Assembly (NCBI GenBank): GCA_900546315.1
Contig: URCP01000001.1
Coordinates: 2,852 to 66,851, forward strand
Source of the DNA: an uncultured Eubacteriales bacterium
GTDB taxonomy: Bacteria > Bacillota > Clostridia > Oscillospirales > CAG-272
DNA length: 64,000 nt
Reading direction: 5' to 3'
Numbering within the stretch: the first letter of the stretch is position 1; each line of letters begins with the position of its first letter. This document shows positions 1 through 64,000 of this stretch, in pieces. The notes below the pieces were generated by a model. It searched no databases. It saw nothing but the letters and a program-made list of their open reading frames with translations, and was not told where the DNA came from. Position numbers and translations under genes: made by a program.

Positions 1-2
1 TC

Positions 3-2198
3 TGCATCGCGACCGCGGCGTATTTCTTCTTCTACTACTGTCTCTGCACGTCTTCCGAGCGCAACCCGCTCGGCGAGAGAGCGCACTTCATAAAGACGCT
101 CGGACGCATGGCGGTCTTCTCCGCCCTCGCGGTCGGCATGGCGTCGATAATGATACTTCCTGCGTACTACTCGCTGACCTTCGGAAAGACCACCTTCTCG
201 AACCCGAATTTCAGCTTCGCGCAGAAGTTCGATTTCCTCGACCTTCTCTCGAAGATGTTCCCCGGCTCATATGACACAGTCAGACCCGAGGGCTGGCCGT
301 TCGTCTTCTCCGGAACGCTGACGACGATACTCCTGCCCGTGTTCTTCATGATACGGCAGATCACGCCGAGACAAAAGATCGCCTACGGCGCGCTGATGGG
401 CTTCTTCGTGTTCAGCTTCAACTCGACGACGATAGACCTCGTCTGGCACGGGTTCCAGAGACCGAACTGGCTCAACTACCGCTACAGCTTCATCTTCTGC
501 TTTGTCATCATAGTCATGGCATACCGGACATTCGAGTATATACGTGAGATCGACATAAAGCTCGTTCTCGGTGTCGGAGCTGTCCTCGGACTCCTCATCT
601 GCGTGATTCAGAAACTCGACTACGAGAACACGCCAGACCTCACCTCGGTCTGGTTCTCTATCGCGATCATCGCGGCGTACATGATACTCCTCGCCGGATG
701 CAACCACAACTGGCTAGACGGGTCGATTAAGACCATACTCTGCGTCTTCGTCGTCCTCGAGATGTTCTGCAACGGTCTCGCCGAGTGCGTCTCTCTCGAC
801 TCGGACGTACACTACAGCTCCCGCGCGTCATACGTCAATTTCATGAAGAAGTGGAGCCCGATCGCGGAGTGGATGAACGAGAACGACACCTCGTTCTACC
901 GCGCCGAGAAAACCGAGCACCGCAAGACCAACGACAATTTCGCGCTGAACATCCGCGGTCTGTCGAACTCGACCTCGACGCTGAACACCGCGCAGATCAA
1001 ATTCCTCGAGCAGATGGGCTACTCGTCGAAATCCCACTGGTCGAAATACCTCGGCGGCACGCCGGTCGCGGACAGCCTTCTCGGGATAAAATATATAATG
1101 ACCCTCGACACGAAGGAGATGAACGACGTCTACGGCGAGCCGATATACCACGATGAGAAAAACGAAACTGTCATCTACAAGAACGATTACGCGCAGTCGC
1201 TCGGCTACATGGTGAATTCCTCCGTCGCGGAATACGACATGGAAAAAGAGGAATCGCCATTCGACCGCATGAACGACCTTGTAACAAAGATGCTCGGAAG
1301 CGACGAGAAGATCGAGCTCTTCAAGGCATACAAGAACCTGAAGCCGACGACCGAGAACGTCGACCTCGCCTATGTCACAGGCCACAAGAAATACTCCAAG
1401 AACAACACCTCCCGCGCCGGAAAGATCATATTCACCTTCACTCCGGTGAACGACCGCGAGATATTCGTCTACTTCCCGAGCGACTACCGCCGCGACGCGA
1501 AGCTCAAGGTGAACGGCGCCGACGTCTCCGAGTACTTCACGAACGAGACCTGCCGCATAGTCTCGCTCGGAAAGCGTCCCGCCGGCGAGGAGCTGATCGT
1601 GTCGCTCTCGCTCGAGAAGGACGACCTATATATCGCGAACGGAACCGACTATTTCTGGTACCTCGACGACGAGCTCTTCGAGGAGATCATGCCTGAGCTT
1701 CAGAAACAGGGATTCGATATCACCTCCTTCACAGATTCGACCTTTGACGGTAAGATAACCGCGACCGAGGAGCGCTCGACATTCCTTCTGACGATACCGT
1801 ATGACAAGGGCTGGCATATCTATATCGACGGCGTTGAGACCGAATCCTATGAGACGCTCGGCGCTCTCACCGCTGTCGACCTCGAGCCGGGTGAGCACAC
1901 GGTCCGGATGGTATACTGGCCGTGGTGCGTGAAATACGGACTTATAATCTCGCTCTCATCCCTCGCGGTGTTCCTCATCGTTCTGGCGGCGGACTTCGTG
2001 ATCCGCAGAAGGAGACCGGTGATAGAGTTCCGCGCCGGGGCGAGAGTTCCGGACGACATCTACTTCGACATGGACGACGCCCTGCCGGATCCGGACGACA
2101 TTCCCGAGAACCCTGACGATGACACAGACGGCGCGGCGGAAACGCCAACGCCCGAATGCAAGGATCAGACCCCGTCGGAGCATAAATCGGAAAACTGA
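3..2198 (+). CDS. YfhO-family polytopic membrane protein, 5' end outside window
   Basis: The frame is open from the window edge to the stop at 2196-2198. It has many hydrophobic segments in the first ~230 aa, a large soluble domain, one C-terminal TM segment (LIISLSSLAVFLIVLAADFVI) and an acidic D/E/P tail. The layout is recognised as YfhO-like. Confidence 0.6.
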   Translation, partial: CIATAAYFFFYYCLCTSSERNPLGERAHFIKTLGRMAVFSALAVGMASIMILPAYYSLTFGKTTFSNPNFSFAQKFDFLDLLSKMFPGSYDTVRPEGWPFVFSGTLTTILLPVFFMIRQITPRQKIAYGALMGFFVFSFNSTTIDLVWHGFQRPNWLNYRYSFIFCFVIIVMAYRTFEYIREIDIKLVLGVGAVLGLLICVIQKLDYENTPDLTSVWFSIAIIAAYMILLAGCNHNWLDGSIKTILCVFVVLEMFCNGLAECVSLDSDVHYSSRASYVNFMKKWSPIAEWMNENDTSFYRAEKTEHRKTNDNFALNIRGLSNSTSTLNTAQIKFLEQMGYSSKSHWSKYLGGTPVADSLLGIKYIMTLDTKEMNDVYGEPIYHDEKNETVIYKNDYAQSLGYMVNSSVAEYDMEKEESPFDRMNDLVTKMLGSDEKIELFKAYKNLKPTTENVDLAYVTGHKKYSKNNTSRAGKIIFTFTPVNDREIFVYFPSDYRRDAKLKVNGADVSEYFTNETCRIVSLGKRPAGEELIVSLSLEKDDLYIANGTDYFWYLDDELFEEIMPELQKQGFDITSFTDSTFDGKITATEERSTFLLTIPYDKGWHIYIDGVETESYETLGALTAVDLEPGEHTVRMVYWPWCVKYGLIISLSSLAVFLIVLAADFVIRRRRPVIEFRAGARVPDDIYFDMDDALPDPDDIPENPDDDTDGAAETPTPECKDQTPSEHKSEN

Positions 2199-2206
2199 AT
2201 ATGGCG

Positions 2207-2238
2207 GCGGACGCTTCAGACAGGAGCGTCCGCTTTTC
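2207..2238 (+). terminator. Rho-independent terminator after the YfhO-like gene
   Basis: GCGGACGCT (2207-2215) pairs with AGCGTCCGC (2225-2233), followed by TTTT. Confidence 0.8.
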
Positions 2239-2360
2239 TGTACGCGAACGCGAAATTACACACTGAGTTCATTGTTTCTTCGCTGAATATATAAAACTCA
2301 CGCGCTCACGACACCAAACGCCGGTGCGTGTCCACAAATCGGCAAAATCCACAATCAGGC

Positions 2361-2377
2361 GGTTAGTCTTGACTAAC
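2361..2377. promoter_or_regulatory. Operator-like palindrome S0 (GGTTAGT-CTT-GACTAAC), upstream of the feo promoter
   Basis: Perfect 7+7 inverted repeat with core TTAGT-CTTG-ACTAA. It belongs to the same family as the sites at 2460, 2476, 2510, 3100 and 7781. Confidence 0.5.
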
Positions 2378-2421
2378 TTGCTGTGATGTCCTACAAACCT
2401 TGATTTTTTGCCGGAAAACCC

Positions 2422-2450
2422 TTGACAAACCGGCTCGGTTGGAATATAAT
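2422..2450 (+). promoter_or_regulatory. Consensus sigma-70-type promoter of the feoA-feoA-feoB operon
   Basis: TTGACA (2422-2427), exact 17-nt spacer, TATAAT (2445-2450). Confidence 0.8.
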
Positions 2451-2457
2451 ATTATAC

Positions 2458-2525
2458 GGTTAGCGGGTGCTAATTTTAGCGGAAGCTAATCTATTTTGAA
2501 GCCATATGGTTAGCGCGAGCTAATC
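2458..2525. promoter_or_regulatory. Three tandem TTAGC-N4-GCTAA operator-like palindromes between the -10 box and the feoA RBS
   Basis: TTAGCGGGTGCTAA (2460-2473), TTAGCGGAAGCTAA (2476-2489) and TTAGCGCGAGCTAA (2510-2523). Confidence 0.6.
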
Positions 2526-2555
2526 AAGGGCTCCTGAGAAAGGAAGAAAAAAGAA

Positions 2556-2768
2556 ATGATGCCGCTTATCCTCGGAACCCCTGAGGAAACCTACATAATC
2601 AAGAAGATCGGCGGTTCGCCCGAGACGAAGAAGCATCTTGAAAACCTCGGCTTCGTCGTCGGCGGAAACGTCAGCGTCGTATGCGAGATCGGCGGGAACC
2701 TCATCGTGAACGTGAAGGAAGCCCGTGTCGCCGTCAGCAAAGAGATGGCGCAGAAAATAATGATATAA
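2556..2768 (+). CDS. feoA: FeoA-domain protein (ferrous iron transport protein A)
   Basis: 70-aa SH3-like FeoA pattern (YIIKKIGGSPETKKHLENLGFVVGGNVSVV). AAAGGA RBS upstream. Lies directly upstream of feoB. Confidence 0.85.
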   Translation: MMPLILGTPEETYIIKKIGGSPETKKHLENLGFVVGGNVSVVCEIGGNLIVNVKEARVAVSKEMAQKIMI

Positions 2769-2800
2769 TTTATTTCTATAATAAGGAGGCAGAACGCAAA

Positions 2801-3022
2801 ATGAAAACTCTCAAGCAGGCAAAGATAGGCGAGACCGTAAAGGTCGTGAAGCTCCACGGCGAGGGCGCTATCAAGCGCAGAATAATGGACATGGGCATCA
2901 CACGCGGAACTGAAATATACATCCGCAAGGTCGCGCCGCTCGGAGACCCGATTGAAGTCACCGTCCGCGGCTACGAGCTCTCGCTCCGCAAGGCGGACGC
3001 AGACATGATCGAGATAGAATAA
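2801..3022 (+). CDS. feoA: FeoA-domain protein, second copy
   Basis: ATG at 2801 preceded by AAGGAGG (2783-2789). Sequence VKVVKLHGEGAIKRRIMDMGITRGTEIYIRKVAPLGDPIEV is typical FeoA. The ORF-track start at 2681 has no RBS. Confidence 0.85.
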   Translation: MKTLKQAKIGETVKVVKLHGEGAIKRRIMDMGITRGTEIYIRKVAPLGDPIEVTVRGYELSLRKADADMIEIE

Positions 3023-3282
3023 CAATATTCCAAGTCAGAAAGCGGGATCGGCAGGCAGAGCCCTGAGCCGCCCGTTCACAATGAGCTTAAGCCATCCGGT
3101 TAGCAAGAACTAACGGAATGGCAGACGAAAGGTCGAAAACAAGTTTTCGACCAAGTCTTTTGTGACTTTATCGCGGTCACAGACCGCGATTTGGCTCCGC
3201 CAACCAAGTCACAAAAGGGAAGCTAAGGAAGCTTTCGCCGCGGCGAAAGCCACTGTCAATTTACATGAAAGAAGGATTTGAA
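3023..3282 (+). promoter_or_regulatory. Highly structured feoA2-feoB intercistronic leader (candidate cis-regulatory RNA)
   Basis: Hairpins at about 3044-3077, 3091-3122 (contains the TTAGC palindrome), 3131-3152 (10 bp) and 3231-3250 (8 bp). A 12-bp helix (3157-3168 with 3206-3217) encloses hairpins 3170-3190 and 3191-3203. No ORF of 60 aa or more. Confidence 0.4.
3098..3115. promoter_or_regulatory. Operator-like palindrome S4 (GGTTAGC-AAGA-ACTAACG) between feoA2 and feoB
   Basis: TTAGCAAGAACTAA at 3100-3113, flanked by the extended complementarity GCCATCC...GGAATGGC. Confidence 0.5.
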
Positions 3283-5781
3283 ATGGATATCCGCATAGCC
3301 CTCGCGGGCAACCCGAACTGTGGCAAAACCACACTGTTCAACGCGCTTACCGGTTCGAATCAGTTCGTCGGTAACTGGCCCGGCGTAACGGTCGAAAAAA
3401 AGGAAGGTAAGCTGAAAAAGCACGAGGGAGTCATCATCACCGACCTCCCCGGCATCTATTCGCTCTCCCCGTACACACTTGAGGAGGTCGTCGCGAGAAA
3501 TTACCTCATCGGCGAGCGTCCCGACGCTATACTCAATATCATCGACGGTACGAACCTCGAGAGAAACCTCTACCTCACGACTCAGCTCGTTGAGCTCGGC
3601 ATTCCGGTCGTCATCGCGATAAACATGATGGATATCGTCCGCAAGAGAGGCGATAAAATCAACATTCAGGAGCTCTCCCGCGAGCTCGGCTGCAAGATCG
3701 TCGAGATCTCCGCTCTTAAGGAAGAGGGCATCATGGAGGCAGCAGACGCCGCTATAGACGCCGCGAAGAACACGAAGACCATCCCGCAGCACAGCTTCTC
3801 CGGACCGGTCGAGCACACGATCGCGCACATCGAGGAGGCTGCCCTCCACAATCTACCCGAAGAGCGTCAACGCTGGTACGCGATAAAGATCTTCGAGCGC
3901 GACGACAAGGCCATATCTCAGCTGAAGCTCGACAAGTCGGTTCTCGACCACATCGAGAACGACATAAAGGCGGTCGAGGAAGAGCTCGACGACGACTCCG
4001 AGTCGATCATCACCAACGAGAGATACATATATATCGCCTCGATAATCAAGGCGTGCTACAAGAAGAAGGACGCCGGGAAGCTCTCGACCTCCGATAAGAT
4101 CGACCGTGTCGTCACCAACCGCTGGCTCGGTCTCCCGATCTTCATCGTCGTCATGTTCCTCGTTTACTACATCTCGATGATGACTGTCGGTTCCGCGGCT
4201 ACAGACTGGGCGAACGACGGACTGTTCGGAGACGGCTGGCACCTGTTCGGCATCGGCTCCGGCGCTTATGAGGACGCCGACGGCGAATACGGCGACGCTC
4301 TCAACGCGATCAACGCTTTCGTTGAGGTTGACCCCGAGGCTGACGATTTCGACGCGGCTGCCGCTCTTGACGAGATCAAAGCTTATGTCCCCGAGTCGGA
4401 CAACGCCACCGGCACTGTCACTGTTGAGGATGAAGAGACCCTCGCACAGACCGACATGACCGTCTACTATTCGACCGTTCCCGCTGACGCCAGCGAGGAT
4501 GACACGATAATGACCTCCTACACCGACGCCGTCAGCTACTTTGAGACGAACGGCTTCGACGCTCCCGACCCGGCAAACTTCGGTGTCTGGGTACCCGGTA
4601 TACCGGTACTCATAGGAAACGGTCTTGAGGCGGCAAATGCTCCCGAATGGCTCTCCGGACTTATCCTTGACGGTATCGTCGCCGGTGTCGGCGCGGTCCT
4701 CGGATTCGTTCCTCAGATGCTCGTCCTGTTCTTCCTGCTCGCGGCTCTTGAAGCCTGCGGCTACATGGCTCGTATAGCTTTCGTCCTTGACCGTATCTTC
4801 AGAAAGTTCGGTCTCTCCGGTAAATCCTTCATTCCTATGCTCATCGGCACCGGCTGCGGCGTTCCCGGCATCATGGCTTCCCGTACCATCGAGAACGAGC
4901 GCGACCGCCGTATGACCATTATGACCACCACCTTCATCCCCTGCGGCGCTAAGGTCCCGTTCATCTCGATGATCGCGGGCGCTATCTTCGGCAACTCCGC
5001 GTGGGTCGCGACCAGCGCTTACTTCATCGGTATGGCGGCTATCATAGTCTCCGGTATCATCCTCAAGAAGACCAAGATGTTCTCCGGCGATCCGGCTCCG
5101 TTCGTTATGGAGCTCCCGCCGTACCACGTCCCGACTCTCCTGAACGTTCTCCGTTCGATGTGGGAGCGCGGCTGGTCCTTCATCAAGAAGGCGGGCACGA
5201 TCATCCTTCTGTCCACCATCCTCGTCTGGTTCACCACTTACTTCGGCTTCACGTCTGACGGCTTCCGTATGCTGTCCGACGACGAGATCGATATGTCCAT
5301 CCTCGCTGCTATCGGCGGCGCCATCGCATGGATCTTCAAGCCTCTCGGCTGGGGCAACTGGCAGGCAGCTGTCGCTTCGATCACCGGTCTTGTCGCGAAG
5401 GAGAACATTGTCGGCACGCTCGGCATCCTCTACGGCGGCGGAGACGGCACGGTATACCAGAATATCGCCGCAGCCTTCACCGGCGTCACCGCTTACTCGT
5501 TCCTCGTATTCAACCTGCTGTGCGCTCCGTGCTTCGCGGCCATCGGCGCCATCAAGCGTGAGATGAACAGCGCGAAGTGGACATGGTTCGCTATCGGCTA
5601 TCAGTGCGGCTTCGCTTATGTGATCGCCCTCATGATCAACCAGTTCGGCGGACTCTTCACCGGGAACGTCAACGTGATCGGACTCATCGTCGCGATCGCG
5701 CTGCTCGCGGGCATGATCTATATGCTCTTCAGACCGTACAAGGAAGCAACCAGACTTACCACCACAGTAAAAGTAAACTGA
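3283..5781 (+). CDS. feoB: Ferrous iron transporter FeoB (G-domain plus permease) with a long acidic loop insertion
   Basis: G1 motif GNPNCGKTT sits right after ATG 3283. GAAGGA RBS lies 6 nt upstream; the alternative ATG at 3265 has no RBS. The GTPase domain is followed by a polytopic membrane domain. Confidence 0.93.
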   Translation: MDIRIALAGNPNCGKTTLFNALTGSNQFVGNWPGVTVEKKEGKLKKHEGVIITDLPGIYSLSPYTLEEVVARNYLIGERPDAILNIIDGTNLERNLYLTTQLVELGIPVVIAINMMDIVRKRGDKINIQELSRELGCKIVEISALKEEGIMEAADAAIDAAKNTKTIPQHSFSGPVEHTIAHIEEAALHNLPEERQRWYAIKIFERDDKAISQLKLDKSVLDHIENDIKAVEEELDDDSESIITNERYIYIASIIKACYKKKDAGKLSTSDKIDRVVTNRWLGLPIFIVVMFLVYYISMMTVGSAATDWANDGLFGDGWHLFGIGSGAYEDADGEYGDALNAINAFVEVDPEADDFDAAAALDEIKAYVPESDNATGTVTVEDEETLAQTDMTVYYSTVPADASEDDTIMTSYTDAVSYFETNGFDAPDPANFGVWVPGIPVLIGNGLEAANAPEWLSGLILDGIVAGVGAVLGFVPQMLVLFFLLAALEACGYMARIAFVLDRIFRKFGLSGKSFIPMLIGTGCGVPGIMASRTIENERDRRMTIMTTTFIPCGAKVPFISMIAGAIFGNSAWVATSAYFIGMAAIIVSGIILKKTKMFSGDPAPFVMELPPYHVPTLLNVLRSMWERGWSFIKKAGTIILLSTILVWFTTYFGFTSDGFRMLSDDEIDMSILAAIGGAIAWIFKPLGWGNWQAAVASITGLVAKENIVGTLGILYGGGDGTVYQNIAAAFTGVTAYSFLVFNLLCAPCFAAIGAIKREMNSAKWTWFAIGYQCGFAYVIALMINQFGGLFTGNVNVIGLIVAIALLAGMIYMLFRPYKEATRLTTTVKVN

Positions 5782-5811
5782 TTGCCGGCGGTACATCACG
5801 GAATACACAAC

Positions 5812-5845
5812 GGGAGGCGTCAGAACCGGCGTCTCCCGGTTTTTA
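5812..5845 (+). terminator. Probable intrinsic terminator or attenuator after feoB
   Basis: GGGAGGCGTC (5812-5821) pairs with GGCGTCTCCC (5828-5837), including two G-U pairs, followed by GGTTTTTAT. Confidence 0.6.
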
Positions 5846-5868
5846 TCTTCCGAAAGGAGTGTGAAACC

Positions 5869-6273
5869 TTGACCGGACAGAAAAGCACAGACGGCGACAT
5901 ACACCTGACCTCTTCAAACATCAAATACCTGATCACCCTCCTGCGTCTCGGCGGCGACTCCGGAAGCGTCCGCGGGACCGACATCGCCGCGAGTCTCGGG
6001 ATAACGAAGCCCAGCGCGCATACGATGCTCGTCAGTCTCGCGAAAATGGAGCTCGTCAGGAAGGACCACTACGGCGGGGCGACCTTCACTCCGAACGGAC
6101 TGACTCTCGCCGAGAAATATCTTTCCTGTTATGAGGCGCTTGACGCCGAGATCGGCGGGCTGTTCCCGGACGAGGGACAGGCTCTGTCGCCGATCTGCGC
6201 GCTGCTCGCCGAGATGCCTGAGGAAAGCCTCGACTCGATAATCCCGGACACTGCCGGAAAGGCAGGGCAGTGA
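5869..6273 (+). CDS. Small DtxR/MntR-family-like winged-helix regulator (N-terminal DNA-binding domain only)
   Basis: TTG at 5869 with AAGGAG (5854-5859) 9 nt upstream. Sequence IKYLITLLRLGGDSGSVRGTDIAASLGITKPSAHTMLVSLAKMELVRKD resembles the DtxR-type HTH. At ~134 aa it is too short for the full metal-binding and SH3 domains. Confidence 0.6.
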   Translation: MTGQKSTDGDIHLTSSNIKYLITLLRLGGDSGSVRGTDIAASLGITKPSAHTMLVSLAKMELVRKDHYGGATFTPNGLTLAEKYLSCYEALDAEIGGLFPDEGQALSPICALLAEMPEESLDSIIPDTAGKAGQ

Positions 6274-6275
6274 TC

Positions 6276-6395
6276 ATGCGCACCGCGTCAGATATCATAT
6301 TCTCGGCGCTGATCACGGCGGCGATAATCACCGCGTTAAGTTTTATCAGGAAAGCAGCTCGCGGGCTGCTTGAAAAAATAGTCAAGAAAAACTGA
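6276..6395 (+). CDS. Hypothetical 39-aa single-TM peptide (MRTASDIIFSALITAAIITALSFIRKAARGLLEKIVKKN)
   Basis: The ATG lies 2 nt after the upstream stop (possible translational coupling). It has a hydrophobic helix and a basic tail, and sits where small FeoB-associated membrane peptides are often found. It has no Cys-rich tail and is below the ORF-track size cut-off. Confidence 0.3.
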   Translation: MRTASDIIFSALITAAIITALSFIRKAARGLLEKIVKKN

Positions 6396-6427
6396 TACCG
6401 CAAAACACCAGAAAGAAGGATATTAAA

Positions 6428-6694
6428 ATGCTCCGTATAACCTGCAAGATAGACGGCATGATGTGCGGAATGTGCGAATCCCACATCAATGACGCAATAA
6501 GAAAGAATTTCGACATAAAGAAAGTCTCCTCCTCCCACACAAAGGGCGAGACAATCATCTCGAGCGAAAAGGACATAGACGACGCGAAGCTGAAGAGTGT
6601 CATTGACGAGACCGGATACGAGCTGAAGAGCGTTGAGCGCTCCGACATTGAGCAAAAAGGCGGTTTCTTCGGGCTCTTCGGAAAGAAGAAATGA
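6428..6694 (+). CDS. Heavy-metal-associated (HMA) domain protein / metallochaperone-like
   Basis: GMxCxxC-type motif DGMMCGMCESH near the N-terminus. GAAGGA RBS. Confidence 0.8.
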   Translation: MLRITCKIDGMMCGMCESHINDAIRKNFDIKKVSSSHTKGETIISSEKDIDDAKLKSVIDETGYELKSVERSDIEQKGGFFGLFGKKK

Positions 6695-7665
6695 ATCACC
6701 GCCACACGTTGATACCTCCGTGCGCCACCGGGGACGTATGTCCCGGGTCGGAAAACGACGCGGAATGCGTAATCAGCCGTATAGAGGACGCCGACGGCGG
6801 AATCGTGACCCTGCGCGCGTTCCGCGTGTTTCCGGGGATCACCCTGATCTACCGTGACGTCGACACGCGCGGGCACATCGTTCCGCCGGAGCGGAGCGGG
6901 ACCGTGTTTACAATTGAGCACTGTCTTGAGGGGCAGATCGGGTTCGAGACCGGGAGCGGCGTATGCTGTCTCTCACCGGGCGACCTCTCGATCCTCAGCG
7001 CCTCGGACATACGCGGCGTATACTTTCCCGGTGAAAGCTGCCACGGGATATCTATCGAGATCGATACCGCGGAAACTCCACGGTGCCTCTCCTGCTTTCT
7101 CGAGGACGTGAAGGTCGACCCGGCGGGTCTGATGCGCGGTTTCACCGAGAACGGCGGGAGCTACACGGCGCGCTCGGACGCCGCGATCGCGCATATATTC
7201 TCCGAGCTTTACAGCGTGCCCGAAAGCATCCGGCGCGGGTATTTCAAGGTCAAGATACTCGAGCTCTTGCTCTTTCTCTCGACAGTGCCGTCCCTCTCCG
7301 ACAGTATACACCCGAGAGCCGCGACGCGGTCACAGGCAGCGATGGCGGACAGCATGAGCGCGTATATCTCGGAGCACCTCGATGAGCGCGTGACGATAGA
7401 TATGCTGTCGCGTGAGTTCCATGTCTCCCCGACGCAGATAAAAACAGGGTTCAGAGCCGTCTACGGCGTCTCCTTCGGCAGGTTCGCCAGAGACATGAAG
7501 ATGCGCGCGGCGGCGGGACTGCTGCGCTCGACCGAACACACCGTGCTCGAGATCGCCGGAATGGTCGGGTACGACAACGCGTCGAAATTCGCGAAGGCGT
7601 TCCGCGACTCGACCGGGATGTCTCCGAACGAGTACCGCTCGGCGGATATTCCGACCGGCGCGTAA
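6691..7665 (+). CDS. AraC-family transcriptional regulator (N-terminal cupin-like sensor plus C-terminal double HTH)
   Basis: C-terminal sequence MLSREFHVSPTQIKTGFRAVYGVSFGRFARDMKMRAAAGLL...GYDNASKFAKAFRDSTGMSPNEYR. The start overlaps the HMA stop (ATGA). Confidence 0.85.
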   Translation: MNHRHTLIPPCATGDVCPGSENDAECVISRIEDADGGIVTLRAFRVFPGITLIYRDVDTRGHIVPPERSGTVFTIEHCLEGQIGFETGSGVCCLSPGDLSILSASDIRGVYFPGESCHGISIEIDTAETPRCLSCFLEDVKVDPAGLMRGFTENGGSYTARSDAAIAHIFSELYSVPESIRRGYFKVKILELLLFLSTVPSLSDSIHPRAATRSQAAMADSMSAYISEHLDERVTIDMLSREFHVSPTQIKTGFRAVYGVSFGRFARDMKMRAAAGLLRSTEHTVLEIAGMVGYDNASKFAKAFRDSTGMSPNEYRSADIPTGA

Positions 7666-7666
7666 C

Positions 7667-7724
7667 CCGTCCGTATGGAGCGGATTTCCGTCCGTATGGA
7701 GTTGAACCCAACCGTCCGATATGC
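7667..7724 (+). promoter_or_regulatory. Three direct repeats CCGTCCG(T/AT)ATGG abutting or overlapping the -35 box of the DUF2325 operon promoter
   Basis: CCGTCCGTATGGAG at 7667-7680 and 7688-7701 (21-bp period), and CCGTCCGATATGC at 7712-7724. Confidence 0.5.
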
Positions 7725-7730
7725 TATAAT
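7702..7730 (+). promoter_or_regulatory. Promoter of the DUF2325-DUF3793-flavodoxin operon
   Basis: TTGAAC (7702-7707), 17-nt spacer, TATAAT (7725-7730). Confidence 0.7.
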
Positions 7731-7740
7731 ATCAATACAA

Positions 7741-7771
7741 GAACGCTCGCGGGAGTGAGCGTTCGGTTTAT
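7741..7771 (+). promoter_or_regulatory. Leader hairpin (possible attenuator)
   Basis: GAACGCTC (7741-7748) pairs with GAGCGTTC (7757-7764), followed by GGTTTAT. Confidence 0.35.
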
Positions 7772-7778
7772 CCCCACA

Positions 7779-7796
7779 GGTTAGCAACTGCTAACT
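7779..7796. promoter_or_regulatory. Operator-like palindrome S5 (GGTTAGC-AACT-GCTAACT) 22 nt upstream of the DUF2325 start codon
   Basis: TTAGCAACTGCTAA at 7781-7794. The flank GCTAACTCAAGG matches the flank GCTAATCAAGG of the feoA-proximal site. Confidence 0.55.
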
Positions 7797-7816
7797 CAAG
7801 GAAAAGGAGTTAACAA

Positions 7817-8107
7817 ATGAGTGTTGTGATAATAGGCGGCAACGAGTGCATGACCCGCCGCTACAAGGATATCTGCGAGGAATATGACTGCGACGCGAAG
7901 GTATACGCGAAAATGAGCGACGGAATCCGCGGGATAGGCTCCCCGGACCTTATCGTCCTCTTCACGGCGACAATGTCGCACAAGATGCTGCACGCTGTTA
8001 TACGCGAGACGAAGGGGCAGGACGTCCGCATAGCGCGCAGCCAGTCGAGCTCGGTCTCGGCTCTGAAGAATCTGCTTGAAGAGCACACCGGATGTCTGAG
8101 GAACTGA
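7817..8107 (+). CDS. DUF2325-like small protein
   Basis: Sequence VVIIGGNECMTRRYKDICEEYDCDAKVY...IVLFTATMSHKMLHAV is recognised as the DUF2325 pattern. AAGGAG RBS. Confidence 0.6.
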   Translation: MSVVIIGGNECMTRRYKDICEEYDCDAKVYAKMSDGIRGIGSPDLIVLFTATMSHKMLHAVIRETKGQDVRIARSQSSSVSALKNLLEEHTGCLRN

Positions 8108-8640
8108 TAGTCGACTTCGCGTCACCGACCCTCGCCGGGATAAAGACCGGGAGCCTATTCTCGGGAGAGTGCGGCGGAAAAGAGGAGCTCTCCGAATTCG
8201 CCGCGCGGATGAACCGCCGCCTGACGCCGCACGGGCTCAGGCTGATGCCGCTCAGGTTCAACGAGAAGCGCGCGCTGATGTATATCTACCGCCCGGAAAG
8301 GCTCCGTGAGGATCTCGACGACCCGCTGGCGAAGGAAATACTCGGCGCGCTCGGATACCCGCTTGAGAGCGGCGGACGCTGCATCGCGAAGCTCGCGAAA
8401 AGAGTGCGCGAAAACAAGACTTTTCCGCACGAGATCGGACTTTTCCTCGGATATCCGTCAGAGGATGTCAAAGGCTTCATCTCTGGCGAGAAACCGAAAT
8501 GCACAGGCATGTGGAAAGTCTACGGCAACATCGACTCCGCGAAGTCAAAATTTGACGCCTACCGTAACTGCACGCGCATCATGCGCGAATACTACCGCAG
8601 GACAAAATCGATGGATAAACTCATCATGGGTTGTTCATAA
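8092..8640 (+). CDS. DUF3793-like protein
   Basis: N-terminal SPTLAGIKTGSLF and HEIGLFLGYPSEDVKGF motifs are recognised as DUF3793. Overlaps the upstream gene by 16 nt. Confidence 0.6.
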   Translation: MSEELIVDFASPTLAGIKTGSLFSGECGGKEELSEFAARMNRRLTPHGLRLMPLRFNEKRALMYIYRPERLREDLDDPLAKEILGALGYPLESGGRCIAKLAKRVRENKTFPHEIGLFLGYPSEDVKGFISGEKPKCTGMWKVYGNIDSAKSKFDAYRNCTRIMREYYRRTKSMDKLIMGCS

Positions 8641-8699
8641 TACCCGTCGGAAGTGACCGACAAAATTTTTATAATAATCTAAGAAAGGGAATACCAATT

Positions 8700-9119
8700 A
8701 TGAAAACAGCAGTTGTATACTGGAGCGGAACAGGAAACACCGAAACGATGGCGAACGCCGTCGCGGAGGGAGCGAAGAAGAAGGGCGCGGAGGTCACTCT
8801 CATGACGTCCGCTGAATTCGACGCGTCGATGATCGACAATTTCGACACGATAGCTTTCGGCTGCCCGGCAATGGGAGCTGAGGTCCTCGAGGAAGAGGAA
8901 TTCGAGCCGATGTTCTCCGCCTGCGAGCCGAAGCTGAATGGCAAGAAGATAGCGCTCTTCGGTTCCTACGGCTGGGGAGACGGCGAGTGGATGAGAAACT
9001 GGGAGGAGGCTTGCAAGGCTGACGGCGCGATCCTCGCCTGCGACAGCGTTATCTGCAACGACGCTCCGGATGACAACGGAATCGCCGAGTGCGAAGCTCT
9101 CGGCGCCGCTCTCGCGTAA
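8700..9119 (+). CDS. Short-chain flavodoxin
   Basis: MKTAVVYWSGTGNTE FMN-phosphate loop and GSYGWGDGEW motif. The ATG at 8700 follows AAAGGGA. The ORF-track start at 8631 is an upstream extension. Confidence 0.9.
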   Translation: MKTAVVYWSGTGNTETMANAVAEGAKKKGAEVTLMTSAEFDASMIDNFDTIAFGCPAMGAEVLEEEEFEPMFSACEPKLNGKKIALFGSYGWGDGEWMRNWEEACKADGAILACDSVICNDAPDDNGIAECEALGAALA

Positions 9120-9130
9120 AAGACAAAAAT

Positions 9131-9162
9131 AAGTCCGGACGATATCCGCCCGGGCTTTTTTC
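9131..9162 (+). terminator. Terminator after flavodoxin
   Basis: AAGTCCGG (9131-9138) pairs with CCGGGCTT (9150-9157), including one G-U pair, followed by a T-run. Confidence 0.6.
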
Positions 9163-9214
9163 TTGCTCCACACTTCCGGTCATATGTCAGAATTGTAAAT
9201 ATTACGTATTATAC

Positions 9215-9243
9215 TTGAAATCTGCCGCGCAAAATGATACAAT
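9215..9243 (+). promoter_or_regulatory. Promoter of the GDPD gene
   Basis: TTGAAA, 17-nt spacer, TACAAT. Confidence 0.65.
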
Positions 9244-9280
9244 TATTGGTAAAGGGAATCAATGAAAGAAGGAAAGCAAA

Positions 9281-10105
9281 ATGAGATTCGATCTGAGAGA
9301 AACTGCGGCGGACCACACCGTAATCTGTGCCCACCGCGGAATATGGGGAGGAAACATCCCATGCAACAACATAAAAGCCTACGACATAGCCCTCTCGCAG
9401 GGAGCGGACATGGTCGAAATAGACGTGACCAGAGCCGCAGACGGCGAGCTGTTCATCTTCCATCCCGGCATGGAACCGGCTCATCTCGGGAAGAGCGTCG
9501 ACATACGGAAAATGAACTCGGACGAGATCCGCGAGCTCCGTTATGTGAACTACGACAACGTCCCGACGACAACAGGACTGAACACACTCGATGAGGTGCT
9601 CGAACACCTGAAAGGCAAATGCTTCATAAACGTCGACAAATTCGGCGACAACCCGACGGAGATCATCGCGGATATCGCGCGGCACGACATGAAGGACCAG
9701 ATAGTCCTCAAATGCGCGCCGGACGAGGCGAGCCTCTCTGTCATCGAGAAGTACGCGTCGGATATCCAGTTTCTGCCGGTAATATGGAAGGACAACGGCA
9801 CGCACGAGATGCTTAAAAACCGGGATATAAACTACGTCGGCGCGGAGCTTCTTTTCAGGAACGAAAACGAGGACGTCGGAAGAGCCGACTACCGCGAACT
9901 GCTACACCGCGATAGAAAGCTCTGCTGGATAAACACGATAGTTTACGACTACAGAGCGGTCATCTCAGCCGGACATACCGACGACGCGGCGCTCTGCGGC
10001 GACCCGGCCTCCGGCTGGGGCTGGAGCGCGGACAACTTTGATATAATCCAGACCGACTGGGTCCTCGCGCTTAAGGACTACCTGAAAAAGACCGGAAGAA
10101 AATGA
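9281..10105 (+). CDS. Glycerophosphodiester phosphodiesterase family protein
   Basis: ICAHRG...N catalytic His-Arg motif, then MVEIDV (E-x-D). Confidence 0.75.
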   Translation: MRFDLRETAADHTVICAHRGIWGGNIPCNNIKAYDIALSQGADMVEIDVTRAADGELFIFHPGMEPAHLGKSVDIRKMNSDEIRELRYVNYDNVPTTTGLNTLDEVLEHLKGKCFINVDKFGDNPTEIIADIARHDMKDQIVLKCAPDEASLSVIEKYASDIQFLPVIWKDNGTHEMLKNRDINYVGAELLFRNENEDVGRADYRELLHRDRKLCWINTIVYDYRAVISAGHTDDAALCGDPASGWGWSADNFDIIQTDWVLALKDYLKKTGRK

Positions 10106-10111
10106 GTCGGA

Positions 10112-10148
10112 AAAATATCCCGAGGGGAGCGTCCCTTCGGGATATTTT
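10112..10148 (+). terminator. Terminator after the GDPD gene
   Basis: ATATCCCGAGGGGA pairs with TCCCTTCGGGATAT, followed by TTTTGT. An A-run upstream could allow bidirectional use. Confidence 0.75.
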
Positions 10149-10152
10149 GTAT

Positions 10153-10206
10153 GGAAACACTGAATAACCCGGGTTTTCGCGAAAGCAGCCTTAAATCAGT
10201 GTTTCC
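10153..10206. repeat. Palindromic repeat element, copy A (short form)
   Basis: GGAAACACTGA (10153-10163) pairs with TCAGTGTTTCC (10196-10206) around an inner TTTCGCGAAA palindrome. It aligns with copies at 61325-61414 and 62549-62637 and has a central deletion relative to them. Confidence 0.8.
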
Positions 10207-11028
10207 TTATATCTCGCATATATACATCCCGCCGGCGGTGGGTTCGTCCGGGCGGGGCTTTTTCGCCTTCGCGGTTGTTATGTACATGGTGTTCCCGTGG
10301 ACGCAGCAGGCAGTGACGTCCTTTACAGGAAGGAAAATCGTATCCATGATCTTTCCGTCCGGCGAATAAATGCAGACACGCCCGCCGCCGTCGCACTCCG
10401 CGACGCAAATACGCCCGTCGGAAAGGACGCACATTCCGTCCGGCAGCCCGCCGTCAGTCACCGTGTGAAAGACACGGCGCTCGCTGACGTCCCCGGTCGC
10501 GTGGTCGTAATCGTAGGCGTAGATGTTCGCCGACGGCGTGTCGATAAAATAGAAGACTTTGCCGTCGGGTGAGAAGCCCATGCCGTTCGCCGTTGTGGCG
10601 CCGGTGATGATCTTCTTCGCTGTGCCGTCCGGGGATATCGAAAAACAGCCGCTCATGCCGGTCATGGGCTCTGAGTCGCCCTTCGTTCCGACGAGTATAC
10701 GCCCCTCGGGGTCGATACAGCCGTCGTTGTACCTGAACCTCGTATCGGTCTCAGGATGAGCTATAAGAGTGAGCTCGCCATTATCCGGGTCAAAGGCGTA
10801 AACGCCGTCCTTAAGCGCCGCGGCGAGTCTTCCGTCTGGCATCAGAGCTATCCAGCCGACGAGCGACGGCATCGTGTAGGTTCCGCACGAGTGGTCCTCC
10901 GGAGATATCGCGAAGATACGTCCCTTTCGTATCTCGATCGCCCAGACGACGTTTCTCTTTTCGTCATAGCACGGATTCTCGAGCAGCACCGCGCTGTTGT
11001 AATAGAATAATTCCGCTTGTTTCTCCAT
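10207..11028 (-). CDS. SMP-30/gluconolactonase/LRE-family protein
   Basis: Beta-propeller-type sequence (NPCYDEKRNVVWAIEI..., RYNDGCIDPEGR, ANGMGFSPDGK, PDGMCV). The ATG at 11028 lies just after the upstream gene's stop. Confidence 0.8.
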   Translation of the reverse strand: MEKQAELFYYNSAVLLENPCYDEKRNVVWAIEIRKGRIFAISPEDHSCGTYTMPSLVGWIALMPDGRLAAALKDGVYAFDPDNGELTLIAHPETDTRFRYNDGCIDPEGRILVGTKGDSEPMTGMSGCFSISPDGTAKKIITGATTANGMGFSPDGKVFYFIDTPSANIYAYDYDHATGDVSERRVFHTVTDGGLPDGMCVLSDGRICVAECDGGGRVCIYSPDGKIMDTIFLPVKDVTACCVHGNTMYITTAKAKKPRPDEPTAGGMYICEI

Positions 11029-11029
11029 T

Positions 11030-11554
11030 TTATAAAATCTCCGTTTGCCGGTCCGCGCCATTCGCGGGGTGTCTCACCGGCTGGTGCGACGCGATGTACC
11101 TCTCGAGTATCGACGCCGTTTCGGCACAGATATCGCCGCACGGGCGTTTTCTGTAATATTCGCTCGTCCGCTCCGACGGGCGAAGCGGGTCCGTCTCCGC
11201 CTCACGGATACCGAGCAGCTCACGGCAGATTATCGTTCCATGCTCCGCGCGGAATGACGACGCTATATCCTGTACGACGGCGTAGACTCTCGCTTTGCCG
11301 TCGCGCTTCTCCTCATCTGTCGACGGGTCTTCACCGCCATACAGCTGCGCTACGACGAACAGAGCGCCGGACAATGTCCCGCAAACCTCGCGCATACGCC
11401 CCATCCCGCCGCCGAACGGCTGAGACAGCCTGAGCACGAGCGTTTCAGGAAGCCCGATGACATCGGCGTAAGCGCCCGCGACCGACTGAGCGCAGTTGTA
11501 GCCGGAGAGAAACAGCTCCTTCGCGCGTCTTCCGCGCCCGGTTATCTCAGTCAT
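11030..11554 (-). CDS. C_GCAxxG_C_C-family redox-like protein
   Basis: Motifs GYNCAQSV, EVCGTLSGAL and later Cys residues (CRELL, PCGDIC). Confidence 0.75.
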   Translation of the reverse strand: MTEITGRGRRAKELFLSGYNCAQSVAGAYADVIGLPETLVLRLSQPFGGGMGRMREVCGTLSGALFVVAQLYGGEDPSTDEEKRDGKARVYAVVQDIASSFRAEHGTIICRELLGIREAETDPLRPSERTSEYYRKRPCGDICAETASILERYIASHQPVRHPANGADRQTEIL

Positions 11555-12282
11555 CTGTCCTTCGCCAGGCGGTTGCGCTTCTTTATGCCGCGGACATCTC
11601 GGAGCATCTTCAGGCTGTCACGGAAGACATTGACCTTGCTCGCGCGGTGGTTTATGACCTTGACCGGCATCTCGCGTATCACAGCGCCCATATTCTTCGC
11701 CTTTATAAGCGCCTCGAAATCGAACGCGAAGCCGTCCACCTCACAGGTGCTGAATATCTTCCGCGCGGTCTCCCGTCTGAAGCACTTGAAGCCGCACTGC
11801 GAGTCGCTGAGCCTGAACCCCGCCGCGAGCGCGAGGCACTTTATATACGTCTTCGACGCGATCTTCCGGAGCAGCGTGTAGCCCTCGTAGCCGTCCTTTG
11901 AGAGGTTTCTCGACCCGATTATGATATCAGCCTCCGGGTCCTTCTCAAAGCGCTCCACAGCCTCCGCGACGACGTCGAGACCGTACGCGAGGTCGCAGTC
12001 GGTGAAGATTACGATATTCCCTTCGGCGGCGAGGACGCCGGTGCGTATCGCGCAGCCCTTTCCGCGGTTCGTTTCGTATCCGACCGTCCGTATATGATCG
12101 TCGCCGAAGGACTCAACCTTAGCGCGGCACCCGTCGGTGCTGCCGTCGTCCGAGAAGATCACCTCGTAATCATATCCGTCCCGGTTCCCGAAGGTCTTCT
12201 TCATATATTCCGAAACCGTCCGCAGTGTCGCGTCGATTATTCCGGATTCATTGTACATTGGTATGCAGAGTGAAATTTTCAT
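11551..12282 (-). CDS. Family-2 glycosyltransferase (dolichyl-phosphate glucosyltransferase-like)
   Basis: Sequence SLCIPMYNESG...VIFSDDGSTDG...NRGKGCAIRTG...TDCDL. Confidence 0.8.
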   Translation of the reverse strand: MKISLCIPMYNESGIIDATLRTVSEYMKKTFGNRDGYDYEVIFSDDGSTDGCRAKVESFGDDHIRTVGYETNRGKGCAIRTGVLAAEGNIVIFTDCDLAYGLDVVAEAVERFEKDPEADIIIGSRNLSKDGYEGYTLLRKIASKTYIKCLALAAGFRLSDSQCGFKCFRRETARKIFSTCEVDGFAFDFEALIKAKNMGAVIREMPVKVINHRASKVNVFRDSLKMLRDVRGIKKRNRLAKDR

Positions 12283-12310
12283 CTGATTTTACCTTTCATG
12301 AAGGTCAATA

Positions 12311-13144
12311 TTATTTTTTCCGGTAGACGAATATATCGAAATCCGCCGTCACGTCAAGCGAGTCTATCGCGTCGAGCTTCGACATATCCTCCTTCGACGT
12401 GCGGAACGCGTACGGAGTCATAAGAAACAGCGCGCGCAGAGCCTCGCTCCCGCAATTAAAGGAATAGCTCAGCTCCTCCGCCGACACCTCTTCGAATCCC
12501 TCCGGAAGGTCGCGTCTGCCATCGTTTTCGTACGCCTCAGCGTAGACCGCCCTTTTCAGCTCATAGAGGTGTCTTCTCCCGGCGGCGCCGACAATCAGGT
12601 ATCCGCCGGGTCTCAGCACCCTCGCGAACTCGTTCTCGGCAATCGGAGCAAAAAGACTTATTACGGCGTCGGCGCACCTGTCGACGACCGGCATCTCAAA
12701 TACGCTCGAAACGGCGAAGGACGCGCCGCTGCCGCTCTTCTTCGCCCTCTTCGCGGCGTGATCGCAGGCATGCTTTGACAGGTCGAAGCCTATGACGTCC
12801 GCGGTTCTTCCGGAAGCTCTGAGCGACACCGCGAGGCGGTCGGTATAGTATCCCTCTCCGCACCCGGCGTCGATGACGACGGCGTTTTTTACCGTCTCAA
12901 GCGCCCTTGACACCGTCGAGTTTATCACGTCCGAAAACCGCTCATAGCTTCCCCCGTCAAGGAAGGAAGTGCGCGAGCGGACCATGTCCCTGTCGTCGCC
13001 GGAGGTGCCGGACGCCCTCGTGAGCGTCACGTATCCGCTCCTCGCGATGTCAAAGCAGTGACGCTTCGGGCAGAAAAGGCTGTTCCCCTCTCTCGTCATC
13101 CCGCCGCCGCAGACCGGACAGCGCAGTATATCTTCTCCCGCCAT
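12311..13144 (-). CDS. RlmA-like rRNA (guanine-N1) methyltransferase with N-terminal zinc ribbon
   Basis: CPVCGG...LFCPKRHCFDIARSGYVTL zinc-ribbon pattern, then the SAM motif DAGCGEGYY. Confidence 0.7.
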   Translation of the reverse strand: MAGEDILRCPVCGGGMTREGNSLFCPKRHCFDIARSGYVTLTRASGTSGDDRDMVRSRTSFLDGGSYERFSDVINSTVSRALETVKNAVVIDAGCGEGYYTDRLAVSLRASGRTADVIGFDLSKHACDHAAKRAKKSGSGASFAVSSVFEMPVVDRCADAVISLFAPIAENEFARVLRPGGYLIVGAAGRRHLYELKRAVYAEAYENDGRRDLPEGFEEVSAEELSYSFNCGSEALRALFLMTPYAFRTSKEDMSKLDAIDSLDVTADFDIFVYRKK

Positions 13145-13145
13145 A

Positions 13146-14219
13146 TTACTTCTCCACCTTTATGAGCTTCGCGTGGAGCGCGTAGCGCCCGGTGCTCGTG
13201 AAGCTGTTCGTGCAGGTCGAGAGCGTTATTATGTGGTCGCTCCCCGTGAACTTCATGTTCTTGTTGTACAGCGACTGCTCCTGCATCTTTTCACAGAAGG
13301 ACACGAAGTCCGCGTCGTCCTGAAAACGCATCCTGAAATACTGGAAGGTCGAGATCGTCTCGAATATCGCGAACGGCTCATAGGTATAGATCCCGTCGAG
13401 CGTGTATATCGTGATGTTCGTCGAGTTGAAGAAGTCCTCGTCGAGGAACTTCGTCACGTTGTTGAACATCGTGCCGTTGTTCATGTTGTGCCCATAGAGG
13501 ACCGTGTTGCGGTTGTACTCCATGTTCTTGTACGCGCGGTAGTCGGCGAAGATCGAGCCGCACGCCATGTACTCGTTTGTGTAGGCGTGATCGAGGTAGT
13601 AATCGTTGTCCTCCCCCTGCACGATCGGGAGCTGTATCTTCGTGTCCGGGACATAGATATAGCCGTATACGTCCGGGTTCGTCGTCTGGAGATACTGTAT
13701 GTTCGCCTTCATCCGCTCGAAGTCGGCGTTGTAGCTGCCGGTGCCGTATTCCTCCTCGAGCTCGCTGCCGTCGGAAGAAAGCCCGGTGTAATAGTCGGCT
13801 GTCGGAGCGCTCTGTCTCGATTGCAGCGCCATCGCCACCGCGTGGTCGCCGCCGCCGAGGGTTCCGTCGAACATATTGTCCGCGATCGAGCTGTAGAGGT
13901 CGTCGCCGCGCTTGTAGTCGACAAAGCTCCTGACAAGCGTCCCGCCGCTCCACAGAAACACTCCGACGCAGGCGACCGTGATCGTCTTGCGTATTATCTC
14001 GCCTATCAGATCGGACGCCGACATTTTCTTCTTTTCCGGCGCGGGCGCGATATCGTCTGGCGTGAGGTCGTTCAGCGAGCGCAGGAAATTCTCCGACTCC
14101 GAGCACTCTACCGGCGTCAGCTCATATATATCGTCGCCGGTCCCGACCGCGGTCTTTTTTTTTCCGAAGACATCGGACAGAGCGGCGCGTATCCTGTCTT
14201 TTATATCATTAAAATTCAA
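13146..14219 (-). CDS. srtB: Class B-like sortase with a long N-terminal membrane-anchored extension
   Basis: LYGHNM motif and catalytic TLSTCT near the C-terminus. TTG start 8 nt after GGAGG. Confidence 0.8.
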   Translation of the reverse strand: MNFNDIKDRIRAALSDVFGKKKTAVGTGDDIYELTPVECSESENFLRSLNDLTPDDIAPAPEKKKMSASDLIGEIIRKTITVACVGVFLWSGGTLVRSFVDYKRGDDLYSSIADNMFDGTLGGGDHAVAMALQSRQSAPTADYYTGLSSDGSELEEEYGTGSYNADFERMKANIQYLQTTNPDVYGYIYVPDTKIQLPIVQGEDNDYYLDHAYTNEYMACGSIFADYRAYKNMEYNRNTVLYGHNMNNGTMFNNVTKFLDEDFFNSTNITIYTLDGIYTYEPFAIFETISTFQYFRMRFQDDADFVSFCEKMQEQSLYNKNMKFTGSDHIITLSTCTNSFTSTGRYALHAKLIKVEK

Positions 14220-14253
14220 AAAAACGTCCTCCGTTAATTACTTATACGGAATA

Positions 14254-14282
14254 ATTATAACCCAACCGGCGGAGAATTGCAA
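14254..14282 (-). promoter_or_regulatory. Promoter of the sortase-led operon
   Basis: On the minus strand: TTGCAA, 17-nt spacer, TATAAT. Confidence 0.65.
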
Positions 14283-14353
14283 GGGTTTCGGCGAATCTTT
14301 CCGGATATTGTTACAGATAGATAATATTTTGCCCGCAAATATCCGGAAACAGT

Positions 14354-14397
14354 CAAAAAAAAGCGGACGGCAGCCACACTCCGGTATGACCGCCGCC
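14354..14397 (-). terminator. Probable terminator after the XRE regulator gene
   Basis: An imperfect GC-rich stem is followed by T8 on the minus strand (A8 at 14354-14362 on the plus strand). Confidence 0.5.
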
Positions 14398-14430
14398 AAC
14401 AGTATCCATTTTATCAGATCATCAGGCTCA

Positions 14431-15189
14431 TCAGAACGCCGTAATGAGCGAGAGAAGAGGTACGATGAACGCCTTATCGTTACGGACGCGCACCCCGTCA
14501 GCTTTCCGCTCCACGAAGGCGTCGAGCTTTTCGAGCGCCTTTTCGGTATCCTCTTCGCAAAGTCTGCTCTTGCCGGATATTTCGCCGACAGAGACATAGC
14601 TGTCATCAGAGGAATAAGTCAGGTCGAAGACCGCGATCATCACTCTCAGAGAATCCTCATCCGAGAACAGCCGCATGGCACGGGCAGCGTCCTTTATCTG
14701 GCTGTCGCATGCAAAGCGGCACTTGTTGTCAGAGAAGATGACCGTACCGCCGTTCATGACGGTCGATATCTCCGGCGTTCCGACAGTCGAGCTTCCCCAC
14801 TCGCCGCGCTCCGCGTGATCTATTGCGCTCTCCGGATCGAATCCGGGATTGCCCTCATCAGCCATCAGGCGCGAGATAAGTGAGGCGTGGGTCACAAGCG
14901 CCAGCTTCAGCGCGCAGTCATAGGCTTCTTTTTCCGGGAGAGAGCCCATAGCCTTTCTGACCGCCCCGACGGCGTCCGCGGGCTCATCTTCCTTCACGTC
15001 ATGACCAAAGAGCTCGTCTGTCGTGACGCCGAAATAGTCCGCTATCTCCGGTATCAGGGATATATCCGGGCAGCACTGTGAAGACTCCCATTTTGAGACC
15101 GCCTGATTCGTCACGCCGAGCGCCCTTGCGAGCTCCTCCTGCGTTATGTTCTTTCTCTTTCTGAGCTCCGCTATTTTTTCGTTTATCAT
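14431..15189 (-). CDS. XRE-family HTH regulator with a C-terminal domain of unknown function
   Basis: Sequence LRKRKNITQEELARALGVTNQAVSKWESSQCCPDISLIPEIADYFGVTTDELFG. Confidence 0.8.
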   Translation of the reverse strand: MINEKIAELRKRKNITQEELARALGVTNQAVSKWESSQCCPDISLIPEIADYFGVTTDELFGHDVKEDEPADAVGAVRKAMGSLPEKEAYDCALKLALVTHASLISRLMADEGNPGFDPESAIDHAERGEWGSSTVGTPEISTVMNGGTVIFSDNKCRFACDSQIKDAARAMRLFSDEDSLRVMIAVFDLTYSSDDSYVSVGEISGKSRLCEEDTEKALEKLDAFVERKADGVRVRNDKAFIVPLLSLITAF

Positions 15190-15240
15190 GTTTCTCCATT
15201 CCTTTCTGATGATATGAGAACAACTCCCTCATCTGATTCA

Positions 15241-15269
15241 ATTATATCAGATAAGAGAGTTGAAATCAA
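15241..15269 (-). promoter_or_regulatory. Promoter of the XRE regulator gene, with an overlapping inverted repeat
   Basis: On the minus strand: TTGATT, 17-nt spacer, TATAAT. ATCTGAT...ATCAGAT arms flank the -10 box, which is compatible with autoregulation. Confidence 0.6.
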
Positions 15270-15324
15270 TAACGGTGTGGTTTGAGCCGAAAATTCATTT
15301 TCCAACCGTAGGTTGGATGGACAA

Positions 15325-16566
<1,242 letters not shown>

Positions 16567-16581
16567 TTTATTTTTCTCCTT

Positions 16582-17094
16582 TTATTTCAGTTCAATCCAA
16601 TATCTTCTGACGAGTACTCCGTCATCGTCGACTTTGTTCTCGAGCACGCCGCCGTTGTTCTCTATTGACTTCGCCGAGCCGATGTTCGTGTCGTCGCATA
16701 CCATCAGAACCCGGTCGATTCCGAGCTTTTTACACTCTCCGAGCGCGAGAGCGATCATTTTTGTCGCGATTCCCTTACGGCGCTCCGACGGTCTCACGCC
16801 GTCGCCGATGTGCCCGCCAGCGAAGAGCAGACCATCGTTCAGATAATGCCGTATATCGACCGCTCCGACGAAGATATTCCGTTCCTCGTCGAGACAGAAC
16901 AGCGTTGTCGCGGGAACAAGCCCGTCGCGCTCCTCTGTAAGCTCGAGTTCATTTATGTAGCCCTCAAAATCGCGGAAATCATGTCTCCGTATCGCCGCCG
17001 GAAGGATATGCTCGCCGCTCGCGGTCCACTCGGTCATCATATCCTCCAGCTGCGGGCGGTATTCCTCAGTCAGTCTGACAAGCTTCAGTTTCAC
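16582..17094 (-). CDS. GNAT-family N-acetyltransferase
   Basis: Acetyl-CoA motif RRKGIATKMIALALGECKKLG. Confidence 0.75.
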   Translation of the reverse strand: MKLKLVRLTEEYRPQLEDMMTEWTASGEHILPAAIRRHDFRDFEGYINELELTEERDGLVPATTLFCLDEERNIFVGAVDIRHYLNDGLLFAGGHIGDGVRPSERRKGIATKMIALALGECKKLGIDRVLMVCDDTNIGSAKSIENNGGVLENKVDDDGVLVRRYWIELK

Positions 17095-18248
17095 GTCGTC
17101 GCCTCCATCAGATGTCCCTTTCTTATCTCAGTCCCGCCGACAGGCTTTATCCGTCCGCGGTAGATACCGAAAACGCCGTCCTTCTTGACGTGGTATCCGA
17201 GCGGCGACTCCCCGACGACAGACAGCTTGTCTCCCGCCTTTACAGGCAGCAGATAGTCCGAGTAATCGGCGGCATACTCGTCGTCGTACATATAATAGTC
17301 CGGAATCAGGCACTCATGCCCGGTCGACAGGTGCCGTATCCGCCTGTACTGATCAAACTGCTCAAGCGTCTCGACCCGGTTGTCGATCCATCGGAGGTTG
17401 ATATGATCCTCCGACGGTGCCTGATCGTCAAGCGCCTCGGCGCGCGGCAGGTCGTCAGCAGACAGGAAGCAGATATCTCCGACGTCCGCCGCGATATCGG
17501 GAATAATGAGCAGATTGAGCTGCCCGTACTCCTTTATCCCGCAGCCACCGTCGATCGGTATTATCCGCTTCTTCCGGTTTATCAGAGGGTCGCAGCAGGC
17601 GGTTCTGTCGCTGTAGAGCTGGACTGGCCAGTGACCGGCGACCACATATTTATCAAAGACCGGCGCACCGGTCATAAAATCGTCGTACTTGAGCAGTTCT
17701 CTCGCGTCCCTCGACGCGTTCGCCCGGATATCACTGTCGCGCAGCCCGCCGTGAACGAAAACATACTTCTGTGTCTCGAGAACAGTCGGCAGACCGGAAA
17801 TGAAATCAAGCTCCGTCCGGAATCGTTCCAGGACCCTGTCCTTCACGGCGAGCACCTCCTCCGGCGAAGAACAGAACACCCCGAACTCCGACGTCATCTC
17901 GTCCCATATCCCGTGGCTCCACGAGCGTATCTCCTCGAGATACTCATAGAACTGTACGGCTGAATCAACGTCAAGCCGCAGTATGCTGTCCACCCTCGCA
18001 AGGTCGACGTTTCCCATCAGCGCGACTGTGTTCCCTTTTCCGGTGAGCCGCATGACCTCTCTGAGCGCGCCGAGGCTGTCCGGACCCTTCTCAGCTATGT
18101 CGCCGACAATCACGAGCAGGTCGTCGTCCGAGAACCCCGCCGCGTCGAGCAGACGGCGAAACAGCTCCGGGTGACCATGTATGTCGCTCGTCACGAGTAT
18201 TCGTTTTCCGGACGGAATATTCATTTTAATGAATTTTGTCTCCGTCAT
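17091..18248 (-). CDS. Metallophosphoesterase (PrpE/ApaH-like) with an extra C-terminal domain
   Basis: Motifs DIHG, GDIAEKGPDS, GNVD and VHGG. Confidence 0.75.
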   Translation of the reverse strand: MTETKFIKMNIPSGKRILVTSDIHGHPELFRRLLDAAGFSDDDLLVIVGDIAEKGPDSLGALREVMRLTGKGNTVALMGNVDLARVDSILRLDVDSAVQFYEYLEEIRSWSHGIWDEMTSEFGVFCSSPEEVLAVKDRVLERFRTELDFISGLPTVLETQKYVFVHGGLRDSDIRANASRDARELLKYDDFMTGAPVFDKYVVAGHWPVQLYSDRTACCDPLINRKKRIIPIDGGCGIKEYGQLNLLIIPDIAADVGDICFLSADDLPRAEALDDQAPSEDHINLRWIDNRVETLEQFDQYRRIRHLSTGHECLIPDYYMYDDEYAADYSDYLLPVKAGDKLSVVGESPLGYHVKKDGVFGIYRGRIKPVGGTEIRKGHLMEATT

Positions 18249-19120
18249 GGTATGATATGCAGCTCCCTTGCCGCCCTCTCCCAGTACTCCTCCGGCAGGA
18301 CGGTGTCGCCGTCAAAGCGCTCCGACGCGGCTATCCTCCACGCGAGCGCGACGCACCTCGCAGCGTAGTCCTTCTCGTCGTACATCGAGCGGATGATGCA
18401 CTTCGCCCAGACGCCCGCCTTCTCGAGAAGACCGCTGCGCCGGAACTCCGCAGCCATCCTGTTCTTATCATAATCGACCGTCATCGTGCGGTATCTCCAC
18501 ACGCCGCGCCTCGGCTCGAGCATCAGAAACTTCGACCCGGGGCGGTGATCCTGCGGCAAGCCGACGCTCGGGCAGAAAATGACCCGTTTTCCCGCCGCCT
18601 CCGCGATACCGCCCTTGTGCGTGTGACCGCAGAGAAGCGCTTTTCCCTTCACCTCGTTAAGGCACTTCTCAATGAGCGCGGGACGGTTCATCAACCACTC
18701 CTTCGTCGCTCTGGGCGACGCGTGGCAGGCGGTCAGCGGCGGCGTACCGAGCGGCACAGTCACTCCGTCCGCCTCAATGTCAAGCGAAACCGGAAGCGCC
18801 GCCAGACGGTCGAGATCCGCTTTCGTCAGGTTCTCGAACGTATAAAGCAGCGACCCGCTGCTGGACGAAAATCTCCAGCCGTCCGACGGGTCCTCACGGT
18901 GTCTGAGAAGATAGTCCTCGCGGTTCCCGCGCACGAACCAGCAGGGGAACGCCGCCGCGCACTCATCGAGAAGCCGCAGCGTGTACTGCGGGTGCGGGAA
19001 ATCGGTCAGGTAATCGCCGAGAAACACGATCCCGTCCGGATGCAGGCTCCCGATAAGGCATAAAGCGTTCTCAAGCGCCATATAATTCGAATGTATGTCA
19101 GATATTATCGCAAGCTTCAT
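18245..19120 (-). CDS. Metallophosphoesterase family protein
   Basis: Motifs SDIHSN, GDYL, RGNRED and CGHTH. Confidence 0.75.
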   Translation of the reverse strand: MKLAIISDIHSNYMALENALCLIGSLHPDGIVFLGDYLTDFPHPQYTLRLLDECAAAFPCWFVRGNREDYLLRHREDPSDGWRFSSSSGSLLYTFENLTKADLDRLAALPVSLDIEADGVTVPLGTPPLTACHASPRATKEWLMNRPALIEKCLNEVKGKALLCGHTHKGGIAEAAGKRVIFCPSVGLPQDHRPGSKFLMLEPRRGVWRYRTMTVDYDKNRMAAEFRRSGLLEKAGVWAKCIIRSMYDEKDYAARCVALAWRIAASERFDGDTVLPEEYWERAARELHIIP

Positions 19121-19297
19121 CTGAGGACTCCCACTATAAATACTGTACTTATTATTATAATTACTTTTTGACTGCGTGTCAATGATTTTCGGAAGAAGTG
19201 ATAATTGTTTACATTTGGGTCCAAAAATCCGAAAAGGTTATTTTGTCCATCATTAATAAGTACAAACAAAAATATTAAAAAAATTTTGGGAACCTAC

Positions 19298-19326
19298 TTG
19301 ACAAAAGCGAAAAGATGTGATAGAAT
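19298..19326 (+). promoter_or_regulatory. Promoter of the surface-protein gene
   Basis: TTGACA (19298-19303), 17-nt spacer, TAGAAT (19321-19326), inside a ~270-bp AT-rich spacer. Confidence 0.7.
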
Positions 19327-19394
19327 AAATACAGACATAAATCCGCAAGAACCAAGGATTGTGTTCAACATTTATAATTAAGGAGATATCTATC

Positions 19395-20201
19395 ATGAAA
19401 AGAAAACTCTTAGCTCTTACTCTGGTTCTTTCCGCACTCATCACCGGTGTGTCCGCTCACGTTGACGGCGGCAACCTCGGAGACGTTCCGAACACCGCTG
19501 AGAAGATCACGGTCGACGGCAAGAAGGACGCCATCTACGACCAGGCTCTCAAGGTCAAGGTCGACCAGGCAAACGGCAGCACAAGCGTTAACGCTACAGG
19601 CGAGGCTTGGCTCCTTTACGCTGATGGTCATCTCTATGTCTACGCTGAAGTAGCCGATAAGGATCTCGTTGATCCGGATCCGGACACACAGTCGAGCTCC
19701 CCGTGGATGACCGACTCCTTTGAGGTCTTCGTAAATGAGAAGAACAGCGACGTCGAGGCTGACATCATGCAGTATCGTATCGACTGCGCCGGCTTCCCGT
19801 CCGCTTACGACAAAAACGGTCTTGCTGAGTACGGCCCTGGTAACGCTGACAGCTACTTCACCTATGCAGCAAGATCCACCGACAATGGCTATGCCGTTGA
19901 GTACTCCATCCCTGTTTCCGCTAAGGAAGTTGGCGTTAACTTCCAGATCAACGACATGCTGAGCGACGGTTCTCAGTCTCTCGCAATGGCTCCTTCCAAG
20001 GTTACCGGCGCGGGCGCAGGCAGCTGGGCCCCTGGCGAGTATCCTTACATCACCATCGGTGGTTCCACCGTATCTCTCCCTGTTGAGGATTCCGGCGAAG
20101 CAACCGGCGGCTCTGCTGCAACGTTTGACTTCACCGCAGTCGCGGCTGTCGGCGCGGCTCTCAGCGCGGCTGGTTACGCTCTCACCAAGAAGAGAAAGTA
20201 A
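19395..20201 (+). CDS. Secreted CBM9/DOMON-like carbohydrate-binding protein with a C-terminal hydrophobic anchor and basic tail
   Basis: Signal peptide MKRKLLALTLVLSALITGVSA follows AAGGAG. The C-terminus is ...SGEATGGSAATFDFTAVAAVGAALSAAGYALTKKRK. Confidence 0.55.
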   Translation: MKRKLLALTLVLSALITGVSAHVDGGNLGDVPNTAEKITVDGKKDAIYDQALKVKVDQANGSTSVNATGEAWLLYADGHLYVYAEVADKDLVDPDPDTQSSSPWMTDSFEVFVNEKNSDVEADIMQYRIDCAGFPSAYDKNGLAEYGPGNADSYFTYAARSTDNGYAVEYSIPVSAKEVGVNFQINDMLSDGSQSLAMAPSKVTGAGAGSWAPGEYPYITIGGSTVSLPVEDSGEATGGSAATFDFTAVAAVGAALSAAGYALTKKRK

Positions 20202-20226
20202 TCGCTTTTCAGGTAATATCCTTTCA

Positions 20227-20258
20227 AGCCGCGCGGCGCTGAGCCGCGCGGCTTTTTC
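20227..20258 (+). terminator. Terminator after the surface-protein gene
   Basis: AGCCGCGCGG pairs with CCGCGCGGCT, followed by TTTTT. Confidence 0.85.
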
Positions 20259-20436
20259 TTCCGCCGGACAAAAAAAGTGGAAACAAATTGCGCGGAAACT
20301 ATTGACTTTTTCATACCGGATGTGATATAATACATCAGATGAGTAAAAATGATCAGTGAACAGCTGCCTCCGACAGACGGGCGGCGCAAAAATAAGAACA
20401 ATAAAAATTTCTGTTTTATAACAAGGAGAATTTATC

Positions 20437-21480
20437 ATGGAAAAGATCAAAGCTGCCCAGATAGGCTGCGGCGGACGCAACGGTGCCCACTTCCAGAAGC
20501 TCTCGAGCTTCGCTGACGTCGACATCGTCGGCTTCTGCGACATAATCCCCGAGCGCGCCGAGGCAAGACGCAACGCTTACGGCTCCGGCAAGGCATACAC
20601 CGACTATGTCCAGATGCTCGACGAAACGAACCCCGACGTCGTCTTCATCGCTGTCCCCCCGCACGTTCACGGTGAAATCGAACCCGAACTCATAAAGAGA
20701 AAGATCCACTTCCTCGTCGAAAAGCCGATGGCTCTCGACTACTCCGTCGCCGAACACATCTGCGACGAAGCCGAAAAGGCGGGCATACTCACCGCCGTCG
20801 GTTTCCAGGACAGATACCAGTCCCTCACCGACATCATGAAGGACTACATAAAGGACAAGCAGATCGGTCTCGTCTCCGGCGGCTGGCTCGGCGGCATCCC
20901 CGGTGTGCCGTGGTGGAGAACCTTCGAAACCTCCGGCGGTCAGATCGTCGAGCAGAACATCCACCTCTTCGACCAGCTCCGCTGGTTCTTCGGTGAACCC
21001 GCAGAAGTCTTCTGCGCGTCCGGCAAGGGCATCGTCGACCCCGAAGCATACGGCGTTCCGGGCTACAACGTAGACGACTACTCCTCCGCGACCATGAAGT
21101 TCAAGAACGGCGTCGTCGCCAACCTCTTCACAGCCTGCTACTTCCAGGCAGGCTCGAAGGCTCCGAGCGGCATGACCATCTACGGCAAGGACTTCACTGT
21201 TGAATACGGCCTCCGCCACACCGTCACCATCACAGACAAGACCGGCGTCCGCCACTGGGAGCGCGCCAACGACGAACTCATCTTCACCGACGTCGACGGA
21301 AAGGTAACAAAGACCCCCGACACCGAACAGACCGGTCTCCAGGACCGCGCCTTCATCGACGCTATCAAGTCCGGCGATCCCTCCGGTATCCGCTCGAACT
21401 ACCGCGACGCTCTCAAGTCGCTGAAGCTCACCATGGCTTGCAACGAGTCCGCTGCTACCGGGAAAGCTATCAATCTCTGA
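20437..21480 (+). CDS. Gfo/Idh/MocA-family oxidoreductase
   Basis: N-terminal Rossmann sequence IGCGGRNGAH..., EKPMA motif. Confidence 0.8.
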   Translation: MEKIKAAQIGCGGRNGAHFQKLSSFADVDIVGFCDIIPERAEARRNAYGSGKAYTDYVQMLDETNPDVVFIAVPPHVHGEIEPELIKRKIHFLVEKPMALDYSVAEHICDEAEKAGILTAVGFQDRYQSLTDIMKDYIKDKQIGLVSGGWLGGIPGVPWWRTFETSGGQIVEQNIHLFDQLRWFFGEPAEVFCASGKGIVDPEAYGVPGYNVDDYSSATMKFKNGVVANLFTACYFQAGSKAPSGMTIYGKDFTVEYGLRHTVTITDKTGVRHWERANDELIFTDVDGKVTKTPDTEQTGLQDRAFIDAIKSGDPSGIRSNYRDALKSLKLTMACNESAATGKAINL

Positions 21481-21493
21481 TATACCTTCGCTT

Positions 21494-21533
21494 GCGGGGG
21501 AGAGATGCCTTTGAAAAGGCACCTCTCCCCCGC
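21494..21533. repeat. G5/C5-rich long hairpin without a T-run
   Basis: GCGGGGGAGAGATGCC pairs with GGCACCTCTCCCCCGC, followed by a second C-rich tract. Its design is similar to the hairpin at 37674-37721. Confidence 0.6.
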
Positions 21534-21571
21534 CCCCCTCTCCGCTAAACTTTTATACATTAGAAACACGA

Positions 21572-21597
21572 CCTCCCGACGCACAGCGGGAGGTTTT
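21572..21597 (+). terminator. Canonical terminator after the Gfo/Idh/MocA gene
   Basis: CCTCCCG pairs with CGGGAGG, followed by TTTT. Confidence 0.8.
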
Positions 21598-21632
21598 AAT
21601 TCTGAACAGAGCGTAAAATCGCTCGGCGGCGC

Positions 21633-21661
21633 TTGCATTCGGGCGGAAAATGTGGTATACT
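21633..21661 (+). promoter_or_regulatory. Promoter of the SGNH hydrolase gene
   Basis: TTGCAT, 17-nt spacer, TATACT. Confidence 0.65.
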
Positions 21662-21690
21662 GATAGTATAACGCAGAACAGGAGACTCAT

Positions 21691-22677
21691 ATGATACTCA
21701 ACGCCGAACGCCTTCGGGAAATCACCCGAGGAACCGAAGAAATCACCGACCACGACGGGACAACCTCATTCTTCCGCTTCACGCCCGAACAAGCGCAAAA
21801 ATACCGCTTCCACCGCCCACCGGACTTCTATCTCAAAACAAACGCCACCGCGGACGTTCGCATAGCGTTCCGCACCGACTCGGCACACATCAACTTCGAC
21901 TACCGCTTCGGCTTCGGATCAAGCCGCAAATTCGGCTGGTTCGACGTCCTCGTCGACGGAGTACTCACACACCACATCGGCGACGACAGCATAACCCACA
22001 TAACCGGAAGAGCCGACATAACCCTCCCCGCCGGACTCAAAAGCGTCGAAATATACTTTCCATGGTCAAAAGCCGCGTCAATATCCTCCTTCGAGCTCGA
22101 CGACGGCTCGCTCGTATATCCGCTCGAGCGTCGATACAAAATGATAACCTACGGCGACTCGATAACCCACGGCTACGACGCCCAGTTTCCCTCCCTCGCG
22201 TACTCGTCAAAGCTCTCGCGCCTCCTAGACACGGACAACACGAACAAAGCCATCGCCGGAGACACCTTCTTCCCGGAGCTTCTCGAGCCGGAAGAAACCA
22301 TCGTCCCGGACATTGTCACAACCGCGTACGGCACGAACGACTGGAACGTCCACGACTATGACACCCTATCCGAGAACTGCCGGAAATTCTACACAACCCT
22401 GTCGGAAAAATACCCGTCGGCAAGGATATTCGCTATAGCGCCGATCTGGCGCGCCGACCTTGACAAAGAGACGAAATTCGGAGAACCGTTCGAAACCGTC
22501 GCCGCGATAATACGCAGCGTTTGTGCCCCTCTCGGCAACGTCACCGTCGTCGGCGGGACACGCATGACCCCGCACTGCACCGACTTCTACTCGGACGGAT
22601 ACCTGCACCCGAACGATCTCGGCTTCACACAGTACGCCGAAAACCTCTGTAACGAGATAAGAAAATACATAATCTGA
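21691..22677 (+). CDS. SGNH/GDSL-family hydrolase
   Basis: Block I is YGDSITHG. The C-terminal D-x-x-H-type block is DGYLHPN. Confidence 0.75.
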   Translation: MILNAERLREITRGTEEITDHDGTTSFFRFTPEQAQKYRFHRPPDFYLKTNATADVRIAFRTDSAHINFDYRFGFGSSRKFGWFDVLVDGVLTHHIGDDSITHITGRADITLPAGLKSVEIYFPWSKAASISSFELDDGSLVYPLERRYKMITYGDSITHGYDAQFPSLAYSSKLSRLLDTDNTNKAIAGDTFFPELLEPEETIVPDIVTTAYGTNDWNVHDYDTLSENCRKFYTTLSEKYPSARIFAIAPIWRADLDKETKFGEPFETVAAIIRSVCAPLGNVTVVGGTRMTPHCTDFYSDGYLHPNDLGFTQYAENLCNEIRKYII

Positions 22678-22699
22678 AAATCATCACGGAGGCAAAAGA

Positions 22700-22819
22700 T
22701 TGAAAGATAAATCTTTCAATCCAGACATTTTGAGGCTTTCGTTGTCTTACGACAACGATTTTGCTTCGCAAAACCAGCCCCAAAACGGGGAGAAAGGATG
22801 CTTTCGCTGCGGCGAAAGC
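22700..22819 (+). promoter_or_regulatory. Array of five short perfect hairpins upstream of (or within the 5' end of) the HTH-SdaA gene
   Basis: Five hairpins: TTGAAAGA/TCTTTCAA (22700-22719), GTTGTC/GACAAC (22741-22756), TTTTGC/GCAAAA (22759-22773), CCCC/GGGG (22778-22790) and GCTTTCGC/GCGAAAGC (22800-22819). Confidence 0.4.
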
Positions 22820-22837
22820 TTTGGTTATAATCAAGAA

Positions 22838-24310
22838 ATGAACAACGAAGCGGAATTCGCCCGCAGATTCACGATACTCCGCAAAAAGAGCGGAATAACT
22901 CAGCAGCGCCTCGGCGACGAGCTCGGAGTCAGCAACCGCGCCGTCTCAAAATGGGAAAACGGACTCGCTATGCCGTCGGTCGAGAATATATACAGGCTGT
23001 CAAGGATATTCGGAGTTCCGGTCGACTACTTCTTTTCCATCGAATCCCCGGACGCGAAGGCGTCAGAGCCCGCGCCCGGCGCGATGAAATCCCTCCGTAT
23101 GCTCTACCGCATAGGCCGCGGACCGTCAAGCTCGCACACGATGGGACCGGAGCGCGCCTGCCGTTTCTTCAGCGAGAAACACCCGGACGCCGACCACTAT
23201 CAGGTCACGCTCTACGGCTCGCTCGCGAAGACCGGGGTAGGTCACGGCACCGACCGCGTCATAAAAGCCACCCTCGCGCCTATAGAATGCGATATCATAT
23301 TCGACACGACCACGATCGACATCCCGCACCCGAACACGATGGATATGCGCGCCATGAAGAACGGCGAGGTGATCGATTCGGTCCGCTTCATCAGCGTCGG
23401 CGGCGGCAGGATCGAATGCGACAAATACGAATTCTCGGAGGGACCGGACATCTACCCCGTCTGTTCCTTTGAAAAAATAGCCGCGGAATGCCGCGAGCGC
23501 GGAATCCGGCTCTGGGAATACGTCGAGTCGGTCGAGGGCGCGGAGATATGGGACTATCTCTCGGAGGTCTGGAGCTGTATGAAGCACAGCATCACGAGCG
23601 GTCTCGCCGACGAGGGCATACTCCCCGGCGGTCTCGGCGTGCAGAAGAAAGCGAAGCAGCTCTTCAACCGCCAGCACATAGACGAAAGCGCGGAAACGCG
23701 TGAGAACCGCATCGTCTGCGCCTACGCCTTCGCCGTCAGTGAACAGAACGCCTGCGCCGAGAGAATCGTCACGGCGCCCACCTGCGGCTCCTCCGGTGTT
23801 GTTCCGTCCGTCCTGTACTATCAGCAGAAAAAGCGCGGATACTCGGATACGGATATCATCCACGCGCTCGCCGCCGCCGGGGTCGTCGGGAACCTTATCA
23901 AAACGAACGCCTCGATATCCGGAAGCGAATGCGGCTGTCAGGCGGAGATAGGCTCCGCCTGCGCGATGGCGTCCGCGGCTCTCGCTGAGCTCTTCGGGCT
24001 CGACCTCGACAAGATCGAGTACGCCGCCGAGATAGCGATCGAGCATCATCTCGGTCTCACCTGCGACCCGATCTGCGGGCTTGTGCAGATACCCTGCATA
24101 GAGCGCAACGCCGTCGCCGCGATGCGCGCGATCAACGCGGTCAGCCTCGCAAGCTTCCTCAGCGACTCGAGGAAGATCTCGCTCGACAAGGTCATCCGCG
24201 TGATGAAGGAGACCGGGCTCGACATCTCGAAAAAATACAAGGAAACCGCCGAGGCCGGGCTCGCGAAGCTCAAGTTCTCCGGAAACACGACAGACTCCGC
24301 GAAAGGTTGA
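22838..24310 (+). CDS. sdaA: XRE-type HTH domain fused to a single-chain iron-sulfur L-serine dehydratase (beta plus alpha domains)
   Basis: N-terminal sequence ILRKKSGITQQRLGDELGVSNRAVSKWENG. This is followed by serine-dehydratase motifs (GRGPSSSHTMGP, TAPTCGSSGVVP, GSECGCQAEIGSACAMA, CDPICGLVQIPCIERN). The start is ambiguous: ATG 22838 is preferred, but TTG 22700 has a good GGAGG RBS. Confidence 0.8.
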   Translation: MNNEAEFARRFTILRKKSGITQQRLGDELGVSNRAVSKWENGLAMPSVENIYRLSRIFGVPVDYFFSIESPDAKASEPAPGAMKSLRMLYRIGRGPSSSHTMGPERACRFFSEKHPDADHYQVTLYGSLAKTGVGHGTDRVIKATLAPIECDIIFDTTTIDIPHPNTMDMRAMKNGEVIDSVRFISVGGGRIECDKYEFSEGPDIYPVCSFEKIAAECRERGIRLWEYVESVEGAEIWDYLSEVWSCMKHSITSGLADEGILPGGLGVQKKAKQLFNRQHIDESAETRENRIVCAYAFAVSEQNACAERIVTAPTCGSSGVVPSVLYYQQKKRGYSDTDIIHALAAAGVVGNLIKTNASISGSECGCQAEIGSACAMASAALAELFGLDLDKIEYAAEIAIEHHLGLTCDPICGLVQIPCIERNAVAAMRAINAVSLASFLSDSRKISLDKVIRVMKETGLDISKKYKETAEAGLAKLKFSGNTTDSAKG

Positions 24311-24346
24311 AAAAATCAGCCGGGTTAAAACCCGGCTGATTTTTTA
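24311..24346. terminator. Bidirectional terminator between sdaA-like (+) and the KH-domain gene (-)
   Basis: AAAAA-ATCAGCCGGG-TTAAAA-CCCGGCTGAT-TTTTT. Confidence 0.85.
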
Positions 24347-24583
24347 TTCCACAATATCGACCGTGACCTTCTTGCCGTCGGCCGCGGCTGCCGCCTTCAT
24401 CACAAGGCGGATGGATTTGGCGATCCGTCCGTGGCGGCCGATCACCTTGCCCATATCATCCTGGGCGACGTGCAGTTCAAGCGTCACGCTGCCGCCCGCG
24501 TCGGTCTCGTCGACCGAAACCTGCTCGGGCGAATCTACGATGGCTTTCGCAATGTCCGTGAGGACCTGCTTTAGATCTACCAT
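24344..24583 (-). CDS. KH-domain RNA-binding protein (YlqC-like)
   Basis: GKVIGRHGRIAKSIR GxxG motif. Conserved position downstream of rpsP. Confidence 0.85.
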   Translation of the reverse strand: MVDLKQVLTDIAKAIVDSPEQVSVDETDAGGSVTLELHVAQDDMGKVIGRHGRIAKSIRLVMKAAAAADGKKVTVDIVE

Positions 24584-24643
24584 ACGATCACCTTGCCCTC
24601 TTCACAGGGATGAGGGCGTCCTTTCAGAAACTTTTACTGACTT

Positions 24644-24889
24644 TTAGTCAATAGCGCCGGACTTCTTGAGAAGAGCCTTGACGGTATCGGTCGGCTGAGC
24701 GCCGTTCTTTATCCACTTCTGTGCCTTCTCAGCGTCGATCTTGATCTCTGCCGGCTCGACCATCGGATTGTAGGTTCCGAGGATCTCGATGAAGCGGCCG
24801 TCGCGCGGGAAACGCGAGTCAGCGACAACAACGCGGTAATACGGATTCTTCTTAGCACCGATTCTGGTGAGTCTGAGTTTAACTGCCAT
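24644..24889 (-). CDS. rpsP: 30S ribosomal protein S16
   Basis: [35 protein letters not shown]. Confidence 0.95.
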
Positions 24890-24975
24890 TTTAATTTTCC
24901 TCCGAAAATATATTGTGTTGAAATTTTATTTGAAAACCGTAAAATACGGGATTTTCTTAATTTGGTTATGCCGGA

Positions 24976-26322
24976 TCAGAACGGGAACTTCATCTTTCCC
25001 ATCTTTCCGAAGCGCTTTCCGCCGCCGAAGCCCGACAGCTTCTTCATCATCTGCTTCATCTGATCGTACTGTTTTAATAGCCTGTTGACGTCCTCGACCT
25101 TCATGCCGCTTCCGTCCGCTATCCTGCGCTTTCTCGACGCGTTTATGAGGTCGGGCTTCTCCCGCTCCTGCGGCGTCATCGAAAGTATTATCGCCTCGAC
25201 GCGGTCGAGCTGTCTCTCGTCGACCTTGACGTCCTTGAGCGCCGCCGTGTTCACACCGGGGATCATCCCCATGAGCTGATCGAGCGACCCCATGCCGCGC
25301 ACCTGCTTGAACTGCTCGAGGAAGTCGGTCAGCGTGAACGTCTGCTCACGCATCTTTCTCTCAAGCTCAGCCGCCTGCTTCTCGTCGAAGTTCTGCTGCG
25401 CCTTCTCGATGAGCGACAGCACATCGCCCATACCGAGTATTCTCGACGCCATCCGATCCGGATAGAACGGCTCGATCATGTCGAGCTTCTCTCCGGTGCC
25501 GACGAACTTTATCGGCTTGCCGGTGACGTGCCGCACCGAAAGCGCCGCGCCGCCCCTCGTGTCGCCGTCCATCTTCGTCAGGACAACTCCGGTTATGTCA
25601 AGAAGATTGTTGAAGGACTCCGCGACGTTCACGGCGTCCTGACCGGTCATCGCGTCGACCACCAGAAGGATCTCCGTCGGCTCGACCGTTTCCTTGATCT
25701 CTTTGAGCTCGTTCATAAGTTTCTCGTCGATATGAAGGCGTCCAGCGGTGTCTATGAACACCATATCGTGACCGTACTTCTTCGCGTGCTCGACTCCCGC
25801 CTTCGCGATCTCGACCGGGCTGACGCTGTCTCCCATCTGGAAGACCGGCACGCCGATCTGCTCGCCGACGACCTCGAGCTGCTTTATTGCCGCGGGTCTG
25901 TAAACGTCGCAGGCTACGAGCAGCGGGCGTTTGCCCTGCTTCTTGTACATCCCGGCGAGCTTCGCCGCGTGGGTCGTCTTTCCGGCGCCCTGAAGACCGA
26001 CCATCATCACGATTGTCGGCGGCTTCGAGGAGATATTCAGCTTCGCCTGAGTGCCGCCCATCAGCGCGCACAGCTCCTCGTTGACTATCTTGACAACCTG
26101 CTGCGCCGGAACGAGGCTTTCAAGCACCTCCGCGCCGACGGCACGCTCGGTCACCGTTTTAATGAAATCCTTGACAACCTTATAGTTGACGTCCGCCTCG
26201 AGAAGCGCCAGCTTGACCTCGCGCATTCCCGCCTTTACATCGGCCTCGGTGAGCTTTCCCTTGCCCTTGAATTTCTTGAACGCCGCCGACATCTTGTCGA
26301 CCAAGCTCTCAAACATCGGCAT
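24976..26322 (-). CDS. ffh: Signal recognition particle protein Ffh
   Basis: N, G and M domains are present: GLQGAGKTT, DTAGR, TKMDGD and a Met-rich C-terminus. Confidence 0.95.
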   Translation of the reverse strand: MPMFESLVDKMSAAFKKFKGKGKLTEADVKAGMREVKLALLEADVNYKVVKDFIKTVTERAVGAEVLESLVPAQQVVKIVNEELCALMGGTQAKLNISSKPPTIVMMVGLQGAGKTTHAAKLAGMYKKQGKRPLLVACDVYRPAAIKQLEVVGEQIGVPVFQMGDSVSPVEIAKAGVEHAKKYGHDMVFIDTAGRLHIDEKLMNELKEIKETVEPTEILLVVDAMTGQDAVNVAESFNNLLDITGVVLTKMDGDTRGGAALSVRHVTGKPIKFVGTGEKLDMIEPFYPDRMASRILGMGDVLSLIEKAQQNFDEKQAAELERKMREQTFTLTDFLEQFKQVRGMGSLDQLMGMIPGVNTAALKDVKVDERQLDRVEAIILSMTPQEREKPDLINASRKRRIADGSGMKVEDVNRLLKQYDQMKQMMKKLSGFGGGKRFGKMGKMKFPF

Positions 26323-26346
26323 CCTCCCTTCGCATCAGCACTTAGT

Positions 26347-26700
26347 TCAAATCGTAATATTCTTTATCTCACGTATTATCGCGTCTATATCGGGCGCGAG
26401 ATCCTTGTCCGCCTTCCGGCGAAGCTCCTCGAGCATCTCCGTCACACGCGCAACCCTGTCGTCGATCTCCCTCGACTTCTTCGCGAGCCCGAGCGTATCC
26501 TCGAGCTGCATGAGCTGGACCTTCGCCTTCTCAATGCGGTCGCGCACGCCCTGACGCGTGATGTCGGTATCCCCGGCGATCTCGGCAAGTGACAGGTCCT
26601 CATCATAATAAAGTCTGACCGCCTCCCGCTTCTCGGGGCTCAGCATCTCCCCGTAAAAATCAAGCAGAAGCCCGATCTCAAGATCCTTTTCCCGCGGCAT
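26347..26700 (-). CDS. ylxM: YlxM/UPF0122 putative DNA-binding protein upstream of ffh
   Basis: Sigma-70 region-4-like sequence LSLAEIAGDTDITRQGVRDRI. The ATG at 26700 follows AAAGGAG. Confidence 0.85.
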   Translation of the reverse strand: MPREKDLEIGLLLDFYGEMLSPEKREAVRLYYDEDLSLAEIAGDTDITRQGVRDRIEKAKVQLMQLEDTLGLAKKSREIDDRVARVTEMLEELRRKADKDLAPDIDAIIREIKNITI

Positions 26701-26739
26701 AACGACACTCCTTTTTGCTGTAGAGCAAATCACTTTACA

Positions 26740-26768
26740 AGTATACCACACTTCGGCGGTTTTGTCAA
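26740..26768 (-). promoter_or_regulatory. Promoter of the ylxM-ffh-rpsP-KH operon
   Basis: On the minus strand: TTGACA, 17-nt spacer, TATACT. Confidence 0.75.
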
Positions 26769-26788
26769 GGGGTATTTTGAAAAATTTC

Positions 26789-26817
26789 TTGACTTATACG
26801 GATTTTTATGCTACAAT
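26789..26817 (+). promoter_or_regulatory. Promoter of the AraC-family gene at 26854
   Basis: TTGACT, 17-nt spacer, TACAAT. Confidence 0.7.
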
Positions 26818-26853
26818 GTTATCATGAGATGGTCAACGAAAAGGAGACAGCAG

Positions 26854-27780
26854 ATGGGCAAACAAACAGCACCAGATCAACTATATTCAAGCCTCTCGAC
26901 GCAGCTCGGCAACTGGCAGGTCACACTCGACTACATGAAGCAGGATGTAACACATATATGGAACGTTGCCAGACACTCGCATAACAATTTTGAGCTGCAC
27001 TACGTCTCGGACGGCAGCGGAACACTTATGACCGACGCCGGTAAATATAATATCTCGGTCGGCTCCACTTATCTCACCGGACCCGGAGTCCTTCACAGTC
27101 AGTATTCAAGCGAACACGAGATGATGGGTGAATACGCCATACGCTTCGATATAAAATACCATCCCGCAGATAACACCGACCGCGATATCAACAACATAAT
27201 AAGAACAATAACAGAGCACCCATTTTTCATAACTGACAACGACAGCATCGGCTGTCAGTCGCTTATAGCTGAATTGATCCATGAAAAAGCGCAGCAGCGC
27301 GATGGCTTCCGCGAGAAAATGATCTGTCTCTTTGGCTGCATACTTATCAACCTCGGAAGATGCATACAGGAAAGCCTCGGTGATCCCGATCAGGATCATA
27401 AGCCACCGGTGAAAGAAGACATTCCCACGATGACGGTTGGAGAGATCAACCTTCGCGCAAGACTTGACGCCGAATTCGTCGGACGCTCGCATTTTGCGAC
27501 GCAGGAAGAGCTGGCGGAGCAGTTTCACATCTCCGGACGGCACTTCTCAAGGCTCATGCAGCAGTACTACGGAATGTCATATACAGAAAAGGTCAACGAA
27601 GTCCGCTTCAACTTTGCGAAGGAAATGCTCGAAAACAGCGACGTGCCGATATCAGAGGTCTGTGCAAGATCGGGCTTCCAGTCCTACGCTTATTTCGGCC
27701 GTGTATTCAAGCGGCTGAACGGTATGTCGCCGTCCGAATACAGAAAGGCAAAAAGAAACACCGGCATATCAGAATCATGA
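26854..27780 (+). CDS. AraC-family transcriptional regulator (cupin plus HTH)
   Basis: The ATG at 26854 lies 7 nt after AAGGAG. C-terminal sequence is SGFQSYAYFGRVFKRLNGMSPSEYR. Confidence 0.85.
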   Translation: MGKQTAPDQLYSSLSTQLGNWQVTLDYMKQDVTHIWNVARHSHNNFELHYVSDGSGTLMTDAGKYNISVGSTYLTGPGVLHSQYSSEHEMMGEYAIRFDIKYHPADNTDRDINNIIRTITEHPFFITDNDSIGCQSLIAELIHEKAQQRDGFREKMICLFGCILINLGRCIQESLGDPDQDHKPPVKEDIPTMTVGEINLRARLDAEFVGRSHFATQEELAEQFHISGRHFSRLMQQYYGMSYTEKVNEVRFNFAKEMLENSDVPISEVCARSGFQSYAYFGRVFKRLNGMSPSEYRKAKRNTGISES

Positions 27781-27786
27781 CAGACA

Positions 27787-27830
27787 AAAGACCCGCGCTA
27801 CACTTTCCGCAACGCAGGTCTTTCTGTTTT
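27787..27830 (+). terminator. Terminator after the AraC-family gene
   Basis: AAAGACC-GCG pairs with CGC-GGTCTTT (one mismatch), followed by CTGTTTT. Confidence 0.6.
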
Positions 27831-27861
27831 CAGATCATTATTTTACGCACAATATGTTATA

Positions 27862-29310
27862 TCACCAATTCTCAACGAACTTTTCGATAGCCTTTTCGGC
27901 AGACGCCGAGCAGGCCTCTATCGTCGAAGATATCGGCTTATCATGGAAGATGATGTTCGTGACGGCGGTCTTTAGTCCTCCGAAGTCGTAGATCGCGAGG
28001 AAATCGATGTAAAGCGTGTCGAATATGAGGTCGAGTATCTCATTGCTGCGCTCATCACGCGAGGTCTTCTGCTTGTAGACGAGATCGTAGGAGAGCGGAC
28101 GGAGGTTCTCGTTGGAATACCTCGCCAGAGCCTCAAGGATGAAGCCGGTGAAATCACTGTCAACAGTCGCCGGAACAGCCGCGAAGCTCGAGACATATCC
28201 GCTGACTCCGGATATATAGTCCTCATTCTCGGAGTATTTCGGCATCGGGAGTATAAGGTAATCGCTCTTCATGTCCCTGAGATGCACTCCGGCGCTCTCC
28301 AGCTTATGCTGAAGGAACAGCGCGCGATCCTCTTTGAACGCGTAATTGATTATATCGTTGATATCCTCATGCTTGATATTCCGCGCAACCTTTATTATCT
28401 TCTCGAAACGATCGACAATATCGGTTCCGGAAAGCGACGCGAGCGTTATGTTCGTCTTATCCGGCGTCAGCTCGGTCATGACAAGGTCGGCGCTCTCCAT
28501 GAAAGCGATCGATATCTCGTCGGTCGTCTGCATACCGACGCCGAAGAAATCATCCTTCGGCAGCATCTTGCCGTCGCCGTTGAGATCCTGGTCAAGATCC
28601 TTAGTCAGATCCGTGAGGACGTCATACGTCCATTTGCCGTCAAGAACTGTCTCATATACGTCGATATCGAAGTTGTAATCTTCCCAGAGCTTGAGATTCA
28701 GAAACATACAGAGCGGCGCCTGATAGATCGAAGGCGCGATATCGCTCGCGGTGAAATACAGCCGATTGTTGAGCGTAAGCTTTTCGGCCATGAGCGGACT
28801 CCACCACTTATCCGAAAGATCGATGTCCTTGAATGAGCAGAGATCGGCAAGAATGCTCTCGGTCGCGAGCGGAGCGAACTCATAGATTTTGGAATAAACG
28901 AGATCATACTCGTTGTCTCCCGCGAGCACCGAGCTTTTGACCTTATCGGCGTTCGTGTCACTGACATATTCGATACTGATATTGTACCTGTCCTCGATAG
29001 CGTTGTCGCGGATTATCAGCGCGTCATTCACGACTTCACCGTTCATCTCGTCCTCGGGGATATTGATCTGTAAGCCTTGCGGATTAGGGTTCGCATCGAG
29101 TATCGTGAACGTTCTGCCCTCGAAATCTCTGTCTTCAAGCGCGTCATACGGCGACGTCTCCGTTTCGTTCACGCTCTCATCGGAATTCGCGGAAGTGACG
29201 TCATTATCTGTCGTATTTTCCGCGCCGTTCGCATCGCTGCTCCCGCACGCGACGGCAGACGACGCAAGAAGCGCCGCAAGAATCAGTGCCATGGTTCTTT
29301 TTATCTGCAT
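27862..29310 (-). CDS. ABC-type extracellular solute-binding lipoprotein (orphan, paralog 1)
   Basis: Lipobox in LLASSAVAC-GSS. It is ~480 aa and similar in layout to 48542-49996 and 57165-58604. Confidence 0.75.
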   Translation of the reverse strand: MQIKRTMALILAALLASSAVACGSSDANGAENTTDNDVTSANSDESVNETETSPYDALEDRDFEGRTFTILDANPNPQGLQINIPEDEMNGEVVNDALIIRDNAIEDRYNISIEYVSDTNADKVKSSVLAGDNEYDLVYSKIYEFAPLATESILADLCSFKDIDLSDKWWSPLMAEKLTLNNRLYFTASDIAPSIYQAPLCMFLNLKLWEDYNFDIDVYETVLDGKWTYDVLTDLTKDLDQDLNGDGKMLPKDDFFGVGMQTTDEISIAFMESADLVMTELTPDKTNITLASLSGTDIVDRFEKIIKVARNIKHEDINDIINYAFKEDRALFLQHKLESAGVHLRDMKSDYLILPMPKYSENEDYISGVSGYVSSFAAVPATVDSDFTGFILEALARYSNENLRPLSYDLVYKQKTSRDERSNEILDLIFDTLYIDFLAIYDFGGLKTAVTNIIFHDKPISSTIEACSASAEKAIEKFVENW

Positions 29311-29395
29311 TGTGTTCCTCCTGAATTATTCCGGCAGGCCGGAAAATGCCTCTTCCAGCACATACCAGTAAAATTATCGTATCATTCACGTCATA

Positions 29396-29424
29396 ATTAT
29401 AACACCCTTATCAAGCTTTGTCAA
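29396..29424 (-). promoter_or_regulatory. Promoter of SBP paralog 1
   Basis: On the minus strand: TTGACA, 17-nt spacer, TATAAT. Confidence 0.8.
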
Positions 29425-29515
29425 GACACTACAGGGACATATTCGGTGCAAACATGGCGGAATAGTATCGCTTTCGGATAATTTTCCGGGAAATCAGAAA
29501 ATTTCAGAAAATGTA

Positions 29516-29544
29516 TTGACAACCGACCGTTCGGAAGGTATGAT
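29516..29544 (+). promoter_or_regulatory. Promoter of the YoaP-like acetyltransferase gene
   Basis: TTGACA, 17-nt spacer, TATGAT. Confidence 0.75.
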
Positions 29545-29613
29545 ATAAGTGTTCGGTACGGTCACTCTGTACCGTCTGCCGTATTATGACTTTCACAAAA
29601 AGAGGAGATCAGC

Positions 29614-30357
29614 ATGAACTACATACGCATAACTAAGGACAACATCGACCATGAACATATCTGCTGTGCCATGTCGGGCAGGCAGAGCGTCATGAAAAAG
29701 GAATGGATGAAGGAGCGATTTGACGACGGACTCGTTTTTTACCGGAGCGAGGAGCGCGGCAAGTGCTTTATCGAATACATCCCCGCCGAGAACGCGTGGG
29801 TGCCGATCGAGGCGGACGGATACGTCTACATCGACTGCCTGTGGGTCTCCGGCTCAATGAAAGGACACGGATACTCAAACGACCTGCTCTCGGAATGTGA
29901 GCGCGACGCCAAGGAACATGGCAGAAAAGGACTCTGCATTCTCTCGTCTGACGGCAGAAAAAGAGAGTTTCTGTCCGACCCGAAATATCTCGCGCACAAA
30001 GGATTCATAACGGCAGACAGCTCGGACTGCGGCGTCACCCTGATGTATCTCCCGTTTGACGAAGCCGCGGAACCTCCGAGGTTCAGGGACTGCGCGAGAC
30101 ACCCGGAAGTTAGCGAGGACGGTTTTGTTATCTACTACACCGACCAGTGCCCGTTCACATATTACTGGGTGCCGAAGGTCGAGGAAGCGGCAAAGAAACA
30201 CGGCATTCCGCTGAAAGTCATCCACATCACAGACAGGGAAACCGCGCGGGACACGCCCGTGCCGGTGACGACCTATGCGCTGTTCCGCGACGGAAAATTC
30301 GTAACACAGGGGATTCAGTCGGACAAAAAGTTCCTCGCACTCGCCGGGATAAAATGA
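29614..30357 (+). CDS. GNAT acetyltransferase with a YoaP-like C-terminal domain
   Basis: Motifs HICCAMS, LWVSGSMKGHGYSNDLL and C-terminal YYTDQCPFTYYWV. Confidence 0.7.
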   Translation: MNYIRITKDNIDHEHICCAMSGRQSVMKKEWMKERFDDGLVFYRSEERGKCFIEYIPAENAWVPIEADGYVYIDCLWVSGSMKGHGYSNDLLSECERDAKEHGRKGLCILSSDGRKREFLSDPKYLAHKGFITADSSDCGVTLMYLPFDEAAEPPRFRDCARHPEVSEDGFVIYYTDQCPFTYYWVPKVEEAAKKHGIPLKVIHITDRETARDTPVPVTTYALFRDGKFVTQGIQSDKKFLALAGIK

Positions 30358-30381
30358 GCGGATCGCCGCCTTTTCGAAATA

Positions 30382-30410
30382 CAAAAACCCCCGCAAAAAC
30401 GGATTTTGCG
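30382..30410 (-). terminator. Terminator of the tRNA operon
   Basis: On the minus strand: CGCAAAA pairs with TTTTGCG, followed by GGGGTTTTTG. Confidence 0.6.
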
Positions 30411-30441
30411 AGGGCGTAGAATTCTATGAAAAATAAAAAAA

Positions 30442-30517
30442 TGGAGCGGATTACGGGGTTCGAACCCGCTACCTCGACCTTGGCAAGGTCGCGCTCTACC
30501 AAATGAGCTAAATCCGC
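30442..30517 (-). tRNA. tRNA-Gly (anticodon GCC), CCA encoded
   Basis: The manual cloverleaf is GCGGAUU...CGACC-UUGCCAA-GGUCG...GGUUCGAAC...AAUCCGC-U-CCA. Confidence 0.9.
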
Positions 30518-30546
30518 ATATTGCCCTGAACAGAACGTTCAGGGTG

Positions 30547-30622
30547 TGGTGCCTCCGATCGGAATCGAACCAACGACACGGGGATTTTCAGTCCCCTGCT
30601 CTACCAACTGAGCTACAGAGGC
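30547..30622 (-). tRNA. tRNA-Phe (anticodon GAA), CCA encoded
   Basis: GCCUCUGUAGCUCAGUUGGUAGAGC...GGGGA-CUGAAAA-UCCCC...GGUUCGAUUCC...CCA. Confidence 0.9.
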
Positions 30623-30625
30623 AAA

Positions 30626-30702
30626 TGGCGACCGAGATGGGGTTCGAACCCACGACCTCTAGCGTGACAGGCTAGCGTTCTAACCAGCTGAACTACCCGG
30701 CC
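30626..30702 (-). tRNA. tRNA-Asp (anticodon GUC), CCA encoded
   Basis: GGCCGGGUAGUUCAGCUGGUUAGAAC...CUAGC-CUGUCAC-GCUAG...GGUUCGAACCC...G-CCA. Confidence 0.9.
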
Positions 30703-30707
30703 ATTTG

Positions 30708-30783
30708 TGGTGGAAACTACAGGGCTCGAACCTGTGACCCTCTGCTTGTAAGGCAGATGCTCTCCCAGCTGAGCTAAGCTTCC
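30708..30783 (-). tRNA. tRNA-Val (anticodon UAC), CCA encoded
   Basis: GGAAGCUUAGCUCAGCUGGGAGAGC...UCUGC-CUUACAA-GCAGA...GGUUCGAGCCC...A-CCA. Confidence 0.9.
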
Positions 30784-30822
30784 GGGTTTTGCGCCGCTCG
30801 GGAACTCCCTGCGACGGATAAT

Positions 30823-30851
30823 ATTATACCATATCCGAACGCGTTTGTCAA
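30823..30851 (-). promoter_or_regulatory. Promoter of the tRNA Val-Asp-Phe-Gly operon
   Basis: On the minus strand: TTGACA, 17-nt spacer, TATAAT. Confidence 0.8.
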
Positions 30852-30930
30852 GGGGTTTTTCAAATTTTTTTTGTTTTTTTTGAAATTCCCCGGCAAACAC
30901 TCCGGGAAGCGCGATCACAAGCCGCTTTTC

Positions 30931-31740
30931 TCAACCGAAAAACTGCCTCAGATAATTGAAATCCCGGTTCAGCGCGTCGAAATCCACCTTTCCGTCCGCG
31001 CCGAACCCGGTCGACTCAACAGTGAAGTCGCCGCGGTATCCCCGTCCCGCGAGCTTTCCGAAAAACTCCTTCAGCGGCACGTTGCCCTCACCGAGGTGCA
31101 GCACCTTCAGATGCTGCCAATCCATATACCCGCCGCCGTAATCGTTGGCGTGGATATGCGCTATTCTCCCGTCACGCCAGAAAAACTCTCTCCCCGGCGC
31201 GAATATATCCATCAGCTGTCCATGAAAAGCCGCCATCTTCGTGTCGAACGTGAAGCGGATATCCGTCCTCTCCGCGAGCTCATCGAGACGCTTCTGCGGA
31301 TCCCCGCGGTTGCACACGACATTCTCGACCGTTGGTATCAGCCCATGTGCCGACGCGATCCTGATGATCTCCGGCACAGCCGACAGATTATTCTCGAAAT
31401 GGCTGTCCGAAACGATCCCGTTCCAGAGATGCAGCACAATAAGCCCGGCGCCAAGACGCTCCGCCGCGCGGCAGTTGATCTCAAAGAGCCTGTACCCCTC
31501 GGAAAAATCTCCGAGCGTGAACCTCTCGCCGACCGTCTTCTCGCAGTGGACAGTCGGCATGGAGAGCCCGAGCGCCGCCGTGTCGGACACAACCTCATCG
31601 AGTTTGTCATACCACGTGTCGTAGATCATGAACTCAAACCCGTCACAGTGAAGCTCCGGCGCGAAGGACGCGAGCAGACGGTGATTTCTACCGTTCGGGC
31701 GACCTATAATCGCCCCGGTCGAGCAAAGTATCCTGTTCAT
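30931..31740 (-). CDS. Sugar phosphate isomerase/epimerase (xylose-isomerase-like TIM barrel) family protein
   Basis: Overall pattern with LHLW, VENV and HIHAND-type metal-ligand blocks. Confidence 0.65.
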   Translation of the reverse strand: MNRILCSTGAIIGRPNGRNHRLLASFAPELHCDGFEFMIYDTWYDKLDEVVSDTAALGLSMPTVHCEKTVGERFTLGDFSEGYRLFEINCRAAERLGAGLIVLHLWNGIVSDSHFENNLSAVPEIIRIASAHGLIPTVENVVCNRGDPQKRLDELAERTDIRFTFDTKMAAFHGQLMDIFAPGREFFWRDGRIAHIHANDYGGGYMDWQHLKVLHLGEGNVPLKEFFGKLAGRGYRGDFTVESTGFGADGKVDFDALNRDFNYLRQFFG

Positions 31741-32660
31741 TTCTTTTCTTCGTCTTTTTCCGTGACTCCGTCGAAGAGCGCGAGCGCTTCCTTCGCGGTG
31801 AACTTATACTTCTTGTCGCAGAAGTGGCACTCCATGTCGATCTCCTCCGGCTTGCCATCGTCGCGGCACTCGGCGAGGATGCCCTCGATCTCCTTCTTTC
31901 CGAGACTGAACAGAGCTCTCGCGCAGCGTTCCCTCGAGCAGTCGCACACATACCCGACGTCGAGCTCGTCGAACACGTCGTACTCGATCCCATCCAGCGC
32001 GATGTCCATCACCTGCTTCGGCGTCAGACCGTCCGCGAAAAGTCTCGACACATTCGCGAGCCGCGGCGCGTTCTTCTCGAGCTTCGATATCGTGTCCTCG
32101 TCCGCCATAGGCAGGAGCGAGACAAGCACGCCTCCCGCCGCTAGACATGAATAATCCCGGTCCACAAGCACGCCGAGCGCACACAGAGTCGGCGTCTGCT
32201 CACTCGTCGCGAAATACTGCGTTATGTCCTCGGCGATCTCACCGCTGACAAGATCTATCGTGCCTGAATACGGTTCCTTAAGACCGATATCCTTGGTCAC
32301 ACTCAGCGTCCCGTGTCCGATAGCGCCGGAGACGTCGAGCTTTCCGTTTGTTTTTTTCGGAATATCGACAATTGGGTTCTTTATATATCCCTTGACATTG
32401 CCCGCGTAATCTGAAACAGCTATGACGCTGCCCGCGGGTCCGTCGCCGCGTATATTTATCGTGAGCGAATTGCCCTTATCCTTGAGCAGGCTGCCCATTA
32501 TCGACGCGGCGGTAAGAGTGCGGCCAAGCAGCGCGGACGCTGTCGGGGTCGTACCATGATACTTTATCGCGTCGTTCACTATCTCACGCGAATCGATGAC
32601 AAAAGCGCGGGCGCTGCCATCCTTTGTCATGGCGCGCAGAAGCTTTGATCTTTTTTCCAT
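31737..32660 (-). CDS. hslO: Redox-regulated chaperone Hsp33
   Basis: C-terminal zinc centre CDCS...C...CHFCDKKY. The ATG at 32660 follows GAAAGGA; the ORF-track TTG at 32678 is rejected. Confidence 0.9.
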   Translation of the reverse strand: MEKRSKLLRAMTKDGSARAFVIDSREIVNDAIKYHGTTPTASALLGRTLTAASIMGSLLKDKGNSLTINIRGDGPAGSVIAVSDYAGNVKGYIKNPIVDIPKKTNGKLDVSGAIGHGTLSVTKDIGLKEPYSGTIDLVSGEIAEDITQYFATSEQTPTLCALGVLVDRDYSCLAAGGVLVSLLPMADEDTISKLEKNAPRLANVSRLFADGLTPKQVMDIALDGIEYDVFDELDVGYVCDCSRERCARALFSLGKKEIEGILAECRDDGKPEEIDMECHFCDKKYKFTAKEALALFDGVTEKDEEKK

Positions 32661-32759
32661 TCTGAAGGTTCCTTTCAACTCCGGAGCGCGTCATTCGTAC
32701 ATATCCGCGCTCCTTGCATATCGCAGATTCGCCGGGAAGAGAACTCCCCGGCGATTTTG

Positions 32760-33521
32760 TCAGTCTTTCCTTTTCGCGGTGAAGAGCCAGCGTTCAGTCG
32801 TTTCGCTGACAGCCCCGCCGTCTTCCCCGTACATCGCGAGCAGTTCAAACCCGTTCTCATCAAGCAGCTTCTTCACCGTTCTCAGAGAATAGCATCTTTC
32901 CCTCTGCACCTCGTCAGAGCGCTCCCAGAGCCCGTCAGAAAGCTCTCTGAAGATCGAGAGATAGAAGTCGCACATCTTCGACTTCGGGTTATAATCGTTC
33001 TGCCACGCGCAGAGGACGCCATCTTCCTCGAGGACGAGCGAATTCTGCCCGTAGACGTTCTCATACTTATGCGGCGTGTTCATGTCAAACACAAAGAGCC
33101 CGTCCGGGTTCAGGTAATTGTGTATATGCGAGAGTGCCCGCGAGACGCGCCCGGTGTCGGTCAGGTAATTGAGACTGTCAAGGCAGCAGACAATCGCGTC
33201 GACCGTGCCGTAAAGCTCAAGCTCCGCCATATCCTGTCTCACGAGCAGAACCTTGTGCGGGAATCTGTTTGCGTCGCACTTGAACCTCGCCTCTGACAGC
33301 ATCTCCTCGGATATGTCGACCCCGGTCATGTCATACCCGCGCGCGGCGAGCTCAACAGTCAGCGAACCGGTACCGCAGGCGAGGTCGAGCACACTCTCGG
33401 GCTTCTTCGCGGCGAACTCTTCGAACTGCCGCTCGATATGATCCGCAACCTTCACGTAATCGACGCCGTTCAGCCGGTCGTACACCGACGCGAGGGAAGT
33501 GTACGAAGTATCCGAACTCAT
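32760..33521 (-). CDS. Class I SAM-dependent methyltransferase
   Basis: Motif I is VLDLACGTGSLT. Confidence 0.8.
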   Translation of the reverse strand: MSSDTSYTSLASVYDRLNGVDYVKVADHIERQFEEFAAKKPESVLDLACGTGSLTVELAARGYDMTGVDISEEMLSEARFKCDANRFPHKVLLVRQDMAELELYGTVDAIVCCLDSLNYLTDTGRVSRALSHIHNYLNPDGLFVFDMNTPHKYENVYGQNSLVLEEDGVLCAWQNDYNPKSKMCDFYLSIFRELSDGLWERSDEVQRERCYSLRTVKKLLDENGFELLAMYGEDGGAVSETTERWLFTAKRKD

Positions 33522-33808
33522 TTGCTGCGCTCCAGTCTGTCGAGAACGGTCATGTAGCCGTCGCTGCCATATTTGAGGCAGCGGTTCACGCGGCTGATGG
33601 TCGCGGTGCTGAGGCCGGTCTTCTCGGCGATCTCGGTGTATATATAGTTCTCCCTGAGCATCTTCGCGGCAAGCAGGCGCTTCGACATCTCCTGAAGCTC
33701 CGCGACGGTGCAGAGATCCTCAAAGAAGCTGTAGCACTCCTCAACGCTGTCAAGGGTAAGAATGCCCTTGAACAGAAAATCTATCTTTTCATCATTAAGC
33801 TTGTTCAT
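33518..33808 (-). CDS. YerC/YecD-family TrpR-like protein
   Basis: Sequence FFEDLCTVAELQEMSKRLLAAKML...YTEIAEKTGLSTATISRVNRCL. Confidence 0.8.
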   Translation of the reverse strand: MNKLNDEKIDFLFKGILTLDSVEECYSFFEDLCTVAELQEMSKRLLAAKMLRENYIYTEIAEKTGLSTATISRVNRCLKYGSDGYMTVLDRLERSK

Positions 33809-34012
33809 TGAATATTGTCCTTTCAAACTGAGTTCGTATGTTGCCGCCGCCCGGCGGCGCGTTAAAAGATCATCATGCTTATATTGTAATATATTTTTCT
33901 CTTAAAGTAAAGGGGTTTTTGAAAATAAATAAGTAAATTTATATCGACTTTATTGTTTAACCCCTGTTTTGCCGGTCGAAACCGCAGGATGATCCGCGTG
34001 ACAATACAGACG

Positions 34013-35047
34013 TCACGGACAGATGAACTCCGCGAGAGCCGCCGCGTCGGCGCCCGCTATATATCCGCCGACGCCCGCCGCGGTGAGCCTCCGCTCTATC
34101 TCCTCGCGCGTGCAGAAAGCGCCGATAAGCGATCCTTCGAGTTCGGATATATCCCTCACTCCGAAATAGTCTCCGTCAAGCCGTATCCTCGCGACGCGTC
34201 CATCCCGGACATCAAGTCCGAGACCGACACTGCCGAAATCGAAGCGTTTTTTTCTCGTGAGTCCGAAATCCGCCATCCTGCCGATATTCCACTCATCGGT
34301 TGAATATTTCGAATCGGCGAGCGCCTGTATACCGGACGCCGTGACCGCGTCAAACCCTTTCGCCGCCGTTCCGAAGCGCTCCGCCGCGAAATCCGCGAGG
34401 TAATCCATGAATCCAACAACGTCCGGACGTCTGCCGGCAGGTATAAGATCTGATATGTTCGCAACGCGGCTGCGCACGCTCCGCACTCCTTTGCTCTTCA
34501 GCTTTTCCGGATCAACGTTCAGCGCTCCCTGCATATTTGTCATGTCCGCGGAATAAAGGAGAGTTCCATGGTGCATAGTCCTGTCTCTCCTGTCAGACGC
34601 CGTGAAGACACACTGAGCGTTCCCGGAAATCTTGCGCTTTTCGTCCCCGCACACGGCGACAATGTCGTTCCTGCCGGAGAGGGAAGCCGAGACACCCAGA
34701 CCGGAAAGCGCCTCGACGACAGGCGCCGTGAAATAACCGAAATCAAGTCCGCCCTCACGTATTCCCCGCGACAATTCGCCGCCTGCCGGTGAGATGAATG
34801 TGAAATTGACATTCCCGAGATCATGAAATACCGCGCCGCCGCCGGTCAGACGTCTCACAACCTTTATCCCGTGCGCTTTTGTGAAATTAAAGTTTATCTC
34901 AGCGAAAGCGTTCTGATTACGGCCGATTATCACCGCCGGAGAATTTCTCCAGAGCATGAATATATCGTCATCCGAGTGCTCGAGCAGATACTCCTCTGAC
35001 GCGAGATTGAAGTAAGGATCCGTATTTTCGTTTATGAAGATCTTCAT
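34013..35047 (-). CDS. lplA: Lipoate-protein ligase
   Basis: Sequence NPYFNLASEEYLL...IGRNQN...RRLTGGGAVFHDLGN. Confidence 0.9.
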   Translation of the reverse strand: MKIFINENTDPYFNLASEEYLLEHSDDDIFMLWRNSPAVIIGRNQNAFAEINFNFTKAHGIKVVRRLTGGGAVFHDLGNVNFTFISPAGGELSRGIREGGLDFGYFTAPVVEALSGLGVSASLSGRNDIVAVCGDEKRKISGNAQCVFTASDRRDRTMHHGTLLYSADMTNMQGALNVDPEKLKSKGVRSVRSRVANISDLIPAGRRPDVVGFMDYLADFAAERFGTAAKGFDAVTASGIQALADSKYSTDEWNIGRMADFGLTRKKRFDFGSVGLGLDVRDGRVARIRLDGDYFGVRDISELEGSLIGAFCTREEIERRLTAAGVGGYIAGADAAALAEFICP

Positions 35048-35102
35048 TGATCATTCCTCCGCAAAAAGATTTCCGGCGCCGCCGTGAACAGGACGCTGCC
35101 GT

Positions 35103-35149
35103 ATAAAAGAGCGGGGAGGCTCCGCTTTTCAAGCGGTGTTCCTCCCCGC
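35103..35149 (-). terminator. Terminator between the E1 gene and lplA
   Basis: On the minus strand: GCGGGGAGG pairs with CCTCCCCGC, followed by TCTTTTAT. Confidence 0.7.
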
Positions 35150-35159
35150 GGATCATCGA

Positions 35160-37646
35160 TCAGAGTCCTTTTTTGCTCCTGTCAATCTTCTCGACGTCGC
35201 TTACGTTCAGTTTCGCGACATAGCCCGGTATCGGCATCAGCTTCTCGTGAATCACGTCGATGATGCCGTCAGCCTGCGGGAAGAAGTACTTCTCAAGCTC
35301 GTGGCAGGGCGTTATCCAGTTTCTCGAGCCGAACGCGACCGGCGGGGCGTCGAGATAATCAAACGCGAGCTCCGCGATGTCCGCCGCCATGTCCTTCATG
35401 ACCGAGCCTCTCTCGCACGCGTCGCCGACGATGACAATCTTTCCGGTCTTCTTCACCGACTCGATAACCTTCGAATAATCGAACGGAACGATCGAACGGG
35501 CGTCTATGACCTCGGCGGAAATGCCGTACTTCTCCTCGAGCGTCTTTGCCGCCTCGAGAGCTCTGTACAGAACCGCGCCTATTGTCAGGATAGTTACATC
35601 CTTACCCTCACGCTTGACATCCGGCTCTCCGAGCGTCACCTCGTATTCGTCTGTCGGCACGCCGCCCTTGTGGAACTGCTCGCCGATATCATAGATACGC
35701 TGGCTCTCGAAGAACACGACAGGGTCAGTGCCGTTCAGAGCGGCGTTCATGAGACCCTTAGCGTCATACGGAGAGGCGGGGAAGACGACCTTCAGACCCG
35801 GGATATGCGCTGTGAGCGCTGTCCAGTCCTGCGAATGCTGAGCGCCGTACTTTGAGCCGACCGAGACACGGATGACTATCGGCATCTTCAGTATACCGGC
35901 GGACATCGACTGCCACTTCGCGACCTGATTGAATATCTCGTCTCCCGCGCAGCCGATGAAGTCCGCGTACATAAGCTCGACGATAACGCGTCCGCCGCAC
36001 ATCGCGTAGCCGACCGACGAGCCGATTATAGCCGACTCGGATATCGGCGCGTTGAAGAAGCGGTGATACGGAAGCGCCTCGGTAAGCCCGCGGTAAACGG
36101 CGTAAGCGCCGCCCCAGTCGCGGTTGTCCTCGCCATATGCGATAAGCGTCGGATCCTCATAGAACTTATCGATTATAGACTCGAAGAGAGCGTCCCTGAG
36201 ACCGAAGGTCTTCGCCTTCGGAAGGGTCTTGCCGTTTTCGTCGAATGCCCACCTTGCCTTCAGAGCAAGCGACTTCACGCGCGGATTGTCCGCCTTCGGC
36301 ATGAGAACCTCCGGCTCGCGGCCCTCTTCCATCGTTTTTTTGTGGCCGTTCGAATACATGATGCGCGCTATAGCGTCAGGATCCTTCTCAAGATCCATCC
36401 GAGGCGACAGGGTCTCGTCTATCGCGAGGCGGCATATCTTCGTCATGCGGCGGATGATGGTTTCATCTATCGCGTCGAACTCATCAGAGGACGCCACACC
36501 GCCGATTATGAGCTTTTCCTTATAAGCTCTGATCGGGTCCGCCTTTCTCCACTCCTCAAGCTCCTCCTCGGAACGATAAGTGGACGCGTCGGACGCCGAA
36601 TGCCCGCTGAGACGGTAAGTGACAACATCAAGCAGGGCCGGCCCCTCGCCTCTGAGCAGCAGCTCCTTCTTGCGTGTGACCGCGTCAATGACAGCAAACG
36701 GATCGTATCCGTTCACCCTCTCCGCGTGCATCTGTTCTGGATTGAAGCCCGCGCCGAGACGCGCCGCCATGCCAAACGCCATAGTCTCGCCCATAGTCTG
36801 ACCGCCCATGCCATAGAAATTATCGAAAATATTGAAAAGTATCGGAAGTCCCGGATTATTCCCATTATCCGTCTCGCCCCAGAGCTGTCTTATCTGATCC
36901 ATTCCGGACATATTGAACGACTCAAGCACCGGCCCGCGACCGCACGCACCGTCGCCGAAATTCGCGATGACAATGCCCTTCTTCTTATTCGCCCTCTTAT
37001 AGAGCGCCGCGCCGAGCGCCACCGGAGCCGACCCGCCGACAATCGCGTTATTCGGGAATATCCCGAACGGTATGAAAAACGCGTGCATCGACCCGCCAAG
37101 CCCCTCATTGAAGCCGGTAGTCCGCGCGAATATCTCAGCGAGCGCGCCGTAAAGCAGGAAATCTATCGCGAGCTCCTTTATATTGCCCTTGACCTCCTCG
37201 CGCCCCTCGACCACATTCAGTATCCTTCCGCCAAGGAACTCCTTCATGATATCATAAAGCTCAGTGTCGTCCAGCTTATATATCGACGACAATCCCTTCG
37301 CGAGTATCTCACCGTGGCTCCTGTGCGAGCCGAACGTGAAATCGTTTATATCCAGCGAATAAGCTTCGCCGACCGCCGAAGCCTCCTGCCCGACAGACAA
37401 ATGCGCCGGACCCGGGTTCGAATACTCCACCCCGTTATAAACCGACTTCGTCTTTATCTCGCCGAGCATCGTCTCAAACTCACGTATGATACGCATATCA
37501 CGATATATACGCATCATATCGTCCTTCGAATAAAGCGCTTTCTCCTCGTCAAGCGTCTTCGCGTACTGATTCACCGGGATATCGTCGAAATGGATATATC
37601 CGGGCTGAAAGACCTTTTTCGGGTCAATATACTGACTCTTTGGCAT
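35160..37646 (-). CDS. 2-oxoacid dehydrogenase E1 component, fused alpha-beta (TPP-dependent)
   Basis: 828 aa. The N-terminal half carries the TPP motif region (GDGACGRGPVLESFN). The C-terminal half is transketolase-Pyr/C-terminal-like (FNAPISESAIIG...). Confidence 0.85.
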   Translation of the reverse strand: MPKSQYIDPKKVFQPGYIHFDDIPVNQYAKTLDEEKALYSKDDMMRIYRDMRIIREFETMLGEIKTKSVYNGVEYSNPGPAHLSVGQEASAVGEAYSLDINDFTFGSHRSHGEILAKGLSSIYKLDDTELYDIMKEFLGGRILNVVEGREEVKGNIKELAIDFLLYGALAEIFARTTGFNEGLGGSMHAFFIPFGIFPNNAIVGGSAPVALGAALYKRANKKKGIVIANFGDGACGRGPVLESFNMSGMDQIRQLWGETDNGNNPGLPILFNIFDNFYGMGGQTMGETMAFGMAARLGAGFNPEQMHAERVNGYDPFAVIDAVTRKKELLLRGEGPALLDVVTYRLSGHSASDASTYRSEEELEEWRKADPIRAYKEKLIIGGVASSDEFDAIDETIIRRMTKICRLAIDETLSPRMDLEKDPDAIARIMYSNGHKKTMEEGREPEVLMPKADNPRVKSLALKARWAFDENGKTLPKAKTFGLRDALFESIIDKFYEDPTLIAYGEDNRDWGGAYAVYRGLTEALPYHRFFNAPISESAIIGSSVGYAMCGGRVIVELMYADFIGCAGDEIFNQVAKWQSMSAGILKMPIVIRVSVGSKYGAQHSQDWTALTAHIPGLKVVFPASPYDAKGLMNAALNGTDPVVFFESQRIYDIGEQFHKGGVPTDEYEVTLGEPDVKREGKDVTILTIGAVLYRALEAAKTLEEKYGISAEVIDARSIVPFDYSKVIESVKKTGKIVIVGDACERGSVMKDMAADIAELAFDYLDAPPVAFGSRNWITPCHELEKYFFPQADGIIDVIHEKLMPIPGYVAKLNVSDVEKIDRSKKGL

Positions 37647-37673
37647 AACCTTTATCTCCTATATTCATTTGCT

Positions 37674-37721
37674 TGCAGGGAGGGGGAAAGCCCTTCGGGA
37701 AGGGCTTTCCCCCTCCCTGCA
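37674..37721. repeat. 48-nt near-perfect palindrome (22-bp stem) between the E3 and E1 genes
   Basis: TGCAGGGAGGGGGAAAGCCCTT-CGGG-AAGGGCTTTCCCCCTCCCTGCA. There is no flanking U-run on the transcribed (minus) strand. Confidence 0.8.
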
Positions 37722-37768
37722 CCCTCCCCTTTTCCCCAAGCTTCATACATGGGTTATTTAGAGGGATT

Positions 37769-39124
37769 TTATTCGAACATCGCCTCGCGGATAACCTCGC
37801 AGACCGTCGGGTGCGGGAAGACAAAGCGACGAACGTCCTCGACGCGCATCTCACGCTCCACCATCATCGCGGCTCCGTAGATTATCTCCGACGCGTAATT
37901 TCCTATCATATGGACGCCAAGGACACGGTGATGCGCCTTATCGGTGATGATCTTCACAATCCCGTCGCCGCCCTCGTTCTCCGCGACATACCGCCCCGAA
38001 TAACGCAGGGTCAGCGAACGCGTCTCCGCCTCTATCCCCTTCGCCCTCACGCTCTCGTCCGTCTCGCCAACCGACGCGACCTCCGGATTCGTATAAATCA
38101 CGGACGGTATCGACATATAATTCACGGCGTCCTTCTTCCCGAGCATATCATTAACCGCGACCTCTCCCTCGCGGTAAGCCGTATGCGCGAGCATCGACCG
38201 ACCGTTGACGTCGCCCGACGCCCAGACGCCGGGAACGTTCGTGCGCCCCCGCTCATCCGTCACGACAGCCCCGCGCTCAGTGAGCACTCCTATCGACTCA
38301 AGCCCGATACCGGAAGTATTGGGACGCCTCCCCACAGCGCACAACACACAGTCCGCCGGAAGCGATTCCGTCTTCCCGTTGTATTCACAGGTAACCGCGC
38401 CGTCTCCGACAGCTGTCACCTTCGCGCCGAGCAGGAAACCGACGCCCTTCCTCTTGTAGTTTTTAAGTAATATATCCGCTATCTCCCGGTCCGTCGCCCC
38501 GCCGATATGGTCGAGCATCTCTACGACCGTCACCCGCGAACCTATCGAATTGAAGTACGACGCCATCTCGAGCCCGATGACCCCGCCGCCGATAACGACG
38601 AGTCTTTCCGGAACATCGGTCATATCCAGTATCTCACGGTTCGTCTTCGCGAATCCCGAAGCGACCGCCTCTCGTAAACCCGGTATAGGCGGCACCGCCG
38701 CTGACGAACCGGTGCAGATAAGCAGCCTTTTTCCCTCGCAGACCGTGTCGCCGACCCTCACCGTGAAGCCATCACGGCGACCTGTTATCTGACCGTGTCC
38801 GGAGACGACCGTCACACCCGCGCGCTTCATCTTCGCGCCGATACCGCCGACAAGCTGCCTCACGACCCTGTCCTTGCGCGCGACCACCTTCGCGTGGTCA
38901 ATCGCCGCGCCGGAAAAGGTAACGCCGTAGTCTTCAGAATGCTTCGAGTAATCATATATCTTCGCGGAGTAGAGAAGCGTCTTTGTCGGTATGCAGCCCT
39001 CGTTCAGGCAGACTCCGCCGAGCGCCCTCTCTTCTATGACAAGGGTCTCAATGCCGCCCGTCGCCGCTCTCTCAGCCGCGTTGTATCCGGCGGGACCTCC
39101 GCCGAGTATTATCAGTCCGTACAT
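37769..39124 (-). CDS. lpdA: Dihydrolipoyl dehydrogenase (E3)
   Basis: GGGPAGY FAD motif and redox-active disulfide GGVCLNEGCIPTK. Confidence 0.93.
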   Translation of the reverse strand: MYGLIILGGGPAGYNAAERAATGGIETLVIEERALGGVCLNEGCIPTKTLLYSAKIYDYSKHSEDYGVTFSGAAIDHAKVVARKDRVVRQLVGGIGAKMKRAGVTVVSGHGQITGRRDGFTVRVGDTVCEGKRLLICTGSSAAVPPIPGLREAVASGFAKTNREILDMTDVPERLVVIGGGVIGLEMASYFNSIGSRVTVVEMLDHIGGATDREIADILLKNYKRKGVGFLLGAKVTAVGDGAVTCEYNGKTESLPADCVLCAVGRRPNTSGIGLESIGVLTERGAVVTDERGRTNVPGVWASGDVNGRSMLAHTAYREGEVAVNDMLGKKDAVNYMSIPSVIYTNPEVASVGETDESVRAKGIEAETRSLTLRYSGRYVAENEGGDGIVKIITDKAHHRVLGVHMIGNYASEIIYGAAMMVEREMRVEDVRRFVFPHPTVCEVIREAMFE

Positions 39125-39140
39125 ATCAGTCCTCCGTCAG

Positions 39141-40487
39141 TCACTTTGAGAGAAGCAGATCGAAGTCCGCGAGCGCCGCCGCGAGATCTTTAAGGAATCT
39201 CGCCGCCGGAGCCCCGTCGAGCGCCCTGTGGTCAAAGGTCAGCGACAGCCCCATCGCCGGGTATGTCGTCCCGTCCTCACGCGGTCTGTATGTCACGCAG
39301 TTTACTCCGAGTATGCAGACCTGCGGCGGATTTATGACCGGAGTGAAGCTTTCAATCCCGAGCGAGCCGAGATTCGTGACGGTTATCGTCCCGCCGGTCA
39401 GCTTATCGGGGGATATCGAACCGCTCTGCGCCTCTTTTATCAGAGCCTTTGCCTGTCTCGACAGCTCGCAGAGCGACAGCTTCTCAGCCCCGGCGAGCGT
39501 CGGAACCATAAGTCCGCGCTCCGTGTCAACCGCGATGCCGAGATTCACGGTGTCAAACACACGGATGAAATCCTCCATGAAATACGCGTTGCAGTCCTTA
39601 TGCGACAGCAGCGTCTTCGCGCAGGCGAAGAGAACCATATCGTTGAGGGTTATATTCGCGAGCCCCAGCTCCTCTCCGCGCGCCTTGACCCTCGCGCGGT
39701 AAGCGAGTATCGCCGACGCGTCAAACGAGGTGTTCAGAGTAAGCTGCGCCATCGTGGAGAGAGACGCGTGCATCGACTTCGCGATGACCCGGCGTATGTT
39801 CGTGAGCTTCACATCGGTGTACAGAGCCTCCGTTCCCGGAGACTTCATCTCCTGTACCGTTGTCTCAGGCACGGCGCTCTCTGCCGGAACTTCCGGCGCG
39901 GTCGTGGCGATATTCTCCGCTATCACAGTCTCCGTCTCTTCCGGAATATCCCTCTCCCCGGAGAGATATTTCTCAACCCTCTCTGTCGGAACAACATTTC
40001 CGTCATCAAGAATGCGATTCACGTCCCGCTCGATTATCCGCCCCATGGGTCCGGTCGGCGCCGCCTTCGAGAGGTCCGCGCCGGTCTTCAGCGCGAGATT
40101 CCGCGCCCTTGGTGAGATACGCAGGATATCGCCGGTTTCCTGAGCCGTGGCAACAACCGCGATATCCGTCTTTTCGGTCTCCGTTTCATCTGTCTCCGTC
40201 TCGTCCGGGGTTTCCTCACATTCAGGGCAAAAAGGTGAAATGTCCTCACCTTCCTCGCCTATCACGCATACATTCTCGAGGCAGGGAACGTCGTCACCCT
40301 CCTCGGCGAAAATTCCGAGCAGGACGCCGTCGACCGGGCTCTTCTCGTCAAAGCTCGATTTGTCGGTCTCATATGAGAAGAGAATGTCGCCGACCCTGAC
40401 GCGGTCGCCCTCCTTCTTGTGCCACTCGGTTATGACGCAGCTCTCGACGCTCTGCCCCTGCCGCGGCATTATTACAGCGATTGCCAT
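39141..40487 (-). CDS. Dihydrolipoamide acyltransferase (E2)
   Basis: Lipoyl domain with ETDKS, an acidic linker, a subunit-binding domain, and a catalytic domain ending DHRALDGA. Confidence 0.9.
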   Translation of the reverse strand: MAIAVIMPRQGQSVESCVITEWHKKEGDRVRVGDILFSYETDKSSFDEKSPVDGVLLGIFAEEGDDVPCLENVCVIGEEGEDISPFCPECEETPDETETDETETEKTDIAVVATAQETGDILRISPRARNLALKTGADLSKAAPTGPMGRIIERDVNRILDDGNVVPTERVEKYLSGERDIPEETETVIAENIATTAPEVPAESAVPETTVQEMKSPGTEALYTDVKLTNIRRVIAKSMHASLSTMAQLTLNTSFDASAILAYRARVKARGEELGLANITLNDMVLFACAKTLLSHKDCNAYFMEDFIRVFDTVNLGIAVDTERGLMVPTLAGAEKLSLCELSRQAKALIKEAQSGSISPDKLTGGTITVTNLGSLGIESFTPVINPPQVCILGVNCVTYRPREDGTTYPAMGLSLTFDHRALDGAPAARFLKDLAAALADFDLLLSK

Positions 40488-40527
40488 AGTACTGTATCCT
40501 TTCTGTCATTATCGTTCGGACTATATG

Positions 40528-41295
40528 TCATCTCGCGACGATCACATCGACCCCAGACGCGATTGCCTTCGCACTGATATCCTCGGGAAGATACTCATCG
40601 GTCACTATCACATGCACCCGGTCGAACTCCGCGAACGTGTACGGGAGACAACGATTCATCTTCGAGTGATCAATAAGCACGATCACCCGCCTCGCCTTCC
40701 CGACAACCAGCCGCTTCAGCTCGCACTCCGAGTAGTTCCCGCAGGTAAACCCGTCCTTCACCGACACTCCCGACGGCACGATGAACGCGAGGTCTATGTT
40801 AATATCCTCAAGGAATTTCAGCGCCTGGTTCCCGGAAATCGAAACATTGTCGCGGTTCACCATCCCGCCGACGAGATTTACAATCGGCTGGGTCTTCTTG
40901 ATCAGCTCGAGCGCTATGTTCGGACCGGTCGTCGTTATCGCGTGTCTCTCGTCCGGCATCATATCCGCGAGCTTCGAGGCGGTCGTGCCGGAATCTATGA
41001 AAACCGACCGACCGGGCTCGATAAGCCCGACCGCCTTCGCGGCGATCCTTTCCTTCGCGGTCGGATTCTCGTTCATGCGGTGATGGAAGGAATCCTCAAC
41101 CGAGGCGGCTATGAACTTCATAGACCTCGCTCCGCCGCGCACCTTTATAGCGTCGCCCTTCTTCTCAAAATACTCTATGTCACGCCTCAGCGTCATGCTC
41201 GAAACATCCGGAAAGCTCTCTTCAAGCTCCCTCAGAGACAGGAACGGTTTCTCCATGAGCAGTTCCTTTATTATCGCCCTGCGGGAAGAAGTCAT
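40528..41295 (-). CDS. DeoR/GlpR-family transcriptional regulator
   Basis: N-terminal HTH (LSLRELEESFPDVSSMTLRRDIEYF) plus a sugar-binding-like C-terminal domain. The ATG at 41295 lies 8 nt after AAAGGA. Confidence 0.85.
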   Translation of the reverse strand: MTSSRRAIIKELLMEKPFLSLRELEESFPDVSSMTLRRDIEYFEKKGDAIKVRGGARSMKFIAASVEDSFHHRMNENPTAKERIAAKAVGLIEPGRSVFIDSGTTASKLADMMPDERHAITTTGPNIALELIKKTQPIVNLVGGMVNRDNVSISGNQALKFLEDINIDLAFIVPSGVSVKDGFTCGNYSECELKRLVVGKARRVIVLIDHSKMNRCLPYTFAEFDRVHVIVTDEYLPEDISAKAIASGVDVIVAR

Positions 41296-41370
41296 CAGTT
41301 TCATTCCTTTCTTCACATTTTAAGATCAATTTAACATTTTCTCAGTTAAATTTCACACTGTACGCTTTAT

Positions 41371-41399
41371 ATTGTAACATATTAACCGTATTTTGTCAA
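41371..41399 (-). promoter_or_regulatory. Promoter of the DeoR / 2-oxoacid dehydrogenase operon
   Basis: On the minus strand: TTGACA, 17-nt spacer, TACAAT. Confidence 0.75.
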
Positions 41400-41471
41400 T
41401 GCGATTCCGAAATATTTTTTGAAAAATTTTATTAACCCGGTGCCAAATTTGTTGCGTTTTTGTAAACAAGC

Positions 41472-41514
41472 AAAAAAAAGGGCTGTCCGACAAATGCCGT
41501 ACAGCCCTGTTTTT
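41472..41514. terminator. Bidirectional-looking terminator downstream of folD
   Basis: A8-AGGGCTGT...ACAGCCCT-GTTTTT. Confidence 0.8.
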
Positions 41515-41524
41515 CGTTATGCGC

Positions 41525-42379
41525 TCAGATTATCCCCGCGTGCTTCTTCGCGCTCGTCAGCGTGTTGCGCAGAAGCATCGTTATCGTCATCGGTCCGACG
41601 CCGCCGGGGACAGGCGTTATGTAGGACGCCTTCGGCTCGACCGTGGCGAAATCCACGTCTCCGGTGAGCTTTCCGTCAGCCTTGCGGTTCATGCCGACGT
41701 CTATCACGACCGCGCCGTCCTTCACCATGTCGCCGGTGATGAAATCAGCCTTGCCTATCGCCACGACGAGTATATCCGCGCGGCGGGTGACCTCCGCGAG
41801 ATCCTTCGTGCGGGAATGGCAGATCGTCACGGTACCGTTCGCGTGGAGCAGGAGCATCGCCTGCGGCTTGCCGACGATATTGCTGCGTCCGACGACGACG
41901 CACTCTTTACCGGACACGTCGATCCCGCTCTTCTCAAGAAGAACCATGACGCCCGCGGGAGTACACGGCAGGAAATCGTAATTTCCGATCATTATCTTGC
42001 CGACATTCGACGGATGGAACGCGTCGACGTCCTTCTTCGGGTCGATATTTGCGATTATGACCTCGTCGTCAAGATGCTCCGGCAGAGGGAGCTGGACAAG
42101 GATGCCGTGAATATTGACATCCTCATTGAGCTTTTTCACAAGCGCGAGAAGCTCCTCCTCGGTTGTCTCCTCCGGGAGCTCGAAGACCTCGGAGCGGAAG
42201 CCGACCTCCTCGCACGCCTTCTTCTTGTTTCGCACATATACCTGCGACGCCGGATCGGTTCCGACTATCACGACCGCGAGACCGGGGATGATGCCTTTTT
42301 TCTTCAGTTCCGCGCACTCGGCGGCGATCTCCGCCCTTACTTCCTTCGCAATCTGTTTTCCGTCAATTATCTTTGCCAC
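41525..42379 (-). CDS. folD: Bifunctional methylenetetrahydrofolate dehydrogenase/cyclohydrolase
   Basis: Sequence IIDGK..., [32 protein letters not shown]. Confidence 0.95.
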
Positions 42380-42394
42380 TTTGTATTTCTCCTG

Positions 42395-43419
42395 TTATTT
42401 GTCGGTATCGTCGTCAGTCTCGTCGTCTGACGCATCATCGTCGTTCTTTTCCGGTTTTTCGTCGAACGGGTCGGGCGTCGTGTCGTCGGAGGGAGCGCTC
42501 TCACCGTCCGCCTTTTCGACAGTCTTCACGGTGAAGTTCTCTTTTCCGGAGGACGCCGTACCGTTCAGGATATCGTGATCGGCGGAATAGACGCGCTCAT
42601 ACTCCGCGTCGTCGAGAGCCCTGTCCTTCGCACGGATGTTGCCGATTATCAGGAAGACAACGCCGAATATGAAGCAGAGCGCTCCGACCACCTGCGACAC
42701 GCGGATTGTCTCACCGAACACCGACTTCATAAAATACAGGCTGTCGGTGCGGAGCCCCTCGATGAAGAAACGTCCGAAGCCATACCACGTGATATAGGAG
42801 AGCACAATCTGCCCGTTGAACCTCTTCTTTTTATAGAAGCACATGATGAGGATGAAGCCGAGAAGATTCCAGAGCGACTCATAGAGGAAAGTCGGGTGAT
42901 AGTACTTCGTGACGGTCGAGCCAGCGTACATTATGCCCATTCTCCACGGGAGCTTCGTCTCAACGCCGTGCGCCTCGGCGTTTGTGAAATTGCCCCATCT
43001 GCCGATGGCCTGTCCGATCATGACGCCGGGAGCGACCATGTCGAGCATCTTCGCCGGGTTTATCTTCTTTACCTTCGCGACGACGTATATCGTTATCGTC
43101 CCGGCGATGACGCCGCCGTAGATCGCGAGTCCGCCGTTGCGGACGTTTATGAATGGTAGTCCTCGAGCTTCATCAGCACATAGTAGAGTCTCGCGCCGAT
43201 CATCGAGAAGATAATCAGGAATATCGCGAGGTCGAGCACGTCGTCGGTCTTTATCTTCTCGAACTTTGCGTTGTGAAGCGCGACGAAGAAACCGACCGCC
43301 ATGGCACAGGTGATGATTATCCCGTACCACATGATATCGAACCCGAATATCGAGAACGCGACCGGGTTCACGTTGAACCCGTCTATCCCGAGCCCGGGGA
43401 ATGAAATTACATTGCTCAT
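42395..43419 (-). pseudogene. lgt: Prolipoprotein diacylglyceryl transferase split by a 1-nt frameshift near 43150-43156 (or a sequencing error)
   Basis: ORF 43147-43419 encodes the Lgt N-terminus (...GARLYYVLMKLEDYHS*). ORF 42395-43330 continues in another frame with FINVRNGGLAIYGGV...GRWGNF.... Restoring one T in CATTC would join the two frames. Confidence 0.8.
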
Positions 43420-44720
43420 TTATTAACCTCCAAAGGGTTTACAACAGACATGGAATAGTATTCAGGTCTGAACGCGTCGTTCAGCAGCTTTGTCACATCG
43501 CCAATCGTCACGTTCTTTATAACATCCACATAGTCGAGAAGATCTCCGTCATCTATCTTGTAGTTCAGGAAGTAGTTCGCGATATCCTCGGTCGAGTCGA
43601 AGCACTTGACCATCGACGCGTAGAGAGCGCGCTTCGAGCGGTCGAAATCCTCCGCGGAAATGCCGTTTTTCTTCGTGTCCTCAACGCAGCTGACGAAGCG
43701 GTCGTACACCGCCTTCGGGTCGCGGCTCTCGCCGAACAAGGCATTAAACGAGTAGCTGTGGTTGATCTCCCAGCTGACATCGAACTGGCTTGAGAGCAGC
43801 CCCTCCTCGTACAGCTTGTTGTAGAACTCCCCGGACTTCCCGAACAGGACATCGTTCAGAATCTCCGCCTCGGCGTACTTCTTCATGCGCTCGTAACCGT
43901 CGGACGGAATGTCGATATCCTTGATTCCGATGCCGAAGAGCGGCTTTGAGACCTGCATCGCCTTCTCGGCGTAAGGCTTGTACACATCCGCTTTCTCAAC
44001 CGGGTAATCGCGGATGATGTCGACCGGCGCCTGCTTCTTCAGGACCTTGTCGCAGACCTCGTTCACCTCGTCGACCGTGACGTCACCGCAGACTATCAGC
44101 ATCATGTTCGACAGATTATAGAACACCCTGTAGCACTCATAGAGGATATCCGCCGTGATATGCGAGATCGACTCGACCGTTCCGGCGACGTTTATTCTGA
44201 CATTGTGCTTCTCATACAGGCTCTCAAGGAGCATCTGGTACATACTTCTGAACGGGTGGTCGTCGTACATGCGTATCTCCTGAGCGATTATCCCCTGCTC
44301 TTTCTCGACCGTCTCCGACGTGAAATACGGGGTCGTCACGAAGTCGAGCAGGATCTCAAGGTTCTCCTTGAAGCAGGACGTGCAGGAGAACAGATACGCC
44401 GTCATGTTGGTCGAGGTGTAGGCGTTCGCGTTCGCGCCGAATCTCGCGAAACGTTCGAAAGTATCCTCGCCGTTCGGGTTCTCGAACATCTTATGCTCGA
44501 GATAATGCGCGATACCGTCCGGAACTGTCGTGAATTCCTTGTCACCGGCGAGCCTGAACCTGCTGTCTATCGAGCCGTACCTCGTCGCGAAGAGCGCGTA
44601 GGATGTCGAGAGCTTTTTCGGGAAGACATAGACAGGAAGTCCGCTCTCATGCGTGTATTCGTAGTATTCTTCTTTCAGGAAATCGTTTCTTTTAGTCTTG
44701 TATTCAGGCATCCTCTTCAT
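43416..44720 (-). CDS. M16-family (pitrilysin-like) zinc peptidase, catalytic subunit
   Basis: Inverted zinc motif HYLEH (HxxEH) is present. Confidence 0.8.
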   Translation of the reverse strand: MKRMPEYKTKRNDFLKEEYYEYTHESGLPVYVFPKKLSTSYALFATRYGSIDSRFRLAGDKEFTTVPDGIAHYLEHKMFENPNGEDTFERFARFGANANAYTSTNMTAYLFSCTSCFKENLEILLDFVTTPYFTSETVEKEQGIIAQEIRMYDDHPFRSMYQMLLESLYEKHNVRINVAGTVESISHITADILYECYRVFYNLSNMMLIVCGDVTVDEVNEVCDKVLKKQAPVDIIRDYPVEKADVYKPYAEKAMQVSKPLFGIGIKDIDIPSDGYERMKKYAEAEILNDVLFGKSGEFYNKLYEEGLLSSQFDVSWEINHSYSFNALFGESRDPKAVYDRFVSCVEDTKKNGISAEDFDRSKRALYASMVKCFDSTEDIANYFLNYKIDDGDLLDYVDVIKNVTIGDVTKLLNDAFRPEYYSMSVVNPLEVNK

Positions 44721-46008
44721 CTCCTTCGCTCCCGTCGCCCTTCAGCGTGCCTCTCAGGAAGTAGACCGTGTCGACCGCTGACTTTTTTGCGGCAGCGATT
44801 ATCTCGTCCTTCGTCACAACCGACAGGCGCTCCGAAACGTCGTCCGGGGCTCCGCCGACGCCCGCGAGCATACGGCCGAGATACCAGCTCTCGAGCCCTC
44901 TCGCGCTGTCGGACAGCTCTCTGTAGCTGTTGACGAGACCGAGATAAGCGCTTCTCATCTCTTCCTCGGTGAACTCCCCGCGGCGCACCGCCTCGAGCTG
45001 ATCGTTTATCGCTGTCTCCGCGACCTCGCGGTTCTCCACCTCGATGCCCGACTGAACGAACAAAAGCCCCTTGTAGGAATCCGGAGAGCTCGAGCAGTAG
45101 TAGCACAGGCTCATCTTCTCGCGCACGTTCATAAACAGCTTCGACGTCACCCCGCCGCCGAAAATCTCGTTGAACATCAGCATCGCGGGATAATCCGGGT
45201 CGTGCAGCGTCACGCCGTAGCGCATGCCTATGACGAGCTTGCCCTGATTCACCGGCATATCCTCGTCGATGCGCTTCACGTCCGACACCGCGCGGACAAT
45301 CTCCGGCGCGGGAACGCTTATGATATCGCGCTCAAGACCGGCAAATACCGCTCTCAGCTTTTCCGCGAGCCTGTCCTCGTCGGTCTGACCGACGAAGAAT
45401 ATCTCTATCGGGTAATGCTTCAGCGCGTATCTGTACCGGGCATAGAGCGATTCCGGCGTTATCGCCTGAACGTCTCCGATAGTTCCGTTCTCGGACAACC
45501 CGTAGCGCTCGCCGCGGCACATCTCCTCGGTGCAGCGCTTCTTCGCGTAGTACGCCTTGTTGTTGATGTTCGCGTTTATCGCGTCGATCAGGTTGTTCTT
45601 CTCGCTCTCCGTGTAGGCGGCGTCGAAAGCCGCGCCGTCCGTCACCGGATTGAGCAGTATATCGCCCACGATTCCGACGATCTCCGAGAGCAGATCCTCC
45701 CCCTCGAGCGCGTAGCAGTTGTCGAGCACTCCGGCGCAGATTCCGAACACCTGCGCCTCCCCGCGCTTCTGGTTGCGGGAAGAGAGCCCGGCGTCGTAGA
45801 GATAGTCGAGCTTTTTGTTTATATCCGCCATCGTGGGATATGTCTCGCATCCGCGAAGCAGTACCGACGGTATCAGCGCGTTCGCGGCGGCGGTTTCCTT
45901 GTCGAGCGGAGAGATGAAGTTCACCGACAGAAAGTTCGTCTTGAACTTTCCGGTCGAAAGACAGGTGAGACCTATCCCCTCCGCGATCTTCCTTTTTTCG
46001 AGTCCCAT
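44704..46008 (-). CDS. M16-family peptidase-like protein lacking the HxxEH motif (non-catalytic partner)
   Basis: M16-like length and layout, but no HxxEH. It overlaps the downstream M16 gene by 17 nt. Confidence 0.7.
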   Translation of the reverse strand: MGLEKRKIAEGIGLTCLSTGKFKTNFLSVNFISPLDKETAAANALIPSVLLRGCETYPTMADINKKLDYLYDAGLSSRNQKRGEAQVFGICAGVLDNCYALEGEDLLSEIVGIVGDILLNPVTDGAAFDAAYTESEKNNLIDAINANINNKAYYAKKRCTEEMCRGERYGLSENGTIGDVQAITPESLYARYRYALKHYPIEIFFVGQTDEDRLAEKLRAVFAGLERDIISVPAPEIVRAVSDVKRIDEDMPVNQGKLVIGMRYGVTLHDPDYPAMLMFNEIFGGGVTSKLFMNVREKMSLCYYCSSSPDSYKGLLFVQSGIEVENREVAETAINDQLEAVRRGEFTEEEMRSAYLGLVNSYRELSDSARGLESWYLGRMLAGVGGAPDDVSERLSVVTKDEIIAAAKKSAVDTVYFLRGTLKGDGSEGDEEDA

Positions 46009-46061
46009 TGACTTCCTCCTGAGTCGCGCCGCGCTGCGGCGGCGTTTTATACATTATTACT

Positions 46062-46090
46062 ATTGTACACCACCTTGGGATGTATTTCAA
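46062..46090 (-). promoter_or_regulatory. Promoter of the M16-M16-lgt-folD transcription unit
   Basis: On the minus strand: TTGAAA, 17-nt spacer, TACAAT. Confidence 0.7.
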
Positions 46091-46135
46091 TCATTCCCGC
46101 GGCAAATTTTCAAAAATGTTACTCTTAGGACAGTA

Positions 46136-48415
46136 TTATCCGCTTTGCCGCCTGAAATTCATGCGCAGCGTCCCGGCGGGCATCATAACGCCGTTCATTT
46201 CCGAAAGCTCCGGCGAGAGCGTGAACGCCTTTCCGGAAAAGCCATCCGGAAGGCTCTTTATCTTCGGTCCGTGCGAGCCGAAGATCACGATATCCGACTT
46301 TATCCCGCCGGAGTCCGGGCTCTCCCAGAGCGCCGCGCCCTCGTAGAGCAGTTCAGCGTCACCGATATCAAAGCGAAGCCCGATCAGCGGATGGACAGAG
46401 CGCTTTATATAAGACGTCCCGAACAACGTGAGACGAACACCGTCTATATCTATCTCCGCGTCGGACGGTCTTGGGAAGAACATGACCTCCGCGCCGTATT
46501 CATCGGCGACCGCGCGGATATCCTCGGCATACCCTGTCTCTTCCTCGTCCAAAGGCTCCGGGAGTATGATCGTTCTTACCATTCTCCGGGCGCAGAGTCT
46601 TGCGAGCGAATAAGCGTGGCGGCGGTGAAGATGAGTCAGGACGCACGCCTCGACCTCGGTCTGTCGCATATTTCTGAGTTCATCGCAGGTCGTGTACATG
46701 AGGGTTGTGTTCCCGTTCGTTATGTCGACAACATAGCCACGTCCGGAGACCGTCATGACGAACACGTCGTTCGTCGGCGTGCCGAGCCAGCTGACAGGAA
46801 CATCATCAAGCGTCACGACGCCGTATATCCCGACGCCGCCGAGATAGACAAGTGACGCCGCGCAGAACGGAATCAGCACGTACAGCCAGCTTTTAACGTT
46901 CTTCACCATCATGACAATAATAACGACGGCGAAGATAAGAATGATCGGCAGGGCGAACGGGTACTCGAGCGAAACAAGCGACCTCGCCCGCGACATGAAT
47001 GAAGATACGCTCCCGATCAGCTTTGTGATAAGACTGATGATCAGCCCGAGCCGCCCGGCGAGCAGCCTGAACCCCGCCGCCGAAAATATCAGCTGCGGAA
47101 TGAGAAGCCATATGAGCGCCTCACAAATCGGCGTGAGCAAAAGCGAAGCCGGAACGGTCAGCAGCGAGACCTCGCCGAAATACGCCATCTGTAGCGGTAT
47201 CAGAAATATCACGGCGCCGACCGCCGCGAAAACGCCGGTGATGACGAGACTGACTTTCTTCAGAAAAGGATGCTTTCTGTAGTGTCCGCCAAGCCGCCTC
47301 GAGCAGAAGCGCGACGCGTCCGCGGTGAACAGGACGACACCGAGAGTTGACGTGAACGACATCATGAATCCGATATCATATATAGCCGCCGGGTCAAAAA
47401 GCAATATCCCGGCACCGGCGATGAAAAGCGCGGTGATCCTGTCCTTTCCCCGCCGGAAAAGGAACGCCGTCTCTGCGATAACACACATTATTCCCGCTCT
47501 CAGCGCCGAATACGGACATCCGGTAAGGATCAGGAACAGCACTATGAAGACCGACGTTACGACGATCCGCGCCCGTCTCGGTATTCTGAGCTTCAGCAGA
47601 ACAGCGCCGAGTATTCCGCAGATTATAGTCAGATGCAGACCGCTCAGCGCCAGAAGGTGCGACGCGCCGATACGCGAGAAGTCTCGTCTCATGACCGCCG
47701 GCTCGTTCCTGACCCCGAGCAGCAGCGCGCCGGCGAGCCCCGCGCTGTCACGGTCGAGATAGAGCGAGAGCGCCGCGCTCAGTCTGCCGCGCAGCTCCGA
47801 CATAAAAACAGAAAATCCGTGTGTTTCGCCCGTAATCTCAACACGTCCCGCCTCGCAGGCGAACAGCCATCCGGACGCTGCCATCTCACCTTCTTCCATT
47901 CCGTATATCGCGAACACTTCGCCGAGCGGCGAGAACCTGACCTGTCCGGATATGACGTCGCCCCTCTGAAGACCAAGCGGAGTGTCGGTGAACATGAGTC
48001 CGGATGTGCGTTTCGCGCCGCCGTTCAGGCTTTTCAGGCGCACTGTGTAGGTCGCTCCGTATCCGGTCTCGCGGCGGATATCGGTCACAACGGCTGTTAT
48101 CTCGTCCGGGTAATCGCCCTCATCCATGACAAAGTCATCGTAGAAATAAATCCGGTCCCACAGAATGACAGCCGAGAGCACCATAAGCGCGCACCCAATG
48201 CCGGTCAGAAGCGCGAACGCCGGAGCCCTTACCCCGCTGATAAGCGCGCCCGGTCTGAATTTCCGGAAAAACAGAAATGCCCCGATTCCGGCGACAACAC
48301 AGAAGGTGAGCAGGCAAACACGCAAGACCATAACCGGCACAAAAGAAGCCGCCGCGGACATAGCTATACAAAGGCTCAGCGCCAATGCGAGCGGTCTGCG
48401 GCGGTAGAAATTCAT
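46136..48415 (-). CDS. comEC: DNA internalisation competence protein ComEC/Rec2
   Basis: Polytopic competence domain plus a C-terminal metallo-beta-lactamase-like domain (LTHLHRRH). Confidence 0.85.
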   Translation of the reverse strand: MNFYRRRPLALALSLCIAMSAAASFVPVMVLRVCLLTFCVVAGIGAFLFFRKFRPGALISGVRAPAFALLTGIGCALMVLSAVILWDRIYFYDDFVMDEGDYPDEITAVVTDIRRETGYGATYTVRLKSLNGGAKRTSGLMFTDTPLGLQRGDVISGQVRFSPLGEVFAIYGMEEGEMAASGWLFACEAGRVEITGETHGFSVFMSELRGRLSAALSLYLDRDSAGLAGALLLGVRNEPAVMRRDFSRIGASHLLALSGLHLTIICGILGAVLLKLRIPRRARIVVTSVFIVLFLILTGCPYSALRAGIMCVIAETAFLFRRGKDRITALFIAGAGILLFDPAAIYDIGFMMSFTSTLGVVLFTADASRFCSRRLGGHYRKHPFLKKVSLVITGVFAAVGAVIFLIPLQMAYFGEVSLLTVPASLLLTPICEALIWLLIPQLIFSAAGFRLLAGRLGLIISLITKLIGSVSSFMSRARSLVSLEYPFALPIILIFAVVIIVMMVKNVKSWLYVLIPFCAASLVYLGGVGIYGVVTLDDVPVSWLGTPTNDVFVMTVSGRGYVVDITNGNTTLMYTTCDELRNMRQTEVEACVLTHLHRRHAYSLARLCARRMVRTIILPEPLDEEETGYAEDIRAVADEYGAEVMFFPRPSDAEIDIDGVRLTLFGTSYIKRSVHPLIGLRFDIGDAELLYEGAALWESPDSGGIKSDIVIFGSHGPKIKSLPDGFSGKAFTLSPELSEMNGVMMPAGTLRMNFRRQSG

Positions 48416-48490
48416 GGCGTGACGTCCTTTCGGTGATGTTTTGGTTCAGGGTGAACGGCAGTTCATAAAACTGCGCTGTCCGTTTACTCC

Positions 48491-48519
48491 ATTTTATCAC
48501 CACAGGGGCGCTTTGTCAA
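48491..48519 (-). promoter_or_regulatory. Promoter of comEC
   Basis: On the minus strand: TTGACA, 17-nt spacer, TAAAAT. Confidence 0.7.
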
Positions 48520-48541
48520 GGTTTTCTGTCAAATTATTTGT

Positions 48542-49996
48542 TTATTCGTATTTTCCGATGTCTTTTTCGATCTTCGCGATACTCTTGTCCTTAAGCGCCG
48601 CGATCTTCGAGGCGACAGCGGTATCGCCGGTGTTCAGCGTATTTATAAGCGCGGTTTCAATATCGCTTGTCCACCCGAGAATGACATCCGACGCCAGTGT
48701 GCGCGTTCTCGAGATGATACCGAGCATCTCGGCGGAATCGTCGTTTCTCGTGCCCTTCTGCATGAGATACGCGTTGTAGTACGGCTCCATAAGACTTATA
48801 TGGCTGTCATATGCCATTGCGTCAAGAATGGTGGCTGTCCGCGACAGGTCCGACACCGAGGACGGCACGACCATCAGTGTGGTTCCCCAGTTCGCCAGAA
48901 GCGAGATATAATCCTCCTGTGCCTCGTCGTACTTAGGAACCGGAATAACGCCGTAATCGTCCTTCATATCCCTGAGATTCGAGATACAGCCAAGCGTCTC
49001 GGAGCAGATCATCGCCCGTCCGCGCAGAAACGCGTCGAGGTCGGACATTCCGTCAGCCTTCTCAAAGCAGAGCACGCAGCCGTCCGTCGAGGCGAGCGCG
49101 CCCACCTTTTCGTAAATGCCGTACATCTTTTCGCTGTCAGCCCCGAAAACCGGCTTGCCGTCCTCGATCCACGCGAATCTTCCGCCTGAGCCGTAGATGA
49201 ACGCGTCGATCATTCCGAAGTGGGTTCCGAAGCCGTACCGGCAGCTTTCATCCGCTGCTATCGGCAGATAGCTCTCGTCGCCGTTCAGCGTGGCTCCGGC
49301 TTTACCGTATTCGGCAAGGCGGTCGACCGTCCATTTTCCCTGTCTTACAAGGTCATACGGCAGTTCAAGCCCGACATCCGTCATCGTTTTCTCGTTCATG
49401 AACAGAACGACCGTCGCCTCGAACGGGAAAAGGCATATATCGCTCGTCGTGAAATACAGATGCCCCATAATGTCCGCCGACTCGTTCACCATCTGGTCCC
49501 ACCAAGGTTTGTCGAGGTTCAGACCGTCGAGCCCTTTCAGGTCACAGAGGTAGTTGTCCCCGAGAAGCCCGCTCATCGTGTGCGCTGATATCATCGCGGC
49601 GGAATACACGTCCTCACCCGCGGTCACCGTCTTTTTTAGCTCGTTAGCGACATCGTTTATTCCGACCTGCCTGTCGCTTATCACGACGTTGTATCTGTCC
49701 TCTATCCGCGAGTTGCGCTCAAACATCGCGTCGCTCACGAGATCTCCGCTCATCTCTTCAGGGGCGATCATAACGTTCGCCCAGATCTCCGGCTCAATAT
49801 TCAGGAATGTGAACTCGAATCCGCCGTAATCGGCGGTCGGGTAGATGTAGTCCGCGGAGGTCACGCTTTCCGCTTCCGGCGTCGTCTTGTCCGTGTCCGG
49901 AGCGTCAGTCTCCTTGTCTGCGGTACCGCTGCCGCAGCCCGCCGCGAATGAGGAGGCGAGCATGAGAGCCGTTAATGTGATCAGTTCCTTTTTCAT
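48542..49996 (-). CDS. ABC-type extracellular solute-binding lipoprotein (orphan, paralog 2)
   Basis: Lipobox in LMLASSFAAGC-GSG. ~480 aa. Confidence 0.75.
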   Translation of the reverse strand: MKKELITLTALMLASSFAAGCGSGTADKETDAPDTDKTTPEAESVTSADYIYPTADYGGFEFTFLNIEPEIWANVMIAPEEMSGDLVSDAMFERNSRIEDRYNVVISDRQVGINDVANELKKTVTAGEDVYSAAMISAHTMSGLLGDNYLCDLKGLDGLNLDKPWWDQMVNESADIMGHLYFTTSDICLFPFEATVVLFMNEKTMTDVGLELPYDLVRQGKWTVDRLAEYGKAGATLNGDESYLPIAADESCRYGFGTHFGMIDAFIYGSGGRFAWIEDGKPVFGADSEKMYGIYEKVGALASTDGCVLCFEKADGMSDLDAFLRGRAMICSETLGCISNLRDMKDDYGVIPVPKYDEAQEDYISLLANWGTTLMVVPSSVSDLSRTATILDAMAYDSHISLMEPYYNAYLMQKGTRNDDSAEMLGIISRTRTLASDVILGWTSDIETALINTLNTGDTAVASKIAALKDKSIAKIEKDIGKYE

Positions 49997-50035
49997 TGAA
50001 AATTCTCCTTTGAAAATAAAAATTTTTATAAAAAT

Positions 50036-50045
50036 CCCCCCCCCC
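50036..50045. repeat. C10 (G10 on the coding strand) homopolymer in the GH36-SBP intergenic region
   Basis: Direct reading gives AAAATCCCCCCCCCCGAAAT. Confidence 0.9.
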
Positions 50046-50148
50046 GAAATTTTTACTGCAATTTAATGAAAATCTCAGCAAAGTCTCGGGGAGAGGTCGG
50101 AATTTATCTATGTAATCAGGACTGCGCGAATATCGGCGTCAAATAAGT

Positions 50149-52218
50149 TCAGCCGATTTTAACGTGTCTGTCCGCAAGCGGAATCTTCACGGTGTTCAGC
50201 ATACCGTTCACCGTGACCTTGTGCTTACCGCTCTCGGTCTCAACCGGATACTTCTTCCCGTCGGTGACGACGAAGGCGAACTCGCCGCCCTCATGGAGGT
50301 CATATACGCCGTCGAAGCCGCCGGAGACCGCCATTGGGGAGTTGAACTTGTCGATGAGACCGAGCACAGCGACGCCGTTCTCAACCGGAACTATCGTATA
50401 GAGCCTGAAATCGTCGTGGTCGTTCAGAGTGACATCGAGCGCCTCTCCGTCCTTCAATACCGTCACATCGCCGGAGAAGTGCTCATACACCGCCACCTCG
50501 CGGCAGCCGCAGCCGAGGTCGGCGACCGAAACGGTACCGCTCACCGGCTTGTTCCCGTGATCGAGGTTGAACGCCGCGATGACGCCGCCCTTCGCGTAGG
50601 TATTCTTCACCTTGAAGATCCTGCCGTTCGTCTCCGGGTCGGACACGAGGCAGTCCTTCGTCGGGATCGCCGGGTTCTCCGGGCGGAGGATTCGGCCGTC
50701 ACTGTAGCAGAGCGGCTCGAAGATCTCAGGACGGCTCCTGCCGATCCTATCGCTGACGTAGATCGGTCCGCCGGAGATCGCGCGCAGGACGCTGTTCTTC
50801 TTCGCCTGCTCGTCGTCGGACCACCACATATCCCAGTCGCTCCAGTAGAACATACCCTGAATGAGCGAGTTGTAGCTGCACGCGAGGATATGGCGGATGA
50901 ACCACTCGCGGTTCTCCGGCTGGAAGTCGCCGGAGCAGCGGGAAACCGCGCCGGACGGACGGTTGAACATATTCTCGCTCGCCATGCCCATGCAGTTTAT
51001 GATATCATTGTCGAAATGCGATCCGACCGAGCTCGTGATCGCCCTCTGGATATTTCTCGCCGCCTCGCCGAGCGGGTAGACGTTCTTATAATTGTCCGCG
51101 ATGAAACCCTGATTGTCGATCTTCACGAAGTCGGTCCCACAGTGCTTCAGGAAGTCGTGGAACGCGCTGTAGAACAGGAACGCCTTGTCAGGCTCAAGGC
51201 TCGGCATGAGCCTTCCGTTCGGCGTCTCGATGAGCAGATCGCGGTACTTCTCCGCGAGCTCCGACTCAGGGTCGATGCCAGCCCAGTATCCGCTCGTCGG
51301 GTGCCACATACCGATTTTCAGACCGTACTTCTTCATCTTATCAAGGCAGTCCTTGAGCCCGCCGGGGAATCTCTTCGGGTCAGCCTCGAAGCTGCGTATC
51401 TTCGACGAATGCATGACCGAGAACATACCGGTCTCGCGTGTGAGGTCGTCCGGGATATCGCGGAGCTTGTCGCACTCAGCCCACATATCGTCGATGATCG
51501 CCCATCTGAATGGAATCTTCTTCGCCTTTATCTCCTCGCACTTTTCGAGCAGACCCTCGGTGCTGACGCGTATCTCGAGCGCGTCCCACGAGCACCAGCC
51601 GAGGTATTCGAATATTTCCGGATAGCGGCGTTCTTCTCTGACCGGGCAGCCATTGTCAAGCAGCTTCATCGCGAGCTTCGCGCAGTCGTTCATCAGCGTG
51701 TACGGCTCGTCGCCCTCGCCGTAAACAGCCGCGAGCGTGTCGCAGTCGGAGAGGTCGGAAACGTTCGCGAACAGATAGAGTTCAGCCCCGTTCTCATTGC
51801 CGCGCAGAGCCGCCTTATAGCGCTTGTCGACTATCGGAAGGATGAAGCCGTACTTCCCGTCTGTCTTCTTATAAAGCAGCGCCTGCGTCCTGTTCTGTAT
51901 CTTTGAGAGATCGTCGCCGAACTGCGGTCTGCACCAGTGCGGGCAGCTCTGGAAGTTCGCCATATATCCCTCGATATCGCCGAGCGACGGGATAATGAAG
52001 CTAACTGCCGTGTCAGCGTCAAAGCATCCGCCCTTGACCGACGCCTTCACATACGCCGCGGTCAGCCTGCCGCACTTCTTTTCGGTTATCGCGGAAGAGA
52101 CCGTCGTCTTTCCTTCCTTGAGGGTGAACTTGCCCTTGCAGCGTCCGTCCGCGAGAGAAAGACAGCTCTCGTTTCCGGCAAGACGCGCGGTTGCCTTTGC
52201 GTTTTCAAACAGATTCAT
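50149..52218 (-). CDS. Sip1/raffinose-synthase-like GH36-clan glycoside hydrolase (alpha-galactosidase-like)
   Basis: LGWCSWDALE and AIIDDMW motifs are typical of the raffinose-synthase/Sip1 family. Confidence 0.7.
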   Translation of the reverse strand: MNLFENAKATARLAGNESCLSLADGRCKGKFTLKEGKTTVSSAITEKKCGRLTAAYVKASVKGGCFDADTAVSFIIPSLGDIEGYMANFQSCPHWCRPQFGDDLSKIQNRTQALLYKKTDGKYGFILPIVDKRYKAALRGNENGAELYLFANVSDLSDCDTLAAVYGEGDEPYTLMNDCAKLAMKLLDNGCPVREERRYPEIFEYLGWCSWDALEIRVSTEGLLEKCEEIKAKKIPFRWAIIDDMWAECDKLRDIPDDLTRETGMFSVMHSSKIRSFEADPKRFPGGLKDCLDKMKKYGLKIGMWHPTSGYWAGIDPESELAEKYRDLLIETPNGRLMPSLEPDKAFLFYSAFHDFLKHCGTDFVKIDNQGFIADNYKNVYPLGEAARNIQRAITSSVGSHFDNDIINCMGMASENMFNRPSGAVSRCSGDFQPENREWFIRHILACSYNSLIQGMFYWSDWDMWWSDDEQAKKNSVLRAISGGPIYVSDRIGRSRPEIFEPLCYSDGRILRPENPAIPTKDCLVSDPETNGRIFKVKNTYAKGGVIAAFNLDHGNKPVSGTVSVADLGCGCREVAVYEHFSGDVTVLKDGEALDVTLNDHDDFRLYTIVPVENGVAVLGLIDKFNSPMAVSGGFDGVYDLHEGGEFAFVVTDGKKYPVETESGKHKVTVNGMLNTVKIPLADRHVKIG

Positions 52219-52246
52219 TTTTCGTAGTTCCTTTCAGGATTTATTT

Positions 52247-53068
52247 TTACCGACTGAGCTTCGCGTTTCTGAACAATGTCAGATCGACCTCGCGGTTCTT
52301 TTTATTCTCAAGGGTGTAGACCCTTCCGACGCCCTCGTACTTCGCGCCGGCGAAGCTGTTGTAGCCGAGGAGCTCGACCGGACTGTCGCCGACGATCTCC
52401 GCTATCGCCGCGAGATTTTCCCTCGTGTCGGTGATGTCGGGTATCAGCGGGACTCGAATCAGGTGCGGTTTGCCGCTCGCCTTCAGCCGCTCAAAATTCG
52501 CGAGGATCGGTGAATTATCGACCCCGCACCACTTTTTGTGCTGCTCCGGGTCGGCGAGCTTTATGTCCATCATCACAAAGTCTGCGTTGTCTATCACGGA
52601 CATATATCTATCCGCCGAGGTGAAGCCGCAGGTTTCCACAGCTCTGTGGATCTTCTTCTCTCCGAGAAGCCCGAGAAGCTCCGACACGAACTCCGCCTGC
52701 ATTGTAGGCTCTCCGCCCGACACCGTAACCCCGCCGCCGGACGACGCGAAGAAATCCGCTTCCCTCGCGAGCTTTTCGGCGAGCTTTCCGGCGTCCCACG
52801 TCTTTCCGATGATCGAGACGAGCCCGTCCGGACAGGCATGTATGCAGCGGTGGAACGGCTGGCACTCGGGATGAGTACACGGCTTCAGGCACCGCCCGCA
52901 GTGCCTGCATCTCGCCGTCCTCACCATTATCTCCGGCTCCGGTGACAGTCCCTCCGGGTTGTGACACCACTTGCAGGAGAGCGGACAGCCCTTCATGAAC
53001 ACCGTTGTGCGCACACCGGGTCCGTCGTGAACCGAAAACTCCTTGATATCAAATATCGTTCCGGTCAT
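52247..53068 (-). CDS. Glycyl-radical enzyme activating protein (radical SAM, with a ferredoxin-like Cys insert)
   Basis: CPLSCKWCHNPE radical-SAM cluster motif plus CRHCGRCLKPC...CIHACP auxiliary cluster motifs. Confidence 0.9.
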   Translation of the reverse strand: MTGTIFDIKEFSVHDGPGVRTTVFMKGCPLSCKWCHNPEGLSPEPEIMVRTARCRHCGRCLKPCTHPECQPFHRCIHACPDGLVSIIGKTWDAGKLAEKLAREADFFASSGGGVTVSGGEPTMQAEFVSELLGLLGEKKIHRAVETCGFTSADRYMSVIDNADFVMMDIKLADPEQHKKWCGVDNSPILANFERLKASGKPHLIRVPLIPDITDTRENLAAIAEIVGDSPVELLGYNSFAGAKYEGVGRVYTLENKKNREVDLTLFRNAKLSR

Positions 53069-53069
53069 A

Positions 53070-55040
53070 TCAGACAGTGTATTCCTGACGCGCTATGACG
53101 TGATCCTGATATTCCTTGTCGAGCTCGACGAAGTACGCGCTCCAGCCCCAGATCCTGACGACAAGGCGCTTGTGATCCTCGGGATGCTTCTGCGCGTCCT
53201 TCATTGTCTCGAGGTTCACGGCGTTCAGCTGGAGCTGATGTCCTCCGCGGTCTATGAAATACTTCACGATCGACGCGACCTTCTCAAGGCTGCCCTCGCC
53301 GCGGAAAACGCTGTTGTGGAACTCGAGCGTGAGCGGTCCACCGTTTATCGCGCGCACAAAATGCTGCTTCGTGAAGGACTTCACGACGGAAACCGGTCCT
53401 GAGACCTTCGCGAACAGGCTCGCCGAGAAGTTCGTGCCGAAAGGCTCTCCGCTGCGGCGGCCGTCCGGGGACGCGCCGATCTCTCTCGCGTGCCAGAGGT
53501 AGAACATAGCGCTTCCGGTTCCCGCGCGCCAAACGCCGCCCTCGCAGTTCTTCTTTCCTTCAAGGCAGTCGGCGAAGGTGTCGAGCAGCTCAACCGAGAT
53601 ATTGTCGACATAATCGTCGTCACAGCCCATCTTCGGCGCCTCGTTTCTGAGCTTGTCAAGAAGCTCCGGAGAGTTCTCAAAGTTCTCGTCCACCGCCTTC
53701 AGCATATCCGCGGCGCTTATGTACTTTTCGTCAAAGACATACTTCTTTATAGCGGCGAGCGAGTCAGCGGCGGTCGCGATTCCTGTTCCGTGCATACCGA
53801 AATTGCGATATTTTATGTCGTCGAGCATCACGCCCATGAACGGCGACGGGACGAACCACAGATCGTGTATGCCGTTCATTATTTCCTCGCACTCCGAGTT
53901 AATCTCCTTCTTCGTGAGCGCCATGACCTCGTCGAAGTCCTTGCAGTCTGTAAAGCCGTTGTGGAGCATCCTGTCCACCGCCTTCGGGTAGGACATCGCG
54001 CCGATATTCACGACGTCGAACGCGCATCCGGGAATGATGAACTCCCAGCAAGCGGCGACGACATAGTTCGCGGCGTCCTCCGGCGCGTATCCCTTGCGCT
54101 TCAGCCCCTCAATGACGACGTCGTCGTTCGAGTACTGCGGGAAACCGAGCCCCGCCTTCGTGAGCTCAGTGCCGAGTATGTACTGCTCCATCGGCGTCTT
54201 CTTCGACACGCGGAGATTTATCTTCGGGTCGATGAGCTTCAGGTCGCGGCTCGCGATCAGGCAGAGCCTAGAGAGCTCGTTGAAGACGTCATTTCCGTTC
54301 TCGTCGATGCCGCCGAGGACCATCGACTGTCCGTTGTCTCCCTGCTGAACGCCGACATAGAGATCCGAGTCCTTGTTGAACGAGATGAAGAAGTCCTTCA
54401 GAAGCTCGAGCGCCGTCTCCTCGGTATAGACGCCCTTGTCCATATCCGCCCTGAAATACGGATACATATACTTGTCAAAGCGTCCGGTGGTGTTGTGATA
54501 GTTGCCCTCGAGCCAGAGCGAGAAATGCAGGATGCGGAACATCTGCAGAGCCTCGCGGAAGCTCGTCGCGCCGTATCTCGGCACTCTCTCGAGCACCTTC
54601 GCGATATCCTCGCGGCCGACCCTCAGCGCCTCCTCGCGGTATCTGTCGGCGAGAGCGATTATATTGTCAATGGCGCGCTTTCCGTACTCGTCCGCGCCCT
54701 TCCTCAGAGCGAGAAGACCCTTCGATATCGCCTTTTCGTAATCCGGCGAGAGGTTCGAGATATATCCGAGCTCGTGGATGAAGTGCTTCGAGCGTATCTC
54801 CTTCCACTCATCCTCAGTGAAGCAGTCCGGGATATTCTTCACCGTGCGGACAAAGCAGATCTTCTCGTCCGGGAGAATGTGCGGCTTCTCTGCCTTCGTG
54901 AGCCTCTCAAAGCGATCCGCCATCCTCTCGACCGGGCTCATCTTTGCCTCGCTGTATATCTTCGCGAGCGGTTCGGTGTATTCCTCGCGGAAAGCGTGAT
55001 GCTTCTTCGCGAGAACATATTCAAGCAGTTCTTGTGACAT
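53070..55040 (-). CDS. Glycyl radical enzyme, unusually short (656 aa), PFL2/dehydratase-like
   Basis: C-terminal glycyl-radical motif LVVRIWGWSAYFVEL and a Cys-x-Glu catalytic-loop candidate VVAACWEFIIPG. The stop lies 2 nt before the activase start. Confidence 0.8.
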   Translation of the reverse strand: MSQELLEYVLAKKHHAFREEYTEPLAKIYSEAKMSPVERMADRFERLTKAEKPHILPDEKICFVRTVKNIPDCFTEDEWKEIRSKHFIHELGYISNLSPDYEKAISKGLLALRKGADEYGKRAIDNIIALADRYREEALRVGREDIAKVLERVPRYGATSFREALQMFRILHFSLWLEGNYHNTTGRFDKYMYPYFRADMDKGVYTEETALELLKDFFISFNKDSDLYVGVQQGDNGQSMVLGGIDENGNDVFNELSRLCLIASRDLKLIDPKINLRVSKKTPMEQYILGTELTKAGLGFPQYSNDDVVIEGLKRKGYAPEDAANYVVAACWEFIIPGCAFDVVNIGAMSYPKAVDRMLHNGFTDCKDFDEVMALTKKEINSECEEIMNGIHDLWFVPSPFMGVMLDDIKYRNFGMHGTGIATAADSLAAIKKYVFDEKYISAADMLKAVDENFENSPELLDKLRNEAPKMGCDDDYVDNISVELLDTFADCLEGKKNCEGGVWRAGTGSAMFYLWHAREIGASPDGRRSGEPFGTNFSASLFAKVSGPVSVVKSFTKQHFVRAINGGPLTLEFHNSVFRGEGSLEKVASIVKYFIDRGGHQLQLNAVNLETMKDAQKHPEDHKRLVVRIWGWSAYFVELDKEYQDHVIARQEYTV

Positions 55041-55096
55041 ATAATCAAGTCCTTTCCTTGGGATAAATCCGTATGGTATTCCGAGCTTACAATTAT

Positions 55097-55124
55097 ATTA
55101 TAACAGAGTTTGTCCGCTTGTCAA
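55097..55124 (-). promoter_or_regulatory. Promoter of the GRE-activase-GH36 operon
   Basis: On the minus strand: TTGACA, 16-nt spacer, TATAAT. Confidence 0.75.
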
Positions 55125-55240
55125 TATTTTTCACTGGACATAAATATACTTTTTCTGGTCATACCGGGCGAGAAAACAACGCGGCGCGTTACCGACGCGA
55201 ATATTTACCGGAATCTGCATAAAAAAAACTGAAAATTCCA

Positions 55241-55269
55241 TTGATTTCCGGAGCGGGATGTGGTAATAT
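55241..55269 (+). promoter_or_regulatory. Promoter of the FucI-like gene
   Basis: TTGATT, 17-nt spacer, TAATAT. Confidence 0.65.
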
Positions 55270-55336
55270 AGATATAGACGCGGTCTGTCCGCGCCCTTAC
55301 ATTAAAAAATCAATTTTTCACAAAGGAGATTTACAT

Positions 55337-57103
55337 ATGAACAAACCGATCATAGGTATCCGCCCCATCATCGACGGACGCCGCAGAGGCATCCGCGAGA
55401 GCCTTGAAGACCAGACCATGAACATGGCGAAGGCGGCGAAGGAACTCATCGAGTCAAAGCTCTTCTACCCGGACGGCACCCACGTCGAGTGCGTCATCGC
55501 CGACACAACGATCGGCGGCGGGGCGGAGGCTGCTGCCTGCGCCGAGAAATTCTCGAAGCTCAACGTCTGCGCGACCCTCTCGGTCACTCCCTGCTGGTGC
55601 TACGGCAGCGAGACGATGGACCTCGATCCCCTGACCACCAAGGCTGTCTGGGGCTTCAACGGAACCGAGCGCCCCGGCGCCGTATATCTCGCGGCTGTCA
55701 TGGCGGCTCACGCGCAGAGAGGTCTCCCGGCGTTCGCCATCTACGGTCACGACGTTCAGGACATGAACGACACCACCATCCCGGCTGACGTGGAGGAGAA
55801 GATCCTGCGTTTCGCGCGCTGTGCAATCGCTGTCGGAATGATGCGCGGCAAGGCGTACTGCGGACTCGGAGCGGTCGCGATGGGTATCGCGGGCTCATTT
55901 GAGGATCCGGACTTCTTACAGAAGTATCTCGGTATCCGCGCGGAGTGGGTTGACATGGTCGAAATCCTCAGAAGGATAGACCTTGGCATCTACGATCACG
56001 CCGAGTACGAGAAGGAACTCGCGTGGATCAAGAAGAACTGCAAGAAGGGACTCGAGGTCAACATCCCCGAACTTCAGAACAACGCGGAACAGGACGAGAA
56101 GGAATGGGAATTCATCGCGAAGATGACTATCATCGTCCGCGACATAATGCTTGGAAACCCTGTCCTGGCGGACATGGGATATGTCGAGGAGTCGAACGGC
56201 AGAAACGCCATCTTCGGCGGCTTCCAGGGTCAGCGCCAGTGGACCGACTACAAGCCGAACGCTGACTTCACCGAGGCTATTCTCAACACGACCTTTGACT
56301 GGAACGGCAAGCGTCCTCCGTTCATTCTCGCTACCGAGAACGACGGACTCAACGGACTCGCGATGCTGCTTCTGAATCTTGTCACGAACCGTCCGGCTAT
56401 CTTCTCTGACGTGCGCACATACTGGTCACCCGACGCTGTTAAGAGAGTGGCGGACTATGAAGTGACCGGCAAAGCGGCGAACGGCTTCATGCACCTTATA
56501 AACTCCGGCGCTTCGGCGCTCGACGGAAACGGCGCTTCGAAGGACGAGAACGGCGAGTCCGTCATGAAGGAATGGTGGAACGTCACCGACGCCGATATGC
56601 AGGCAATGCTTGAGGCAACCAAGTGGGCTCCAGCAAACAAAGGCTACTTCAGAGGCGGCGGATTCTCAAGCCAGTATGTCTCCAAGGGCGAAATGCCCGT
56701 GACCATGGTGAGAGTCAACCTTGTTGACAAGCTCGGACCGGTCATTCAGATTGCCGAGGGTTACACCGTTGAGCTTCCGGAAAAGGTTAACCACGCTCTT
56801 CTCGACCGCACCGACCCGACCTGGCCGTCCATCTGGTTCGCACCGTCGCTCACCGGCGAAGGCGCGTTCACGGATGTATACAGCGTAATGGCAAACTGGG
56901 GCGCAAACCACGGCGCGTCCGTATACGGACACGTCGGCGCGGACATCATCACACTGGCGTCGATGCTCAGAATTCCGGTTTCGATGCACAACGTCCCGGC
57001 AGACAAGATCTACCGCCCGCACGCGTGGTCCGCTTTCGGCACCACCAACACCGAAGACGCTGACTACAGAGCCTGCGCGGCTTACGGTCCGTTATACAAA
57101 TAA
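55337..57103 (+). CDS. fucI: L-fucose isomerase family protein
   Basis: 588 aa. N-terminal sequence [30 protein letters not shown]... and ...[12 protein letters not shown] are recognised as FucI-like. The ATG at 55337 follows AAGGAG. Confidence 0.8.
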
Positions 57104-57117
57104 GACCTGAAACACAT

Positions 57118-57159
57118 ACAGCGCCGTCCCGCTTAAGCGGGACGGCGCTGTAGTTTTTT
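57118..57159 (+). terminator. Terminator after the FucI-like gene
   Basis: CAGCGCCGTCCCGC-TTAA-GCGGGACGGCGCTG, followed by TAGTTTTTT. Confidence 0.9.
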
Positions 57160-57164
57160 GTTAT

Positions 57165-58604
57165 TCAGTTCGCTTTGTAGACGTCTGTTATCAGCTTCTG
57201 GACGTTGTCCGCCACCTTATTCTTCACCTTCGCGTAGTAGGTCGGGAGGGATTCGCCGGATGTGATCACCGAGATTATGCTGAAGTCCGCCGCCTCGTCG
57301 TAGAAGGACGCGCTGTCATTGATTATCGGTATCATCTGCTCCGACTCGGTGTCGCGCGCTATCTTGACCGTCAGCGCAACGTCGAAATACGCCGGCACAA
57401 CCGTATTGTAGGACACTGCGGACATTACCTCGAGCACCGCTCCGGTGAGCTCCGGTCTCGTGTTCGTCACCGGGATATAGCTGAGCCCCGCGCAGTTTCC
57501 GACGCGGACGTTGTAGCCTTCCTGCGCCTCGTCAAACTTCGGGTAAGGAACAAAGCCGAAATCGTCCTTCATATCACGCATATTCCGGATATCGCCGAGA
57601 CTCGAGTGATCAAACATCAGAGTACCGTTCTTGAACGCCGTGTCGAAGGTTCCGTAAGTCGCCGTCTCATACGCCGCGCCGTCCATCGCGAAAAGCTCGT
57701 TCATCTTTTCGACAACCGCGATGTTGCGCTCGGTCTCTATCGATATGACCGGCATATTGTCCTTGTCCTTCGTTATGACGTCTCCGCCGAGAGCCATGTA
57801 GAGCGACGGGACGCTCTCCCAGAGCCAGCCCCAATAGCCGAACTGGTCGACATTCGGGTCAATGATCGTGTCACCATTAAGATCGCGCGTTGCGCTCGCG
57901 ACCATTTCGACAAATCTGTCATATGTCCACTTCCCGTCAAGCACAAGCTGATAGGGATAATCATACCCCGCCTCATTGACAAGACGCTTGTTGAATGCGA
58001 GGATATGCGACGCTCTCAGTATCTCGAGGTTGTACATTCCGGTCATCGCGTATATCTTGTTGCCGTAATTAATGTCGCGTATACAGTTCGCATACCAGTA
58101 CGGCTTCGAAAAGTCTACATTCGGAAGCGTATTCCAGTCAATGAAGCACCCCTCGGAGATAAGCCCCGGCATACCGGAATGCTGAACGTGGATGAAGAGA
58201 TCATTCGAGGTATCGCCTGACATGACGAACGAACGTATCTGCTGCGTCGCGGCGCCCTGCGAGCCTCCGTCCGTAGCGAATCCGCCTTCGGTGAATTTCA
58301 GACTGATTCCGAGCCGCTCCTCCACAGCGCGGTTGCGCTCCCATATTGCGTCGTCAACATTGTCACCCGTCTCTTCCTCAACAAACATCGTTTTGACCGG
58401 ATACGCGAGATAAATATTGAATTCCTCGCCGTCAAAACGTATGTCCCCGAGATCGTCTGTGACCGTTTTTTCAGTCTCCTCCACGGTCGTCGACTCCTCG
58501 GTATTTCCTGAAGTATCATCCTTCTCCGTGCCTGCGGAAGAACCGCAGGACACCGCGGACACAAGCATCAGAAGGGCGAGGACAAACGAAATCTTTCTGT
58601 TCAT
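57165..58604 (-). CDS. ABC-type extracellular solute-binding lipoprotein (orphan, paralog 3)
   Basis: Lipobox in LLMLVSAVSC-GSS. ~480 aa. Confidence 0.75.
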   Translation of the reverse strand: MNRKISFVLALLMLVSAVSCGSSAGTEKDDTSGNTEESTTVEETEKTVTDDLGDIRFDGEEFNIYLAYPVKTMFVEEETGDNVDDAIWERNRAVEERLGISLKFTEGGFATDGGSQGAATQQIRSFVMSGDTSNDLFIHVQHSGMPGLISEGCFIDWNTLPNVDFSKPYWYANCIRDINYGNKIYAMTGMYNLEILRASHILAFNKRLVNEAGYDYPYQLVLDGKWTYDRFVEMVASATRDLNGDTIIDPNVDQFGYWGWLWESVPSLYMALGGDVITKDKDNMPVISIETERNIAVVEKMNELFAMDGAAYETATYGTFDTAFKNGTLMFDHSSLGDIRNMRDMKDDFGFVPYPKFDEAQEGYNVRVGNCAGLSYIPVTNTRPELTGAVLEVMSAVSYNTVVPAYFDVALTVKIARDTESEQMIPIINDSASFYDEAADFSIISVITSGESLPTYYAKVKNKVADNVQKLITDVYKAN

Positions 58605-58661
58605 TGCAAACTCCTTTTTGTGATATAATCATATTTTTCAAGGTTATTCCAACAACATATA

Positions 58662-58690
58662 ATTATACACGTAAAAAGCAGTCATGTCAA
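58662..58690 (-). promoter_or_regulatory. Promoter of SBP paralog 3
   Basis: On the minus strand: TTGACA (tandem TTGACATTGACA), 17-nt spacer, TATAAT. Confidence 0.75.
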
Positions 58691-58722
58691 TGTCAAAAGT
58701 TCAAGAAACCATTGCAAAAAAC

Positions 58723-61218
58723 TCATTTCTCGGTAAAGTTCTCAATATCGGATAAACGCGACACTATGTAGCGCTGCGCGTCTATGTCGAACAACGTCAT
58801 TATGTATGTGCGATCGGTCGACGAACCAATCGCCGTCAGTATGCCGATGTCACGACCCGCCCTCGTCGGACGCTTCGCGCTCGTCCCGTCACTCTGAGTC
58901 ACTGTCTCGAGAAATCCCCTCGACATCAGCCACTTATTTATACGCACCGACGTTATCTTCGGTCTTCCCTCGCGTATCTGATAGCAATTCACGCGATCCG
59001 CGATCAGGCTCACCGTCACGCAGTCCTCGCCGATCTCGACATCCGGAAGTCCGCGGTCAGGCTGAACATCATCACTCTCCCGAATCTCCTCCTCGGCAGG
59101 CATCCCCGGCGTCTCCGGAATATTGTATCCACCTGCAAATAGCGGATCAGCCGGCGGTTCTTCAATATCGACCGGCGGCGGAATCAGTTCAGCCGACGGC
59201 TCCATCATGTCGTACTCAATATTGTACGGCATGTCGTTCTCATTGTCACGCCCCTCAACCCAGTTGTCATACGCCTCGGAGCCGCTCCTTCCGCCGTCAG
59301 GCACAGCCGCCGCGCCATTGCCGTCAAGATACCCGGCGATCTCATCCTCGAATATCTTTCCGTACTTCGCGAGCTTGACCCCGCCGACCCCGGAAACATC
59401 CCTCATCGCGTCGTCCGTGACCGGCTTCTTCATCGCCATGTCCGTCAGCGTGCTGTCCGGGAACACCACATAAGCCGGTACGTTCTGCTCATCGGCGATC
59501 CTCCGTCTGAGCGCGCGGAGCACCTCGAACAGGTCCTTATCATAGCTGCCCGGAACCGCCTTCGGTTTTTCGGAACCGCGAGAGCGCGTCTCACGGCGTG
59601 TCCTTGCGCGGGTTCCGCTTCCGGCGCCATCATTCTCCTTTGCGTCCTCGGCCTCCGAATTCTCGGTCGTGCGCACCTTTATGTACACTTTATCGCCGCC
59701 GTGTATTATCTGTCCGGACTTCTCGCCGAGGGTCAGGCACTGATACTGATTGTTCGTCTTCTTTATATATCCGCCGACCGTCAGGACATTCACGAGCTCC
59801 CGCAGGTCATCCTCGGATCTGTCCTTTATGATACCGAATGTCGTCAGCGTGTCGAAGCCGAGCTCCCTTATCCGCTTCGTCTTCTTTCCGAGCAGGACGT
59901 CAGTGACCATCTTCGCGCCGTACGGAGTCTTCATTCTGGCGATACAGCAGAGCATCTTGCTCGCCTCGACGCTCATGTCGACCTCCTCGAACTCCGCGTC
60001 GCAGTTTCCGCAGTGACCGCAGTCACTGTCGACGCTCTCGCCAAAATAGTTCAGTATATACCGTCTCAGGCATTCCGTCGTCGTGCAGTACCTCGCCATC
60101 TCGTGCAGACGGCGGAGGTTCTGCTCCTTGATCACATACTCCGTCTGCTTATCCGGATATTCGACATCATTCGGAGATTCGATAAGCCTCTGATTCGTCA
60201 GGATATCCTGCCTTGAGAACAGGAGAATACAGTCGGCGGGGCTGCCGTCGCGACCCGCTCTCCCCGCCTCCTGATAATAGCTCTCAAGGTCCTTCGGCAT
60301 ATTGTAATGGACGACGAAAGACACGTTCGATTTATCAATGCCCATTCCGAACGCGTTCGTCGCGACCATCACCTGCACGCGGTCGAAAATGAAGTCGTCC
60401 TGATTCTTCCGGCGCTCGTCGTCGGAGAGCCCGGCGTGATAGCGCGACGCGCTGATTCCGGCGTCGCATAACTGCTCACACACGGTATCAACATTTGCCC
60501 TTGTCGAGCAGTAGACAATACCGCTCCGGTCGGGGCGGTTCTTTATTATCCCGAGCAGCTCGGCTGGCTTCGACGCCGGACGCCTAACCTCGAAATACAG
60601 ATTCTTCCGGTCGAAGCTCGTGACAAGCAGCTCCGGAGAGACGAGACCAAGCTTACTTCTGATGTCGTCCCGGACTTTCGGAGTCGCGGTCGCCGTGAAC
60701 GCGCAGACGACCGGACGCTTCCTGAGGCGGGACAGAAAATCCGGAATGCCGGTATAACTCGGTCTGAAATCCTGACCCCACTGCGAGATACAGTGCGCTT
60801 CGTCAACACACAGCATCGATATCTCCGTCCCCGCGGCGAAATCTATGAAATCACGGGAGGTAAGCCGCTCCGGCGCTACATAGATAAGCTTATAAGCGCC
60901 GGAGTGAGCCTTCGAGAAGACTGCCGACTGCTGTGCCTCGGTAAGCGATGAATTAATATATGCCGCCGGTATGCCGGCCTCGGTCAGGGCTCCGACCTGA
61001 TCTTTCATAAGCGAGATCAGCGGGGAAACAACTATCGCCGTGCCGTCCATTATCATCGCCGGTATCTGATAGCATATGGATTTGCCCGCGCCGGTCGGCA
61101 TGACGCCGAGACAGTCGCGTCCGGACAGAATGCAGTTTATCAGGGTCTCCTGCCCCTCTCTGAATGAGTCATAGCCGAAGTATCTTTTGAGTATTTCGGC
61201 GGGTGTCGGTCTGTTCAA
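58723..61218 (-). CDS. recQ: ATP-dependent DNA helicase RecQ with a ~230-aa C-terminal extension
   Basis: Motifs FGYDSFREGQ, PTGAGKS, DEAH, zinc-binding CGHCGNC and an HRDC-like segment. TTG start 7 nt after GAGG. Confidence 0.9.
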   Translation of the reverse strand: MNRPTPAEILKRYFGYDSFREGQETLINCILSGRDCLGVMPTGAGKSICYQIPAMIMDGTAIVVSPLISLMKDQVGALTEAGIPAAYINSSLTEAQQSAVFSKAHSGAYKLIYVAPERLTSRDFIDFAAGTEISMLCVDEAHCISQWGQDFRPSYTGIPDFLSRLRKRPVVCAFTATATPKVRDDIRSKLGLVSPELLVTSFDRKNLYFEVRRPASKPAELLGIIKNRPDRSGIVYCSTRANVDTVCEQLCDAGISASRYHAGLSDDERRKNQDDFIFDRVQVMVATNAFGMGIDKSNVSFVVHYNMPKDLESYYQEAGRAGRDGSPADCILLFSRQDILTNQRLIESPNDVEYPDKQTEYVIKEQNLRRLHEMARYCTTTECLRRYILNYFGESVDSDCGHCGNCDAEFEEVDMSVEASKMLCCIARMKTPYGAKMVTDVLLGKKTKRIRELGFDTLTTFGIIKDRSEDDLRELVNVLTVGGYIKKTNNQYQCLTLGEKSGQIIHGGDKVYIKVRTTENSEAEDAKENDGAGSGTRARTRRETRSRGSEKPKAVPGSYDKDLFEVLRALRRRIADEQNVPAYVVFPDSTLTDMAMKKPVTDDAMRDVSGVGGVKLAKYGKIFEDEIAGYLDGNGAAAVPDGGRSGSEAYDNWVEGRDNENDMPYNIEYDMMEPSAELIPPPVDIEEPPADPLFAGGYNIPETPGMPAEEEIRESDDVQPDRGLPDVEIGEDCVTVSLIADRVNCYQIREGRPKITSVRINKWLMSRGFLETVTQSDGTSAKRPTRAGRDIGILTAIGSSTDRTYIMTLFDIDAQRYIVSRLSDIENFTEK

Positions 61219-61324
61219 TGTCTTACCTCGTCTTTCTTCATCAATTCCAAAAATTTTTGTACTTTTTTGTCGATTATCGGGAACAAAACTTCACTGGTAC
61301 GCGTCTAATTGTCTGAACATAAGC

Positions 61325-61414
61325 TAAGGATACACTGAATAAATCGGGTTTTCGCAGAAAAAAGGATTTATGGGATTTTTTCTGCGAAAACAACCTTAAA
61401 TCAGTGTTTCCTTA
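61325..61414. repeat. Palindromic repeat element, copy B (long form)
   Basis: TAAGGATACACTGA...TTTTCGCAGAAAAAA-loop-TTTTTTCTGCGAAAA...TCAGTGTTTCCTTA. Confidence 0.85.
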
Positions 61415-61448
61415 AATACCGATTCAATCTCCGGGGAGGCGTATCCAA

Positions 61449-62519
61449 GTGCGTAACAAATTCATTAATTTCATCCTGACCGCTCTGCTTGCCGTGTCGG
61501 TCGCGACTCTGCCGTCCTGCTCGTCGCTCGCGGTCGGCGCCGAGGATGTGTCCGGTCAGGTGACGGCGGCGGTTATGCCGCAGGACGTGGGCGGTCTGCT
61601 CGGCGCCCTCGTCGCCGAAAGATCAGGCTCAACATCCGCCGATGATGATACATCTGCTCCGGAGGAAACAACCGGTGAGTCCGCGGATGATTCTGTCGCC
61701 GCTGACGACACGGTCACCACGGATAACGACACAGCCGCGGACAGCACAACGTCCGATGACGAACCAACAGCCGACGAGACAACCGGTGAGGCTGAGACAA
61801 CGCCGTCGGAAACCGATGACACGACTGGAACTCAGCCGGAAACCACCGCCGAGGAACCTGCCCCGAAGACAAAGCAGCCATATAAGTCCGGCGACAAGGT
61901 CGTTTACCTGACCTTCGACGACGGCCCGCACAAGAAAAATACCGAGCGGATACTGAAAATCCTCGACGACTACGGTGTCAAGGCGACATTCTTCGTCATC
62001 GGAAACCGTGTCTCCGTCTATCCGGATCAGCTGAAGGCAGTGCGCGACGCCGGTCACGCTATAGGGTGCCACTCGTATGATCATGTCTACAAGACTCTCA
62101 CGACCCCGGACGGCGTGAAGACCGAGATCGCCGACTGGGAATCCGCCGCGAAGAAGGCGCTCGGCGAAGTTCCTTCCGAAAAGCTCTTCCGCTTTCCCGG
62201 CGGCTCGCCGACGAAGGACACCGCGGGCTGCAAGGCGGCTGTCGCGGAACTCGGGTACACCGGCTACGACTGGAACTGCCTCGACAATGACTGTCTGATA
62301 CGCAAGTGTCCGAAAGATACAGATGTCGAAGAATGGATGAAGCAGTCCTTCATCTCAACCTACAAATACGGCTCATCACTCAAGAACGCGCCGCTCATCG
62401 TCCTCGCGCACGAAACGTACGACGAGACGGTCGACATACTCGGATGGATGATAGAGTATCTGCAAAACGAAGGCTATACCTTCGGCACGCTCGACACGCT
62501 TGAGTCGTGGTATTACTGA
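61449..62519 (+). CDS. Polysaccharide deacetylase (NodB-homology) lipoprotein with a T/D/E-rich linker
   Basis: Lipobox LPSC. NodB motifs TFDDGP and HSYDH. GTG start after GGAGG. Confidence 0.85.
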   Translation: MRNKFINFILTALLAVSVATLPSCSSLAVGAEDVSGQVTAAVMPQDVGGLLGALVAERSGSTSADDDTSAPEETTGESADDSVAADDTVTTDNDTAADSTTSDDEPTADETTGEAETTPSETDDTTGTQPETTAEEPAPKTKQPYKSGDKVVYLTFDDGPHKKNTERILKILDDYGVKATFFVIGNRVSVYPDQLKAVRDAGHAIGCHSYDHVYKTLTTPDGVKTEIADWESAAKKALGEVPSEKLFRFPGGSPTKDTAGCKAAVAELGYTGYDWNCLDNDCLIRKCPKDTDVEEWMKQSFISTYKYGSSLKNAPLIVLAHETYDETVDILGWMIEYLQNEGYTFGTLDTLESWYY

Positions 62520-62548
62520 TTGCCAAGCTTTTCCGCCTGCCGGAACAA

Positions 62549-62637
62549 GGAAAACACTGATCTGAGGTTGTTTTCCCAGAAAAAATCCACAAATTCAAGA
62601 TTTTTTCTGGGAAAACCCGAATTATTCAGTGCTTTCC
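62549..62637. repeat. Palindromic repeat element, copy C (long form, inverted relative to copy B)
   Basis: The reverse complement aligns with copy B at roughly 85% identity outside the loop (by eye). Confidence 0.85.
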
Positions 62638-62676
62638 AAGTTTCCGGCGGGCGTTTTTTCTGTCCGTCGGAAGCGC

Positions 62677-63507
62677 TCATATCCCGAGCGCGCCGCGCAG
62701 GAACCTCGCGACACCGTCCTCGCCGTTCGCGCCGATCACCCCGTCGGCCGCGCTGACGACCTCCGGGACCGCGTTCGCGACGGCGTACCGCTCATCCGCG
62801 GCGCGGAACATATCGAGATCATTCTCCGCGTCGCCGAACACTACTGTTCTTTCGCACCCGAGCAGCTCCGCGAGCTTCTTCATCGCGCTCGCCTTTGACG
62901 CCCCCTCGGGCAGGAGCTCGAGCCACATATCGCCGGTATAATAGTCCGGATGGTTCAGCACAGTGACCCCGCGGCGCGCCGATATCTCAGCCGCCGCCGC
63001 GGAGAGCCGCCCGGCGTCGCCTATACAGGCTATATAGAAAGCGTCTCCCGACCACAGCTCGTCGTCAGACGCCGCCGGGCGGTTTCTGGGATCAATCCCT
63101 CTCGAATCGATAAATGCTCTCTCCTCCGGCGTTATCCTGTCCGGCAGATATGAGAAATACTCATCCGCTCCGTCGAGCGTATAGACTATCGCCGGTATTC
63201 CGTATCTGTCAAGGACGCCGCGCAGATACTCCGCGTCCTCCCGCCCGAAGAGATTCTTCAGGACAAAGCTGCCGTCCTTCTTCTGGATGAAAGCGCCGTT
63301 GTGAAGTATCATCGGGAGCCCGCCCGGGGCGTCTCCGACCACCTTCATCGCGGTGACATACGACCTCGCGGTCGCGAACGCCAGCCTGACGCCCCCGGCG
63401 ACAAGCCTGTCAAGCGTCTCAAGCGTGTAAGCGCTCAGCCTCCCGTCCGGAGCGAGAAGCGTTCCGTCAAGATCCGAGACAAACAGCGTTTTTCCGATAT
63501 CATACAT
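62677..63507 (-). CDS. Cof-type HAD-IIB family hydrolase
   Basis: FVSDLDGTLL motif I and GDAENDLDMF motif IV. The start is trimmed to ATG 63507 (ATG 63537 is an alternative). Confidence 0.8.
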   Translation of the reverse strand: MYDIGKTLFVSDLDGTLLAPDGRLSAYTLETLDRLVAGGVRLAFATARSYVTAMKVVGDAPGGLPMILHNGAFIQKKDGSFVLKNLFGREDAEYLRGVLDRYGIPAIVYTLDGADEYFSYLPDRITPEERAFIDSRGIDPRNRPAASDDELWSGDAFYIACIGDAGRLSAAAAEISARRGVTVLNHPDYYTGDMWLELLPEGASKASAMKKLAELLGCERTVVFGDAENDLDMFRAADERYAVANAVPEVVSAADGVIGANGEDGVARFLRGALGI

Positions 63508-63536
63508 TCTGCCGTGACCATTCCTTTCAGCATACA

Positions 63537-64000
63537 TCAGACATTTGGCGGCAGATCGGTCTCGACGCCGGAGAGATAGCTGTTCTCCGAGACCTTTATG
63601 ACCTCGACCGTGTGCTTTCCGGCGTCGTACACCGCGGTCGTCGCCGACGCGTTGCTGACCCACTTCGGGCCGTCGGGGAGCGCGCCCATATTCACCCATT
63701 CACGCAGAAGCATCCTTATCGGCGTCGCGTGGGTCGCGACAAGAACGGTTTTACCATCGCACAGCGCGGCGAGACGCCAGACCTCTTTCGTGACCCGCTC
63801 CGCGAGCTCGCGGACGCTCTCACCGCCGGTCGGGCGCGCGTTCATTATATCGTTCTGCCACACGCCGAAGTCCGCGCCGTATATCTCCTCGATTTTTGAA
63901 AACTCCTCATTCTCCCACTTTCCTGCGCTTATCTCGCGCAGGGCTTTGTCCGGCACCGGAATTATGCCGTGCGGCTCCGCGATAATTTTTCCGGTCTCAT
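63537..64000 (-). CDS. Histidine phosphatase (phosphoglycerate-mutase-like) family protein, N-terminus outside window
   Basis: GGESVRELAERV and VLVATHATPIR motifs. The frame stays open to the window edge. Confidence 0.7.
   Translation of the reverse strand, partial: ETGKIIAEPHGIIPVPDKALREISAGKWENEEFSKIEEIYGADFGVWQNDIMNARPTGGESVRELAERVTKEVWRLAALCDGKTVLVATHATPIRMLLREWVNMGALPDGPKWVSNASATTAVYDAGKHTVEVIKVSENSYLSGVETDLPPNV

Follow-up and report, generated by a model that had tools for sequence, protein, structure and literature searches.

Glycyl radical enzymes (GREs) are behind consequential anaerobic reactions in the gut, among them those of TMA, p-cresol, H2S and hydroxyproline metabolism. Entire GRE clades are without assigned function according to a 2026 review (PMC13450708), and PflD and YbiW, the C-O lyases of 1,5-anhydromannitol-6-P and 1,5-anhydroglucitol-6-P (8id0, 8yjo, 8id7), stand alone among characterised GREs in having a pyranose ring as substrate (PMC13450708). 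Other related systems are the polyol dehydratases, glycerol dehydratase (GD; C. butyricum DhaB1, 1r8w) and propanediol (PD) dehydratase (R. inulinivorans, 5i2g), the trans-4-hydroxy-L-proline dehydratase HypD and, for the glycosidase described below, the plant alkaline alpha-galactosidase / raffinose synthase AtRS6 (7exf; PF05691). A 64,000-nucleotide stretch of DNA from an uncultured Eubacteriales bacterium (the window) was compared with these systems (Table 1). We propose, at a probability of about 0.55, that positions 50149-55124 of its minus strand are a three-gene operon of an uncharacterised compact GRE family acting in plant-glycoside catabolism. The pathway is far from solved, but the locus is a good lead for experiments.

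Table 1. Features at the GRE locus (window coordinates)
Feature	Position	Strand	Match or property
LP1, lipoprotein, probable divergent SBP homologue	48542..49996	-	own ribosome-binding site
Terminator-like hairpin (50037-50096), then U-rich run	50013..50096	-	z = -2.6 vs shuffles
SIP, Raffinose_syn/Sip1 (GH36 plant-type) glycosidase, cytoplasmic, 689 aa	50149..52218	-	PF05691, 6.3e-69
GRE-activating radical SAM enzyme (activase), 273 aa	52247..53068	-	TIGR02494, 281 bits vs cut-off 174
Compact GRE, 656 aa	53070..55040	-	PF02901, 8.7e-86; PF01228, 2.7e-18
Sigma-70 type promoter, TTGACA-16 nt-TATAAT with TG extended -10	55097..55124	-	12/12 match
L-fucose isomerase (FucI), 588 aa, divergent from GRE	55338..57103	+	NF008220, 1016 bits vs 775
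Bidirectional terminator hairpin separating FucI from LP2, 16 bp stem	57117..57152		
LP2, lipoprotein, probable divergent SBP homologue	57165..58604	-	

The minus-strand unit runs from the promoter through the GRE, activase and SIP genes to a hairpin and U-run. Intergenic gaps of 1 and 28 nt, the consensus promoter and the terminator-like hairpin after SIP support a predicted single transcription unit, in agreement with the preliminary description, which had read the three genes as an operon behind a consensus promoter. This promoter is one of just two perfect matches within the 10.5 kb scanned and its 3' edge lies 57 nt from the GRE start codon; nine bases of a G10 tract sit in the 3' stem arm of the hairpin. 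Pfam/NCBIfam profile matches found all genes as previously placed, and no microcompartment shell, aldehyde dehydrogenase or ABC permease genes were present among the 40 largest window ORFs annotated, as had also been claimed.

The GRE consists of a PFL-like barrel domain and a C-terminal glycine-radical domain and, with its catalytic Cys and cognate radical SAM activase, belongs to the GRE superfamily. The radical glycine is G632 in RIWGWSAYF, an RVxG-type motif (R629-I-W-G632-W-S-A-Y-F) invariant across the family. The Cys loop, AAC331-W-E333, is of the CXE type, with C331 aligned to GD C433 and E333 to GD E435, and C331-W332-E333 is invariant in alignments of the 656-aa subfamily. Judged from these alignments, G632, C331 and E333, the residues that define the GRE 1,2-eliminase/isomerase class, are all kept. 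Residues 231-239 (VQQGDNGQS) form a family-specific loop. An AF2 model of the GRE (pLDDT 82.6, pTM 0.85) matched PD dehydratase, GD, PflD, CutC and HypD in Foldseek searches at TM ~0.8. The protein is ~130 aa shorter than characterised relatives, and this compactness may reveal a minimal GRE architecture, possibly with a different oligomeric state. For residues 1-135, sequence searches detected no counterpart in any GRE of solved structure.

Family membership was assessed by score against curated whole-protein cut-offs (TIGR01774 and the named equivalogs), and the GRE fell under every one tested: TIGR01774, the PFL2 / glycerol dehydratase subfamily (303, cut-off 678), HypD (294, 1100), HpfG (275, 1000), PflD (NF007437; 252, 1109), HpsG (250, 1000), CutC (227, 1050), PFL (72, 994), HPAD and IAD. 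Named database records of family members all read 'pyruvate formate-lyase' and nothing more, and no description of this compact GRE family was found in the literature.

By sequence the nearest solved homologues are the polyol dehydratases, and the GRE might be a shortened version of one of these enzymes, with known chemistry on glycerol or 1,2-propanediol, converting polyol to aldehyde for redox balancing, with glycerol derived from galactosylglycerols/galactolipids or 1,2-propanediol from fucose via FucI. We consider this unlikely. GD (E 3e-78; profile 2e-93) and PD dehydratase are the best sequence and fold matches, sharing with the GRE the barrel, the Gly-radical motif, the CXE loop, the His equivalent to GD H281 and an adjacent dedicated activase. 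However, identity is 24-26 %, the TIGR01774 cut-off is far off, and the GRE is 131 aa shorter than GD (~99 aa N-terminal, ~32 in loops). Several polyol-contact positions are changed (GD S282 to N183, Y640 to G509 and D447 to N345) and the GD Y339 loop is swapped for invariant QQGDNGQ, these four GD residues being what we take, from the GD literature, to be substrate contacts. Most members of the window's clade, as well as locus L050, have FucI or a GH29 fucosidase in the vicinity of the GRE, SGNH and alpha/beta-hydrolase esterases occur in 17 of 80 loci, and GpsA-like genes adjoin SIP in three loci, with GH2 beta-galactosidase occurring there too. Fucose genes are nevertheless limited to one clade, and 1,3-propanediol dehydrogenase and aldehyde dehydrogenase are not among the recurrent operon mates. 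Shell genes are likewise absent from the annotated window ORFs, and neither these nor aldehyde dehydrogenase were recognised among the annotated recurrent neighbour clusters, so that the locus is not of GRM type.

PflD and YbiW show comparable similarity to the GRE (profile E 2e-85, TM 0.81-0.82), with a common CXE loop and carbohydrate utilisation contexts in both. Unlike PflD, the GRE fails NF007437, is without a PTS/phosphosugar context and, as a rule, is without an adjacent aldolase. Its partner, unlike that of PflD/YbiW, is a glycoside hydrolase, and its substrate is probably non-phosphorylated. HypD was the second-best NCBIfam match (2.1e-87) but differs in context, here one of sugars and sugar transporters, and in having D278 where the GRE has N183.

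The activase carries the cluster motif CX3CX2C (C28/C32/C35), and its Cys-rich ferredoxin-like insert, which spans residues 54-79 and has 7 Cys, is shortened. It scored below the cut-off of every NCBIfam equivalog tested, the best being the HypD activase (1.5e-73; 248 against 425). SIP belongs to the GH36 plant-type / Raffinose_syn family (233 bits against a PF05691 cut-off of 20) and aligns with AtRS6 over 430 residues (E 5e-59), sharing the KxD, DDxW, SxDF and DWDMW motifs of the plant family. Three of these appear as the invariant KID368 and SxD431F and as DD243/244MW, and none of D243, D244, D368 and D431 varies among 15 homologues; in GH36 enzymes generally, KxD holds the nucleophile and SxDF the acid/base. 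In SIP, a GH36-type glycosidase of predicted activity, the Asp-containing motifs conserved in the family are intact. Unlike the plant enzymes it is bacterial and cytoplasmic, its gene shares an operon with that of a radical enzyme, and its predicted specificity is for alpha-galactosides.

The 656-aa GRE subfamily was found in at least 171 species-level genomes. The activase adjoins the GRE in 73 of 80 species loci, with SIP within 10 kb in 22 of these, and a reverse scan from SIP found the GRE in 33 of the best 80 SIP loci. In three further SIP loci the activase and SIP are adjacent with the GRE elsewhere, an arrangement seen in one clade; the assembly with one such pair (L092) has its GRE on a different contig (L010). 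The 38 distinct GRE-SIP loci, whose count is not one of independent events since MAG-derived loci are related, show at least three gene orders (GRE-activase-SIP in 22, SIP-GRE-activase in 14, opposite strands in two), and SIP is scattered across all three clades of the GRE tree. Comparative genomics supports the GRE-SIP link. Distant relatives keep this association in altered gene orders, which makes a carbohydrate-linked GRE distinct from known ones, as the preliminary description proposed, a reasonable reading. The pairing occurs across many gut and rumen bacteria and singles out a radical enzyme family that is so far unstudied and linked to the breakdown of plant sugars. Carriers of the family include the cultured Bianquea renquensis NSJ-32, Hungatella hathewayi DSM 13479, Eisenbergiella tayi and Enterocloster hominis and a Clostridium symbiosum MAG.

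These neighbourhoods also bear on whether GRE and glycosidase co-localise without metabolic meaning, the GRE being an unrelated small-molecule enzyme in sugar-rich regions of saccharolytic Clostridia. Glycosidase genes are dense in such genomes, the sampled genomes are related MAGs, operon mates are highly diverse and most of the 80 GRE loci have no glycosidase within 10 kb. A recognisable glycosidase is present in 19 of 46 loci with long flanks (~40 %), many GRE-activase pairs stand alone near housekeeping genes (e.g. nrdD, metG), and no conserved downstream enzyme for the GRE product was found among operon mates. Chance association is nonetheless improbable given the number of GRE-SIP loci, their several gene orders and spread over three clades, and an activase-SIP pair that is kept where the GRE lies elsewhere. 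In 28 of 80 loci the GRE also has a sugar-type regulator (LacI, or AraC with a cupin domain) directly beside it, other recurrent neighbours being GH36 melibiase, GH51, GH29, SGNH esterases and sugar ABC systems.

A sister GRE subfamily of 688 aa, in at least 588 species, has the same motifs (AACWE, QQGDNGQS, RVWGWS); a comparison of four intact 688-aa-type sequences showed CWE in each. It has a consistent sugar context of its own, in other phyla, which further argues against chance: the neighbours in 80 loci include Sugar_tr MFS transporters (20), GH51-type enzymes (18), aldose epimerases (11), GH127 (10) and GH36 or GH-D-like enzymes (8). Together the two subfamilies occur in anaerobes of gut, rumen and sediment, at least about 750 species in all.

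For the proposed plant-glycoside pathway, SIP would cleave an imported alpha-galactoside and the activase would place a radical on G632. The C331 thiyl radical would then take H from a carbinol carbon in one of the products of hydrolysis, E333 would deprotonate the hydroxyl on that carbon and the adjacent C-O bond would break in a dehydration or ring-opening isomerisation, as modelled on glycerol or propanediol dehydratase or on PflD/YbiW. The substrate and the order of steps in the preliminary description (hydrolysis, isomerisation, radical dehydration) are inferences. Our best guess at the substrate is a neutral monosaccharide of galacto/arabino configuration, D-galactose or L-arabinose, or else the ketose or alditol derived directly from it, since the window subfamily occurs with alpha-galactosidase-type enzymes and the main neighbours of the sister are arabinofuranosidases, aldose 1-epimerase and MFS transporters for monosaccharides; this draws on genomic context and assumes a common function in both subfamilies. 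It is doubtful, though conceivable, that both catalyse a novel radical C-O cleavage directly on the neutral galacto/arabino sugar freed by alpha-galactosidases and arabinofuranosidases. If true, D-galactose and L-arabinose would have a new way into anaerobic catabolism, and GREs a new reaction class alongside the anhydro-sugar-phosphate isomerases. Identifying the substrate would extend anaerobic carbohydrate metabolism by one reaction and assign a role to a gene named just 'pyruvate formate-lyase'.

The divergent gene, previously called FucI-like, is a bona fide FucI equivalog (also TIGR01089, 961 against 850; domains PF07881, PF07882 and PF02952), although its start is corrected from the TTG at 55241 to the ATG at 55338, which is preceded by a AAAGGAGA ribosome-binding site. 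FucI lies near the GRE solely in the window's clade, along with ComEC/YfmF/YfmH synteny, and other genes often intervene (loci L004, L043, L061 and L087); there is therefore no conserved shared control region, and the isomerisation by FucI suggested earlier is not supported. That the GRE is a C-S lyase on a sulfosugar-derived compound, with SIP a clan GH-D sulfoglycosidase, is highly improbable: the SftX-like DUF4867, a family of sulfoquinovose clusters (PMC11968277), is present in 4 GRE and 4 SIP loci (L056 common to both sets), sulfoglycolysis clusters contain FucI-family isomerases and invariant Arg505 lies on the active-site strand bearing the sulfonate-binding Arg in IslA/IseG, but DUF4867 genes are mostly in ordinary aldose/ketose clusters (PMC11968277), the window FucI is a true equivalog, R505 is two residues ahead of the IslA R678 position (G507 here, by approximate coordinate mapping), and sulfite exporter, sulfite reductase and sulfolactaldehyde enzymes are not among recurrent neighbours.

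LP1 and LP2, previously described as flanking SBPs, share 26 % identity and lipobox signals. Neither gave any Pfam or NCBIfam match, even at E<=1, and no permease genes lie beside them in the window; the LP family profile, however, matched a Pfam-positive SBP family (hhalign probability 99.4 %, E 1.5e-21, 283 columns), pointing to very divergent homologues of the family-1 SBPs (SBP_bac_1 / SBP_bac_8). An AF2 model of an LP lipoprotein was poor (pLDDT 37). We read FucI and the SBP-like lipoproteins as neighbours specific to the lineage rather than as components of the core module, and the conservation expected of the whole neighbourhood holds for GRE-SIP and not, beyond the window's clade, for these genes. 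The SIP-LP order is kept in that clade, the only one with LP lipoproteins near the GRE, and the LP family recurs adjoining SIP elsewhere.

The genes and the consensus promoter at 55097-55124 reported in the preliminary description were confirmed by ORF, HMM and promoter scans, as was the observed locus itself. The gene for the compact glycyl radical enzyme (GRE) is separated by 1 nt from that for its activase, which in turn lies 28 nt from the gene encoding a Raffinose_syn/Sip1 (GH36-type) hydrolase (SIP). This tight spacing, together with the promoter and a hairpin followed by a U-rich run, delimits a three-gene unit. Nine bases of a ten-C run in the interval between SIP and the flanking SBP-like lipoprotein gene LP1 make up the 3' arm of the hairpin, and length variation in this homopolymer could alter read-through into LP1.

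Features of the GRE locus and of other parts of the window (positions are those of the window, except for the last line)
Feature	Position	Strand	Remarks
GRE, 656 aa	53070-55040	minus	PFL-like and Gly_radical domains (ORF listing, HMM scans)
GRE-activating radical SAM enzyme, 273 aa	52247-53068	minus	TIGR02494, 281 bits against a cut-off of 174
SIP, 689 aa	50149-52218	minus	PF05691, 6.3e-69
Sigma-70 promoter	55124-55097	minus	12/12 match plus TG extended -10; 57 nt before GRE ATG
Long hairpin	50037-50096		3' of SIP; a U-rich run follows
Ten-C run	50036-50045		G10 on coding strand
LP1 lipoprotein	48542-49996		
LP2 lipoprotein	57165-58604		
Third LP paralogue	27862-29310	minus	
AraC-family regulator	26824-27780	plus	
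YfmH/YfmF pair	43416-46008	minus	
Cof-type HAD phosphatase	62677-63699	minus	
L-serine dehydratase	22700-24310	plus	
2-oxoacid dehydrogenase cluster	34013-40487	minus	
688-aa GRE of Hungatella hathewayi DSM 13479	10001-12073		positions within locus L201

The GRE keeps the hallmarks of an active enzyme, with the radical glycine G632 located in RIWGWSAYF, and with C331 and E333 aligning with C433 and E435 of B12-independent glycerol dehydratase (GD, 1r8w) as the CXE motif. A 2026 GRE review takes this motif as the defining feature of isomerases and 1,2-eliminases (PMC13450708), and the compact GRE would, from its sequence, work like a CXE-type GRE. The closest matches among solved-structure sequences were GD (3e-78; profile 2e-93), propanediol dehydratase, PflD and HypD, with all alignments starting only at GRE residue ~110-140 (target ~212-232). 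No curated family threshold was reached by the enzyme: it scored 303 where the PFL2/glycerol-dehydratase model, a broad subfamily model, requires 678, and it also fell short for HypD, HpfG/HpsG, CutC, PflD and PFL. An AF2 model (pLDDT 82.6, pTM 0.85) has the GRE fold, and a search with this model matched eliminases and isomerases all alike (TM 0.75-0.82), a uniformity that prevents the fold search from discriminating function.

The GRE is 131 aa shorter than GD, with ~99 aa absent at the N-terminus and ~32 aa in loops, and the absent N-terminal region forms the conserved dimer interface in other GREs according to the same review (PMC13450708). The first 135 aa gave no GRE match among PDB sequences and equivalents of GD His164 and IslA Arg189/Gln193 could therefore not be located; H89-E90 as their counterpart is only a guess. 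When the N-terminal 112 aa were compared by phmmer with 1.8 billion representative proteins, 283 matches were obtained and the full-length ones were all of 620-702 aa, indicating that the compact architecture is a family trait and not a truncation. One or both of the CWE Cys-loop and RVWGWS glycine motifs have been lost in some distant family members (P0151, P0255 and P0266 in alignment A7), and P0255 and P0266 appear C-terminally truncated or divergent; such motif-losing proteins may be inactive or function differently.

Differences were present at substrate-contact positions of GD, HypD or IslA, those of GD being taken as S282, Y640, D447 and Y339. GD S282 (HypD D278) corresponds to N183 in the window GRE, Y640 (IslA V680) to G509 and D447 to N345, whilst the Y339 loop is replaced in the compact GRE by an invariant VQQGDNGQS loop. 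From these altered contact positions we infer a pocket that would be larger and more polar.

A scan of GTDB species genomes identified 171 species with a close relative of the GRE (62-86 % identity), and 80 loci were analyzed. The activase was adjacent to the GRE in 73 of these and SIP lay less than 10 kb from it in 22 (37-77 % identity to the window SIP), the SIP-bearing loci being spread over all three major clades of a neighbour-joining tree of the GREs. A reverse scan with a SIP profile yielded 478 species, and a compact GRE was present at 33 of the best 80 loci. After removal of duplicates, 38 distinct GRE-SIP loci, all counted from related MAGs, had the order GRE-activase-SIP (22), SIP-GRE-activase (14) or genes on opposite strands (2), and retention of the GRE-SIP link through such rearrangement argues for functional coupling. 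At three more of the best 80 SIP loci (L091, L092 and L094) the activase and SIP genes were adjacent with the GRE absent; L092 derives from the same assembly as L010, a member of a clade (L008-L010) with a GRE lacking an adjacent activase. In this clade the GRE gene lies beside metG/tatD and an activase gene is found directly upstream of SIP elsewhere.

Further recurrent neighbours among the 80 GRE loci were AraC-type regulators with a cupin domain (20), SGNH and alpha/beta-hydrolase esterases (17), LacI regulators (10), Cof-type HAD phosphatases (7), GH36 melibiases (6), DUF4867 (4) and GH51 (3), and those beside SIP included ABC sugar systems, GH2, GH3, a GH37/63-like enzyme and GpsA-like genes. 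A recognisable glycosidase was present in only 19 of 46 long-flank loci, and the operon-mate search found no conserved single downstream enzyme. The Cof-type HAD phosphatase occurs in the window and in loci such as L037, L042 and L056, directly upstream of the compact GRE in L037 and L042, and its recurrence hints at possible involvement of a phosphorylated intermediate.

A sister GRE type of 688 aa, 44-49 % identical to the window GRE in a representative-protein search, shares with it the AACWE, QQGDNGQS, R-x-GTG-x-AM and RVWGWS motifs. A species scan detected this subfamily in at least 588 species, which span several phyla and have members among Bacteroidales, Treponema, Verrucomicrobiota and Lachnospiraceae, the last including Hungatella hathewayi DSM 13479, Eisenbergiella tayi, C. 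symbiosum and Enterocloster hominis. At 80 of its loci (L161-L240) the order activase-GRE predominates; an activase was called upstream or adjacent in 54, and translated search gave an activase-like match in 75. These loci also carry Sugar_tr MFS transporters (20), GH51-type arabinofuranosidases (18), LacI (14) and GntR-type (13) regulators, aldose 1-epimerases (11), GH127 (10), GH36 or GH-D-like enzymes (8), FGGY kinases (6) and ABC sugar systems; none contained SIP.

D-galactose and L-arabinose have a common galacto configuration. Release of these sugars by the glycosidases found with both subfamilies, together with a monosaccharide transporter and a mutarotase, makes galacto-configured sugars (D-galactose/L-arabinose) the preferred, if speculative, substrate class. 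R505 is invariant in the compact GRE family alignment. Its proposed equivalence to the sulfonate-binding Arg of IslA/IseG was rejected, coordinate arithmetic placing that Arg at G507, two residues off, and the idea of a sulfosugar substrate is judged weak. A hydroxyproline/extensin substrate, suggested by GH127 with a HypD-like enzyme, was dismissed given N183 in place of HypD D278 and transporters of sugar type.

The GRE review lists six C-O eliminases, CutC, three C-S lyases and three isomerases (HplG, YbiW and PflD), the only sugar-acting GREs listed being anhydro-alditol-6-phosphate isomerases (PMC13450708). The words 'truncated' and 'shorter' are absent from the review, and the sections consulted mention neither a compact GRE nor a glycoside-hydrolase-linked one (PMC13450708). 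A full-text literature search for GREs with raffinose synthase, galactosides, cyclitols or arabinofuranosidases returned no relevant report. Judged by sequence, the compact GRE lies outside all named functional families and constitutes a new subfamily, probably with a new substrate. It offers a testable lead into an unexplored, widespread GRE family for which cultured hosts exist, among them Bianquea renquensis NSJ-32 for the window type and Hungatella hathewayi DSM 13479 for the 688-aa type.

The gene divergent from the GRE encodes an equivalog-level L-fucose isomerase (FucI; NF008220, 1016 bits against 775). Its true start is the ATG at 55338, preceded by a AAAGGAGA site, and an identical 588-aa product was obtained when genes were called independently on the source scaffold. 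Occurrence of FucI near the GRE was confined to the clade of the window (L002, L004, L043, L061, L079 and L087), where it accompanies ComEC-YfmF-YfmH synteny and is often separated from the GRE by intervening genes. This synteny is common to close relatives of the GRE locus, and in the window ComEC is followed directly by the YfmH/YfmF pair, M16 peptidase-like proteins linked to EF-P 5-aminopentanol modification. GH29 fucosidases at four loci (L001, L005, L007 and L050) may reflect a weak fucose connection in the window's lineage.

The flanking lipoproteins LP1 and LP2 are paralogues (26 % identity) with no Pfam or NCBIfam match in HMM scans, and a third paralogue in the window is 26 % identical to LP2. 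This third copy adjoins an AraC-family regulator gene, with permease genes again absent, and seven copies of the family surround SIP in locus L090. An AlphaFold model of LP2 produced from the three window paralogues had a pLDDT of 37, too low for fold search. Profile-profile comparison of the family (18 members) with a Pfam-positive SBP family gave 99.4 % probability (E 1.5e-21), and such a match without a direct Pfam match makes 'orphan SBP-like lipoproteins' a fair label. The carbohydrate link originally proposed for the GRE is supported through SIP but not through FucI or the SBPs, and the suggested pathway order of hydrolysis, isomerisation and radical step was not supported. As previously stated, genes for microcompartment proteins, an aldehyde dehydrogenase or an ABC permease are absent from the annotated ORFs of the window, which are otherwise housekeeping.

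Elsewhere in the window, an L-serine dehydratase combines beta and alpha domains in one chain, with an N-terminal HTH_3 domain in the longest ORF that reflects an unusual fusion or else a start set too far upstream. A further cluster encodes a lipoate-protein ligase, an 828-aa fused E1 with dehydrogenase and transketolase-like domains, the E3 and E2 components of a 2-oxoacid dehydrogenase complex and then a DeoR regulator, a notable set of genes for a presumed strict anaerobe.

Follow-up and report, generated by a model that had tools for sequence, protein, structure and literature searches.

The window, that is the whole stretch of 64,000 nucleotides that was analysed, carries on its reverse strand a gene (53070-55040, stop codon included) encoding a compact, oxygen-sensitive glycyl radical enzyme (GRE) of 656 aa, which was recognised from its ORF, its Pfam domains, an AF2 model (pLDDT 83.7, pTM 0.86) and Foldseek. 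The Pfam E-values, 8.7e-86 for the PFL-like domain and 2.7e-18 for Gly_radical, place its identity as a GRE far beyond chance. A Shine-Dalgarno-like AGGAAAGG can be read directly at 55051-55058 (reverse strand), 9-10 nt 5' of the start codon. About 55 nt upstream of the ATG, consensus matching predicts a sigma-70-type promoter for the GRE operon (55097-55124, reverse strand), made of TTGACA, a 16 nt spacer and TATAAT with an extended TG, and agreeing with the consensus at 12 of 12 positions.

The GRE gene is directly followed by the gene of its dedicated activase, as the sequence-only reading had stated, although the gap between the stop codon and the activase ATG is 1 nt (TGA T ATG) and not 2 nt. 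This GRE-activating radical SAM enzyme of 273 aa (52247-53068, reverse strand) scores 281.5 bits against a TIGR02494 cutoff of 174. It adjoins the GRE in 70 of 82 loci and is the sole universal partner in the family of the query. The radical SAM cluster motif Cys28-x3-Cys32-x2-Cys35 (52964-52987, reverse strand) has its three Cys invariant in 70 activases. The auxiliary ferredoxin-like clusters that had been attributed to this enzyme have a counterpart in a Cys-rich insert, C54xxC57xxC60xxxC64xH66xxC69x5C75xxxC79P (52832-52909, reverse strand), in which seven Cys and His66 do not vary over the 70 aligned sequences; however, the insert is shortened, and the number and type of clusters that it may bind are predicted from these residues.

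Further downstream, 28 nt after the activase gene, lies the gene of a GH36-like glycosidase of 689 aa (50149-52218, reverse strand; Raffinose_syn / Sip1 family, Pfam PF05691, E 6e-69), whose best solved relative is the plant alkaline alpha-galactosidase/RS6 (E 5e-59). The last co-directional gene (48542-49996, reverse strand) encodes a lipoprotein-type solute-binding protein, so read from an ORF with a lipoprotein-like N-terminus and no Pfam or NCBIfam match. Two paralogues lie at 57165-58604 and 27862-29310. The interval that separates this last gene from the GH36-like one has no predicted terminator, and the gene is possibly part of the operon. On the other side, and divergent from the GRE, is the gene for an L-fucose isomerase, FucI (55334-57103, forward strand; NCBIfam equivalog NF008220, 1016 against 775 bits).

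A short protein with internal deletions

The GRE had been described as unusually short, and this is confirmed: its 656 aa are exactly the maximal ORF of the frame, and 120 homologues sharing 68-98% identity with it measure 645-673 aa. The length of 750-850 aa that had been given for characterised GREs agrees with the chains of the matched solved structures (776-897 aa). The query family spans at least 171 species-level genomes, and the wider clade reaches down to about 33% identity, where its members have 650-705 aa.

In comparison with canonical GREs about 125-190 residues are missing, in line with the earlier estimate of roughly 100-200; these were not lost by a terminal truncation but through about 12 internal deletions, as located by MAFFT. 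The largest of them removes about 45 residues directly before Asn96, and the N-terminal helices align with those of canonical GREs. The same deletion map is common to the whole clade. A mis-called start, which had been raised as a possible cause of the short length, and a truncation are both ruled out, since the ORF is maximal, the 120 homologues are equally short and the deletions are internal. The short length is genuine. This compact architecture could represent the smallest PFL-type GRE scaffold, and it would then help to define the minimal GRE core.

Active site, class and clade

The ten-stranded PFL-like barrel with its Cys loop was found by Pfam, in the AF2 model and by Foldseek (probability 1.00 to about 20 GREs). 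The loop, Ala329-Ala-Cys331-Trp-Glu333 (54042-54056, reverse strand), provides the thiyl radical Cys and the CXE Glu and aligns with Cys433-Val-Glu435 of the glycerol dehydratase (GDH) and with C434-V-E436 of the trans-4-hydroxy-L-proline dehydratase HypD; it has thus the C-x-E arrangement of the 1,2-eliminases and isomerases. The glycyl radical motif, Arg629-Ile-Trp-Gly632-Trp-Ser-Ala-Tyr-Phe637 (53130-53156, reverse strand), is of the RVxG[FYW] type and aligns with RVAG763YSAQF of GDH. HMMER pairs Cys331, Glu333 and Gly632 with Cys433, Glu435 and Gly763 of GDH. Both motifs, AACWE and RIWGWSAYF, had been pointed out from the letters; they are invariant across 40 aligned homologues, and the Gly/Cys/Glu triad is intact. 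Every characterised eliminase and isomerase has its CXE Glu in a hydrogen bond with a hydroxyl of the substrate (PMC13450708).

The resemblance to dehydratase/lyase-type GREs that had been noted holds at the level of the motif, but it does not extend to the His partner of the CXE Glu (GDH His164, His166 of the 1,2-propanediol dehydratase PD, HypD His160), which is replaced by Asn96 (codon at 54753-54755, reverse strand). In a MAFFT alignment of 59 GREs, S-N-L-S-P-D-Y of the query lines up with the canonical G-H-x-x-x-D-Y, and landmark spacing confirmed which residue is the canonical His; the Asn was read from this alignment and spacing, not from counts of His/Asn patterns. Asn96 is invariant within the query family and conserved across the clade. 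In HypD the His is essential and partners the CXE Glu, the variant H160Q being inactive (PMC7077986). With an Asn in this place, the acid/base chemistry must differ from that of known dehydratases, and the altered residues imply a variation of the eliminase mechanism.

Other active-site positions were also compared, always by HMMER and MAFFT sequence alignment and not by superposing model coordinates. His281 of GDH is kept as His182, Ser282, a substrate residue of GDH, corresponds to Asn183, and for Asp447 of GDH the two programs disagree, giving either Asn345 or Asp342. A loop specific to the clade, Gly234-Asp-Asn-Gly-Gln238 (54327-54341, reverse strand), lies between strands beta2 and beta3 of the barrel. 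It is aligned with Ser334..Asp339-Phe340 of HypD and with Tyr339, a further substrate residue of GDH, that is, at the cap-helix or substrate-binding position of other GREs. A cap helix in this place is stated to be universal in GREs (PMC13450708). Here the segment has 5 residues fewer than its canonical counterpart and is modelled without a helix, at low confidence (pLDDT <50 at residues 227-236). The positions predicted to form the pocket carry polar residues (Asn, Asp, Gln, His, Thr, Ser).

The GRE fits no characterised class, as had been suspected from inspection. All NCBIfam equivalogs and the broad PFL2-3 subfamily model gave scores far below cutoff, the best being 303 against 678 bits for TIGR01774 (B12-independent glycerol dehydratase / PFL2-3), followed by trans-4-hydroxy-L-proline dehydratase (NF043068, 294 against 1100); pyruvate or ketoacid formate-lyase (NF007437) reached 252 against 1109 and the choline trimethylamine-lyase CutC (TIGR04394) 227 against 1050. 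Identity to canonical representatives is 28-32%, and the sequence and profile matches in the PDB are all distant. By Foldseek the eliminase and isomerase structures all match the query about equally, with TMq 0.78-0.82 and 20-26% identity, with the exception of the C-S lyases IseG, IslA and HpsG (0.71-0.76). A tight clustering with a characterised GRE, looked for in NCBIfam, the PDB and Foldseek, was absent.

The best-match group is formed by the B12-independent GDH (Clostridium butyricum DhaB1, PDB 1R8W/1R9D; E 3e-78, in an alignment that begins at residue 114) and PD (Roseburia inulinivorans, PDB 5I2A/5I2G), with TMq of 0.82 and 0.81, respectively. They share with the query the ten-stranded barrel, the C-terminal glycyl radical domain, the CXE loop and the activase subfamily. 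They are, however, about 130-190 residues longer and only 24-26% identical by structure alignment; CVE and RVAGYS of GDH stand against CWE and RIWGWS, and GDNGQ replaces the Tyr339 loop. The query loci, unlike those of GDH and PD, have no diol-pathway or microcompartment genes. HypD (PDB 6VXC/6VXE; TMq 0.81), the second-best NCBIfam match, likewise has the CXE loop and, between beta2 and beta3, an element that binds the substrate, but the query has Asn in place of both its His160 and its catalytic Asp278 (Asp278 corresponding to Asn183) and lacks the segment with Asp339-Phe340.

The GRE belongs to a large clade of compact, uncharacterised enzymes that share a diagnostic signature, and the earlier suggestion of an uncharacterised clade is so supported. 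Five features make up this signature, all of them present in the query: Asn at the position of GDH His164, GD(N/T)GQ, C-W-E, RxWG(W/F)S and the shared deletion of about 45 residues. GD[NTS]GQ occurs in 119 of 120 plus 119 of 119 clade members and in none of 39 canonical representatives, CWE in 239 of 239 members and 3 of the 39, and R[VIL]WG[WF] in 239 of 239 and 1 of the 39. A sister subclade (about 689 aa, 34-49% identical to the query, mean about 43%; more than 500 metagenome loci) has the same signature. The clade has neither a solved structure nor a curated model. A full-text literature search, including GRE papers since 2024, turned up no account of a clade of short GREs or of a free-sugar GRE, and the clade is not described in the June 2026 GRE review (PMC13450708).

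Gene neighbourhoods within the clade

The neighbourhood survey covered 160 loci, several representatives being on contigs too short for context. In the query family the contexts are heterogeneous, and many loci consist of the GRE and its activase amid unrelated genes. The GH36-like gene is linked to the GRE in 19 of 55 dereplicated lineages (about one third), and the operon-linked genes are mostly GH36-like glycosidases (18), GDSL/SGNH esterases (16) and LacI regulators (8); an AraC or LacI regulator is found in 23 of the 55. FucI adjoins the GRE in five of these lineages only, all close relatives; it was rejected as a general functional partner and is probably outside the GRE system. Neither a mutarotase nor a dedicated transporter is conserved in the query family.

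In the sister subclade a module activase-GRE-Sugar_tr-Aldose_epim is repeated in Alistipes/Bacteroidales with gaps of 2-10 nt, and another genome has the same module in permuted order, accompanied by GH51 and GH43. Among 44 dereplicated lineages a sugar transporter occurs in 29, a XylE-like symporter in 18, a GalM-type mutarotase in 12, GH127 in 5 and GH51 ArfA in 4. Elsewhere in the clade, the GRE-activase pair of Biomaibacter acetigenes (CP033169) is flanked by the genes of a ribose-type sugar ABC system, and a member of 733 aa is accompanied by a LacI regulator, four Gfo/Idh/MocA oxidoreductases and an IolE-like TIM barrel. Some members have no sugar genes nearby, for example at a Lentisphaerae locus. 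The regulators directly upstream of GRE loci are of the sugar type (AraC, LacI, GntR-PBP or ROK).

This context agrees with the sugars, polyols and deoxy-sugars that had been guessed as substrates, and the gene neighbours suggest a role in the breakdown of a free sugar unlike that of any known GRE. Conserved kinase or PTS genes are absent, and this speaks for a substrate without a phosphate group. Genes for microcompartment shells or aldehyde dehydrogenases do not recur near the GRE, and no downstream enzyme that would reveal the product (lactonase, dehydrogenase or aldolase) is conserved in the query family or the sister subclade.

Proposed reaction and its alternatives

We are inclined to suggest that the protein is a functional CXE-type GRE that catalyses radical C-O cleavage on a free unphosphorylated aldose, a reading to which we give a probability of about one half. 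Under anoxic conditions the activase would take an H atom from Gly632, and the resulting radical would be passed on as a thiyl radical to Cys331, which would abstract an H atom from the substrate at a carbinol carbon. The hydroxyl proton would then go to Glu333, and the ketyl radical so formed would eject the leaving group of the beta C-O bond. Finally, the H atom would return from Cys331 to the product radical. The substrate, as drawn from the gene neighbourhood, would most likely be a monosaccharide that is free and unphosphorylated, and would be used as one anomer of its pyranose form. It may be a galacto-configured aldose, e.g. D-galactose or L-arabinose, freed by the co-transcribed GH36-like glycosidase. 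The likeliest outcomes would be a C1(OH)-C2(OH) dehydration to a 2-deoxy-aldonolactone or a ring C-O cleavage of the YbiW/PflD kind.

YbiW and PflD (PDB 8ID7, 8ID0, 8YJO; TMq 0.80-0.81 to the query) are the only characterised sugar-ring GREs and, for a clade that acts on sugars, the closest functional parallel. They convert 1,5-anhydroglucitol-6-phosphate and 1,5-anhydromannitol-6-phosphate to 1-deoxyfructose-6-phosphate, opening the C-O bond of the sugar ring by a mechanism in which the CXE Glu acts on the C2 hydroxyl and a ketyl drives the cleavage (PMC13450708). They differ from the query in length (765-826 aa), sharing 20-23% identity with it, and their substrates are phosphorylated and have no anomeric hydroxyl. 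Instead of PTS or kinase genes, the present clade has proton symporters or ABC importers and a mutarotase, and this linkage points to an unphosphorylated reducing sugar, unlike the substrates of YbiW and PflD.

GREs are behind several reactions of gut microbes that bear on the health of the host: the release of trimethylamine from choline and of H2S from isethionate, and the formation of p-cresol and skatole. To our knowledge, every newly assigned GRE clade has brought new anaerobic chemistry. If the link with sugars is true, a radical entry step would be added to monosaccharide metabolism, and the orphan four-gene modules of transporter, mutarotase, GRE and activase in Bacteroidales would be explained. 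If, moreover, free aldoses are the substrates, anaerobes would possess a new and widespread route for galactose or arabinose-type sugars, in which an Asn takes the place of the eliminase His and the GDNGQ loop that of the cap-helix element. That these would be the first GREs acting directly on free unphosphorylated aldoses, with a radical, ATP-independent first catabolic step and a new acid/base arrangement, is a tentative proposal, to which we would give clearly less than even odds.

The alternative that survives best, though we consider it unlikely, is a carbohydrate-derived substrate other than a free aldose, such as a 1,5-anhydro-alditol or cyclic ether sugar (in this case unphosphorylated), a cyclitol, or an aglycone freed by the GH36-like enzyme, e.g. 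glycerol from galactosylglycerol or myo-inositol from galactinol. YbiW and PflD do open anhydro-alditol rings, yet the loci have no conserved reductase for the synthesis of an anhydro-alditol. The surroundings of the 733-aa member, with Gfo/Idh/MocA and AP_endonuc_2 genes, are typical of inositol-type catabolism, and AP_endonuc_2 genes are also near the GRE in loci L001, L039 and L089. Moreover, the plant relative of the GH36-like protein is a raffinose-family enzyme whose substrates have sucrose or inositol aglycones, and the GDSL esterases nearby could deacylate galactolipids. Nevertheless, the mutarotase of the sister module needs a free anomeric centre, which anhydro-alditols, cyclitols and glycerol do not have, and glycerol is further disfavoured by the exchange of His164 and Ser282 of GDH for Asn96 and Asn183.

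This exchange also argues against a divergent 1,2-propanediol or glycerol dehydratase working in L-fucose fermentation, where FucI would lead through lactaldehyde to 1,2-propanediol and so to the GRE. The divergent FucI gene beside the GRE promoter, the rank of GDH and PD as best sequence and fold matches, and an Fe-ADH gene adjoining one clade member speak for such a role; we hold it improbable, however, given that FucI adjoins the GRE only in five closely related lineages and the TIGR01774 score is less than half its cutoff. By fold GDH and PD are no better than HypD, CutC and PflD, and fuculokinase, aldolase, aldehyde dehydrogenase, 1,3-propanediol dehydrogenase and shell genes do not recur.

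Equally improbable in our opinion is a substrate that is not a carbohydrate at all, for instance an amino acid derivative, an amine or a sulfonate, with sugar genes being coincidental in gut genomes rich in glycoside hydrolases. The genomes of gut Clostridia and Bacteroidales are indeed rich in carbohydrate genes, and the heterogeneous contexts of the query family, often reduced to GRE and activase, would fit this reading. Against it, the set of transporter, mutarotase, GRE and activase is kept, with its order rearranged, in what appear from the neighbouring genes to be different phyla, the directly upstream regulators are of the sugar type, and amino-acid, sulfonate and amine genes do not recur. 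The pocket, predicted to be polar, is also without the Arg pair of the sulfonate lyases.

Finally, a pyruvate or 2-ketoacid formate-lyase, suggested by the name of the PFL-like Pfam domain and by public databases, where the homologues are uniformly called 'pyruvate formate-lyase' or 'formate C-acetyltransferase', is by its sequence effectively refuted, because the adjacent Cys-Cys pair of PflB is missing and a single Cys is followed by Trp-Glu; PflB has in common with the query the superfamily fold and the concept of the glycyl radical cofactor, but the PFL equivalog TIGR01255 reaches 72 bits against 994 and PFL structures are the weakest full-length GRE matches in the PDB sequence search (E 1e-16), PflB being the most distant of the full-length GREs in structure as well as in sequence.

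The carriers of the clade are gut Oscillospiraceae, Alistipes, Bacteroidaceae and other anaerobes, an example of a cultured one being 'Bacterium 1xD8-48' (QZDS01000003), and they include prominent gut and rumen taxa.

Compact length and operon of the glycyl radical enzyme

In the window, the gene at 53070-55040 (minus strand) encodes a glycyl radical enzyme (GRE) of 656 aa, referred to here as the query. Its ORF is the longest reading frame available, with a Shine-Dalgarno-like AGGAAAGG 5' of the start and a predicted, perfect sigma-70-type promoter (TTGACA, 16 nt, TATAAT, TG extension) at 55124-55097 on the same strand. Pfam recognised a PFL-like (E 8.7e-86) and a Gly_radical domain (E 2.7e-18). 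The AACWE and RIWGWSAYF motifs noticed in the sequence-only reading are both present, as A329-A-C331-W-E333 and R629-I-W-G632-W-S-A-Y-F637. In HMMER alignments C331/E333 and G632 align with Cys433/Glu435 and Gly763 of the B12-independent glycerol dehydratase (GDH) of Clostridium butyricum, and the Gly/Cys pair is intact.

The enzyme is genuinely short. Its 120 nearest database matches (68-98% identity) measure 645-673 aa. When one genome of each species was scanned, 171 relatives emerged, and the top 80 of them (62-86% identical) have their full length except where a contig ends. Their hosts are Clostridia of gut and rumen, among them Oscillospiraceae, Acutalibacteraceae and Lachnospiraceae. 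In an exhaustive HMMER search covering 1.8 billion representatives, full-length relatives of 650-705 aa extended to ~33% identity; next comes a group of 709-745 aa, and ordinary GREs of 760-810 aa appear only below ~290 bits. When the query was aligned together with 30 canonical representatives and 28 members of its clade, its N-terminal helices proved to be retained; the ~125 missing residues, within the 100-200 estimated at first reading, are accounted for by roughly twelve deletions at internal sites. The biggest one (~45 residues) lies directly before Asn96, takes out the canonical '...EYWKGKS...' segment and is common to the whole wider clade. Truncation is ruled out by the same-length homologues, the intact N-terminal helices and the scattered deletions, and a mis-called start by the maximal ORF and equally long homologues.

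The order of the operon is promoter, GRE, activase and glycosidase, possibly followed as last member by the gene of a putative lipoprotein-type solute-binding protein (48542-49996). The activase (52247-53068, minus strand) was identified by the curated model TIGR02494 (281 bits, cutoff 174); only 1 nt, and not 2 as previously read, separates the GRE stop codon from its ATG (TGA T ATG). Located 28 nt past it on the minus strand, the Raffinose_syn/GH36-like glycosidase (689 aa, Pfam) has a plant alkaline alpha-galactosidase as its best solved relative (E 5e-59). The auxiliary ferredoxin-like clusters first attributed to the activase correspond to a Cys-rich insert at residues 54-79 (window 52832-52909), shorter than usual. 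Since seven Cys and His66 of this insert, CxxCxxCxxxCxHxxCx5CxxxCP, are invariant in 70 homologues, its sequence points to a complete auxiliary cluster plus a second, unusual one that may have a His ligand.

Active-site signature and relation to characterised classes

Five features separate the clade from canonical GREs in the alignment, one of them being the shared ~45-residue deletion; active-site correspondences were taken from sequence alignments. The query has S-N96-L-S-P-D-Y where canonical GREs have G-H-x-x-x-(D/N)-Y, whose His is GDH His164, an identity checked in GDH-like representatives, where 112-117 residues separate it from the GHS motif. Canonical ESNGHS is replaced by EGN-Y181-H182-N183, which makes Asn183 the counterpart of GDH Ser282 and of Asp278 in the trans-4-hydroxy-L-proline dehydratase HypD. 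The beta2-beta3 loop is shorter, reading V-Q-Q-G234-D-N-G-Q238 in the query, and G234-D-N-G-Q238 sits where GDH Tyr339 and HypD Ser334/Asp339/Phe340 do. Finally, the clade has C-W-E instead of C-[VIL]-E and R-x-W-G-(W/F)-S instead of RVAGYS. Among all sequences collected, namely the query family of 645-673 aa, the sister set of ~689-aa relatives and the canonical representatives, CWE was present in 120/120, 119/119 and 3/39, GD[NTS]GQ in 119/120, 119/119 and 0/39, and R[VIL]WG[WF] in 120/120, 119/119 and 1/39, respectively.

GDH His164 is the proposed donor of a proton to the leaving hydroxyl (PMC13450708), and its HypD equivalent, His160, lies 2.5 Å from the Glu of the Cys-x-Glu (CXE) motif, the H160Q variant being inactive (PMC7077986). 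The replacement of this His by Asn96 should therefore be mechanistically important. A cap helix between beta2 and beta3 has been called universal in GREs (PMC13450708); the shortened query segment forms no helix in the AlphaFold2 model, which has low confidence there. The equivalent of GDH Asp447 is Asn345 in one alignment and Asp342 in another.

Both catalytic residues are lost in P0128 (657 aa) and P0168 (681 aa), compact-clade proteins of full length, which have AAGSCF or SSRGEP in place of AACWEF and CVRDWRALL or RLWSSGVPF as Gly motif. These two may be pseudogenes or paralogues without catalytic activity, and they bear no obvious likeness to aminoacyl radical enzymes, which retain the Cys.

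The query could not be assigned to any characterised class, as the sequence-only reading had stated. All NCBIfam equivalogs scored far under cutoff: HypD (294 vs 1100 bits), sulfopropanediol dehydratase (275 vs 1000), choline trimethylamine-lyase CutC (227 vs 1050) and pyruvate formate-lyase (PFL; 72 vs 994). Nor did the query reach the cutoff of the broad PFL2-3 subfamily model (303 vs 678). By sequence the best solved structure is glycerol dehydratase (E 3e-78 with the query sequence, 2e-95 with a profile of its family), with the alignment beginning only at residue ~110. The AlphaFold2 model (pLDDT 83.7, pTM 0.86) is matched almost equally by glycerol dehydratase, propanediol dehydratase, HypD, PflD, CutC, HplG and the Archaeoglobus GRE (TMq 0.78-0.82, identity 20-26%) and less by C-S lyases (TMq 0.71-0.76), each of these structures being at least 130 residues longer than the query. 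Tight clustering with a characterised GRE was not seen: the query is 28-32% identical to canonical representatives, no closer than the canonical classes are among themselves. The public name 'pyruvate formate-lyase' is wrong, because a single Cys followed by Trp-Glu replaces the Cys-Cys pair and PFL is the most distant full-length relative.

A June 2026 review lists all characterised GRE classes and describes nothing like the compact clade (PMC13450708), nor was a description found in the literature searched. The uncharacterised clade suspected earlier is thus supported and extended to a compact clade with its own signature. Judged from the alignments, the query is an as yet uncharacterised CXE-type GRE variant, reduced in architecture and altered in its catalytic constellation, and we put the probability that it is a functional GRE of a new clade at about 0.9.

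Gene neighbourhoods and proposed chemistry

The analysis establishes that the GRE is intact and has a dedicated activase, that it belongs to a large, distinct compact clade and that it lies in a carbohydrate neighbourhood. Neighbourhoods were counted over 160-odd loci of the clade, with ORFs called by a simple rule (ATG-only, longest ORF). In the query family the activase is the only near-universal partner (70/82 loci). After dereplication at 90% identity to 55 lineages, it was near the GRE in 50, a GH36-like gene in 19, an AraC or LacI regulator in 23 and GDSL/SGNH esterases in 8. The top Pfams among 189 operon-linked genes were Raffinose_syn (18), GDSL lipase-like (16) and LacI (8), and this bulk count revealed no recurrent downstream pathway enzyme.

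At six loci (L013-L016, L018, L020) two activase-like genes follow the GRE in direct tandem, but with one gene between them in L016, and a giant LRR_5 surface protein (2,300-2,600 aa) and GDSL esterases lie 5' of it. In L014-L016 and L020 genes for NrdD, an anaerobic ribonucleotide reductase with an ATP-cone, and for a thioredoxin-reductase-like protein follow the activase-like genes, so that two different GRE systems stand side by side; no NrdD was found in the flanking sequence of L013 and L018. In four lineages (L023, L037, L058 and L059) the gene for a DUF4867 protein (cluster c25; ~216 aa, Pfam E 5e-69) is interposed between GRE and activase or adjoins them; its product could act as an accessory protein or catalyse a downstream step.

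The sister subclade (~686-692 aa, about 34-49% identical to the query, identical signature) has a sharper neighbourhood than the query family. The order in Alistipes/Bacteroidales is activase, GRE, Sugar_tr and Aldose_epim, with gaps of 2-10 nt, and in a sulfatase-rich 4.1-Mb genome GH51, Aldose_epim, Sugar_tr, activase, GRE and HAD phosphatase. In Biomaibacter acetigenes activase-GRE is preceded by a ribose-type sugar ABC system, and further members carry a ROK regulator or, alternatively, an Fe-ADH alongside NagB- and NagA-like genes. Scanning metagenomes brought in another 80 loci, with recurrent clusters of a XylE-like sugar porter (TIGR00879, 343 vs 238 bits), a GalM-type aldose 1-epimerase (NF008277, 322 vs 240), a GH127 enzyme (beta-L-arabinofuranosidase family) and GH51 ArfA (773 vs 625), and recurrent LacI and GntR-type regulators. 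In the 44 dereplicated lineages with enough flanking sequence, the activase is present in 40, a sugar transporter of any kind in 29, a XylE-like symporter in 18, a mutarotase in 12, GH127 in 5 and GH51 in 4. Some Bacteroidales activases of this subclade (L098, L127; 251-261 aa) lack the Cys-rich insert wholly.

Around the more distant 733-aa member P0155 (L173, 72-15191) a LacI gene and the GRE, in 5' to 3' order, are accompanied by four Gfo/Idh/MocA oxidoreductases, an AP_endonuc_2 (IolE/IolI-like) TIM barrel and two DegT-type sugar aminotransferases. Zn-ADH and neutral ceramidase-like genes are also present, and no activase occurs within 5.5 kb downstream of the GRE. In gene content the cluster resembles a catabolic island for amino sugars or aminocyclitols. 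The sugar link is not universal, since the Lentisphaerae member P0337 (L089, L090, 8246-11660) has neither an activase nor sugar genes adjacent to it. Its GRE CDS overlaps by 4 nt with an upstream FtsJ-like methyltransferase and a downstream Sua5/YciO/YrdC-family gene, a housekeeping-looking context very different from the sugar modules at other loci.

A sugar is the probable substrate of the query, and we consider a carbohydrate-derived substrate likely; that it is a free aldose has about an even chance. The conserved symporter or ABC importer and mutarotase of the sister subclade, together with the lack of a conserved kinase or PTS, suggest a free reducing sugar in one anomeric form. Galacto-configured aldoses are favoured by the GH127 and GH51 enzymes of that subclade and by the clan-D GH36-like enzyme of the query operon; D-galactopyranose and L-arabinopyranose have identical configuration at C1-C4. 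The radical relay would be standard, from Gly632 to Cys331, and by CXE logic Glu333 would act on a substrate hydroxyl, giving a ketyl radical and beta C-O cleavage. If the anomeric C1-H/C1-OH and the C2-OH of the aldose served as the vicinal diol, a diol-dehydratase-like reaction would yield a 2-deoxy-aldonolactone and account for the anomer dependence. The main alternative to such a dehydration is a ring opening like that of the sugar isomerases YbiW/PflD, and any one specific reaction is improbable. A role as glycerol or propanediol dehydratase is unlikely, because the acid and diol-binding residues are altered, no aldehyde/alcohol dehydrogenase or microcompartment shell gene recurs among the operon-linked query-family genes, and the L-fucose isomerase neighbour, a secure FucI (1016 vs 775 bits), adjoins the GRE in only 5/55 dereplicated lineages. 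The query is a cheap and good target for enzyme discovery.

Other features of the window

Three paralogous lipoproteins of ~480 aa (48542-49996, 57165-58604 and 27862-29310, all minus strand) look, from their sequences, like sugar ABC solute-binding proteins. None matched Pfam or NCBIfam at E<0.01 and none adjoins ABC permease genes; the last has an AraC-family regulator (26824-27780) as its neighbour.

A complete 2-oxoacid dehydrogenase complex, with fused E1 (828 aa), E3, lipoylated E2 and lipoate-protein ligase, is encoded at 34013-40487 (minus strand) and is possibly the acetoin or pyruvate dehydrogenase of an anaerobe; it shares the genome with oxygen-sensitive glycyl radical chemistry. 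The gene at 61449-62519 (plus strand) encodes a secreted protein with a ~110-residue low-complexity linker rich in Thr/Asp/Glu/Ala, followed by a putative NodB-type polysaccharide deacetylase domain (motif TFDDGP), judged from the translation.
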